64,000 nucleotides of DNA from Antedon mediterranea (GCF_964355755.1 NC_092670.1:2160201-2224200), one strand, 5' to 3'; positions 1 to 64,000 are shown, numbered from the stretch's first letter. Notes: generated by a model not told the origin, from the sequence alone. Translations and numbers: made by a program.

Positions 1-369
1 TGTTATGTAATGTATGCATTGGTAATAATATAAATACAACTCATAATGTAGTTGTCGGTTATTGACCATATTGAGGGCAGGATTACAATTATACTGTTGT
101 TGACAAAAGATACATGAATTCTACTCTTTCTACCTTTCTTTGTGTCTCTTATTTCTTTTGTACCCCTTGGTGTCATACTGTTTATATTTTACACATTTTA
201 TCATAGTTTATTAATGTTTATTAATGTTTATATGCGACAAGCAAGACAATTTTCAAGGCCAGCGTGCTTGACGGAATAATATAATTGAATATCTTCACAA
301 ACTGGGACATGTGTAGCCCTCAGAACCTAAACTATGCTTTATATATATATATTGAGAGAAGGTTGATCC

Positions 370-471
370 CGCAGACCAGCTGAATTTGCAGACCAGCTGA
401 ACCCACAGACCAGCTGAACTCGCAGACCAGCTGAACCCGCAGACTAGCTGATCCTGCAGACCAGCTGAACC
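370..471. repeat. Short tandem repeat, ~18-bp unit (GCAGACCAGCTGAACCC-like), ~6 copies
   Basis: Repeated gcagaccagctgaa units visible from 370 to 471. Confidence 0.85.
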
Positions 472-499
472 TTAGTTTTTGGTATTTATTTTAGTTTTA

Positions 500-873
500 G
501 ATTAGGCCCTCCACGGACCCAATGCAGCGCCTACCAGATCAGTACACCGGGAGACAGTACCCTACTCTTTGCGAAAAGTGTACAAAGTTCTTTAATGTGC
601 ACTATGTACATAGGACCAACAGCTTTATGTCCTATCCGAAAGATGAGACAATGAGAGTAAAACATCTTGCCTAAGGACACAGTTAATATGATACAGATAG
701 GCTTGGACCCATGCCTATCACATGCTAGTCCGATATTATCATTACACCACCACTCTCCAGTATATACAGCACCCTCCACGACATTCTCCCATCCAGAATG
801 CAACCAGGCCCAACATTGCTTAACTTTGGTGATTTGATGAGAAACAGTGTTTTAATGCTGTCTATGGTTGTAG
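500..873 (-). mobile_element. Degenerate SINE: 5S rRNA-derived head + tRNA-like segment + CORE-like + Deu/Nin-like domain
   Basis: Reverse complement of 873-783 (ctacaaccatagacagcattaaaacactgtttctcatcaaatcaccaaagttaagcaatgttgggcctggtt...ggatggg) aligns by eye to the 5' three-quarters of 5S rRNA with CpG decay. It is followed by A-box-like tggtgtaatg (749-740), B-box-like ggtccaagcc (709-700), tgtgtccttaggcaaga, and tcggataggacataaa...cattaaagaac...cacttttcgcaaagagtagggt...cccggtgt, resembling the Deu/Nin domain. Confidence 0.7.
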
Positions 874-1411
874 TTTTCTAGATTATTTTTGTAGACACAC
901 TATTTTAGCAAATGAAGTTTATATTGCAAATGTATTTATAAATGTCAAATAGTTTGCAAGTACAGTACCTTTAATTTCATAGTTTTTATACTTTTAACTA
1001 AAATAAATCATAAGCAACTGTTTACTATTTATACAAATAAAATTACAGTATTTAGAAACAATAAATAGAAACATACACATTTGGCATAAGTGCACACTTA
1101 AAGTGTTCATTACAAAAGATTACATGCCGATTTATATACAATACCGTGCCATAACAAATGACGTTCATTTCAGACTGCATCTTGATGCCTGTACATCATA
1201 CCAATACAAATGCTATATGATTTGCACACAAGACAACCTTTGCCTTCATGTTGTTATTTCATTATTTTATAGTTTTAAAGATGTTAAGTTTAAGATGTTA
1301 GTATGGGACGTGCAATTTGTCAACACCAAAAACTGGCATCATACAATAGACATGCATTAAATCATGGAAATTAGTAATTAATCTAAAAGATAACTTTAAA
1401 GTTTAAAATAT

Positions 1412-1612
1412 TAAAGATGTATTATCCCTCAAAAACATGAAAAATGAAGACTAATAAAATCGGACTTTAATAGGTTAAGTTATTCAAAACGAAAAAAAAA
1501 AAATTATTTTTGGTCGGTAAATTTTTTTTCCAATAAAAGTTTTTGGTCAAAGTGAATAACTACCTGTACAGTATTATGTGACAATGACATTGAAATGGCA
1601 TATTTCAAAAAT
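1412..1612 (+). mobile_element. Dispersed repeat fragment (non-autonomous DNA transposon, possibly Kolobok-like); second copy at ~34362-34640
   Basis: gatgtatt(a/g)tccc..aaaaacatgaaaaat...gtcaaagtgaataact...gacatt(g/a)aa..ggcatatt is shared with 34366-34600; this copy begins ttaaag. Confidence 0.5.
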
Positions 1613-1880
1613 TAATTCTTATTTGGACTAATCATTCCCACTCGTACATAGGCCAACTTTAAATTAATCATTCTTATACTACTAAATCTAGATTTCAGGA
1701 CAAGTCAAATTAATTGGTAAATGCAACTGCTATACTTGCCAATTAAATAAATGGCAGAAAGTGCAAGATGCTCACCTTCATTCTGAAGGGTAGTTGGTTC
1801 TAATCATGTTTAGTCAAAGTGATTGTTTTATCTCTATAATATTTTATTTACAATTAAATTGATATTACTATGTATCTTCT

Positions 1881-4180
1881 TTATGACTCTTCCATTGGAC
1901 TTTGCGATTGTGACTCCGTCATTTTAGATATCATGTCTGTAACGTCTGTGTGGCCCATATCGTTAGCCAAGTCCAGCGGGGTTATTCCACCCATACTAGC
2001 CTGCACGTCTGCACCAGCTTCTATCAACAATTGACATACATCTTGATGGCCTGATAAAAGAATATATTACATGATTACTTACACCATAATATTTGCTTTT
2101 TGTTTAAATATTTTATTATTAAACTTTAATTTTGAACACCAAGCTTGCATGTATACAATTCTAGGTTTGATTCTCCTGGTAGTTAAACTGCTAAATGCCA
2201 ATTTTTCTTGGTCCACTTAAGCCTACATCCTATTTCTAGGAGATGGGCTCACAAGTAAGAACCTTGGCTCCCACATAGGTCTTGTTATTAGATTTTAAAA
2301 AACCAGGCCCCAAAAATCTATAATTAAAGGAAGCTTTAGTTGTTTAATTCCTAAAGCTTTGTCTACACTATCAAACTAGTGTGACAAAAAAATGTTGATG
2401 TGCCAAAATATGGTAGTGATATGATATCACAATGTTCATACATTTTTTGTCACATAAAGTTTGATAGAGTAGACAGAGCTTTATAACACTGGTACCTTGC
2501 ATAACAGCCAGGTGAAGTGGTGTAGCATCATCACATTTAACGTTCTTGCAGTTCACGTTTGCATTTCCTTTCTCCAGTAGCAAACGCACTATTGACATGC
2601 TGCCCATGTTGGCAGCAGTATGAAGCGCCATGTTACCAGAGTCGGCTGGATTGTTTATGTCGGGCCTTGGCTTCACCTGAAAATATCAAAAACAGAATTT
2701 TACTATATATGTTTGTTGTGTATTGTTTTTCAATGTACGTTTTTTACAGGCTCTGCCCTATGTTGTATGTCCGCCATCTTAAATTTGATCTTTTTTTTAT
2801 CAAAATAAAGATTCGATAGTTATTTATATATGAGATAATGTCATACAAAAAAACATACAATTTATAAAATAGTTTGGTTTAGGCATTTATTTTAAAGGAT
2901 ATGAAAAATTGTGTTATAAGTAGTATTTTGATGTGTTTTCATAATCCAAATCGGCCTATTCCATTATAAAAATATAATTCTCCCCATGGGCCTGTACATT
3001 ATTTACTCCTGCATACCTTGGTAAGCAGATACAAGAGAGCAGTTTCCTGGTTCTTGGTGACCGCTTCAAACACCAGTGAGCGTTTCTGAGTATCCAACAC
3101 ATCTGCTGAAATCTTATTAGCCTTGAAATAATAATGTAGAAAATGCACGTATCCCTGACCAGTAGCCACAAATACTCTTTGAGCAGCGGTATCTTTAGAT
3201 TGTTCTTCAATTGGTGTAATATCGGTGTTCGAATCACTGATTAATCTACGGTAAAAATTAACCGCTGCAGTCCAGATATTTAATAAAGCAAACGCCCTCG
3301 TTGCCAGCATCCATTGTGCAAATTTACGATTTCTTGTGGATATTTTGACATCTGTAAGCAGCTCTTTGTACGCGTCAGTTCTGTCAGATGTAAGCGTATC
3401 TAAAATGTCAAGGAATATATATGGTCCACGAAGAGTACACAACCTTGTCGGATACTCTCGTACAACTGCAGAAACCAACTTGCGTAGATCAGTCAATTTT
3501 ACTTTTTGTTGTTCGATTCCTACTTGAAACGCAAATCTAAGTTCATCATTGATTATCCCAATTTCAAGTTTATACAGATCTAGTTTCTGTCTGTCAGGGA
3601 TTTTTTGTAGCCAAAAATTTGCAAAATGGACAAAGTTGTAATTATTATGACACCATGACGATAACTCATTTACCAATTGGTTCGCACGTTTTAAAAAAGA
3701 TTCAACGCAACTTTCATCCATATACTCAAGTACGTTGTCAAAGTTACCAGTAGATGATAGAGGGCGGGCTTCATCACTATTAATTGACCTTGATAAGGAT
3801 GACTGGACAGGTGGTAGTGGTTTTTTAGCTAACTTGAAATCATTCGTATGATTAGACTCATTTTGTTTTGAACCACTGACTTTTCCAGAAAACTGAATTT
3901 CTGCTTTTTTAAACTTATGTTTAGTTTGCTTTGCAGTAGAGGGTGGTTTTGGAACTATGGTAGTATTGATAGCATGATTCACTTTTGCTGAATTTTCTCG
4001 TAGAGTCGTTGTACCATCTGATAAAATGCTCATTGAACTAAATGGACGGACTAAGCTTTCATCGTCGCTATACTCATCATCACTTTCACGGATTGTCAAC
4101 CGTGAAACGCAGACAAGTTCTCGTAAATCTTTTACACTCCGTGACATCTTGTTTTGTTGAATCAAAATGTACAATTGCAT
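1881..4180 (-). CDS. Uncharacterised protein with C-terminal ankyrin repeats (~505 aa); coding exons 4180-3017, 2676-2496, 2050-1881
   Basis: 393-aa ORF spliced at AAG|gtatgc and ttttcag|GTG to KPRPDINNPADSGNMALHTAANMG...DATPLHLAVMQ, then G|gtacc and tatcag|GC to GHQDVCQLLIEAGADVQ..GGITPLDLA..GH. GT-AG sites and phases are consistent; stop TAA at 1883-1881. The start could be the ATG at 4147. Confidence 0.88.
2355..2480. mobile_element. PIF/Harbinger-like MITE family A, copy 1 (intronic)
   Basis: TIR agctttgtctacactatcaaact...agtttgatagagtagacagagct, flanked by TAA/TTA. Confidence 0.8.
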
Positions 4181-5385
4181 TCAATTCAGATTGTTCTTGC
4201 TTTCTGTCTGCTAACAAGTGTGTTGCCTGAACATTTATGTCAAGCTAGAGCTGGCTGCTGTTGAACATGGAACTGCATATCCAGTGGGATAACAAAGCTG
4301 ATAGCAACCCACAGAGGCAGGTGTATGCGACACGTGTATGCAAATTTGAAAAAGAATACAAGTGTACGTGTAATAACTTGCCGACAATTTAAATATTTAA
4401 TAAAATAAGTCATTATTTTGGTTTTATCTTGGGCACATTAGAAGAATCTGTGGAGCAAATATGAAAGTAATTTGTTAGACGCAATACAACTACTTTTGGG
4501 TCGTTTTATACATGAACAGAATCAGAAGAGAATTACACATTCCAGATATTGTTGCCAAGACAGAACAGAGACATTCCCCTTGGCCTACTCTACAAAAAAA
4601 AGCTGGGCCTAAATCTACTCTAGCCTAGGCCTACTACTAAAAAGGCTAGCCGTTCCTTCCAAGAATTTCAACTCATCATCAGGAGATCTCTTTTATTACT
4701 ACCGGATAGATAGGCCTACCTACGCTCTACCTTAGTTAGGCCCTAGGCCTAGCCTAAAATAAAATAAGAAAGGAAAGGCTACTTACTAGCTAGGAGGCCT
4801 AGCCTAATCGAAGTTAGGCGTTAGGCTTTAGTTAGGCCTAATAATATTTATATTTAAGAAATAGTAATATTTACGATTACGATTGTAAATCAAATTCGTA
4901 ATTAAATTCGATCAGGCCTAGGCCCTAGGCCCACTACCACTGTACGAGCCGCAGAGAGATAGAAATGCCAAACAAAAATGTTAATAATTATCGCTTCTCG
5001 TCGTGGAAATTCGATAGAGGGCGTTAACTTACCAAAACATGTTTTTTGAGTTGGGAATTTAGAGCGCGCTGAGTAGAGAGAGCCTGGAAAGAGTTTACTG
5101 GTTGGTACATTTAGAAGATATTATATTTTTTACTCATTTTCACTTTAATTTTTGTAATATATTCTTTCAATCAATAATTAAAATGTACATTAGAATTAAG
5201 TTATTTAACTTATGTATCATTAAGTAAGAGCTAAGTTGTTTTATTGGCTAACCAAAAGGAATCCGTCTGCTGAGCTGACTGGCCATATTCATCATGCATG
5301 TTTGTTATGTATAAGACGGTCTGTCATGGACAGGTTGGTGTTAGGTACGGTGGCCTAGGCTACTCTAGCAATGGTGGTATGTGTG

Positions 5386-5533
5386 GCTTGTGTCAAGCTA
5401 GCCAACAATAAGCCAGCCAACAATAAGCCAGCCCACTTTTATTTTTTCCAGCCAACAATAACTATGAAACGCCGTTTGTGCATTCTTTACATTTTCATTG
5501 TTACTTATGGCTTTTATGGTATTAGGAATTAAA
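5386..5533 (+). repeat. Left unique terminal inverted repeat (148 bp) with three GCCAACAATAA subterminal motifs
   Basis: Reverse complement of 24681-24828; gccaacaataa occurs at 5401, 5416 and 5451. Confidence 0.92.
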
Positions 5534-8500
5534 TATTTGTGAGAAAAACGGCGGATTGTTCCTGGGATTCACTTGGTGGGATTATACTAGGGTACCCCCT
5601 TAGTCGTCCAGTATAAGTTAGAGTGGGACCACTGGTCCCGTTTACTCAGCCCTCATCTTTAAAATTTGAGTGTAACTCAATTACGATTTTTAAAATATAG
5701 TTAAATTTGAAACTGTATTTGTGAGAAAATGGCGGATTGTTCCTGGGAGTCACTTGGTGGGATTATACTAGGGTACCCCCTTAGTCGTTCAGTATAAGTT
5801 AGAGTGCGACCACTGGTTCCGTTTACTCAGCCCTCATCTTTTAAATTTGAGTGTAACTCAATTACGATAAAATTTTTAAAATATAGTGAAAATTGATACT
5901 GTATTTGTGAGAAAATGGCGGATTGTTCCTGGGATTCACTTGGTGGGATTCTATTAGGGTACCCCATTAGTCGTCCAGTATAAGTTAGAGTGCGACCACT
6001 GGTCCCGTTTACTCAGCCCTCATCTTTTAAATTTGAGTGTAACTCAATTACGATAAAATTTTTAAAATAGAGTGAAAATTGATACTGTATTTGTGAGAAA
6101 ATGGCGGATTGTTCCTTGGAGTCACTTGGTGGGATTATACTAGGGTACCTCCTTAGTTGTCCAGTATAAGTTAGAGTGGGACCACTGGTCCCGTTTACTC
6201 AGCCCTCATCTTTAACGTTTGAGTGTAACTCAATTACGATTAATATTTTAAAATATAGTGAAATTTGATACTGTATTTGTGAGAAAATGGCGGATTGTTC
6301 CTGGGAGTCACTTGGTGGGATTATACTAGGTTACCCCCTTAGTCGTCCAGTATAAGTTAGAGTGGGACCACTGGTCCGGTTTACTCAGCCCTCATCTTTA
6401 AAATTTGAGTGTAACTCATTTACGATTTTTAAAATATAGTGAAATTTGATACTGTATTTGTGAGAAAATGGCGGATTGTTCCTGGGAGTCACTTGGTGGG
6501 ATTATACTAGGGTACCTCCTTAGTTGTCCAGTATAAGTTAGAGTGGGACCACTGGTCCCGTTTACTCAGCCCTCATCTTTAACGTTTGAGTGTAACTCAA
6601 TTACGATTAATATTTTAAAATATAGTGAAATTTGATACTGTATTTGTGAGAAAATGGCGGATTGTTCCTGGGAGTCACTTGGTGGGATTATACTAGGTTA
6701 CCCCCTTAGTCGTCCAGTATAAGTTAGAGTGGGACCACTGGTCCGGTTTACTCAGCACTCATCTTTAACATTTGAGTGTAACTCATTTACGATTTTTAAA
6801 ATATAGTGAAATTTGATACTGTATTTGTGAAAAAATGGCGGATTGTTCCTGGGAGTCACTTGGTGGGATTATACTAGGGTTCCCCCTTAGTCGTCCAGTA
6901 TAAGTTAGAGTGGGACCACTGGTCCCATTTACTCAGCCCTCATCTTTAAAATTTGAGTGTAACTCATTTACAATTTTTAAAATATAGTGAAATTTGAAAC
7001 TGTATTTGTGAGAAAACGGCGGATTGTTCCTGAGAGTCACTTGGTGGGATTATACTAGGGTACCTCCTTAGTCGTACAGTATAAGTTAGAGTGGGACCAC
7101 TGGTACTGTTTACTCAGCCCTCATCTTTTAAATTTGAGTGTAACTCATTTACGATTAAAAAAATATAGTGAAATTTGATACTGTATTTGTGAGAAAATGG
7201 CGGATTGTTCCTGAGAGTCACTTGGTGGGATTATACTAGGTTACCCCCTTAGTTGTCCAGTATAAGTTAGAGTGGGACCACTGGTCCGGTTTACTCAGCC
7301 CTCATCTTTAAAATTTGAGTGTAACTCATTTACGATTTTTAAAATATAGTGAAATTTGATACTGTATTTGTGAGAAAATGGCGGATTGTTCCTGGGAGTC
7401 ACTTGGTGGGATTATACTAGGGTACCTCCTTAGTTGTCCAGTATAAGTTAGAGTGGGACCACTGGTCCCGTTTACTCAGCCCTCATCTTTTAAATTTGAG
7501 TGTAACTCAATTACGATAAAATTTTTAAAATAGAGTGAAAATTGATACTGTATTTGTGAGAAAATGGCGGATTGTTCCTTGGAGTCACTTGGTGGGATTA
7601 TACTAGGGTACCTCCTTAGTTGTCCAGTATAAGTTAGAGTGGGACCACTGGTCCCGTTTACTCAGCCCTCATCTTTAACGTTTGAGTGTAACTCAATTAC
7701 GATTAATATTTTAAAATATAGTGAAATTTGATACTGTATTTGTGAGAAAATGGCGGATTGTTCCTGGGAGTCACTTGGTGGGATTATACTAGGTTACCCC
7801 CTTAGTCGTCCAGTATAAGTTAGAGTGGGACCACTGGTCCGGTTTACTCAGCCCTCATCTTTAAAATTTGAGTGTAACTCATTTACGATTTTTAAAATAT
7901 AGTGAAATTTGATACTGTATTTGTGAGAAAATGGCGGATTGTTCCTGGGAGTCACTTGGTGGGATTATACTAGGGTACCTCCTTAGTTGTCCAGTATAAG
8001 TTAGAGTGGGACCACTGGTCCCGTTTACTCAGCCCTCATCTTTAACGTTTGAGTGTAACTCAATTACGATTAATATTTTAAAATATAGTGAAATTTGATA
8101 CTGTATTTGTGAGAAAATGGCGGATTGTTCCTGGGAGTCACTTGGTGGGATTATACTAGGTTACCCCCTTAGTCGTCCAGTATAAGTTAGAGTGGGACCA
8201 CTGGTCCGGTTTACTCAGCACTCATCTTTAACATTTGAGTGTAACTCATTTACGATTTTTAAAATATAGTGAAATTTGATACTGTATTTGTGAAAAAATG
8301 GCGGATTGTTCCTGGGAGTCACTTGGTGGGATTATACTAGGGTTCCCCCTTAGTCGTCCAGTATAAGTTAGAGTGGGACCACTGGTTCCATTTACTCAGC
8401 CCTCATCTTTAAAATTTGAGTGTAACTCATTTACAATTTTTAAAATATAGTGAAATTTGAAACTGTATTTGTGAGAAAACGGCGGATTGTTCCTGAGAGT

Positions 8501-11500
8501 CACTTGGTGGGATTATACTAGGTTACCCCCTTAGTCGTCCAGTATAAGTTAGAGTGGGACCACTGGTCCGGTTTACTCAGCCCTCATCTTTAAAATTTGA
8601 GTGTAACTCATTTACGATTTTTAAAATATAGTGAAATTTGATACTGTATTTGTGAGAAAATGGCGGATTGTTCCTGGGAGTCACTTGGTGGGATTATACT
8701 AGGGTACCTCCTTAGTTGTCCAGTATAAGTTAGAGTGGGACCACTGGTCCCGTTTACTCAGCCCTCATCTTTAACGTTTGAGTGTAACTCAATTACGATT
8801 AATATTTTAAAATATAGTGAAATTTGATACTGTATTTGTGAGAAAATGGCGGATTGTTCCTGGGAGTCACTTGGTGGGATTATACTAGGTTACCCCCTTA
8901 GTCGTCCAGTATAAGTTAGAGTGGGACCACTGGTCCGGTTTACTCAGCCCTCATCTTTAAAATTTGAGTGTAACTCATTTACGATTTTTAAAATATAGTG
9001 AAATTTGATACTGTATTTGTGAGAAAATGGCGGATTGTTCCTGGGAGTCACTTGGTGGGATTATACTAGGGTACCTCCTTAGTTGTCCAGTATAAGTTAG
9101 AGTGGGACCACTGGTCCCGTTTACTCAGCCCTCATCTTTAACGTTTGAGTGTAACTCAATTACGATTAATATTTTAAAATATAGTGAAATTTGATACTGT
9201 ATTTGTGAGAAAATGGCGGATTGTTCCTGGGAGTCACTTGGTGGGATTATACTAGGTTACCCCCTTAGTCGTCCAGTATAAGTTAGAGTGGGACCACTGG
9301 TCCGGTTTACTCAGCACTCATCTTTAACATTTGAGTGTAACTCATTTACGATTTTTAAAATATAGTGAAATTTGATACTGTATTTGTGAAAAAATGGCGG
9401 ATTGTTCCTGGGAGTCACTTGGTGGGATTATACTAGGGTTCCCCCTTAGTCGTCCAGTATAAGTTAGAGTGGGACCACTGGTTCCATTTACTCAGCCCTC
9501 ATCTTTAAAATTTGAGTGTAACTCATTTACAATTTTTAAAATATAGTGAAATTTGAAACTGTATTTGTGAGAAAACGGCGGATTGTTCCTGAGAGTCACT
9601 TGGTGGGATTATACTAGGTTACCCCCTTAGTCGTCCAGTATAAGTTAGAGTGGGACCACTGGTCCGGTTTACTCAGCCCTCATCTTTAAAATTTGAGTGT
9701 AACTCATTTACGATTTTTAAAATATAGTGAAATTTGATACTGTATTTGTGAGAAAATGGCGGATTGTTCCTGGGAGTCACTTGGTGGGATTATACTAGGG
9801 TACCTCCTTAGTTGTCCAGTATAAGTTAGAGTGGGACCACTGGTCCCGTTTACTCAGCCCTCATCTTTAACGTTTGAGTGTAACTCAATTACGATTAATA
9901 TTTTAAAATATAGTGAAATTTGATACTGTATTTGTGAGAAAATGGCGGATTGTTCCTGGGAGTCACTTGGTGGGATTATACTAGGTTACCCCCTTAGTCG
10001 TCCAGTATAAGTTAGAGTGGGACCACTGGTCCGGTTTACTCAGCCCTCATCTTTAAAATTTGAGTGTAACTCATTTACGATTTTTAAAATATAGTGAAAT
10101 TTGATACTGTATTTGTGAGAAAATGGCGGATTGTTCCTGGGAGTCACTTGGTGGGATTATACTAGGGTACCTCCTTAGTTGTCCAGTATAAGTTAGAGTG
10201 GGACCACTGGTCCCGTTTACTCAGCCCTCATCTTTAACGTTTGAGTGTAACTCAATTACGATTAATATTTTAAAATATAGTGAAATTTGATACTGTATTT
10301 GTGAGAAAATGGCGGATTGTTCCTGGGAGTCACTTGGTGGGATTATACTAGGTTACCCCCTTAGTCGTCCAGTATAAGTTAGAGTGGGACCACTGGTCCG
10401 GTTTACTCAGCCCTCATCTTTAACATTTGAGTGTAACTCATTTACGATTTTTAAAATATAGTGAAATTTGATACTGTATTTGTGAAAAAATGGCGGATTG
10501 TTCCTGGGAGTCACTTGGTGGGATTATACTAGGGTACCCCCTTAGTCGTCCAGTATAAGTTAGAGTGGGACCACTGGTCCCATTTACTCAGCCCTCATCT
10601 TTAAAATTTGAGTGTAACTCATTTATAATTTTTAAAATATAGTGAAATTTGAAACTGTATTTGTGAGAAAACGGCGGATTGTTCCTGAGAGTCACTTGGT
10701 GGGATTATACTAGGGTACGTCCTTAGTCGTCCAGTATAAGTTAGAGTGGGACCACTGGTCCGGTTTACTCAGCCCTCATCTTTAAAAATTGAGTGTAACT
10801 CATTTACGATTTTTAAAATATAGTGAAATTTGATACTGTATTTGTGAGAAAATGGCGGATTGTTCCTGGGAGTCACTTGGTGGGATTATACTAGGGTACC
10901 TCCTTAGTCGTACAGTATAAGTTAGAGTGGGACCACTGGTACTGTTTACTCAGCCCTCATTTTTTAAATTTGAGTGTAACTCATTTACGATCAAAAAAAT
11001 ATAGTGAAATTTGATACTGTATTTATGAGAAAATGGCGGATTGTTCCTGGGAGTCACTTGGTGGGATTATACTAGGTTACCCCTTAGTCGTCCAGTATAA
11101 GTTAGAGTGGGACCACTGGTCCGGTTTACTCAGCCCTCATCTTTAAAATTTGAGTGTAACTCATTTACGATTTTTAAAATATAGGGAAATTTGATACTGT
11201 ATTTGTGAGAAAATGGCGGATTGTTCCTGGGAGTCACTTGGTGGGATTATACTAGGGTACCTCCTTAGTTGTCCAGTATAAGTTAGAGTGGGACCACTGG
11301 TCCCGTTTACTCAGCCCTCATCTTTAACATTTGAGTGTAACTCAATTACGATTAATATTTTAAAATATAGTGAAATTTGATACTGTATTTGTGAGAAAAT
11401 GGCGGATTGTTCCTGGGAGTCACTTGGTGGGATTATACTAGGTTACCCCCTTAGTCGTCCAGTATAAGTTAGAGTGGGACCACTGGTCCGGTTTACTCAG

Positions 11501-14500
11501 CCCTCATCTTTAAAATTTGAGTGTAACTCATTTACGATTTTTAAAATATAGTGAAATTTGATACTGTATTTGTGAAAAAATGGCGGATTGTTCCTGGGAG
11601 TCACTTGGTGGGATTATACTAGGGTACCCCCTTAGTCGTCCAGTATAAGTTAGAGTGGGACCACTGGTCCCGTTTACTCAGCCCTCATCTTTAAAATTTG
11701 AGTGTAACTCATTTACGATTTTTAAAATATAGTGAAATTTGAAACTGTATTTGTGAGAAAACGGCGGATTGTTCCTGAGAGTCACTTGGTGGGATTATAC
11801 TAGGGTACCTCCTTAGTCGTACAGTATAAGTTAGAGTGGGACCACTGGTACTGTTTACTCAGCCCTCATCTTTTAAATTTGAGTGTAACTCATTTACGAT
11901 TAAAAAAATATAGTGAAATTTGATACTGTATTTGTGAGAAAATGGCGGATTGTTCCTGGGAGTCACTTTGTGGGATTATACTAGGGTACCTCCTTAGTTG
12001 TCCAGTAGAAGTTAGAGTGGGACCACTGGTCCCGTTTACTCAGCCCTCATCTTTAACGTTTGAGTGTAACTCAATTACGATTAATATTTCAAAATATAGT
12101 GAAATTTGATACTGTATTTGTGAGAAAACGGCGGATTGTTCCTCGGAGTCACATGGTGGGGTTATACTAAGGTACGTCCTTAGTCGTCCAGTATAAGTTA
12201 GAGTGCGACCACTGGTCCCGTTTACTCAGCCCTCATCTTTTAATTTGCGTGTAACTCAATTACGATAACATTTTTTAAATATAGTGAAAATTGATACTGT
12301 ATTTGTGAGAAAATGGCGGATTGTTCCTGGGAGTCACTTGGTGGGATTATACTAGGGTACCTCCTCAGTTGTCCAGTATAAGTTAGAGTGGGACCACTGG
12401 TCCCGTTTACTCAGCCCTCATCTTTAACGTTTGAGTGTAACTCAATTACGATTAATATTTTAAAATATAGTGAAATTTGATACTGTATTTGTGAGAAAAT
12501 GGCGGATTGTTCCTGGGAGTCACTTAGTGGGATTATACTAGGTTACCCCCTTAGTCGTCCAGTATCAGTTAGAGTGGGACCACTGGTCCGGTTTACTCAG
12601 CCCTCATCTTTAACGTTTGAGTGTAACTCAATTACGATTAATATTTTAAAATATAGTGAAATTTGATACTGTATTTGTGAGAAAACGGCGGATTGTTCCT
12701 GAGAGTCACTTGGTGGGATTATTCTACGGTGCCTCCCTAGTCGTCCAGTATAAGTTAGAGTGGGACCACTGGTCCCGTTTACTAAGCCCTCATCTTTTAA
12801 ATTTGAGTGTAACTCATTTACGATTTTAAAAATATAGTGAAATTTGATACTGTATTTGTAAGAAAACGGCGGATTGTTCCTCGGAGTCACATGGTGGGGT
12901 TATACTAAGGTACGTCCTTAGTCGTCCAGTATAAGTTAGAGTGCGACCACTGGTCCCGTTTACTCAGCCCTCATCTTTTAAATTTGAGTGTAACTCAATT
13001 ACGATAAAATTTTTAAAATATAGTGAAATTTGATACTGTATTTGTGAGAAAATGGCGGATTGTTCCTGGGAGTCACTTGGTGGGATTATACTAGGGTACC
13101 CTCTTAGTTGCCCAGTATAAGTTAGAGTGGGACTACTGGTCCCGTTTACTCAGCCCTCATCTTTAAAATTTGAGTGTAACTCATTTACGATTTTTAAAAT
13201 ATAGTGAAATTTGAAACTGTATTTGTGAGAAAACGGCGGATTGTTCCTGAGAGTCACTTGGTGGGATTATACTAGGGTACACCCTTAGTCGTCCAGTATA
13301 AGTTAGAGTGGGACCACTGGTCCCGTTTACTCAGCCCTCATCTTTAAAATTTGAGTGTAACTCATTTACGATTTTTAAAATATAGTGAAATTTGATACTG
13401 TATTTGTGAGAAAACGGCGTATTGTTCCTGAGAGTCACTTGGTGGGATTATACTAGAGTACCTCTTTAGTCATCCTGTATAAGTTAGAGTGGGACCACTG
13501 GTTCCGTTTACTCAGCCCTCATCTTTAACATTTGAGTGTAACTCAATTACGATTAATATTTTAAAATATAGTGAAATTTGATACTGTATTAGTGTAAAAA
13601 TGGCGGATTGTTCCTGGGAGTCACTTGGTGGGATTATACTAGGTTACCCCCTTAGTCGTCCAGTATAAGTTAGAGTGGGACCACTGGTCCGGTTTACTCA
13701 GCCCTCATCTTTAAAATTTGAGTGTAACTCATTTACGATTTTTAAAATATAGTGAAATTTGATACTGTATTTGTGAAAAATGGCGGATTGTTCCTGGGAG
13801 TCACTTGGTGGGATTATACTAGGGTACCCCCTTAGTCGTCCAGTATAAGTTAGAGTGGGACCACTAGTCCCGTTTACTCAGCCCTCATCTTTAAAATTTG
13901 AGTGTAACTCATTTAAGATTTTTAAAATATAGGGAAATTTGATACTGTATTTGTGAGAAAATGGCGGATTGTTCCTGGGAGTCACTTGGTGGGATTATAC
14001 TAGGGTACCTCCTTAGTTGTCCAGTATAAGTTAGAGTGGGACCACTGGTCCCGTTTACTCAGCCCTCATCTTTAACATTTGAGTGTAACTCAATTACGAT
14101 TAATATTTTAAAATATAGTGAAATTTGATACTGTATTTGTGAGAAAATGGCGGATTGTTCCTGGGAGTCACTTGGTGGGATTATACTAGGTTACCCCCTT
14201 AGTCGTCCAGTATAAGTTAGAGTGGGACCACTGGTCCGGTTTACTCAGCCCTCATCTTTAAAATTTGAGTGTAACTCATTTACGATTTTTAAAATATAGT
14301 GAAATTTGATACTGTATTTGTGAAAAAATGGCGGATTGTTCCTGGGAGTCACTTGGTGGGATTATACTAGGGTACCCCCTTAGTCGTCCAGTATAAGTTA
14401 GAGTGGGACCACTGGTCCCGTTTACTCAGCCCTCATCTTTAAAATTTGAGTGTAACTCATTTACGATTTTTAAAATATAGTGAAATTTGAAACTGTATTT

Positions 14501-17500
14501 GTGAGAAAACGGCGGATTGTTCCTGAGAGTCACTTGGTGGGATTATACTAGGGTACCTCCTTAGTCGTACAGTATAAGTTAGAGTGGGACCACTGTTACT
14601 GTTTACTCAGCCCTCATCTTTTAAATTTGAGTGTAACTCATTTACGATTAAAAAAATATAGTGAAATTTGATACTGTATTTGTGAGAAAATGGCGGATTG
14701 TTCCTGGGAGTCACTTTGTGGGATTATACTAGGGTACATCCTTAGTTGTCCAGTAGAAGTTAGAGTGGGACCACTGGTCCCGTTTACTCAGCCCTCATCT
14801 TTAACGTTTGAGTGTAACTCAATTACGATTAATATTTCAAAATATAGTGAAATTTGATACTGTATTTGTGAGAAAACGGCGGATTGTTCCTCGGAGTCAC
14901 ATGGTGGGGTTATACTAAGGTACGTCCTTAGTCGTCCAGTATAAGTTAGAGTGCGACCACTGGTCCCGTTTACTCAGCCCTCATCTTTTAATTTGCGTGT
15001 AACTCAATTACGATGAAATTTTTTAAATATAGTGAAAATTGATACTGTATTTGTGAGAAAATGGCGGATTGTTCCTGGGAGTCACTTGGTGGGATTATAC
15101 TAGGGTACCTCCTCAGTTGTCCAGTATAAGTTAGAGTGGGACCACTGGTCCCGTTTACTCAGCCCTCATCTTTAACGTTTGAGTGTAACTCAATTACGAT
15201 TAATATTTTAAAATATAGTGAAATTTGATACTGTATTTGTGAGAAAATGGCGGATTGTTCCTGGGAGTCACTTAGTGGGATTATACTAGGTTACCCCCTT
15301 AGTCGTCCAGTATAAGTTAGAGTGGGACCACTGGTCCCGTTTACTCAGCCCTCATCTTTAACGTTTGAGTGTAACTCAATTACGATTAATATTTTAAAAT
15401 ATAGTGAAATTTGATACTGTATTTGTGAGAAAATGGCGGATTGTTCCTGGGAGTCACTTGGTGGGATTATACTAGGGTACCTCCTTAGTCGTCCAGTATC
15501 AGTTAGAGTGGGACCACTGGTCCGGTTTACTCAGCCCTCATCTTTAACGTTTGAGTGTAACTCAATTACGATTAATATTTTAAAATATAGTGAAATTTGA
15601 TACTGTATTTGTGAGAAAACGGCGGATTGTTCCTGAGAGTCACTTGGTGGGATTATACTACGGTGCCTCCCTAGTCGTCCAGTATAAGTTAGAGTGGGAC
15701 CACTGGTCCCGTTTACTAAGCCCTCATCTTTTAAATTTGAGTGTAACTCATTTACGATTTTAAAAATATAGTGAAATTTGATACTGTATTTGTAAGAAAA
15801 CGGCGGATTGTTCCTCGGAGTCACATGGTGGGGTTATACTAAGGTACGTCCTTAGTCGTCCAGTATAAGTTAGAGTGCGACCACTGGTCCCGTTTACTCA
15901 ACCCTCATCTTTTAAATTTGAGTGTAACTCAATTACGATAAAATTTTTAAAATATAGTGAAATTTGATACTGTATTTGTGAGAAAATGGCGGATTGTTCC
16001 TGGGAGTCACTTGGTGGGATTATACTAGGGTACCCTCTTAGTTGTCCAGTATAAGTTAGAGTGGGACTACTGGTCCCGTTTACTCAGCCCTCATCTTTAA
16101 AATTTGAGTGTAACTCATTTACGATTTTTAAAATATAGTGAAATTTGAAACTGTATTTGTGAGAAAACGGCGGATTGTTCCTGAGAGTCACTTGGTGGGA
16201 TTATACTAGGGTACACCCTTAGTCGTCCAGTATAAGTTAGAGTGGGACCACTGGTCCCGTTTACTCAGCCCTCATCTTTAAAATTTGAGTGTAACTCATT
16301 TACGATTTTTAAAATATAGTGAAATTTGATACTGTATTTGTGAGAAAACGGCGTATTGTTCCTGAGAGTCACTTGGTGGGATTATACTAGAGTACCTCTT
16401 TAGTCATCCTGTATAAGTTAGAGTGGGACCACTGGTCCCGTTTACTCAGCCCTCATCTTTAACATTTGAGTGTAACTCAATTACGATTAATATTTTAAAA
16501 TATAGTGAAATTTGATACTGTATTTGTGTAAAAATGGCGGATTGTTCCTGGGAGTCACTTGGTGGGATTATACTAGGTTACCCCCTTAGTCGTCCAGTAT
16601 AAGTTAGAGTGGGACCACTGGTCCGGTTTACTCAGCCCTCATCTTTAAAATTTGAGTGTAACTCATTTACGATTTTTAAAATATAGTGAAATTTGATACT
16701 GTATTTGTGAAAAATGGCGGATTGTTCCTGGGAGTCACTTGGTGGGATTATACTAGGGTACCCCCTTAGTCGTCCAGTATAAGTTAGAGTGGGACCACTA
16801 GTCCCGTTTACTCAGCCCTCATCTTTAAAATTTGAGTGTAACTCATTTACGATTTTTAAAATATAGTGAAATTTGAAACTGTATTTGTGAGAAAACGGCG
16901 GATTGTTCCTGAGAGTCACTTGGTGGGATTATACTAGGGTACCTCCTTAGTCGTACAGTATAAGTTAGAGTGGGACCACTGGTACTGTTTACTCAGCCCT
17001 CATCTTTTAAATTTGAGTGTAACTCATTTACGATTAAAAAAATATAGTGAAATTTGATACTGTATTTGTGAGAAAATGGCGGATTGTTCCTGGGAGTCAC
17101 TTGGTGGGATTATACTAGGGTACCTCCTTAGTTGTCCAGTATAAATTAGAGTGGGACCACTTGTCCCGTTTACTCAGCCCTCATCTTTAAAATTTGAGTT
17201 TAACTCATTTATGATCTTTAAAATATAGTGAAATGTGATACTGTATTTGTGAGAAAACGGCGGATTGTTCCTGAGAGTCACTTGGTGGGATTATACTAGG
17301 GTACCTCCTTAGTTGTCCAGTATAAGTTAGAGTGGGACTACTGGTCCCGTTTACTCAGCCCTCATCTTTAACATTTGAGTGTAACTCAATTACGATTTTA
17401 AAAATATAGTGAAATTAGATACTGTATTTGTGAGAAAACGGCGGATTGTTCCTGGGAGTCACATGGTGGGATTATACTAAGGTACGTCCTTAGTTGTCCA

Positions 17501-19214
17501 GTATAAGTTAGAGTGCGACCACTGGTTTCGTTTACTCAGCCCTCATCTTTTAAATTTGAGTGTAACTCAATTACGATAAAAAATTTTAAAATATAGTTAA
17601 AATTGATACTGTATTTGTGAGAAAATGGCGGATTGTTCCTGGGAGTCACTTTGTGGGATTATACTAGGGTACCTCCTTAGTTGTCCAGTAGAAGTTAGAG
17701 TGGGACCACTGGTCCCGTTTACTCAGCCCTCATCTTTAACGTTTGAGTGTAACTCAATTACGATTAATATTTCAAAATATAGTGAAATTTGATACTGTAT
17801 TTGTGAGAAAACGGCGGATTGTTCCTCGGAGTCACATGGTGGGGTTATACTAAGGTACGTCCTTAGTCGTCCAGTATAAGTTAGAGTGCGACCACTGGTC
17901 CCGTTTACTCAGCCCTCATCTTTTAATTTGAGTGTAACTCAATTACGATAACATTTTTAAAATATAGTGAAAATTGATACTGTATTTGTGAGAAAATGGC
18001 GGATTGTTCCTGGGAGTCACTTGGTGGGATTATACTAGGGTACCTCTTCAGTTGTCCAGTATAAGTTAGAGTGGGACCACTGGTCCCGTTTACTCAGCCC
18101 TCATCTTTAACGTTTGAGTGTAACTCAATTACGATTAATATTTTAAAATATAGTGAAATTTGATACTGTATTTGTGAGAAAATGGCGGATTGTTCCTGGG
18201 AGTCACTTAGTGGGATTATACTAGGTTACCCCCTTAGTCGTCCAGTATCAGTTAGAGTGGGACCACTGGTCCGGTTTACTCAGCCCTCATCTTTAACGTT
18301 TGAGTGTAACTCAATTACGATTAATATTTTAAAATATAGTGAAATTTGATACTGTATTTGTGAGAAAACGGCGGATTGTTCCTGAGAGTCACTTGGTGGG
18401 ATTATACTACGGTGCCTCCCTAGTCGTCCAGTATAAGTTAGAGTGGGACCACTGGTCCCGTTTACTAAGCCCTCATCTTTTAAATTTGAGTGTAACTCAT
18501 TTACGATTTTAAAAATATAGTGAAATTTGATACTGTATTTGTAAGAAAACGGCGGATTGTTCCTCGGAGTCACATGGTGGGGTTATACTAAGGTACGTCC
18601 TTAGTCGTCCAGTATAAGTTAGAGTGCGACCACTGGTCCCGTTTACTCAGCCCTCATCTTTTAAATTTGAGTGTAACTCAATTACGATAAAATTTTTAAA
18701 ATATAGTGAAATTTGATACTGTATTTGTGAGAAAATGGCGGATTGTTCCTGGGAGTCACTTGGTGGGATTATACTAAGGTACCCTCTTAGTTGTCCAGTA
18801 TAAGTTAGAGTGGGACCACTGGTCCCGTTTACTCAGCCCTCATCTTTAAAATTTTAGTGTAACTCATTTACGATTTTTAAAATATAGTGAAATTTGAAAC
18901 TGTATTTGTGAGAAAACGGCGGATTGTTCCTGAGAGTCACTTGGTGGGATTATACTAGGGTACACCCTTAGTCGTCCAGTATAAGTTAGAGTGGGACCAC
19001 TGGTCCCGTTTACTCAGCCCTCATCTTTAAAATTTGAGTGTAACTCATTTACGATTTTTAAAATATAGTGAAATTTGATACTGTATTTGTGAGAAAACGG
19101 CGTATTGTTCCTGAGAGTCACTTGGTGGGATTATACTAGAGTACCTCTTTAGTCATCCTGTATAAGTTAGAGTGGGACCACTGGTCCCGTTTACTCAGCC
19201 CTCATCTTTAAAAT
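5534..19214 (+). repeat. Satellite array, left arm: ~75 monomers of 181/186 bp with higher-order repeats
   Basis: Monomer tatttgtgagaaaatggcggattgttcctgggagtcacttggtgggattatactagggtacc...gggaccactggtcccgtttactcagccctcatc...ttgagtgtaactca...atatagtgaaatttgatactg. Anchor spacings are 6281->6462 (181) and 6462->6648 (186). Confidence 0.95.
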
Positions 19215-22200
19215 ATTAATCGTAATTGAGTTACACTCAAATTTTAAAGATAAGGGCTGAGTAAACGGGACCAGTGGTCCCACTCTAACTTAAACTGGAC
19301 AACTAAGGAGGTACGCTAGTATAATCCCACCAAGTGACTCTCGGGAACAATCCGCCATTTTCTCACAAATACAGTATCAAATTTCACTATATTTTAAAAT
19401 ATTAATCGTAATTGAGTTACACTCAAACGTTAAAGATGAGGGCTGAGTAAACGGGACCAGTGGTCCAACTCTAACTTCTACTGGAGAACTAAGGAGGTAC
19501 CCTAGTATAATCCCACCAAGTGACTCCTAGGAACAATCCGCCATTTTCTCACAAATACAGTATCAATTTTCACTATATTTTAAATTTTTTTTACCGTAAT
19601 TGAGTTACACTCAAATTTAAAAGATGAGGGCTGAGTAAATGGAACCAGTGGTCGCACTCTAACTTATACTGGACGACTAAGGACGTACCTTAGTATAATC
19701 CCACCATGTGACTCCCAGGAACAATCCGCCGTTTTCTCACAAATACAGTATCTAATTTCACTATATTTTTAAAATCGTAAATGAGTTACACTCAAATTTA
19801 AAAGATGAGGGCTGAGTAAACAGGACAAGTGGTCCCACTCTAACTTATACTGGACGACTAAGGATGCACCCTAGTATAATCCCACCAAGTGACTCTCAGG
19901 AACAATCCGCCGTTTTCTCACAAATACAGTATCAAATTTCACTATATTTTAAAAATCGTAAATGAGTTACACTCAAATTTAAAAGATGAGGGCTGAGTAA
20001 ACGGGACCAGTGGTCCCACTCTAACTTATACTGGACGACTAAGGGGGTACCCTAGTATAATCCCACCAAGTGACTCTCAGGAACAATCCGCCGTTTTCTC
20101 ACAAATACAGTATCAAATTTCACTATATTTTAAAAATCGTAAATGAGTTACACTCAAATTTTAAAGATGAGGGCTGAGTAAACGGGACCAGTGGTCCCAC
20201 TCTAACTTATACTGGACAACTAAGGAGGTACCCTAGTATAATCCCACCAAGTGACTCCCATGAACAATCCGCCATTTTCTCACAAATACAGTATCAAATT
20301 TCACTATATTTTTTAAATCGTAAATGAGTTACATTCATATTTAAAAGATGAGGGCTGAGTAAACGGGACCAGTGGTCCCACTCTAACTTCTACTGGACAA
20401 CTAAGGAGGTACCCTAGTATAATCCCACCAAGTGACTCCCAGGAACAATCCGCCATTTTCTCACAAATACAGTATCAATTTTCACTATATTTTAAATTTT
20501 TTTTACCGTAATTGAGTTATACTCAAATTTAAAAGATGAGGGCTGAGTAAACGGAACCAGTGGTCGCACTCTAACTTATACTGGACGGCTAAGGACGTAC
20601 CTTAGTATAATCCCACCAAGTGACTCCCAGGAACAATCCGCCGTTTTTTCACAAATACAGTATCTAATTTCACTATATTTTTTAAATCGTAAATGAGTTA
20701 CATTCATATTTAAAAGATGAAGGCTGAGTAAACGGGACCAGTGGTCCCACTCTAACTTCTACTGGACAACTAAGGAGGTACCCTAGTATAATCCCACCAA
20801 GTGACTCCCAGGAACAATCCGCCATTTTCTCACAAATACAGTATCAATTTTCACTATATTTTAAAATTTTTTTACCGTAATTGAGTTACACTCAAATTTA
20901 AAAGATGAGGACTGAGTAAACGGAACCAGTGGTCGCACTCTAACTTATACTGGACGACTAAGGACGTACCTTAGTATAATCCCACCATGTGACTCCCAGG
21001 AACAATCCGCCGTTTTCTCACAAATACAGTATCTAATTTCACTATATTTTTAAAATCGTAAATGAGTTACACTCAAATTTAAAAGATGAGGGCTGAGTAA
21101 ACGGGACCAGTGGTCCCACTCTAACTTATACTCGACGACTAAGGATGCACCCTAGTATAATCCCACCAAGTGACTCCCATGAACAATCCGCCATTTTCTC
21201 ACAAATACAGTATCAAATTTCACTATATTTTTTAAATCGTAAATGAGTTACATTCATATTTAAAAGATGAGGGCTGAGTAAACGGGACCAGTGGTCCCAC
21301 TCTAACTTCTACTGGACAACTAAGGAGGTACCCTAGTATAATCCCACCAAGTGACTCCCAGGAACAATCCGCCATTTTCTCACAAATACAGTATCAATTT
21401 TCACTATATTTTAAAATTTTTTTACCGTAATTGAGTTACACTCAAATTTAAAAGATGAGGGCTGAGTAAACGGAACCAGTGGTCGCACTCTAACTTATAC
21501 TGGACGGCTAATGACGTACCTTAGTATAATCCCACCATGTGACTCCCAGGAACAATCCGCCGTTTTCTCACAAATACAGTATCTAATTTCACTATATTTT
21601 TTAAATCGTAAATGAGTTACATTCATATTTAAAAGATGAAGGCTGAGTAAACGGGACCAGTGGTCCCACTCTAACTTCTACTGGACCACTAAGGAGGTAC
21701 CCTAGTATAATCCCACCAAGTGACTCCCAGGAACAATCCGCCATTTTCTCACAAATACAGTATCAATTTTCACTATATTTTAAAATTTTTTTACCGTAAT
21801 TGAGTTACACTTAAATTTAAAAGATGAGGACTGAGTAAACGGAACCAGTGGTCGCACTCTAACTTATACTGGACGACTAAGGACGTACCTTAGTATAATC
21901 CCACCATGTGACTCCCAGGAACAATCCGCCATTTTCTCACAAATACAGTATCAAATTTCACTATATTTTTTAAATCGTAAATGAGTTACATTCATATTTA
22001 AAAGATGAGGGCTGAGTAAACGGGACCAGTGGTCCCACTCTAACTTCTACTGGACAACTAAGGAGGTACCCTAGTATAATCCCACCAAGTGACTCCTAGG
22101 AACAATCCGCCATTTTCTCACAAATACAGTATCAATTTTCACTATATTTTAAATTTTTTACCGTAATTGAGTTACACTCAAATTTAAAAGATGAGGGCTG

Positions 22201-24680
22201 AGTAAATGGAACCAGTGGTCGCACTCTAACTTATACTGGACGACTGAGGACGTACCTTAGTATAATCCCACCATGTGACTCCCAGGAACAATCCGCCGTT
22301 TTCTCACAAATACAGTATCTAATTTCACTATATTTTTAAAATCGTAAATGAGTTACACTCAAATTTAAAAGATGAGGGCTGAGTAAACAGGACAAGTGGT
22401 CCCACTCTAACTTATACTGGACGACTAAGGATGCACCCTAGTATAATCCCACCAAGTGACTCTCAGGAACAATCCGCCGTTTTCTCACAAATACAGTATC
22501 AAATTTCACTATATTTTAAAAATCGTAAATGAGTTACACTCAAATTTAAAAGATGAGGGCTGAGTAAACGGGACCAGTGGTCCCACTCTAACTTATACTG
22601 GACGACTAAGAGGGTACCCTAGTATAATCCCACCAAGTGACTCTCAGGAACAATCCGCCGTTTTCTCACAAATACAGTATCAAATTTCACTATATTTTAA
22701 AAATCGTAAATGAGTTACACTCAAATTTTAAAGATGAGGGCTGAGTAAACGGGACCAGTGGTCCCACTCTAACTTATACTGGACAACTAAGGAGGTACCC
22801 TAGTATAATCCCACCAAGTGACTCCCATGAACAATCCGCCATTTTCTCACAAATACAGTATCAAATTTCACTATATTTTTTAAATCGTAAATGAGTTACA
22901 TTCATATTTAAAAGATGAGGGCTGAGTAAACGGGACCAGTGGTCCCACTCTAACTTCTACTGGACAACTAAGGAGGTACCCTAGTATAATCCCACCAAGT
23001 GACTCCCAGGAACAATCCGCCATTTTCTCACAAATACAGTATCAATTTTCACTATATTTTAAAAATTTTTTACCGTAATTGAGTTACACTCAAATTTAAA
23101 AGATGAGGGCTGAGTAAACGGAACCAATGATCGCACTCTAACTTATACTGGACGGCTAAGGACGTACCTTAGTATAATCCCACCATGTGACTCCCAGGAA
23201 CAATCCGCCGTTTTCTCACAAATACAGTATCTAATTTCACTATATTTTTTAAATCGTAAATGAGTTACATTCATATTTAAAAGATGAAGGCTGAGTAAAC
23301 GGGACCAGTGGTCCCACTCTAACTTCTACTGGACAACTAAGGAGGTACCCTAGTATAATCCCACCAAGTGACTCCCAGGAACAATCCGCCATTTTCTTAC
23401 AAATACAGTATCAATTTTCACTATATTTTAAAATTTTTTTACCGTAATTGAGTTACACTCAAATTTAAAAGATGAGGACTGAGTAAACGGAACCAGTGGT
23501 CGCACTCTAACTTATACTGGACGACTAAGGACGTACCTTAGTATAATCCCACCATGTGACTCCCAGGAACAATCCGCCGTTTTCTCACAAATACAGTATC
23601 TAATTTCACTATATTTTTAAAATCGTAAATGAGTTACACTCAAATTTAAAAGATGAGGGCTGAGTAAACGGGACCAGTGGTCCCACTCTAACTTATACTC
23701 GACGACTAAGGATGCACCCTAGTATAATCCCACCAAGTGACTCTATGGAACAATCCGCCGTTTTCTCACAAATACAGTTTCAAATTTCACTATATTTTAA
23801 AAATCGTAAATGAGTTACACTCAAATTTAAAAGATGAGGGCTGAGTAAACGGGACCAGTGGTCCCACTCTAACTTATACTGGACGACTAAGGGGGTACCC
23901 TAGTATAATCCTACCAAGTGACTCTCAGGAGCAATCCGCTGTTTTCTCACAAATACAGTATCAAATTTCACTATATTTTAAAAATCGTAAATGAGTTACA
24001 CTCAAATTTTAAAGATGAGGGCTGAGTAAACGGGACCAGTGGTCCCACTCTAACTTATACTGGACAACTAAGGAGGTACCCTAGTATAATCCCACCAAGT
24101 GACTCCCAGGAACAATCCGCCATTTTCTCATAAATACAGTATCAAATTTCACTATATTTTTTAAATCGTAAATGAGTTACACTCAAATTTAAAAGGTGAG
24201 GGCTGAGTAAACGGTACCAGTGGTCCCACTCTAACTTATACTGTACGACTAAGGAGGTACCCTAGTATAATCCCACCAAGTGACTCCCAGGAACAATCCG
24301 CCATTTTCTCACGAATACAGTTTCAAATTTAACTATATTTTAAAAATTGTAATTGAGTTACACTCAAATTTTTAAGATGAGGGCTGAGTAAACAGGACCA
24401 GTGGTCGCACTCTAACTTATACTGGACGACTAAGGGGGTACCCTAGTATAATCCCACCAAGTGACTCCCAGGAACAATCCGCCATTTTCTCACAAATACA
24501 GTTTCAAATTTAACTATATTTTAAAAATCGTAATTGAGTTACACTCAAATTTTAGTGATGAGGGCTGAGTAAACGGGACCAGTGGTCCCACTCTAACTTA
24601 TACTGGACGACTAAGGGGGTACCCTAGTATAATCCCACCAAGTGAATCCCAGGAACAATCCGCCGTTTTTCTCACAAATA
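19215..24680 (-). repeat. Satellite array, right arm (inverted): ~30 monomers
   Basis: Reverse complement of the same monomer from the strand switch at ~19215 to 24680. Confidence 0.95.
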
Positions 24681-24828
24681 TTTAATTCCTAATACCATAA
24701 AAGCCATAAGTAACAATGAAAATGTAAAGAATGCACAAACGGCGTTTCATAGTTATTGTTGGCTGGAAAAAATAAAAGTGGGCTGGCTTATTGTTGGCTG
24801 GCTTATTGTTGGCTAGCTTGACACAAGC
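24681..24828 (-). repeat. Right unique terminal inverted repeat (148 bp)
   Basis: Reverse complement of 5386-5533; followed by the TSD GTATGTGTG. Confidence 0.92.
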
Positions 24829-25309
24829 GTATGTGTGTGAGGAGGGTCAAGGGTAGCTATCAATCAATATGATTTGTTGACCTGTCCTTACTTCAATGCA
24901 GCTAACTAGCCTAGTTGAGGAAATAAGGTTTTTATCGCAAATAGCTTGATTTTTGCGAGGAACATCATTGTTGCACAATAATGCATGATGGGAAAGGTTT
25001 TGGAGCAAACTTCGAGATGCATACGTACAAACAACATATCATATACATATTGTACGTTTGCATCATTGTGACGTTTGCTCACAAACCCTTCCCATCATCT
25101 GCCGCTCACGCTCTTTACGATCAACCTTATTGGGGACTGCTGGGTCTGAACTGTCATTCATTCAAGGTTTTTATTCAATAAAGCTAAAATTTACATTGTA
25201 GCCAAAGGCTAAATTGTGTAAAATTTTACAAAATATATATATATTACTGTCCTGTAATTAACAAATCAATTAATATTAATACTATCTAAAAAGTATTTTT
25301 TTTCATTAC

Positions 25310-26534
25310 CAGGGATGTCACCACGCTGGTCGGCGCTGGTCGGCCCCGACCAGCACTCAACATTTCCGACCAGGATTCACAGGCTGCCGACCACCACTAT
25401 TATTTATTAATAATTACGATATTTATATTAGGCCTAGGCCTAGGCCTAACTAAAATTCGTACTAAAACATTTTACCTAGCACATCGTTAATAACAGACAA
25501 GCTAGCCTCATATAGATAAGACAAAAGACTATACAGCAAATGTTTCCGTGGTTACGTACGTTACTTTATTTGTAACACAATACCAGGCCTACTCTGCCCT
25601 GGTATTCATTGTTACAGCTTGTGAGTCATGGCGAACAACGTGCTACGCAGCACAGTGTACAAGTTTAAAGTTCACATAGCGACCATTCAAGCGTTTTATT
25701 TTGCACAGATTAAAAATACAAACAAGTACGCAGTAATTAAAAATGTACAACTACATAGACCTAAACAAAATCATTTTTAATTGCTGAATGTTTTTTCACC
25801 CTACTTTAATTATATTATGTTACTAGTTTTACATTTTTGTACTCTACGAACTATTAAAAAAAAATAAAAAAACATGCGCATAGTTCAGTGGGACCGGGCA
25901 AGTTCGTTCGTTTATGATCGCCGAGCATGGTACAATAATTACACGTCCCTGGGATAACTTCAGGTTGCTGAACTTCAGTTAACCCATAAACACGTGTCTG
26001 TTCTTGCCGGCCATGCACTACATGCTTGCCGCACAGTTGTGAAACAAAAAATCCGGAATTCGCGAATACGCTAAAAAACTCTCGCGCAAAAGAACACGAA
26101 CATTATATCGAGCAACAAGTAGTAAGGTCTAGGCTAATAATTTATCTACAGTATTTGATTGGGGATTAGGCCTAAATAAGGAAGCGCCAGTTTTTGTGGA
26201 ATTCAGATTTTGGGGCATCTATCTAAGCCTTGGCTAGGCCTAGTGGTCGTAGTGTCTACAAGGCTAGGCCTAAGCCTGACGCGATCTATTGCTATTCATT
26301 TCGTAAGCGTTTTTTTGTTTTCGCGAATAATAACGGCGACTCCCCGGTGGTACAAGGTTAGGCCTAGACCTGACGCAATTTGTTGTTATTTATTTTCATA
26401 ATTCTTTATGTTTCGCTAAAATAACGAAACCACCCCCCCCCCGGGATGAACACCGGGGTACCACCCCCCGGGGGGGGGGGGGGGGGGGGGTGTATTTTAG
26501 CGACCGGCACTCCAAAAAGCTGGTGACATCCCTG
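25310..26534. mobile_element. Non-autonomous hAT-like DNA transposon (1225 bp) with a 6-bp TSD
   Basis: 14-bp TIR cagggatgtcacca / tggtgacatccctg; direct repeat CATTAC at 25304-25309 and 26535-26540; subterminal CCGACCA/TGGTCGG motifs; no transposase ORF. Confidence 0.85.
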
Positions 26535-26692
26535 CATTACGTTGGTTTTAGTTTAGTTTTGTTGGGTGAGTTTAGGTGGTGTGTGTTTAATTCCATTTCT
26601 ACAACGCATCCAGGCGGTTTTTAAATGTGTTGGTAGTTTCGGGAAATGACGACTTCAGTTGGCAAACTTTCCTTCATTTTAGATTGAGAAAA

Positions 26693-29600
26693 ATGGAGAT
26701 TATGAGATTAAGCGCTTTGAGCACACTGGAAGGCATGTTTCCAGACGCCAGTAAGAAGATCCTCAAGTCTTTAATCAACGATACAATCATTTCAGTTGAT
26801 TTATTGGACCAGGAACAGCTTGTTGTGAGGTGTGTGGAAACCTTACTTTCTATGGATACCATCCCTCAAGAAAATAGTAAGTTAAGTCTTTCACATCTGT
26901 TCCGGCACGATTCCTTTCTGGAAAATCTAACGTCAATATTTCATTTTACGACGCTCCACACGGCTATGCGCCAATTGATAAGCGTTTTGATTGGATTTGC
27001 CAACGCCGGAATGGAACCATCTCGGAACAGGTGTGAAAACCCATTAATCAGCTAGGCTAGCGTGTTGTTTGTGCAAAAAGACAAATGATGAAATTGAAAT
27101 TTCATCATATATACAGTCGACTCCGCCTAAGTCGAATTCGCGTAAGTCGAAAAATCGCGAAAGTCGAATTTTTATGAAAGTCCCAATTCTTTCCTATACA
27201 TTACTGTGTAATTTTTATTTGTAAGTCGAATTTTTCTAAGTCAAAATTCGTCTAAGTCGACGTCTTTTTGCGGTCCGAATACAGACATTCTTTAGTGATT
27301 TATATCGTATAAGTCGAAGTCACAAATCACGCGGCAACAACGCGCTAAAAAAGCCGATGAAACGTACGTAATTCGATAAACAAACGACAGAGGAGATAAT
27401 GTGGGACCATATCGGTTCTCTCAAGCAGGTTGTATAGTATAGGTGGCGTCCTACAACTCGCGCTAGTGTATAGTGTATGAGTTGTTTCAGAGTTGAGAAC
27501 TTGAGCGGCGTTTTGTGGGTACCCATTTTGTGCTAGACAGATGGCAATAAACAATGGATACCGATTTCGAATAAGAACCGAAATATATTTATTATACGTT
27601 TTCGTATTGTTTCGGGCTTAAACCATAAAAGAAAATACAGTTTATCATTGCCGATAAAAGAGGCTTAGCATTTATTAGGCCTAGCTAGCTAGCTAGCTAA
27701 GCAAACTCAATTCAAGAAGGCTCATCGCGTGGGCCACGATCGCGACAGGGTCTACTAGGCCTAGCCATAGCGCGGCTAGTGAGTGAGCCTAGGCCTAGCA
27801 TTTTTTTTGCAAATCTGTAAGTCGAAGTTCGCGTAACTCGAATTTTTATACCGGTCCCATTAGATTCGACTTAGGCGGAGTCGACTGTATATATATATAC
27901 AGATGATTTTACTTTAATTAGTCCAGCGCCTTTTTTTCTAGACAGTAATAATATATAATTTATCAATTTAATGATATTGGGTTTTTTCCACAGAATATCC
28001 TGATGTTTCTGAAACAGTTGTAATAAAAGATAACGAAGATGGTGACGAACCGACAATAGTAAAATCACCAGAAGAAGATGGCTATAAACATTTTCCAAAT
28101 TCTTATATGACACAAGATTCACCATCAAGTTTATTGAAGTCTCAAAAGTTTGGTGTAAAGTCAGAGCAAGCTGTTGTTAAAACACCAACGCTTGTCTTCA
28201 AACCAGAACAAACTTTGAATAACAATGACCTTCTGTCCAATTTCCTTCTTAATACTGATTGCTTACTTAAGAAATCAGAAATATTGATTGATGAACTATC
28301 TAAAACACAGACAAATACTTCTAAAAATAATAACATTTTACCAGAGCAGTTCCTGAATACTTCCAATAACTTGGAAAACGTACAAGCAAATGGTTTCGGT
28401 AATAATATGATTATCGGGACCACCGGCAGCTCAAATAAAATAACAACTGAATCGTGTGTTTCGTCAGACTGTAGCGACAACAATGATACAAGTTACAGAC
28501 ATCAATTAAAGCGCCCCCTTGTTGGTTATGAAGTAAATTCTCCTAAATTTGCCCGTTCGGATATATTTTCTGCTGCATCGTCGTCGGAAGTAGTTCCTTC
28601 GTTTATTCCAGACACAAGATATTGTCTTTCACCAAATTTGTTTCCAAGCTGTCAATTCAGAAAAATCTCTGGTGCATCTTCTTCCATCTCCAGACATCCT
28701 GATGCTCTGTACAGAAGTGACAATTCTACTAGTGATTTCGTTGGTGCAGGCTCTGTGTCTTTTGTGTCCAAATTTGGTGACACAGTAAAACAAAAAAAGT
28801 TTCAAAACAAAAGTAGAGATGAAAATAACATTTTGGTAACTCCCCCAAGGAAAACATTTGGACCAGATTTTCTGTCCAAAAATACTACTGGTTTCAATGG
28901 TGCAAGTGCTTTTTCAAGATCTGCTGACAGAGTTAAATATAAAAGCCCATCATATCATAGTCAAACTAACACAAGTGGAGATAAAAATGCCGTTTTGGTA
29001 ACTCCCCCAAAGAAAACATTAGGACCAGATTCTCTGCCGAAAAATGCAAATTTTACTACTGGTTTCAATGGTGCAAGTGCTTTTTCAAGATCTGCTGACA
29101 GAGTTAAATATAAAAGCCCATCATATCATAGTCAAACTAACACAAGTGGAGATAAAAATGCCGTTTTGGTAACTCCCCCAAGGAAAACATTAGGACCAGA
29201 TTCTCTGCCGAAAAATGCAAATTTTACTACTGGTTTCAATGATGCAAGTGCTTTTTCAAGATCTGCTGACAGAGTTAAATATAAAAGCCCATCATATCAT
29301 AGTCAAACTAACACAAGTGGAGATAAAAATGCCGTTTTGGAAACTCCCCCAAGGAAAACATTAGGACCAGATTCTCTGCCGAAAAATGCAAATTTTACTA
29401 CTGGTTTCAATGGTGCAAGTGCTTTTTCAAGATCTGCTGACAGAGTTAAATATAAAAGCCAATCATATCATAGTCAAACTAACACAAGTGGAGATAAAAA
29501 TGCCGTTTTGAAAACTCCTCCAAGAAACATTTTTGGACCAGATTCTGGTCTTATTGGTGCAAGTGCTGTGTCAAAATCTGCTGACAGAGTTAATCATAAA

Positions 29601-32600
29601 AGTCTACAAAAAGTAAGGTTTAATGATGAATCTGCTAGTACCTATCATCACCCAACAACAGGACATCATGTCGGAGGTTACAATCATGTGCATGTATCAG
29701 AATTCGGTAGTACTAATTGGATGTTAAGCGGAAGAAAGGTTGCAAGTCTTAATGGACAGATGGTGTCTATCAAAGAGGTTGATGCTAATAATATGATAGA
29801 TTTGACAGAAACCAGTAATTCACCAAGTTTTCAAGATCTCTACGGCATTGTTCCTGCCAATCCACTTCCCAATTTGCAAACTAACTTTCTTTACTGCCAA
29901 AACATGGTATGTATTTTTATTTTTTTCTTATTTTTCTAAAAATTCAGTTTGTCGAAAGGTATAAAAATGGAATCTTGCTCTGTTCTCTTCGTAGACGTTA
30001 GTTGGGTGTGCAGTATTCTAATCTTTATTTGCACTCAGTTAAGAGGTCATCTGAAATAAAGAGATAATTATAATATTATGTGCCAGTATAAACAAATTAG
30101 AATTTAAGATAATTCCGGAATTCACTGAATATACATGCATGTGTTACTGGTAGGACCGGTGCACACTAGCCTGTTGAGAGGAATCGCCTTTTGTGGCTAG
30201 CAAAACAATCATTCTTTATGGTTACATCAGCATGATATTCAATGTTATTGTTAATCAGATTTGGTGTTTTACAGTTAATTTTACATAAGTTCTTTTTGCA
30301 TTATGCCATATTATTCTAGTAGAGGCTAGCTTATTACTAGCCTCACTGTGACATGGAATATAGGGCAAAGCTAGGCCAACAGCATGATTTTCATTTTTAG
30401 AAAATGCAGAGACGAATTTCAGGTTGGCAAAATAGGGGGATCTTTTGACATCCTTAGGCCTACTAAAAATCCCTACCTACCGACCCTGTTTTTATCAATT
30501 TTCAGTGTGCTTGGGGAACTTTTTTTAGGCCTAATTATGCCATATGGATATATTTACTAATATCTTAATATGTTTTGATCAGATGAATTTAGAACAAGCA
30601 AACAAAATTGTACCATCAATGGTGGAACCAATGGTACAAAAACCAATTTCAGAGGAACCAATGGTACGGGAACCAACTTCACAGAAACCAATGGTACATG
30701 AACCAACTTCAAATAACCAATTGCCAGGGACAACAGTAGTACCTGTAGTGGCACCAGTGGAAGAACTGCCTAGCATTGATGTACAAATGGTAGAAGTGGT
30801 AAGTATCTTAAGTATTCATGTGTGTTAGGGTTGTGTCCCTACCTTTACAATGCATTCCTCTTTTTGCATTTAAGAAATTAAAAACATACAATCCTTTTCT
30901 TCTTTATCTTTTCTGTGCTGATCAGCATCACATTCCCTTTGTCTTCATTTTCTCTCCGATGTCTTTTTTGTGTTCTTTTTTTTTTTGTGATTTGGTGACA
31001 TGTGACTCTTGTGGTCAATTCAATAAAACTTTATTATCCCAAACTCGGGCGGGGGTGGGAATTCATTTGGTTGTGGTAATACAAAGATTCATAAAAACAT
31101 TTAAAAAGCACACAAAAAGGCAAGCACATCAATCATAATAAAAATCTTAAAATATGTTTAAAAAATCACAGAAACCGAAACAAATAGCATAAAAATAAAA
31201 TGAGGTTCTTATAGCACAGCATTGTCTTTTTAGAGTAGCAGTGTAGAATCTAACTAACTGCATGTATTATATGTCAATATTTTTAGTGTCATTAGACAAA
31301 GATCACCAAATTAATGTCTTTTTCTTTTCTAGATGAACCTTATACCAGATATAGAAGTTAACTATTTAAGAGAAAAATTGGCTGGCTTTCAGGGTGGGGA
31401 CAATGCATCTACAGTTCAGAGAATTATCAACTACCTCTTAGAAAACCCTTATCCTAAGCAAACCAAAGAAAATGTAAGTTATATACAATTATAAAAGTAT
31501 GCTATTTTATGTATTTGTGTGTGTTTTTATGTGTAAATTTAAAACATCAAGTTCCAGTTCTAATGTAACATGTTTGTCAGATTGTAAACTAACAGCGTTT
31601 ACATAGGAATTTGGTATTTTCTTATGTCACTGTATGATTTGAACATTTAGTTCTGATCTTCTAAAAGCATCCTAATTGTCCCAATAAGGTTATGTGAGCT
31701 AATCTTTGACATAAACATAATTTTTCAATTCCAGAAAACAACTATGCATGATGAAAGAGAGATTGATTACTTTGTTGATTTTTCTCTATATCCGTCTCAT
31801 ACTTATTGCCAACAAGTACTTAGTCTAATGCAAGCAAAGCATTTTAAGGTAACTTATTCTATTAATATTATATTATAATATTTATTGTAAAGTTTATCTT
31901 ATATAAATGAAGAGTGAACATAGAAGTAAACTGATTTGAATTTAATTTAAATATTGTAAAAAATATATATACTTACTTATTGCTATGATGTTATCCAAAT
32001 TCCTTCACTTTCACTGATGAAGGGCTAGTGTTGCTAGAAAGCTCTGCTAACTTTTCTGGCTGTTTTACTTTATCGTTTTGATTTAGCTTTTCGCTTTTTT
32101 TTTGTATCTTCATTGAGATCCAGCCACTGATACCCACAGCATTGTCATTTGGTATCTCCATTGAGATCCAGCCACTGATACCCACAGCATTGTCATTTTG
32201 TATCTCCATTGAGATCCAGCCACTGATACGTCCACAGCATTGTCATTTGGTATCTCCATTGAGATTCAGCCACTGATACCCACAGCATTGCCATTTTGTA
32301 TCTCCATTGAGATCCAGCCACTGATACCCACAGCATTGGCATTTTGTATCTCCATTGAGATCCAGCCACTGATACCCACAGCATTGTCATTTTGTATCTC
32401 CATTGAGATCCAGCCACTGATACCCACAGCATTGTCATTTGGTATCTTCATTGAGATCCAGCCACTGATACCCACAGCATTGTCATTTTGTATCTCCATT
32501 GAGATCCAGCCACTGATACCCACAGCATTGTCATTTTGTATCTCCATTGAGATCCAGCCACTGATACCCACAGCATTGTCATTTTGTCAGTAATTTGTCT

Positions 32601-35600
32601 TTTGATTTATATACTTACTTATACTTATATCCAAAGTGGTAATGTAAACTACTCAAGATTTTACAGATAATTACATTTATAGAAGATTTTCCTAGATAGC
32701 CTAAAAATCTAAGTAACTTTTCCATTTTGGGGTCTACTTTTCTGCTAAACCAACCTAATGCCTCATCTATACTATCAAACTTTATATGACAAAATATGTG
32801 CCCATATATAGACATGATGATGTCATATCACTACCATATTTGGGAACATCACACTTTTTTTAGCAAACTAGTTTTTGTTTCTTGTGAACTTTATTCAATA
32901 AATTGTGTAGACAGAGCTTTAAAACTATTAATCTCAAGCACTGGTTTTTATTTTAGTTATCTACACAGTTCTTGAGAGACATCCTGTCTATTTATAACCA
33001 TCACTATGCCCCAACTGAGAAAGCAATCCAAGAAATCCTGGAAAAAAACAAAGAAATTACCAAGTGTATGTTACAACCAGGTGAGCACTATAAGGGCGTG
33101 GTCTCGGTCAACATTGCCGGAAAGATGACTCGGAACCTGTCAATCAAAACACTGTTGTGCGGCCGTAAGAACTACAGGCCACCAGCGAATATAATCCCAG
33201 AGTTGCAGGAGGAAATAGATTTTTATAACCGGCAAATTCAGAAAGATATTGAGGTTTGCTTTTTAAATTGTAAATAAAATGCATGTTTTAATTAAGGAAA
33301 GATACAGAGGCTGTTTTCAAATACTTCAAAATCTTTCCAGTAAACTCCTGTTATTTTAATACCTCGTGTGTACAAACGCTATTTCGTATAATACAGATAT
33401 AATTATTTAAATTTGAATGCAGAGGGAATCTCATTATTTAGTTTAGCTACTTATCTAAAACACTTTTGTGCAGCACTATATATTGCAATTTACAAGTATT
33501 TTTATAATTATTCTTTCTTTTTTATTAGTCGACTGATCGAGAGCTTGCAGTCACTCTAAATGGCCAAGAGTATGAACAGGTAAACCTTTGTTAATAAATG
33601 TAAAGCAATGTTATCTTGAGATCACAGTGATAGGAAGACAAGATCGTTTATGGTATTGTATGTGAGCTGTGCTATGTGGAACCATTGTAACTAATGTTGC
33701 ACAGTATTCCAGTTAAACACTATTTGCAGTTAAACAATAATTCCAGTTAAACACTATTTCCAGTTAAACAATTTGTTTAAATGTATCTTATAGCGCTAAT
33801 GGTGTCTTTGATTTCTTATGTGTATATTATAATAGATGGTTGTTGCCGTTAAAAAATTAGTATCAGTTTCATCGAAATTGAAAATAGAAATTTTATAATT
33901 TTGAAAGATTTTAATTCAATTTCTTTTATTTCGGAAATATTTCATCCATCGAAAAACTCTAATAAATTAGCAAACTCTAAGAGCTTAAATATATAAACAG
34001 AATACTTCTCCATCTACAATACATTTTTTAGTTATGGAACAAATATTTGCAAACACATGCAACACTTATATTAATTATTATATATAATTATGAATTAATT
34101 TTTGTGTTTTTATTTTCATATAGGAGGGTCAGTTGATTGAGTGTGGTTGTTGCTATGGTGAAGTAGCCTTTGAACAAATGGTGCAGTGCTCCGACGGTCA
34201 TCTATTTTGCACGATGTGCATGAACAGTTACGCGAAGGAAGCCGTGTACGGTTCGGGCAAACTAAACCTTTCCTGCATGTCTGATGGATGCGAATCAAGG
34301 TTCCCTAAAAGTAAATATCCCTGGTTAATTATGTTTATTCAAAGCTTTTTTACATTAATGTTACAGATGTATTGTCCCCCAAAAACATGAAAAATAAAGA
34401 TTAATAATTATTAAAAATTAAAATTATTATTATAAAATGACAAAAAAAATGGTTAAATTCAACCAAAAACCCATTGACTGGCAGCCAATTTGACTATTTT
34501 TTTCTTTAAATTACAGTTTTTTAGGTAAAGACATTTTCTTTTCGATCTGATTTTTTGTCAAAGTGAATAACTATTAGGTGACATTAAAAGGGCATATTAA
34601 AAAAAAAATGTTTAAAAATTATTTTTTCAGGGGGAAAAGAAACAAATTCATGGTATAATGTTTGCTATTATTCTTTACAGGTCAGCTTGATAAATGTTTA
34701 CCCAAAGACGTAATTGCCAAATATGAGGAACGCCAAAAGGAGGAGTCGCTGAATCTTGCCGATTTAGACAACCTTGTTAAATGTCCATCTTGTGAATTCG
34801 CCGCCATCATGGACACAGACGACAAAGTTTTCAAATGTCAAAATCCGGACTGTCTTAAGGTATTGCTTTGTTTACAAATTAAACAAACAGGAAATAGAAA
34901 CACAGTGGTGTATTGCTGGAGTAAAGACCCTTGGTTTAGCACTCTTAATGGTCCCTCCAATGCTGGGTAGTTGCATTGAGGCTGATAATGCTCTGTGGCC
35001 TATGGGTTTAGCCAGTGAGCCCTCATAGTGGTTACTTAATGTTTTGTTCTTCGGAATTCTTAATTCAATAAGTGGAGTAGTATCTTTTATTTTGGATAAA
35101 TTTAACTTTATACAATGAAGAGCAACTTGAACTTGGTGTATACTAGGATTTGCCTACTTCTTAAAAACTTCCAAAGTTTAACATGTAGTAACTAGTAGCA
35201 GTAAAACACATTGATAGTAATTATTTTTCTTCAAATTCTAGGAAAGCTGTAGATATTGTAAGGAAAACTGGAAAGAACATATTGGTGTCCCTTGCAGCGA
35301 GATAGAAAAGAAAGACGAAACATCGTTACGAGTTTCATACGAGGAACGGATGACAAACGCCAAAATGAGGACGTGTTTTAAATGCAAAACTGGTTATATG
35401 AAAAGTGATGGTTGCAATAAGGTAATGATTACTTGAAATCTACAAGTAGAAATTGCATTTAAATCCGTTCCTAACTTCAATATTTTCTCCCTTTCTGCAC
35501 AGCTTCTTTGCTGAAAGCAAATGTTTCTAGGGCTGTGTCTACTCTTGCGCTCTGTCTACATTATCAAAGTGTATGTGACAAAAAAATGTTATGTGCCCAT

Positions 35601-36194
35601 ATATGGACATGATGATGTCATATCACTACCATATTTAGGCATATCACTACCATATTTAGGCATATCACTACCATATTTGAGCACATCACATTTTTTGTCA
35701 AAATAGTTTGATAGTGTAGACAGAGTTTATAAGTTCTTTTTCTATTTTTAATGTGTAAAATATTTTTTTCCCTAAATTTTTGCTTGAACTTACAATTTAA
35801 GATAACATGCCGTTGTGGAGCTAAGATGTGCTACATCTGCCGATTGCCAAACATTGATTACAATCATTTCTGCCAGCACCCTCGCACTCCCGGTCACACA
35901 TGCGCAAAATGCCAAGCATGCTCCCTTTGGAGTGACCCGAAAGAGGACGACGAACGAGCGGTCAAGGAAATTGAGAAGAAGCTTCAGGAGGAGCGCAAGG
36001 CAAAAGGTATTCACTGTTCATCATAGTATAAAAATAATTATTACGTTAAATATAAATGCTGTAAATATCTTTGTTTGGATTTAAATTAAATTTATTATTA
36101 AACCTAATTTATATTAAATTTTTTGTTTTGTTTGGTAGGATATGATGCAAGGGATGATAAGAAAGGAAAGGCACCGGCAAGATCTACACCATGA
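26693..36194 (+). CDS. RNF216: RBR (RING1-IBR-RING2) E3 ubiquitin ligase, RNF216/TRIAD3-like; exons 26693-26876, 27994-29906, 30583-30798, 31333-31473, 31735-31848, 32957-33253, 33529-33579, 34124-34310, 34681-34859, 35242-35421, 35802-36006, 36139-36194
   Basis: RING1 IECGCCYGE...[11 protein letters not shown]...CMSDGC; IBR CPSCEF...[23 protein letters not shown]...C; RING2 RTCFKC...[21 protein letters not shown] followed by YNHFCQHPR...CSLW, as in RNF216. All introns GT-AG with consistent phases. The N-terminal exons are less certain than the RBR exons. Confidence 0.88.
26885..27043. mobile_element. Degenerate Harbinger-like MITE family B (related to 54556-54683)
   Basis: Ends gtctttcacatctgttccggca ... 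cggaacaggtgtgaaaa match the TIRs of the 54556 copy. Confidence 0.65.
27114..27887. mobile_element. Tc1/mariner (pogo/Tigger-like) MITE, 774 bp, in an RNF216 intron
   Basis: 24-bp perfect TIR cagtcgactccgcctaagtcgaat; TA flanks on both sides; multiple internal (t)aagtcgaa motifs. Confidence 0.9.
28831..29600 (+). repeat. Coding tandem repeat, 171 bp / 57 aa, ~4.5 copies in the large RNF216 exon
   Basis: [57 protein letters not shown] repeated; anchor spacing 28921->29092 = 171. Confidence 0.92.
32100..32588. repeat. Intronic minisatellite, 48-bp unit, ~10 copies
   Basis: gtatctccattgagatccagccactgatacccacagcattgtcattt(g/t) in tandem. Confidence 0.92.
32758..32918. mobile_element. MITE family A, copy 2 (degenerate)
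   Basis: tctatactatcaaacttt...catgatgatgtcatatcactaccatatttgg...gtgtagacagagct. Confidence 0.7.
34362..34640 (+). mobile_element. Dispersed repeat fragment, same family as 1412-1612
   Basis: Shared gatgtattgtcccccaaaaacatgaaaaat and gtcaaagtgaataact blocks. Confidence 0.5.
35548..35727. mobile_element. MITE family A, copy 3 (three internal 21-bp repeats)
   Basis: ctctgtctacattatcaaa...(atatcactaccatatttaggc)x3...agtttgatagtgtagacagag. Confidence 0.8.
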
Positions 36195-36397
36195 TGCAAG
36201 GGATGATAAGAATGGAAAGGCACCGACAGGATCTACACCAATGTGATGAGTGCTTGTAAAATGTCATCGTATTTTGTTTAATATACTGTACTACATTGCA
36301 GGGTTTCTTTATTCAATTAAAAATATTCTTTCTATATTTTGTTAGTTTTCCTAACAATTTGGTATACTGTAAATGGTGCTAAACCAAGAATTACTTC

Positions 36398-36535
36398 TGT
36401 CCTTATATGGACAAGATGTGACATATGTCCTTATATGTACAAGTTGTGACACATGTCCTTATTTGGAAAAGATATGACATATGTCCTTATATGGAGAAGA
36501 AGTGACTTATATTCTTACATTGACATGATGTGATG
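36398..36535. repeat. 28-bp tandem repeat (~5 degenerate copies) containing CArG boxes
   Basis: gtccttatatggacaagatgtgacatat units; CC(A/T)6GG at 36401, 36457 and 36485. Confidence 0.75.
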
Positions 36536-36827
36536 TATGTCTGGGTATTGGTCAAATACAGTATGGCCAATCATGAAGGTCATTATTCAATACATTATTT
36601 CTGTTAATTGTATTTCAAAGAATGACAGAATGTTATGGATAAAAAATATTAAAATCTAGACTGTGTTGTTGAATACAATAATATGCATGTGTATCCATAG
36701 CAATATTAATATAGAGTATATTGCTTTTTTGAAAAAACGTTCATGTCCAACTTTTTAAACAAATATGAAAGAATAAGATACTATGTAGGCCTGCTCTTTG
36801 CTATTGTATGATCAGTTACTTTACTTA

Positions 36828-37008
36828 AGCCCTGTCTACACTATCAAACTAGTTTGACAAAACAAGTGTGATGTACCCAAATATGTTAGTGATATACCCA
36901 AATATGTTAGTGATATACCAAATATGTCACTGATATGACATCATCATGGCCATATATGGGCACATCACATTTTTTTGTCACATAAAGTTTGATAGTGTAG
37001 ACAGAGCT
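36828..37008. mobile_element. MITE family A, copy 4 (intergenic, opposite orientation to copy 3)
   Basis: agccctgtctacactatcaaact...agtttgatagtgtagacagagct; internal ~21-bp repeats. Confidence 0.82.
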
Positions 37009-37922
37009 TTAGGTCTACTGTATGTCTCATATTTGGACTTGGCACAATCCTACCATTGTATGGGTGTTGCTTGCTTACAGTTTACAGTAGGCCTATTACT
37101 TTTCCAAAGGTACAATGCGAATAACAAAAAAAAACGGAACAAAACAATATTACTGAAGATGGCATGAATTTTTTTTAACTTTTTGATATGGTGCTGTATA
37201 TGTACTACTGTATAATATACCTTAACAATTATTGTTATCAATACATTTTGTCTTTTTTTCTATTATAACGTATATTGAGTAAGCCTTGATAATATAAATA
37301 AAAACATTTATACAGAACAGAACATTATTTTTACTTGTGAATTTCTTTAACATACTTCAAGTTTCACCAGTCATGAGTCATAGACAACTCATGATTCGAT
37401 ATCAACCTTTTCAGTGATGTCATATATCTTGCGACCAATCCCCTTCCACGTTTTGGAGGCTATACTAGCCCTTGGGAAGATGTTGCATACTGGTGTTTAT
37501 AAACCATTTGATGTGCCAAAGACTTTTTTTTAAAGCCACCAGTTAGAAAGATTTTACTTGTCTGTCATTTTCCAAAAATGATCCTGTTATTCTTGAATAT
37601 GAAACACAAAATGTATTTGAATTCATATTATTTATTTTACCTACTGTACCTCTGAACACATTTACTTTACTTTTGGACTTGTTTTATGTTTAGAATTTTA
37701 AAGCCTGATGCCTACCGTACCTATCAGTTAGTGCTGTAGTGTAATTTTTCTTATGAGCTTTTTAAAATATATTTTAATGACATAAAATTACCTAAAATTT
37801 TTTGTTGTTTTTGTTTTTTTCTTTTATTGAACTAACATTTTTCTTTGGTGTTAAAATAAAACCAGGTAAAAATTTGGTAAAAAAATAACCAGATGAATCG
37901 CAACCAACATACAAAAATACAA

Positions 37923-38007
37923 TAGCGCCCTCTCTAATTCAATCACTTATCGATCGAAGCCTAGCAACAGTTTCCATGTAGAAACGCTACACAATACGGC
38001 CATTTTG
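37923..38007 (+). promoter_or_regulatory. Putative dynein promoter with RFX X-box-like sites
   Basis: cctagcaac (37960-37968) and gtttccatgtagaaac (37970-37985) resemble RFX sites. YY1-like gccattttg at 37999 and CTCF-core-like tagcgccctct at 37923. Locally CpG-rich, ~370 bp upstream of the ATG. Confidence 0.5.
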
Positions 38008-38351
38008 AAAGGAGAGAGCAGACGATCTGAAACTCCGACAAGTGTCAAACAGAAAAGAATTTATTTATGCCATCTTAGAGGGTACCAAAATCAAAGAAGA
38101 GTATAGATGGCTAATGCTTTAACTAAGACTGTTCTAAGGACCCTTGCCAAATGATTTCAGTAAAGTTATATTTACTTTTTATAGTTGAATTGTTTATGGT
38201 TGTCTGCAACTTGCCATTCGCTCTCACGATAATTGATTGAGTTGAAGAGCGCGCGAGAAACAGAGCAGGGTAGTCTCTAGTAGGCTAGTTTCTAGGGCCT
38301 AGCAAAGATAGGCCTATAACACTATTTGTATTAAACTTTACTTAAGCAATT

Positions 38352-41300
38352 ATGGCAGACTCTGGTGATGCACGGTTAGACTTTATTGCAGAATATATTT
38401 TAAAATGTTATAAACTGAAACCAGACAAATGGGCAAAATGTATCGGTGTGGAAGAACAGAAAATTCTGATGATGGAATTCTTGGAAAAGGCAGAACACCA
38501 ACAACTCATTATCACAATGAACTCTGCGGGATTACTGACACCAGCCTATGAATTTCCAGCAGCATTAAAACAAACCAAAGCAATATATTTTATCAAGAAA
38601 GGGAAAGAAAATGTTTCGAAAGATAACATTTCCAATTCTCTTGTTTATGGAGACCTTTCGTATTCACCTTTGGAACAACTTTCAGCACTTGTTGATGAGG
38701 TACGTTCAAATAATATATTAAAAAAGTTTTTAATGTTACCAATAATATTACATTTAAAAAAAATGTTTTCAACAACGTTACATTTTTAATAATAATAAAT
38801 GCTTCTTAAATTAATTTTTATTTTACTAGGTTTTGGTTCCCTTACTATCAAATCCACGGAACCATGATTCGTGGCCGAATGTTGTCTCGCAAGACGTCCT
38901 GAGACATGTACACAATCTCAAAAGTAATGTTTACGTGGTTGCAGGTCAAGTTAAAGGCAAGACACTGCTGCCGTTACCTGTAGGCTCCGAGAAAGTTGAG
39001 GCCAATTCAGAAGCTGAAGAGAAGTAAATTATCAGTATTTTTTATGTTTTATTCTATTTATTCCATAGCATTACAATCTACTAATGCTATGTACACAAAA
39101 TATAAAACATTTTTTTTAATAGTAATTTAAAACTATTTAGTTAATTTCTACCACTTTATCTTCCAGGAGTGAATCAATTGATCGTGGCTTAGTCCACTCT
39201 ATTGAATCTGTCATTATCGACTGGACTCACCAGATAAGAGATGTCTTAAAACGAGACTCAGCACAGCCACTTCTTGAAGGATTCAATCCTGGACCTCATG
39301 TCGAAGTTCAATTCTGGAAAGCAAAATGTGAAAATCTAGATTGCATCTTCCAACAGGTTTGCTACTTTTTTATTGCTTTCAAAGGTCAAAGTTTAGAAAT
39401 TATTCTAGGCCATCTTGAAGTTGAAATAATAATTGAAAAATAATGAGATGTCGAACACAGTCACAGTCTCAAAATAATATTCACCATTTTGTCAGTGATT
39501 GAAGCACCTTCTTTTTTCCCCATTAATTAAAACTATTATATATCACAATTATTTGCCTATAATATTTCAGCTTAGAGATCCAAAAGTCCGCAAAATGAAA
39601 GAACTTCTGGAAAGGACAAACAGTAGTTACTTGCCTACTTTCAAAAACATTGAACGAGATGTAGAAGCTGGTGAGTATCCATTCGTTTCAAAACTAACAA
39701 AATATAGAAGGTTAGATTTTTAAATATGCTTTTTTCAAATATTTGAAAATGCATCATGAACCTAAAAAGATTAAACAGATTATATATTTTTTCCTGATAT
39801 ACACACACTATATTTAGAAATTAGAGTGGTCTCTGGGCATTCTCATTTATATATCATAATCAAACTTGTATTCATTTAAATTGTAAAGCATTGACGGAAG
39901 CTCAAGACATCACAACACATCTGAAGCCATTACTGCGCCACATTGACGGCTTTGAAGAGGTGGACTTTCCAGAACTTCCAGAAAGATTGCCGGCTCTTAT
40001 GCACACCATATGCCTGATCTGGAGTCACTCTGAATACTACAACACACCTCCCAGGATCATTGTTCTCTTCCAAGAACTCTGCAATTCACTTATTAATCAG
40101 GTGAGCTGGGAATTATCTTGACAAATTTTGTTTAAGGGCGTTGTGGAAGGAAGGGAGCCTGCTTGGAAAACATAATAAAAAAGTTATGTATTTGTCAATT
40201 GTATGACCAACTATACAACCCCTGGGAAAGGTGCGCCATAGATGCGTCATTTACAAATAATTATTGACGCACGAGTGCGAAAAAAAACCCCTAGATGGTA
40301 CATCACATCAATGAACAATGAATGAATGAATGAACAACACTGTCCGTCACTTTTCCACCCACCATATCATGAACAACATAGTCATTGTGCATCAAAATGG
40401 GTGCGTCATGGTCACCTAAAGGTAAGTCAATTTTTTGACACAGCGGTAAGTCATGGTGTTCATATGGTGACGCACATTGGACAAATGACTCACCTCTCCC
40501 AGGGGTAGTGTAGTGGATCATGAAATTTACATTAAGCTAGTGTTGGAATTGTGTCACAGAAATATATGAGCTGTGGCCTAGCTTTTGGACAGTGTGGACA
40601 AAAACTGAAAGATAGGAAGCAAAATATTAAAATCAAAAGAGATTTCCTAGTTTGTATCCTAGCTTGAACAAGTATGAGAAGCAATGTGAATAATGGTGGG
40701 GAAAAGAATACAAAATGCCCATAACTCTTAAATAATGTGTTGGGTTTTTAAAAGTAATCATTCTCTTCAACAGTGCCGCAACTACCTGGATCCTGGTGAG
40801 ATCTTTAAGATGGAAGCAGAAGAAGCTCTTGAGAAGACTCGATCTGCTGTCAGTGTCTTGAGATGCTTCCGTGACCTTTATGAAGAACATCGCAATAAGC
40901 TGAAGGACTACTTTAAGGATGGCAAGGAACCAAGATTGTGGGAGTTTGCATCAAATATGGTGTTCACACGTATGGATGCGTTCATCGATAGACTTGACAC
41001 ACTTCAGGTAAAAACATTACTGTACTGTACAATAACCCTTAACATTTTTATGAGCCTAGGCAGTGTTGTTTATTGACAATGCCAGAGCTAGGATTTGAAC
41101 CTACACCCTGGGATTGCTAAGCAAGCATGTTAACCACCAGTGCCAATACTGTAATGCAAACGTTTGTATTAAGCTCTGTCTACACTATCAAACTTTATGT
41201 TGAATCAAATGTGATGTGCCCATATATGGACATGATGATGTCATATCACTACCATATTTAAGCATACCAGTACCATATTTGAGCACATCACACTTTTTGA

Positions 41301-44300
41301 TTGTAATTGCTTACAGAAACTTTTTGAGACAACAGTTGAATTCAGCAAACTTGAAAAGACTGAGATGGGTGGAATGAAAGGAAAGATGCTGGGAAGCATG
41401 GTGGAGAAAGTACATGAGGAATTCCAGGAGTATGTGAAAGTATTCGCAGAGCGACCATATGATGGCCTAGACCCACATTGTCAGGTAATAAGAATCATGT
41501 CTTTGTTGCTATTGTATCATTTTCTTCCTAATCACTATCATATCATTATCATCACTATCAATACAGGAATGAATGCACTCCGCACAGCATTTATTGTCAA
41601 ATATATAACAATATTTATAACTTGTAAAAAAAAAATATAAATATAAAAAAAGCATAAAAAAACACGATAATAAAAAAAGCATCAAAATATTCAAAAGCAT
41701 ACAGGCAAAACAGAAAATCCTATAAAAATTGCCATGAAGTCTACAATGAGACACAGTTTATCATTATACTAATTTTATCTAGATATTTAGCTGTTATATA
41801 GAGTTATGGAGTTCGGAATAAATGACTTTCTATATCTACCAGTTCAGGTGTAAAGGGATCTAATATGGACTAATGAGGATAGAAATTTGTATTTCAAAAA
41901 TATGGGATGCGACTACCACTAATTAGGTATTTTCTAATTAATTATTTTGGGGTTTTCCAGGAATTTGTTGATGATTACAGTATCTTTGAAAACCAAGTTT
42001 ATGATTTGGATCGAAGACTGGGATCAATCCTTTGCCAAGGCTTTGATGACTGTTCTGGATTGGAGTCTACTTTCAAGGTATGTTTGGATGGTTTTCCTGG
42101 ATTAGAGTCTATTTTGTGTTTATGATATTTTTATTTAAAGATATGTTTTGATATCTTTTTTTGTGAAATAATTTATTATATATTGTTTGTATAGATGCTT
42201 GACTGCTATGGTCCCATTCTGGATCGACCTGTCATCTGTGAAGACTTTGAGCACAAGTATCCCATAATCCTAAAGATGTACAACGAAGAATTAGACAAGT
42301 CAAAGGTCATCTACGATAACCAAATGAGGTCGTGTGAGACATCGGAGAACAAGCCACCACTACATAAGAACCTGCCAGAAGTAGCTGGTGCATTGAAGTG
42401 GGCGAAAGAACTGAGAATGAGACTTGAGAAACCAATGGCTAGCTTCAAACACATAGAACACCCGTAAGTATGAATAAATGGTATTCAAGTATTTATGTTA
42501 GCATGCAAGCCTACTCCCACGATTTTTTTTTCATACTGTACATAATTGTTATTCTAGATATAGAAAAGTGTGTCGTGCCTTTTAAAAAAAAATTGTTTGT
42601 CCTTTATTTTGTTTATGTAAATATTGTTTTACAATAGTATCTAATTTTCATTACAATGTTTAGTAATAATCATTAGGCACAATAAGAAAGAGAGATAGAA
42701 ATGAGAAGAAATTACAGAAAATGTGTGTATCAAGCATTACATATTCCTTTATCCTATTATAAATTGTAAAAAAGAGATTCCACTTTCTCAAAATTTGAAA
42801 TTACAAATGCTATGTATCAATTTTCCGTTATGTATGTTCCTGACTCACTACATCCGCAACAGATCTGGTTTAAGAAGGTAAAATTAAGCAAAATTTGTTT
42901 AATAGTTTCTTTTTTTTCACAATGTTGTAATTTTAATACTTCTTTTCAACCACCTTAACAATATTACAGTTTATAACATTTTTGTTTTTCTTTAATTTAA
43001 CAAGTTTTATTTTTTCAATTTAATTGGTTTAATTTTTTTTTTATTTGCATCTGTGGTTTGGTTAAAATAAAATAATTGTTATAATAATATAGAAAAACAC
43101 TGTATAGCCTTTGATTTTAGTTATACTGTAGTTTACTACATGGATTGGTTCAATACTTGCCCATTTTCTACATTCCCATTTGTACCACTTGCCCATTTTC
43201 TACATTCTCATTTGTACCACTTGCCCATTTTCTACATTCCCATTTGTACCACTTGCCCATTTTCTACATTCCTATTTGTACCACTTGCCCATTTTCTACA
43301 TTCCCATTTGTACCACTTGCCCATTTTCTACATTCCCATTTGTACCACTTGCCCATTTTCTACATTCCCATTTGTACCACTTGCCCATTTTCTACATTCC
43401 CATTTGTACCACTTGCCCATTTTCTACATTCCCATTTGTACCACTTGCCCATTTTGTACATTCCCATTTGTACCACTTGCCCATTTTGTACATTCACATT
43501 TGTACCACTTGCCCATTTTGTACATTCCCATTTGTACCACTTGCCCATTTTCTACATTCCCATTTGTACCACTTGCCCATTTTCTACATTCCTATTTGTA
43601 CCACTTGCCCATTTTCTACATTCCCATTTGTACCACTTGCCCATTTTCTACATTCCCATTTTGTACAATCAATCTTGGCTATGCAATTTCTGATTTGAGT
43701 ATTCTAACGATAATGTGTAGGCAAGTAAATATACAACTGTTACTAGCCCAGTGGATTACTGTAGCAAAATATAAAATTCCTAGTCTGTTCTGATAAATAA
43801 ACAGTATCACTTTTTTGGTTTTAAATGTTACTAAAATGTTTTTATAATCATGTTTTATGTTAAAATGTTTTTATTTATACACTTACACTTATAATATGTA
43901 ATACAGGAAAATTGTCCTGAAAAATTGAATGTACCTGTAATGTTCAATGTAACCACATAACAGACATTTTGTTCATGCTCATTTGCATATTTAAATTGGT
44001 AATTTCCTAAGCTATTACAGCAATAAGCACTTAGATTTGTGAGTATGAGTGGACATAAAACAACTTTATTTTTGAAATTGTAAAGTAATTTATAAACCTA
44101 TGTGGCTTTTACTTAGTGGTACAATAAAACATAGCATAAAACAACAGCATAAAAAAATCACTTTGTTTATTTATGCTATATTTTTCCAGTACTGACCTAG
44201 CAACTCCTGTACTATAAAAAAGTACTATTTAACGATCGTTGAATAGTGCGTACTATTGCACGCCATGTGACCCACATTCGTCCAATCAAATGACAGGAAT

Positions 44301-47300
44301 TTATATAGGTGTTATATAATATCAGTATAATTTTCTTTTTCATAGAGTTATGCAAACAGAAGATGCTGCAACAATATTTAACAAGTATGAAGAAATGATG
44401 GAACTTTTAGGAAAGTAAGTGTTAAAATGTGTTTGTATCTCTGATCAAAGCTGATCCTACTAAACTCCACATCAGTGCTATACCAGATAAAAATAGTCTT
44501 AAGAATGTGGCCTTGAACAATGTTTATATTGTTAATTTCTCAGGTATGAAGTAAAAGTTTATGAGAGCTGGACAGCAGACGTTGATGATGTATGCTCTGT
44601 AAATCTCAACCAACCATTAGTTGTACGCAACAAAGAAACAAACTTAATTTCAGTGAACTTTGACCCTAAACTTGTTGCTGTTCTTCGCGAAGTAAAATAT
44701 CTTACAATTCGCGAGGAAGAAAAGATTCCAGATAGTGCTGCGGTTATCTACGCCAAACACGAGACACTTCGCCAATACAATGCAAACCTAGACTTGACGG
44801 TGCAATGGTATAATAAAGTTAGGGAAACTGTGCTGGAAGTAGAATTTCCTCTTATTGAAAGTCAGCTTGCCGAAATTGACACTCAACTCGAGAAGGCTGA
44901 AAACTCGTTGAACTGGAACCAAGAAGAAGTGTGGGAGTACATCCAGAAGACTAGAGATCATGTACAAGATTTAGAGAAGAGGGTGCAGAAATCAAAAGAC
45001 AATATTGAAAGTATTAAAAAGATCATGGAGGAATGGAGTAAAGTGGCGTTGTTTGAAAGAAAAGAGAATAAAACAGATTCTTTATTATCATTAGAAGATA
45101 GAGAGTCTAAGATCACTAAGAGATACAATGAGATTACTGTTGCTGGAGAGAAGATTCATGCCCTGGTCAAGGTAAGATTTGTTACTGATGAAAGTGTAAT
45201 TTAAGTTTGTTTTGTCGTTAGTCAGACTAAAATGACATGAGTTTTGTCTTTTAATAGTAATAATAATTGTCTTTAATTGTATAGCGCTTAACCAAATAGA
45301 TTTTCTCTAAAGCGCTACGACCACAAGGCTCGAACTAGAAGAATCATAGTGACACCTTTGAATATAGGCATTTGTGCCTTATTTTGTTATGCTCCACCGA
45401 CAAATACATCACCTCATTGTCAACTTCATCACAGGTTACATAATGCAATAAAGTGAATAAATTGAATATCCCATACCCACCAACCTACCAAAAAGGTCTC
45501 AACTTGAATCAAGACCACCATAATACAATAAAGTGAATAAATTAAATTATAAATTGAATATCCCATACCCACCAACCTACCATTGAATATCCCATACCCA
45601 CCAACCTACCATTGAATATCCCATACCCACCAACCTACTGTACCATTGAATATCCCATACCCACCAACCTACCATTGAATATCCCATACCCACCAACCTT
45701 CCATTGAATATCCCATACCCACCAACCTACCATTGAATATCCCATACCCACCAACCTACCATTGAATGTCCCATACCCACCAACCTACCAAAAAGGTCTC
45801 AACTTTTTTAAAGCCAATAAAATCAACAAGGTTTTTTTTCTTATTACCAGTTTTAAGTCTTACATGTAAAATATCTTTTTTATTAGGAAAATCTTGATCT
45901 GTTCAAAGCTGATGCATCATCAGACATTTGGAAGGCATACGTTGATTTCCTCGATGACATGGTAGTAGACGGCTTCTTCAACTGCATCCACTGTAGTCTG
46001 AACTTCCTTCTGGAAAACACCAACACCAAGAGTCTGGCACCACTCTTTGAAGCACGCCTTGAGCTGCAGGTCCCAGACATGGTCTTCCAGCCATCGCTGG
46101 ATTATGGCATCGCTGATGGCTTCTATGATCTTGTAGAGATGCTTGTCAGTGATATCTACAAGATGGCATCTCTTGTCAAGAGATTGGCAGAGCATAGTGG
46201 TTCTGAACATTACCAGGTCTGTATCAAAAGAATTTTTTTCTCAATTTTAAACTTTGTTTTGTCAATTTCTCAATCAATCAATTTCTATTTATTCAACTCA
46301 TAAACAAACAAAACGCATAACAAAAAAAAGAGTAAAACAAATTTTTAAAAGATAAAAGGGACCTCCAAGAAACCCTAAATGGCTTATGATAGGAAGGCCC
46401 ACTAAAAACTAGTTACATTAACATACTGTAAATATATAAAATAAATAGATGAATATTGTTAAGGAATCCAATTGCCATCTCAAATATGAAATAATGTTAT
46501 TTACATAGATAAATAGAATGGCACAATGCAAAATATTTTGCTTCTTCCTAATTGCTTTTATGATCTCTTGTATTCTTATTAAACTTTGGTCCTTTTGATT
46601 TGCAGACTGATTTGGAAGACATGATGGAACTGTCAGACATGCGTCAAGAGATGATGGACAGGGTGCAGACAATCATGAACAAAGCTCAAGAATACCGCAA
46701 TTCCTTTGACAGCTACGCATATCTGTGGGTTGACGACCGGCAAGAATTCATGCGTCAGTTCCTCCTTTACAATCATGTACTCACCACAGAAGAGATTGAA
46801 GCACACGCTGAAGATGGCGTTCCAGAATGCCCGCCAACTTTAGAACAATTCAAGGAACAGGTATTTTAAATTTTGTTTAATCCTTTAGTTGAATTTTTTT
46901 CCGTTTAACAGACCTTATGGGTATTTAAGTGAAGTAAAGCTATTGTGTGCTCCCTTCCATCATCCATATCTTGTAGGTAATATTTCAAAGAGGTTTAAAA
47001 CCTTTTTAACATTAGAAATCTTAGGAAATTGCTTATAATAAGCTAATAGATTACAATCCCCTAATGCCAACTGCCCCAAATGTTTGATTGTAATTTCTGT
47101 ATCTGTGGCCTTTTGGACTTGACAACTTTAGACAATCTTACAATTATTTAACCTTAATTGCTGTACTTTATTTAGGTTGATACATATGAGAAGATCTATG
47201 GGGAGGTAGATGAGATTGTACCGGTACAGACGTTTGATTGTTGGTTCCGAGTTGATGCCAAACCTTTCAAGCAAGCTCTACTTAACATCGTCAAGAGATG

Positions 47301-50300
47301 GAGCTTTATGTTTAAACAACATCTCATTGATCATGTCACAAACAGGTAAAATTAATTGCAATTTTTTTAGATTTAATCCTTTAAATTACATTTAGATTAC
47401 TACTTGTGCTTCTTATACAATTTCTCTATTTCATTTCTCTTAAAATTGGACACTGTTGGAGTGACCCACAATATTTGTTTTTTTATAACTATAACACGAT
47501 TCTGGTTTTGGTCGTAACAGCTAACAACTAATAATTCACTTATCTCAATCTAGCCTGGCTGCCCTTCAAGAGTTTATCAAAGTAGCTGATAGCGGATTAA
47601 CTAAACCAGTAGAAGAAGGAGACTACGATGGCTTAGTAAGTGTAATGGGTCATCTACTAGCGGTCAAAGAACGACAATCATCCACCGACGAGATGTTTGA
47701 GCCTCTCAAGCAGACAATTGAACTACTGAAGACCTATGATCAAGAGATGCCAGATGAGGTTCACCAGCAGCTGCAGGAATTGCCAGAACAGTGGAATAAC
47801 AGTAAAAAGATTGCCATCACAGTCAAGCAGCATGTGGCTCCGTTGCAGGCCAACGAGGTCGCCATTATCAGACGTAAATGCACGTCATTCGATGTAAGAG
47901 TTTTTGAAGTCTTATTTTTTGTAAAGGAACTAACTCCTTATGTGAGGTTTTGCATATAGCAGTGCTACCTAAGTTCAAGATTAAGAATACTTAACATGCA
48001 AACTCCTCGCACATAATTGTTATTGCCTGTATTCCAACACATGACTATTACTATTCCTGCTTAAGATATTTCCTTTAAATTTTGTCATCAAAGTGCAATA
48101 TTTTACCTCTATTTACAGGTCAAACAACATGAATTCAGAGAGAGGTTTAGAAAAGAAGCTCCATTTAGGTTTTCTTTTGAAGAACCATACCCAGCTCTCG
48201 ATAATGTAAGTATTTGTTTACCTATCTACATTTTAACAATTTATAAAACTGATACTATAGTAGTATTTAGTTGATCAGAGAAAGTTATATTTTTTAGAAT
48301 ACTGTATGTCAATAAATTACAGTAAAAATTCATCTTTTGTTGATTAAAATGTTTGCAAATTTAATTTTCTAGTGCCATTATGAAATATTTGAGATGGAAA
48401 CTCAAATGGCATCATTACAAGCATCTGCTAGTCTGTTTGAGGTCAACGTACCAGACTACAGACAACTGAAGGTCTGCAGAAAAGAAGTGTGCATGCTGAA
48501 GACTCTCTGGGATATGATCATTCTAGTACGTTCCAGTATCGATGACTGGAAGACAACTCTTTGGCAGGAGATCAACGTTGAACAGATGGAAATGGACTGC
48601 AAGAAGTTTGCTAAAGACATCAGGAGTCTTGACAAAGAGATGCGTGCATGGGACGCGTATGGTGGTCTTGATTCAACCGTCAAAAACATGTTGACGTCAC
48701 TACGTGCTGTCAGTGAGTTGCAAAATCCTGCTATCAGGGAACGTCATTGGCAACAGCTGATGCACGCAACTAAGGTAGTTTTTCTTTGCAATTATTTTAC
48801 CTTTAAATCTCATTTCGTATAATTGCTCCTATCCCTATCTCTGTGCCACCAGTGCAATTCATCCATTTTCTTTGCTCAGGCACCAGAGATCTGGAACCAA
48901 TTTCCTCATTCCATCCCCTTTTCAATTCAAATCTCTCCTGAAAACTCACCTTTTTCAATAGTTATTCTTTTCAATAGTTATTCTTTTCATGTTGTGCTGT
49001 GAGACTCGTAAAATGTGCTTTATAAATTTTCGATATTATTATTAGTTCAGAGGTTTTTTTAGGCAGGTTCAACTCGAATGTTGTTTTTATACCAGCTTCA
49101 TTCGCTGTCCAATCCCAGATGTTGTTTCTAATAGGCTCATTATCTTCCAGTAACAAATATTCTGGCGTTGCCTTCGTTGTTTTCATGTATGAATTAATCT
49201 TTATGTATATAGGTAAGATTCCTGATGGATGAGTCCACCACGCTTGCAGATCTACTGGCCCTGAATCTGCATAACTTTGAAGACGAGGTCCGCAACATTG
49301 TGGACAAAGCTGTCAAAGAAATGAGCATGGAGAAGGTTCTTAAAGAACTTGATGTCACTTGGACTCAAATGGAGTTTGAGTATGAAAAACATCCAAGAAC
49401 TGGTATACCAAATCTGAAGTCCAGTGAAGAGTTGATTGAAACCCTTGAAGATAACCAAGTAAGTACTTATGTTACATCTTTTCCATTTAAGTCTTTAATT
49501 AGTACAATATATTACAAAGCTCAAAGCTGTTTGCACATTTCTGTAGATGAACAAACTCAGGTTGAAATATAGAGTCATAATGGCTTGCCTCAATTTCTCT
49601 GGAGTTTATATTTATAAAATAGTTTGTCCATCCTGTAATTGGCAAGATACTCATTTTTATATGCGTATGAAATAATATAAATACGTTGTTAGTGGACCTA
49701 CTATATGGCTATTTGTACAACACATTCAATGCTGTAAATGGAAAGCCTTTGGATAGACCAAAATTTCTAACTTCACAGACAATTTCCTAAACCATTTGGC
49801 TACATACACATCTTACAATCACTTCATACTTCAGGTACAACTTCAAAACTTGATGACGTCCAAGTACATTGCTCACTTCTTGGAAGAAGTCTCCACCTGG
49901 CAGAAAAAGCTCTCCACAGCAGACTCTGTCATCAGCATCTGGTTTGAAGTGCAGAGAACATGGTCACATCTGGAGAGTATCTTCATTGGTTCTGAAGATA
50001 TTCGTAACCAGTTGCCAGAGGATTCCAAGCGTTTTGATGGTATTGATACTGATGTGAAGGTAACTCTCTTTTTTAGTCTCTTGCAATCATTTAATTTTAT
50101 TCTTTTTTAATCTGCTTTTCTTTGTTTAGTTTTCTGTTTAGCTTTTACCAATGTTTTACCTAATCTTTTCTGTCACATTTCAATCTTTTAATTATACAGG
50201 AACTTATGTTTGATGTTGAGAAAACACCAAATGTAGTAGAAGCAACAAATAAACCAGGCCTGTTTGACAAACTGGAGGATATCCAGTCAAGGTAAGATAC

Positions 50301-53300
50301 ATATTGTTACAGTCTGTGGTGAGGGTGTAAAAGAAAACAAAAGAAAATGAAGAATGCATTTCTGTCTGGTTCCACAATTGCTAGAGTATAAGAAATAACA
50401 TCAAAGATAGTGCTTGTAATAGTGATTGTGTAAAAAAAGGAGGCAATGAAAATGACAATTTTTATTTATTATTATGATGTTAATATACCTGACATTTTTT
50501 TCAGATTATCATTGTGTGAAAAGGCTTTAGCTGAATATCTTGAAACCAAACGACTAGCGTTTCCACGTTTCTACTTCGTATCATCTGCTGATCTTTTGGA
50601 TATTCTCTCAAACGGAAACAATCCATCTACTGTAAGTGCTATTTCCTTTTGTTTTTAGGATAGACAGTACCCAAAGTCACTCCTTGATGTCATTGTAAGC
50701 TAATTTCCCAATTCACCTGCACTCTTTTTACCCAATAGAAATGTCTGGTACTTGGATTGCTAAGTGAAGCCAAACTTTATCAAAAAAATGTGATGTGCCC
50801 ATACTGTATATATAGACATGATGATGTCATATCACTACCATATTTAAGCATCATTACCATATTTGGGCACATATTTGTCAAACTAGTTTGATAGTGTAGA
50901 CAGGGCTTAAGAATGTCATACTCATATTATACTAAGCTACATTGTTTAATTTTAGGTTCAACGTCACTTGTCCAAACTGTTTGACAACATGGCTAAGCTG
51001 AAGTTTGAGCAAGATGATGAGGGCAACGACACCAAGACTGCTCTTGGAATGTACAGTAAGGAAGGTGAATACGCAGAATTCACTCAACCATGCGAGTGTA
51101 CTGGTCAGGTAAGTGAAAATAAAATCTGTAATAACATACACTATTGCTATCGATAATAAGCTTTTGTTTGCGACGACCGAACTAGGTCAGGTCAATCAAT
51201 CAAAACTGTGTCAAGGTGGAGAGTGAGAAACATTTCCCAATATCCCTGCATGCGATTAATGTATTAACACCACATAGTTGGATTGTCGGTCGACGTAAAC
51301 CAAAAGCCTCCTATTATTTATCTCAGACACCAGATGCTCAATATGAATTTTACTTAACAAAGTTGGTGTGTTCAGACCCAGAACCCTGAATTTAAAAAGT
51401 CTGATCTTCAGCCCAAAGTATTCAAGGTGCTGTTTGTTCATTTTTTACATTTTTGGCTCATAAATTAAAATACTTTTTTAGGTTGAAGCATGGTTGAACA
51501 AACTTCAAGACGCGATGCGTCAGACGGTTCGTTTAACATTCAATGAGGCCGTTGTAGCGTATGAAGAGAAGCCAAGAGAGTACTGGCTGTATGATTATGC
51601 AGCGCAGGTTGCACTGGCTACCACACAGATCTGGTGGACAACAGAAGTTGGAATTGCATTTGGCAGGCTGGAAGAAGGTCATGAAAATGCTCTTAAGGAA
51701 TACAATAAGAAACAGGTGATGTAGCAGTGTAATTATAGTTATGAATACTTATAACATGCCGTAAATAAGAGTCCTTGTTGTGTGTTTTTGTTGGTTTTAT
51801 TTTGTATTTACAATAACCATTGAGAGAACATACCAGGATACGCATACTGCTGAAACAGCTTTTTCCAATGGAGTCCTATTAACAAGCAAAATAACTATTG
51901 CAAGAACAGCATTGAAATTTGTGTCTTTTATGCATACATAACCGACAGCGTAATGTCCTATCTGAAGGATGAAGCAATAAATGTGAAGTATTTCAGCTGA
52001 TGACATAGATGAGAGGAAGGTGTCTAACTTACACACATACCTGATCATTGTCATTGTATCTTCGTATAATTATGAAAGGTTTTTACCAATCAAATTATTA
52101 ATATTATATTTGTATGACTTTTTAGGTTACACAACTCAACACTTTGATCACGATGTTGATCGGCAATCTGACACCAGGTGACCGCCAAAAGATCATGACC
52201 ATCTGTACCATCGACGTGCACGCACGTGATGTGGTTGCAAAACTGATTGCAATGAAGATCGATAGCGCTCAAGCGTTCCAGTGGCTCAGTCAGTTACGTC
52301 ATCGATGGGATGATGAACGTAAGCAGTGTTATGCTAACATCTGTGACGCTCAATTTAGGTACTCGTATGAGTATCTCGGGAACACCGCTAGGCTTGTTAT
52401 CACTCCACTAACTGATAGGTACGTTTTATAGTTCGTTATTCAACACAAAGAGAGTATTGCATATGATTGTGTAGTCTTTGGAGGAATCACTGCATTTTTA
52501 AAAAACGAGATGGCTAATAGTAATTTTTTTATTGCAGGTGCTATATTACCCTCACCCAATCGCTGCATTTAACAATGAGTGGTGCTCCAGCTGGTCCTGC
52601 TGGAACCGGTAAAACAGAAACAACCAAAGATTTAGGTCGGGCACTTGGAATCATGGTCTATGTATTCAACTGCTCTGAACAAATGGACTATAAGGTAAAG
52701 TCTACACTATCAAACTTCACTATCAAAACGTGCCCATATATGGACATAATGATGTCATATCACTACCATATTTAAGCATATCACTACCATAATTGTGCAC
52801 ATCACACTTTTTTGTCAAACTAGTTTGATAGTGTAGACAGAGCTTAAGTGATAATATCCTCAATGTTTAATGATGGTATAATTTTTTATGAAATTAATTT
52901 TGTTTTATCATGCAATATATATATACATATATTAATGAAATCAGGATTTTGAAAATAAAACTTGTTTGATTTGTTTTCTAGTCTTGTGGTAACATCTATA
53001 AAGGTTTGTCTCAAACTGGTGCTTGGGGTTGCTTTGATGAGTTCAACAGAATCTCTGTAGAAGTATTGTCTGTTGTGGCTGTACAGGTAAGACTATGGAA
53101 TAGCTCTGTGACCTTAGTAGAATTTTGAGTTTGAGTTTCTTTATTAAGCAATCAAGGTCAATTAAAATACTGTACATAAGTATCAAAATAAAACATAAAT
53201 AGAAAAACATTTTGAACAGAGCTTGATCACAAGGATAGCCAAGAAAAATGTCCTTATTTACACTTGGGTCCTGTATTTACACTTGGGTCCTGAAATGGTT

Positions 53301-56300
53301 TTCTAAAGTAAATGGTTATTAGAAATTCAGAACTTACTCAGTAGATATCACCTGTTCAATTATACTAATTTCATTTTAATTTGATCATTTTTAGGTCAAG
53401 TGTGTCCAGGATGCAATTCGGGATAAAAAGAAACGTTTTAATTTCATGGGAGAAGAGATCAACTTGGTTCCCACTGTTGGAATATTTATCACTATGAATC
53501 CGGGTTATGCCGGCAGGACTGAACTGCCAGAGAATCTGAAAGCGCTCTTTAGGTAGTTGAATAAAGTTTATTATTCAGTAATCAAGAGTTTTAAACAATA
53601 ATATTGTAAAACAGAAAAGAACAGGCCTCGATTACATAGGAAGTCCAAGAAAATTTAACCACTTATTTTCCTTGGATCCTTAGATGCAAAGAACTAAAAC
53701 ATTGCACACAAACCAGAAAAATAGAATTGGTGTATATGTTAATCAGCAACATATCAGAAGCTATAAATTATACTAGTTTGGATCACCTTAATAATGGTTT
53801 GTTTTGTTTTTTAGGCCATGTGCTATGGTGGTTCCAGATTTTGAACTGATTTGTGAGATCATGTTGGTGGCTGAAGGTTTCCTTGATGCTAGGCTACTGG
53901 CGAGGAAATTCATTACACTCTACACCCTCTGTAAAGAGTTGTTATCAAAACAGGTTAGAAATTAGCTAAACTTTGTATGAATGTGAACCCGAGTCTACTC
54001 AGCTGTAAAAAAGGTGGCGTGGAACGGAACTGGCCACCCTACCAAATAATGCTAAGGTTTAGAATAATGAGCTCTTAACAGCTCATTACCCTGTGTTCAG
54101 TAAATGAATACAAGACTTACCTTTACTATTAATAACTTAATGACACTTGATTTCAGGATCATTATGATTGGGGGTTACGTGCAATTAAATCTGTATTGGT
54201 CGTTGCCGGTTCACTGAAGAGAAGCGACAAGCAGCGTCCAGAAGACCAGGTGCTAATGAGGGCGCTTCGTGATTTCAACATCCCCAAGATCGTTACCGAT
54301 GACATGCCAGTATTTATGGGATTGATTGGCGATCTTTTCCCATCGTTGGATGTGCCACGTAAGAGAGACTTGAACTTTGAGAAGGTTGTGAAACAGTCTA
54401 CCATCGATCTGAAACTACAAGCAGAAGATAACTTTGTGTTAAAAGTTGTGCAGTTGGAGGAATTACTTGCAGTTAGGCATTCTGTATTTGTCATTGGTAA
54501 TGCAGGAACCGGTAAAACACAGGTAAAAGCATTCATACTTTAACTCTGGTATAAAGTGTCTTTCACACCTGTTCCGGCACGGTTCCGGTCCGGCGAATCG
54601 AACATCAATGTTTCGTTTTAAAACAAAACATTGACGTTTGAGTGGATTTTCTGGTGCCATGCCGGAACAGGTGTGAAAGACACTAAAGACTGTATCGCAC
54701 TAAAATTCTAATTTTGAGGTAGTTTTTAAGACGAAAATTCTTTCACATGTATTGAAAGTATTAAATAAAACATATGCAAATCTAATGTTAAGAACAAAAT
54801 TCACATTTACTGCTTTCTTACAACATTCTTTTTTTCTGGTTCACAGGTATTGAAAGTATTAAATAAAACATATGCAAATCTGAAACGCAAACCTGTCTTC
54901 ATCGACCTCAACCCAAAAGCTGTTACAAACGATGAACTGTTTGGTATCATCAACCCAGCAACACGAGAATGGAAAGATGGTCTGTTTTCCACCATCATGC
55001 GAGACATGAGTAACATCTCACATGATGGACCCAAATGGATCGTGTTAGATGGTGACATTGATCCTATGTGGATTGAGTCACTTAACACCGTCATGGATGA
55101 CAACAAGGTGAGTCTTCTTCACTTGTTTATTGAATGTTTACCATAATTAAGCAGTAAATGCTTATTAAAGCTTACAGATTAATACTTGATCAATTACCAT
55201 ACACATTGTTCTAATAAAATGTTAAGATGCTTTCAAAAATAATTCTTGTCCTATGACTGGAACAGTATTGTTAAACAAGTAGTAGTGTTAAAATAACACT
55301 GCGGAGCTAGAACATTTCTTTGTGTGATGATTTTTCAACATTGCGAATTCAAATAATTAAACTGTTTTTCTTTGTATAGGTGCTAACATTGGCCAGTAAT
55401 GAACGTATTCCATTAACACCCAGTATGCGTCTATTGTTTGAAATTAGTCATCTGAAAACTGCTACCCCAGCCACTGTATCTCGAGCTGGTATTCTGTACA
55501 TCAATGCCTCTGATCTCGGCTGGAATCCGTAAGACTTGTTGCATATACATCTTTGATAGCTAGTGCTTAGAAGTGTACAAAAATAATAGTATATATTGAA
55601 GTAGCTATTGTATAAAATTTCACGCTTCTTTTTTTCTTCAGCGTTGTTACAAGCTGGATAGACACAAGAGAAGTGCAGTCAGAGAGAGCGAACCTTACCA
55701 TTTTGTTTGACAAGTACTTACCTGCAATGCTAGAAACCATGCGTGTGCGATTTAAGAAGATTATTCCTATTCCAGGTAACCACACAGATTACTCGCTCTC
55801 ATTAGTGATTTTATTTTCAAATACAATTTTGCATTTTGAGAAAGAGCTGAACAATATGAATTGCGTTCTTCACTGTCCCACAGCAGCCAAGCACCCTTCA
55901 CTGACCCACAACAGCCATAAATATTATTGATCATGTCAAGATTGTTCTACCACAGTTACTACACTACTTCAGTTGTGTTCTTGCACTTATGAAAAGAGAT
56001 AAATTGTCTTTTATTTTTTACCACACTATTTTTATCCTTTCAGAACAAAGTATGGTACAAATGTTATGCTACCTTCTAGAATGCCTCCTAACACCTGAAA
56101 ACACACCTCCAGACTGTCCAAAAGAACTTTACGAACTTTACTTTGTGTTTGCTTCCATCTGGGCGTTTGGTGGTGCCATGTTCCAAGATCAGCTGGTGGA
56201 CTATCGGGTAGAGTTCAGCAAGTGGTGGGTCACTGAGTTCAAGACCATTAAATTCCCCAGCCAGGGAACTGTCTTTGATTATTACATCGATCGGGATTCC

Positions 56301-59300
56301 AAAAAGTTCTTGCACTGGTCTGAAAGAGTTCCAGTCTTTGAGCTTGATCAGGAGATGCCCCTACAGGTAACGGTCCACTTTTCTTATACAGCATACTATT
56401 CATTTCATGTTAGACCTTCCTCTACAAATATTTGGAAAGTAGGCCTTGTTTAGTAATAATAAATGTGTTATGTATGTATCAATACTTCTGCTCATGTACC
56501 ATTGCCTACATGATTTGCGTACATGATTAGTACAAACTTAATAGAAAGTTCAGGCCGGAAAAAATAAATGCGTTACCATTGCCTCATTTGGCTCTATTGG
56601 CCACACTAAAAACTTCAAACTCTACATTAAACTTATCTCATTTCAAATTGTTAGGCTGTCCTTGTGCACACAGCAGAAACAACACGTGTACGGTTCTTCG
56701 TTGATCTGTTAATGGCCAATGGCCGTCCAGTCATGCTAGTTGGTAATGCCGGTCTTGGCAAGAGCGTACTCGTTGGAGATAAACTAAACTCACTGTCTGA
56801 AGACTACATGGTTGCTAATGTACCATTCAATTACTACACAACCTCTGAAATGTTGCAACGTAAGTTTTATTTAACATTTCATTCCTTCTTTAGTCTGCAG
56901 ACACTTTCAGTACTAGTGCACTGATTTTTAAAGTGGTTCAGTAATTGGAAATATTATAACAAACATGACAAAGTAAAGACAAAATCAAAATTATAAATAG
57001 AGAAAATATACACTAAAAATGGAAATCAATTTTAGAAAAGAAAACTTAAATTTCTCTACGAATGTTTGTATAACCCCTTGTGAGATGAGAATAAAATCAT
57101 TATTTTTATTCTAGTCAACATTAAACATTGTGACTTGATGAAGAGAAAAGTCGATTACAATGTATGTTGTCCATGGTTTTGTATTCATTATGTCACACAA
57201 TGCAAGCACGAAAGACTTAACTTAATTGTCATTTATAATTAGGTGTTTTGGAGAAACCATTGGAGAAGAAAGCTGGACGTAACTATGGTCCTCCAGGAAC
57301 TAAGAAGCTTGTCTACTTCATTGATGACATGAACATGCCAGAGGTAACTTTTTATTTCATTTAACGTTTAAAATCCTAATTATTGGCTAATCACCAAAAT
57401 ATAATATTTTATGTTTATTCTGTAATATAACTATCTGCAGTTATTGTTATTATATATTCAGGCAAAAGATTTTACAAAATATAATACAAATTAATCAAAC
57501 ACGATACAAGGAGAAAATATAAAATAAATCGCTATTAATGAAATACAAAATCTTAATAAACAGGTTGATACGTATGGCACAGTACAACCCCATACTTTGA
57601 TACGTCAGCACATGGATTACAGACATTGGTATGACAGAGTAAAGCTAAGTCTGAAAGAGATCCACAACTGTCAATACATCTCTTGCATGAACCCAACATC
57701 TGGAAGCTTCACCATCAATTCCAGACTTCAGCGACACTTCTGTGTGTTTGCTCTTAGCTTCCCTGGTCACGATGCTCTCACCACTATATACAACAGTATC
57801 TTCAGCCAACATCTGAGCCTGACAGGGTGCACCACTAACATTCAGAAGATGAGTCTTACAGTCGTGACGGCAGCTCTTGATCTGCACAAGAAGATCACCA
57901 GTGCCTTCCTACCAACAGCCGTCAAGTTTCATTACATCTTTAATCTTAGAGATCTCTCAAACATCTTTCAGGTATTCAATTTGTTCTTTTACGTTCATTT
58001 TTTTTTTGTCAATAGTTTTGTATGCTGTAAACAGCCTTAAAAACACTGTATAGTGACTATGTTTTTTCTCTTTTGGAATATTGCTATATTATTTCAGCAT
58101 TTATTAGGCTCAGTCTACACTATCAAACTTGTTTGACTAAAAAAGTGTGATGTGCCCAAATTTGGTAGTGATATGCTTAAATATGGTAGTGATACAACAT
58201 CATCATGTCCATCTTTTTGTCACATAAAGTTTGATAGTGTAGACAGAGCTTTATATTTGTTTTTGAAGTCATATAAGATCAGAATAATTAACATGACCAT
58301 TATTATATTTTGTTATTTGTTTCATTTTGCATATATTTAGGGTTTGTTATTCTCTAGTCCTGAGTGCTTGAAGACGCCAAGTGATCTTATTCGTCTTTGG
58401 ATGCATGAGTCAGATCGTGTGTATGGCGACAAAATGATTGATGAGAAAGACATTGAAACATTCCAGAAAACATTAGTAGATTTTGGCAAAAAGTACTTTG
58501 AGGTTAGTATTCAAATTAAATAATTACCAAGAATTTTTAATTTTAGAAACAATAATTATTTAAAGACATTTTAAACAATTATTTTAAACATATAGGAACT
58601 ACATTTCGTTTTTGATTTCAATGTTTTTTATGTTTTTTCTGGTGAGACACCTAAATCAGCAACAGAAGCTTATGTGGGGTTTTTGTAACCCCTTGGCACA
58701 TTAAGCTATTTTTTGTTGTGTGATTGACATTGGCTTAATTACTATCTTACTACACAATTCAAGCTCGTAGCCAGGATTTTTATAGGGGATTCGTTTTTTA
58801 ACAAAATGGGAAAAATTGTCACAATTAAGGCTTGTTAGGCCTATTTACTATTATTTCTGCTGCTGATCTCTAGTTGAAAAGGGCACTTCAGGCAAAAAGT
58901 GGGTTCGTTCGTTATTATTGGTAATACAGTATGTTATATAATTTATGTTTTCTTATCATTTTAATATTTTTCTTTTAGGATGTTGATGAAGAAACTTTTA
59001 CAAAAAAGCCAAACATCTTCTGCCATTTTGCGTCAGGAATTGGGGATCCAAAATACCTTGGTGTTGCTGGCTGGGAAGAGCTTAGCAAGATCCTTATGGA
59101 AGCACTGGATAGCTACAATGAAATCAATGCTGTCATGAACCTTGTGCTGTTTGAAGATGCCATGCAGCATGTGTAAGTTACATGGTGTTTTAAATAATGT
59201 ATCTCTGTTGAGTAGAAGGCCTGTGTTTTAATAGTCAAATACAACAAATAAAATATTCTTTTAGATAAAATTCAGTACATATTGTAGTAAAAAAATTAAA

Positions 59301-62300
59301 ATAGAGTGACTGTGAAAGAAATGTTGGTATATGGCATAATTCTTCTTTTGGAAACACATGGTGTACCGCAAACATAACTACATCCATGGCGTAATTGCTG
59401 AATTTTTATTTTTTAGCTGTCGTATCAATCGTATACTGGAGTCTCCTCGTGGCAACGCTCTGCTGGTTGGTGTTGGTGGCAGTGGTAAGCAGAGTTTGGC
59501 TCGTCTTGCAGCGTACATCAGTAGTTTAGATGTTTTCCAGATTACACTGAAGAAAGGTTATGGAATACCTGATCTTAAGGTAAATTTTACTAATTTTTTA
59601 TTTCAAACACTGGGGTACAATTCTGCTCTAATTTAATGGTGACACACATAAACGCGACTACCAATTAAAGTGACCACCAAACAAAAACAGGATAAAAACA
59701 AAAGCACATCATTTTTTGAACCAAAAAGATTATTATTTATTTTGATCATTTCCAGGTAAATCAAACCTTACAATTAACACCTGTAGTGGTGTAGTTATGT
59801 GAATTATAATTATAACATATTATGTTGATCGTTTCAGGTTGACTTGGCTGCCCAATGTCTGAAAGCTGGTATGAAAGGAGTTGGCACCATGTTCTTGATG
59901 ACAGATGCACAGGTAGCAGATGAGATCTTCTTGGTCTTGATCAACGATCTCTTGGCATCTGGTGAGATTCCAGATCTGTTTCCAGATGATGAAGTTGAGA
60001 ATATCATTGGTGGTGTAAGGAATGAAGTGAAGTCTACTGGTTTGCAAGACACAAGAGAAAACTGCTGGAAGTTCTTCATTGAGAGGCTCAGAAAGCAATT
60101 GAAAGTAAGATGAGAGAAGATAGATTACACATGTCTGGTTCTTTTACATCAACTAATTATGGCCAAGTTATTACGATAATAAGGATAATATGAATATGTC
60201 AGAATGTGTAATATCATTTATTTTTCTTTTTGTAGGTTGTGTTGTGCTTTTCACCCGTTGGTAACACTCTTCGTGTTAGAAGCCGTAAGTTCCCTGCAGT
60301 TGTCAACTCCACATGTATCGATTGGTTCCATGAGTGGCCAGAAGAGGCTCTGGTGTCTGTCAGTCAGAGATTCCTTGAAGAAATTGAGTTACTACCGGTA
60401 AGTAAGAAAGTCTCTTTCCTCAATAAAGCATGTTTGTGACACAAAAAAACTGTAGAGTTTCCCAACATCAGTGATTAGCATCAAAGTTTTTTAATTTAGA
60501 CCTAAAATGAATTAATAAATATATATAAAACGTATGAAACCGTACTGAGTATGATCAACTAGACGCGAACTAGCCACCCATTCATAGAAGTAGTCTTTCT
60601 GTATGGTGACTGTAGACTGGACCTGACTTAAACTTTTAGCTGATCATTATATTAAAATAATAAATATAATGTTGTTGTTTTTGATGTGATATATGATGTC
60701 ATTTATTGATATGTTTTCTTCAGAGAGATATCAAATTATCAGTGGCACAGTTCATGTCGTATGTACACACAAGCGTAAACGAGACAAGCAAAATGTACCT
60801 GCAGAATGAGAGACGGTATAACTACACAACACCTAAGAGTTTCCTTGAACAGATCAAGTTGTACCAGAGTTTACTGACGGTCAAGAGTCTTGAACTGACT
60901 GCCAAGATGGAACGTCTGGAAAATGGCTTAACCAAACTACAGAGTACAGCACAGCAGGTATTTTACTTGTTTAATTTGGCTTGCAAGCTTCTTTCTCTTC
61001 AGATGAAGAACATGCCATTTCCCATCTGTGATTCCAGTTTTTTTAGTATTTTAGCTCTTGTTTTAAAATGAGAGGTAAAAGGGAATATTGTATTTTGGTA
61101 ATTTATACTGGTTCTTTAATTAATTTTCAATTAGGTGGATGACCTGAAAGCCAAGTTAGCCTCTCAAGAAGTTGAACTTACTCAGAAGAATGAGGATGCT
61201 GACAAACTAATCCAGGTAGTTGGTATTGAGACAGAAAAGGTGAGCAAAGAGAAGGTGATGGCTGCTGAGGAAGAGAAGAAGGTAGCAGTGATTGCGGAGG
61301 AAGTCGGCAAGAAAGCTAAAGAATGTGAAACTGATCTTGCCAAAGCGGAACCTGCCCTCATTGCAGCACAAGAGGCTCTTAACACCCTCAATAAGGTACA
61401 TTGACTGAATCTTGTTTCTGTGTTAGAAAAAGCTATTATATTTGATTTATTCAATTTTGGCACAACAAATATTACAGAAAAATACAAAAATATATCCAAT
61501 GTAAGCAAAACACATAGGATTGCCAAAAGTGAACTTAATCGTGTTAGAAGACCGAAATACAAATACATATAAAATATGTTAGAATGGCAGTATCCATCAA
61601 TAATCATCCTTTGTCTATTTTTAGAACAACCTCACTGAGCTGAAGTCTTTTGCTACACCCCCATCAGCTGTACTTATGGTCACAGCAGCTGTTATGTGTC
61701 TCCTCGCTCCAAATGGCAAAGTACCAAAAGACCGTGGCTGGAAAGCCGCTAAATCCATGATGCAAAAGGTAAAATATTTTTTTCACTAAAAAAACATGAT
61801 AATTATATTATATAGGGGTTTGTGGTTGTAGATTTGAAAATAATAATATATATATATATATTTATAATAATAAGAAACAGATAAAAATATACAACAGTTT
61901 TCCATCAATAATAAATCTAACTTCTTTAATTATTATTTTCTCTCTTGGATTCTTAAGTATGGAGAAGTATGTTCTTACATTCTTTAAAAGCTTTTTTCTT
62001 CATTCATTTCTTTCTACAATTTTATTGCACATTTTTTGCTACTGTACTTGTCAGTAAAGTTACACATTTCACTATGTTGTTTGATTGATTTATATTTTTA
62101 ATATATATTTACAATTCTGAACCGATTGAAGCTCCAGTGCATTTGCGTGTGGCATTTCAATTAAACAATTCATACAATTGTCTTGACTTGTTTTGAACAA
62201 ATAAACTTTCTTTTTAAAGCATTTCATAATTCAGATCAGTGTATTTTTCACATGTTGGGTTGTATATCCAAAGATGTTAACTTTTACTGGCTTTTTATGT

Positions 62301-64000
62301 AAAATTTTGAATCCAATAAAAATTATTCGGTTGATTTGGTTTCTTAATATTTTTTCACGATATTTTTTTACTGTATAATTGTATCACTATTATTATTATT
62401 ATCATCACCATATGTTTTTCGCTTTTCGCTTATTCCAGATCCTGTTTGAATTGTCTGCCTTCAATTGTATGTATAGTAGTTTAGAAATTAAAAACACTTT
62501 TATATACATTTAGGTTGATGGTTTCTTGGATTCTCTATTAAACTATGATAAAGAAAACATTCCTGATGGCTCGTTAAAAGCTGTACAAGAGTATCTCAAC
62601 AACCCTGAGTTTAAGCCTGACCTCATCAAGTCAAAGTCTGCCGCGGCAGCTGGTCTCTGCTCATGGGCAGTAAACATTGTTACGTTCTACAATGTGTTCT
62701 GCGATGTGGAACCAAAAAGAAATGCATTGAACAAGGCTAATGCTGAGTTGACTGCTGCGCAAGACAAACTGGCTATTATCACGGCTAAGATTGCTGTAAG
62801 TTTGATATATTCCCACAACCAACAGTGCAAAGCAACAATGACAGGCTAATAACAAAATATACACTTAAAAACACAATTAAGGTAAAACTTATATAATAAT
62901 CATCACGAACGCTGAACATCATGCGACATAACGCACTTAACAACAATCAGAGCGATTATTAACCAAAGTGTACATAGACTTATTTATTTTTCATTTTCGT
63001 ATCATTTTCTATAATATCATTCAACATACAATATCATCATTTTGTTATCAAAGTCTTTAAAATTGCTGTAACATTTGATCAGAAATATTATACTATAATA
63101 TCAAAGTTTGTAAATCCACTGTTTTTATCCAACACCCAACAAGTATCAATATTAAGTTTTTAAATATTAGATGATTCAGTACATCTTAATAATAACAAGC
63201 ATTGTAATTATCATTTAATGTTAGGAATTGGATGCTAACTTGGCTAAATTAACAGCTGATTTTGAGGAAGCAACATCCGCCAAGTTGAAGTGCCAGCAAG
63301 AAGCAGAGTCCACTGCTAGAACCATCACGTTAGCTAACAGGCTTGTTGGTGGCCTAGCCTCTGAGAATGTCCGTTGGGCTGAGGCTGTAGCAGGATTTAA
63401 AGAGCAGGAAAAAACTCTTCGTAAGTAATTAAATTAACTTTCCCCATTTTTTTTTAACCCTCTCACTCTCCCTTTTGTAATTGGTTTATCTTGTTGGAGC
63501 TTGTCTTGTTATATTATATTTCCAGTCTTTGCTTACATTTCACGTTTCTTTTCAATTTTAATAAAAATATTCATTTATGAGTAAAACATCATTCTTTCAT
63601 CTAACTTGTTAATCTTGTTTCTTTTTCCAGCTGGTGATGTGCTGTTGACAACCGGCTTTGTGTCGTACATGGGATGTTTCAGTAAATCTTACCGTATTGA
63701 TCTCATTGAGAAGATGTGGTTGCCATTCCTAAAGAGCCAAAAGGTATGTGCTATGTACAAAAGATATTGACAGTATAGTTTATAATATGTGCATGAAGGG
63801 GCACCATTTTAAAAAGTGAGCACCTGTGACCTAAGGTCTACAAAAAATTCATATTTGCTATCTTTCAGTAACATTTAACTAAATGTCTGTCTTTCAAAAA
63901 ATAAAAATGTATTAAATATAATATTACTAATACTACTAACTAACAATTATATATATTATTTATTCTAGGTTCCTATTCCAATAACTGAAGGGATAGATCC
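38352..64000 (+). CDS. DNAH9: Axonemal outer-arm dynein beta heavy chain (DNAH9/11/17 clade); multi-exon, 3' end beyond the window
   Basis: Start [27 protein letters not shown] resembles the sea-urchin ciliary beta chain. Four P-loops in order: GPAGTGKT (~52593), GNAGTGKT (~54496), GNAGLGKS (~56742), GVGGSGKQ (~59469). Linker motif [12 protein letters not shown]; stalk coiled coil and microtubule-binding domain at ~60900-63400. The symbol denotes the clade only, not a resolved 1:1 orthologue. Confidence 0.96.
40214..40510. mobile_element. Small degenerate TIR element (CAC-type end, TA flanks) in a dynein intron
   Basis: tacaacccctgggaaaggtg and cacctctcccaggggtagtg are imperfect inverted repeats flanked by TA. 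Confidence 0.55.
41081..41140 (-). mobile_element. tRNA-derived SINE head fragment
   Basis: Reverse complement tggtggttaacatgcttgc...ggttcaaatcctagctctggc has A/B-box-like motifs; no full cloverleaf. Confidence 0.5.
41172..41298. mobile_element. MITE family A, copy 5 (right end truncated)
   Basis: agctctgtctacactatcaaact...cccatatatggacatgatgatgtcatatcactaccatattt; no right TIR. Confidence 0.78.
43155..43666. repeat. Intronic minisatellite, 32-bp unit, ~16 copies
   Basis: acttgcccattttctacattcccatttgtacc in tandem. Confidence 0.95.
45441..45805. repeat. Intronic minisatellite, 29-bp unit, ~9 copies, within a local duplication
   Basis: attgaatatcccatacccaccaacctacc in tandem; flanks aataaagtgaataaatt and aaaaaggtctcaactt each occur twice. 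Confidence 0.9.
50771..50907. mobile_element. MITE family A, copy 6 (left end truncated)
   Basis: gacatgatgatgtcatatcactaccatattt...agtttgatagtgtagacagggct|taa. Confidence 0.78.
52698..52844. mobile_element. MITE family A, copy 7, abutting a splice donor
   Basis: AAG|gtaaagtctacactatcaaact...agtttgatagtgtagacagagct|taa. Confidence 0.78.
53985..54128 (+). mobile_element. Probable SINE body/3' fragment
   Basis: actcagctgtaaa...aactggccaccctacc...acttacctttact resembles invertebrate SINE bodies and tails; recognised from memory only. Confidence 0.35.
54556..54683. mobile_element. Harbinger-like MITE family B (128 bp)
   Basis: Perfect TIR gtgtctttcacacctgttccggca / tgccggaacaggtgtgaaagacac with TAAA on both flanks. 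Confidence 0.82.
58107..58250. mobile_element. MITE family A, copy 8
   Basis: tta|ggctcagtctacactatcaaact...agtttgatagtgtagacagagct|tta; TTA TSD. Confidence 0.82.

What the first reader, a model, noticed from the sequence alone, without database searches (positions are those of the whole stretch)
5377..24837. A 19.4-kb 'mobile satellite': Foldback transposon built almost entirely of inverted 181/186-bp tandem arrays
Seen: an exact 9-bp TSD (GTATGTGTG), 148-bp unique TIRs with perfect inverted identity to ~270 bp, about 75 forward and 30 reverse satellite monomers, and no coding capacity. Known: 9-bp TSDs and modular TIRs typify Mutator-related Foldback elements such as Drosophila FB; Tetris in D. 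virilis seeded satellite DNA from TIR repeats. Inference: this is an unusually large, young family member that lets a nucleosome-sized satellite be moved into gene-dense euchromatin by a trans-acting transposase. It would be a snapshot of transposon-to-satellite transition.
Basis: partly seen in the sequence, partly recalled or inferred. Interest (0 to 1): 0.92.

Follow-up and report, generated by a model that had tools for sequence, protein, structure and literature searches.

The report
Satellite-filled foldback transposon, feather star
A 19.4-kb gene-less stretch of two opposed satellite arrays with intact transposon-style ends sits between two back-to-back genes of a feather star; it is likely a jumping element moved by an enzyme made elsewhere, a clean and large example of a design already described in flies and beetles.

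Summary
The anatomy is real: an exact 9-bp target duplication, ends identical for 272 bp, 75 forward and 30 reverse monomers of about 181-188 bp, no coding frame. New here: the host is the feather star Antedon mediterranea; the ends carry a terminal palindrome plus short repeats as in the Mutator-type element Muta1; the arms meet at an 8-bp microhomology; each arm grew separately by block duplication; the element splits a head-to-head gene pair (start codons 3.1 kb apart without it, 22.5 kb now). Contig depth in one sample suggests roughly 50 identical ends and about 100 related ends, but this copy's left-arm marker variants are rare in that sample, so most siblings likely carry other arrays. 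Movement at full size, the transposase and an empty site were not shown. The design is in print (Tetris; Tribolium Rehavkus-like elements with >11-kb satellite termini), and this scan has noted it before in sea urchin genomes (unchecked AI notes). Verdict: new member of a known kind, interest 0.4.

The parts
5377..5385 (+). Left copy of the 9-bp target-site duplication
5386..5533 (+). Left outer end (148 bp): 13-bp terminal palindrome at 5386-5398, then three copies of an 11-bp motif in a 15-bp-period repeat; predicted transposase-binding region
   Evidence: sequence; function inferred from Muta1 (PMC5499845)
5534..19214 (+). Left satellite arm, 74 full monomers (39 of 181 bp counting the first, 28 of 186 bp, 7 other) + 1 partial; 6-monomer and 15/16-monomer block duplications, longest exact repeat 1,735 bp
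19207..19214 (.). Join of the two arms at an 8-bp microhomology; no middle or inner domain
   Evidence: chance of 8 or more shared bases 0.00033 in 200,000 random joins
19207..24680 (-). Right satellite arm, 29 full monomers (20 of 181 bp counting the first, 7 of 188 bp, 2 of 186 bp) + 1 partial; 7/14-monomer block duplications
24681..24828 (-). Right outer end (148 bp), identical inverted copy of the left
24829..24837 (+). Right copy of the 9-bp target-site duplication
1884..4180 (-). Context: host FAM220/ankyrin-repeat gene, annotated start codon 1.2 kb from the element, pointing away from it
26693..36191 (+). Context: host RNF216-like RBR ubiquitin-ligase gene, annotated start codon 1.9 kb from the element, pointing away from it

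Best explanation
This is a gene-less element with intact inverted ends, a 9-bp target duplication and two opposed satellite arrays; it was likely inserted by a Mutator-type transposase made elsewhere in the genome, likely lost its middle by a microhomology-guided deletion, and likely reached 19.4 kb mostly by local block duplications in each arm. Shown: ends, duplication, arm structure, microhomology join, position between two divergent genes. Inferred: (1) a trans-acting transposase binds the terminal palindrome and short repeats and cuts and pastes the element, as shown for Muta1; (2) it landed in the shared upstream region of a head-to-head gene pair, in keeping with the 5'-end preference of maize Mu; (3) the family ancestor had monomers behind each end, since all four end variants seen in run X7 continue into monomer 1; (4) each arm expanded on its own by unequal exchange or slippage, at this site or in an immediate donor; (5) gap repair or hairpin processing joined the arms at 8 shared bases and removed whatever lay between.
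For: Exact TSD and ends. End anatomy like Muta1/Muta5: 145-151-bp ends, terminal motif, 12-15-bp subterminal repeats, 8-9-bp TSD (PMC5225508, PMC5499845 passages). Family: one X7 contig matches 5451-5560 with 0 differences at depth 1870.6 against 36 for the flank (52x); X4 gives 51.8x; four end variants sum to 96x. Independent arms: identical monomer pairs 49 of 2,701 within left, 6 of 406 within right, 0 of 2,146 between arms; nearest neighbour in the same arm for 92.5% of 103 monomers against 59% mean, 71.7% maximum in 500 shuffles; block copies differ by about 0.1-0.8% in 7 of 8 comparisons, 2.5% in the eighth. Local cargo: left-arm markers at 5592 and 5639 are 18-19% of this element's monomers but 2.9/0% and 4.4/0.4% of depth in X4/X7. 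Microhomology of 6-8 bp marks internal deletions of DNA transposons (PMC3814204 passages). Mu targets 5' ends of genes (PMC7337890 passages).
Against: No transposase is linked to these ends; no whole genome was held, so no second complete copy with its own TSD was seen. Depth of contigs is not a copy number (tool warning), X4 and X7 are one sample and may be the sample the window was assembled from. The X4 share of the left-arm marker (2.9% of an estimated 1,200-2,500 monomers, about 36-71 copies) is more than the 19 here, so one to three other loci may share this array, which would fit a jump at near-full size. Eight element variants carried by 8-28 of 105 monomers are not listed at all, which may partly reflect bias against monomers distant from the laid copy.
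Confidence: 0.55

Rival explanations
1. One reading: the element jumped here at or near its present 19.4 kb, so long satellite arrays are moved as cargo, and most of this satellite in the genome lives inside such elements.
For: Ends are identical and the TSD is undamaged while block duplications inside the arms already differ by 0.1-0.8%, which allows the arrays to be older than the insertion. Rough depth ratio of 13-49 monomers per end for the sample against 52 per end here is compatible with most monomers being inside elements. X4 suggests the left-arm marker occurs at 2-4 times this copy's count. Tribolium TfSat06 is proposed to spread this way (PMC12581902 section 12).
Against: Left-arm markers are rare and a 34% variant is absent here, so most siblings are not copies of this array. 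0 differences in 272 bp cannot be told from 0.5% divergence, so the order of events is undated. Transposition efficiency is said to fall above about 6 kb of cargo (PMC6431247 passage), and the Tetris authors suggest long arrays disrupt transposition.
Confidence: 0.3
2. The ends and TSD are real but the middle or the array length is an assembly product: the true element is longer or has an internal segment, perhaps a transposase gene, that was collapsed.
For: Long near-identical blocks (1,735 bp exact) are hard to assemble; the element is about the length of a typical accurate long read (own knowledge); Tetris and Muta elements have inner or middle domains. No spanning long read could be examined.
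Against: A fold-back read artefact would make the arms mirror images at the join; they share no identical monomer. Overlap assemblers do not join on 8 bases (own knowledge), whereas 8 bases fits repair-made deletions. No N gap. Matching TSDs require a strand switch somewhere inside.
Confidence: 0.1
3. It is a foldback-shaped derivative of another superfamily (Merlin, or P-like such as Galileo) rather than of Mutator/Rehavkus.
For: Foldback shape has evolved in several superfamilies and end length is unreliable for classification. Merlin makes 8-9-bp TSDs and can carry tandem repeats.
Against: Merlin ends begin with GG; these begin with GC. Galileo copies have 7-bp duplications. Terminal palindrome plus short repeats matches Muta1.
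Confidence: 0.08

Closest known systems
TfSat06 elements and Rehavkus-1_TC/-3_TC of Tribolium (PMC12581902; passages and section 12 read; supplementary figures not seen)
   Same: Inverted termini made of a terminal repeat plus satellite monomers; termini sometimes over 11 kb, up to 50 repeats in Rehavkus-3_TC termini; transposition proposed as the means of spread; Rehavkus TSD is 9 bp (PMC6446971 table passage).
   Different: Here no central region or transposase is left and the arms abut; host is a crinoid, whereas that review lists Rehavkus only from arthropods and annelids; no sequence comparison to Rehavkus was possible.
Tetris and TIR-220, Drosophila virilis (PMC4079207; parts 1-4 of 6 read)
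   Same: Non-coding foldback; outer non-repeated domain then about 200-bp tandem repeats; 8-10-bp TSD; long arrays between two outer domains seen by fibre-FISH; no autonomous partner known; Mutator membership only suggested.
   Different: Complete Tetris copies have few repeats (ends up to 1,735 bp), an inner and a middle domain, and expand in beta-heterochromatin; this copy is intact at 105 monomers between two genes. TIR-220 shares 37 bp with the outer domain; here monomer and outer end share at most 8 bp.
Muta1 and Muta5, Aedes aegypti MULEs (PMC5225508, PMC5499845; passages read)
   Same: About 150-bp ends with a terminal (palindromic in Muta1) motif and 12-15-bp subterminal repeats; 8-9-bp TSD; many non-autonomous derivatives.
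   Different: About 3 kb, encode a transposase, no satellite-sized arrays; nine short repeats per end against three here.
FB/FB4, Drosophila melanogaster (PMC8277862 passages)
   Same: Non-autonomous, 9-10-bp TSD, repetitive ends with frequent tandem duplications, thought to be MULE, transposase unknown.
   Different: Ends about 700 bp in that paper; repeat units are much shorter than 181 bp (recalled).
Sea urchin TU elements (recalled; only cited in PMC4079207, primary papers not read)
   Same: Echinoderm foldback elements with modular, internally repeated ends.
   Different: Recalled as a few kb with short repeat units; not compared here.

Membership tests
Foldback-type element (structural class) | Long inverted ends built of a terminal domain and internal tandem repeats | tested here: met
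Foldback-type element (structural class) | Target-site duplication flush with the ends | tested here: met
   9 bp
Foldback-type element (structural class) | Dispersed copies with different flanks and TSDs | tested here: inconclusive
   End depth 52-96 times the flank and the flank contig stops 28 bp into the end; other flanks and TSDs not seen; no genome held
Foldback-type element (structural class) | Inner and middle domains between the arms (variable in the class) | tested here: not met
   Arms abut at an 8-bp overlap
Mutator superfamily (MULE) / Rehavkus | TSD of 8-11 bp (Rehavkus 9 bp) | tested here: met
   ranges
Mutator superfamily (MULE) / Rehavkus | Long ends; in Muta-type elements a terminal palindrome plus short subterminal repeats | tested here: met
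Mutator superfamily (MULE) / Rehavkus | MULE-type DDE transposase in this copy | tested here: not met
   Longest frame 100 aa; expected for a non-autonomous copy, so the copy is filed as MULE-like, not as a proven member
Mutator superfamily (MULE) / Rehavkus | MULE-type transposase in an autonomous partner with the same ends | not testable with these tools
   No genome held; eukaryotic contigs could not be fetched
Merlin | Ends start with GG | tested here: not met
   Ends start with GC; rule
Merlin | TSD of 8-9 bp | tested here: met
P superfamily, Galileo-like | 7-bp TSD | tested here: not met
   9 bp here; 7 bp
Classical satellite DNA | Long arrays free of transposon ends elsewhere in the genome | not testable with these tools
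   Only a rough 1,200-4,700 monomer-equivalents from contig depth

The most novel reading that the evidence does not exclude
Nearly all of this feather star's 0.2-0.9 Mb of this satellite lives inside some tens of intact foldback elements that jump at 10-20 kb size and land at gene promoters, here pushing apart a conserved head-to-head gene pair; with the sea urchin cases noted by this scan, giant satellite-carrying foldbacks would be an undescribed, echinoderm-wide way of dispersing satellite DNA through gene-rich chromatin without any free satellite block.
Probability: 0.2. Interest if true: 0.68.

Novelty: new member of a known kind. Interest (0 to 1): 0.4.

Why it matters
It is a tidy test case for two open points: whether cut-and-paste elements move satellite arrays of 10-20 kb or only seed arrays that grow in place, and whether 19 kb of inverted satellite dropped between two divergent start sites changes their expression. 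The arm-specific block patterns act as barcodes that make the first question answerable from the assembly alone. As a design it is not new.

Tried and rejected
Central join in short-read contigs: none of the 26 listed pieces from X4, X7, X5 and X1 crosses 19207-19214 (1,101 pieces not shown; the longest are kept). A join-specific contig of about 52 bp was expected, but contigs drop rare paths beside very deep ones and a filter removes records, so this is inconclusive either way. Left junction: one contig covers 4300-5413 with 0 differences in X4 and X7, but reaches only 28 letters past the TSD, short of the tool's 31-letter rule for bridging; it shows no branch to an empty site, which is weak because the sample may be the source of the assembly. 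Exact-pattern scans found nothing: end motif in metagenome contigs, monomer motif in metagenome, genome and viral contigs; these are mainly microbial collections. Monomer as tandemised end: rejected, at most 8 bp shared. Monomer as structured DNA: short palindromes exist but folding z = -0.85. Nucleosome periodicity: none at lags 10-11. Fold-back read artefact and larger segmental duplication of the flanks: rejected. The 654-aa frame at 27975 found no homologue as a stand-alone query; it is exon 2 of the RNF216-like gene. The monomer split merged monomers and was replaced. Papers: no description of this element or of a crinoid foldback/satellite (2 hits; 1 hit; 1 hit; 6 hits), listings only except PMC13079724 (passages, nothing relevant); the library lacks most subscription journals and Repbase/Dfam were not available. 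The TAGGCCTA paper search gave only primer and oligo hits. The insertion-site preference claimed in note e1-7909118 could not be tested on one locus.

Full report
Observation. The 9-mer at 5377-5385 recurs at 24829-24837, flush with the ends, and cannot be extended inward or outward; a match of that length at a fixed place has a chance near 8e-6. The element is 19,443 bp. Its ends are exact inverted copies for 272 bp, with 7 mismatches in the first 480. After 148 bp of non-satellite sequence come 74 full and 1 partial monomer on the plus strand and 29 full and 1 partial on the minus strand. The longest open frame is 100 aa, without a Pfam match in the one copy scanned. Three refinements: the right arm has a 188-bp class (7 of 29); the outer end has a 13-bp terminal palindrome and three copies of an 11-bp motif; and the arms stop mirroring each other after monomer 1 (mirror pairs differ by 2 events for the first, 5-18 for the other 28).

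Host and setting. The frame at 2999-4180 matches an Antedon mediterranea protein at 100%, and a RING exon at 34124 matches another at 98%. Mapped back, these are a FAM220/ankyrin gene on the minus strand starting at 4180 and an RNF216-like RBR ligase gene on the plus strand starting at 26693. The genes point away from each other; their annotated start codons would be 3,061 bp apart without the element and are 22,513 bp apart now. The Anneissia japonica orthologues bear near-adjacent locus numbers (LOC117115417 and LOC117115415), which suggests a conserved pair; positions were not checked. Transcription starts are not known, so 'shared upstream region' may include untranslated exons. Maize Mu favours 5' ends of genes, and such insertions often have little effect on expression (PMC7337890 passages).

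Family size. No genome was held, so I used contigs of public runs. Four of 7 listed runs hold most of 4900-5900, all from one sample. In X7 one contig matches 5451-5560 without a difference at depth 1870.6 against 36 for the unique flank; X4 gives the same ratio (51.8). Four alternative contigs over that stretch sum to 96 times the flank, and all four run on into monomer 1. So about 50 ends look like this one and about as many again are variants: some tens of elements. The tool warns that depth is no copy number, and the two runs are not independent. Monomer-equivalents come to roughly 1,200-4,700, or 13-49 per end, against 52 per end here; this is an order-of-magnitude figure only.

History of the arrays. 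Identical monomer pairs number 49 of 2,701 within the left arm, 6 of 406 within the right and 0 of 2,146 between arms. A monomer's nearest neighbour lies in its own arm for 92.5% of 103 monomers (shuffles: mean 59%, maximum 71.7% of 500). The left arm shows 6-monomer and 15/16-monomer blocks, the right 7/14-monomer blocks; block copies differ by about 0.1-0.8% in 7 of 8 comparisons and 2.5% in the eighth. Mean differences within and between arms are similar (10.9, 12.9 and 13.2 events per pair), so both arms draw on one old pool of monomer types and then expanded apart. Comparing 24 variant sites with the runs: two left-arm markers (19 of 75 and 20 of 75 monomers; 0 of 30 on the right) make up 2.9% and 4.4% of depth in X4 and 0% and 0.4% in X7, while a variant at 34% in both runs is in 0 of 105 monomers here. 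Most siblings therefore carry other arrays. Against a purely local origin, the X4 share corresponds to about 36-71 copies, more than the 19 here. Eight further element variants are not listed for the runs at all, which may be rarity or alignment bias.

The join. The arms meet at 19207-19214, eight bases that belong to both; random joins of the two arms give 8 or more shared bases in 0.033% of 200,000 trials. Microhomologies of 6-8 bp mark internal deletions of DNA transposons (PMC3814204 passages). A fold-back read artefact is excluded because the arms are not mirror images. My attempt to see the join in short-read contigs was inconclusive (see Tried and rejected), so it rests on the assembly alone.

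Mechanism. Most likely a trans-acting Mutator-type transposase recognises the outer 148 bp. The model is Muta1, where a terminal palindrome and short subterminal repeats bind transposase and more repeats raise excision (PMC5499845, PMC5225508 passages). The 181-bp monomers share no more than 8 bp with the outer end, so nothing suggests they are extra binding sites; I read them as passengers. The middle was likely lost in repair, and the arms likely grew by unequal exchange or slippage. Whether the last jump came before or after most of that growth is open: I give 0.55 to mainly local growth, 0.3 to a jump at near-full size, 0.1 to a misassembled middle. A non-Mutator transposase (about 0.08) is a separate question; Merlin fails on the first two bases and Galileo on TSD length.

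Comparison with what is known. Tetris of Drosophila virilis has the same plan, 8-10-bp TSDs, and long arrays between two outer domains on DNA fibres (PMC4079207, parts 1-4 of 6). In Tribolium, TfSat06 forms inverted termini sometimes over 11 kb in Rehavkus-like elements, with transposition proposed as the means of spread, and Rehavkus-3_TC termini hold up to 50 repeats (PMC12581902 section 12; its supplementary figures S14 and S16, not seen, bear on how close the match is). A 2025 review covers the general route from transposon-held repeats to satellites (PMC12628747 passages). I found no description in a crinoid. This scan's earlier notes report the same design in sea urchin genomes at 10-43 kb, one with a 181-bp monomer and a 9-bp TSD; a sequence look-up found no match between them and this element, and I could not check those notes.

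Verdict. Real, intact, large and well placed for follow-up, but a new member of a known kind: a non-autonomous, MULE-like foldback element with satellite arms. It works like Tetris or Rehavkus; formal membership awaits a transposase. Interest 0.4.

Noticed in passing
window 2345-2486, 32760-32875, 35549-35730, 36823-37011, 41169-41298, 50775-50911, 52700-52849, 58104-58253: Eight copies of a 120-190-bp miniature inverted-repeat element with about 25-bp inverted ends and a variable number of internal 21-bp repeats, in introns and between genes; unrelated to the large element.
   Followed up: partly
window 4626-4840 and 25429-27797: 14 of the window's 19 TAGGCCTA sites (0.61 expected by shuffling) cluster on the two sides of the element, around the 5' ends of both genes; one more lies 30 bp before the first dynein frame. 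Possibly a marker of gene 5' regions; no paper found.
   Followed up: partly
table 5, run X4: joint 4639 to 5386: One contig at depth 149 (about half the flank depth) places the element's first base after 20 letters like the TAGGCCTA-rich stretch: perhaps a second, heterozygous insertion near such a motif. Only 20 letters on the short side, so weak.
   Followed up: no
run X1 (organism A on record), 5408-5686: A run from another recorded organism covers the end and monomers but not the flank, and shows only the variant letters of the end; the family may be shared with a relative, with fewer monomers per end, or coverage may simply be low.
   Followed up: partly
window 28806-29546: A 171-bp (57-codon) tandem repeat of 4.4 copies, 94% alike, lies in frame in exon 2 of the RNF216-like gene.
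   Followed up: partly
window 19207-19558: The two innermost right-arm monomers carry the 5-bp insertion typical of the left arm and absent from the other 28 right-arm monomers; R29 looks like a hybrid. May record exchange between arms near the join.
   Followed up: no
window 38346-64000: Exons of an axonemal-type dynein heavy chain gene on the plus strand (Pfam DHC_N1, AAA_6, AAA_7), with intronic minisatellites of 32 and 29 bp.
   Followed up: no
window 26886-26948 and 54555-54684: A 63-bp stretch in the first intron of the RNF216-like gene matches (83%) one arm of a 130-bp hairpin at 54555-54684; probably another small element.
   Followed up: no
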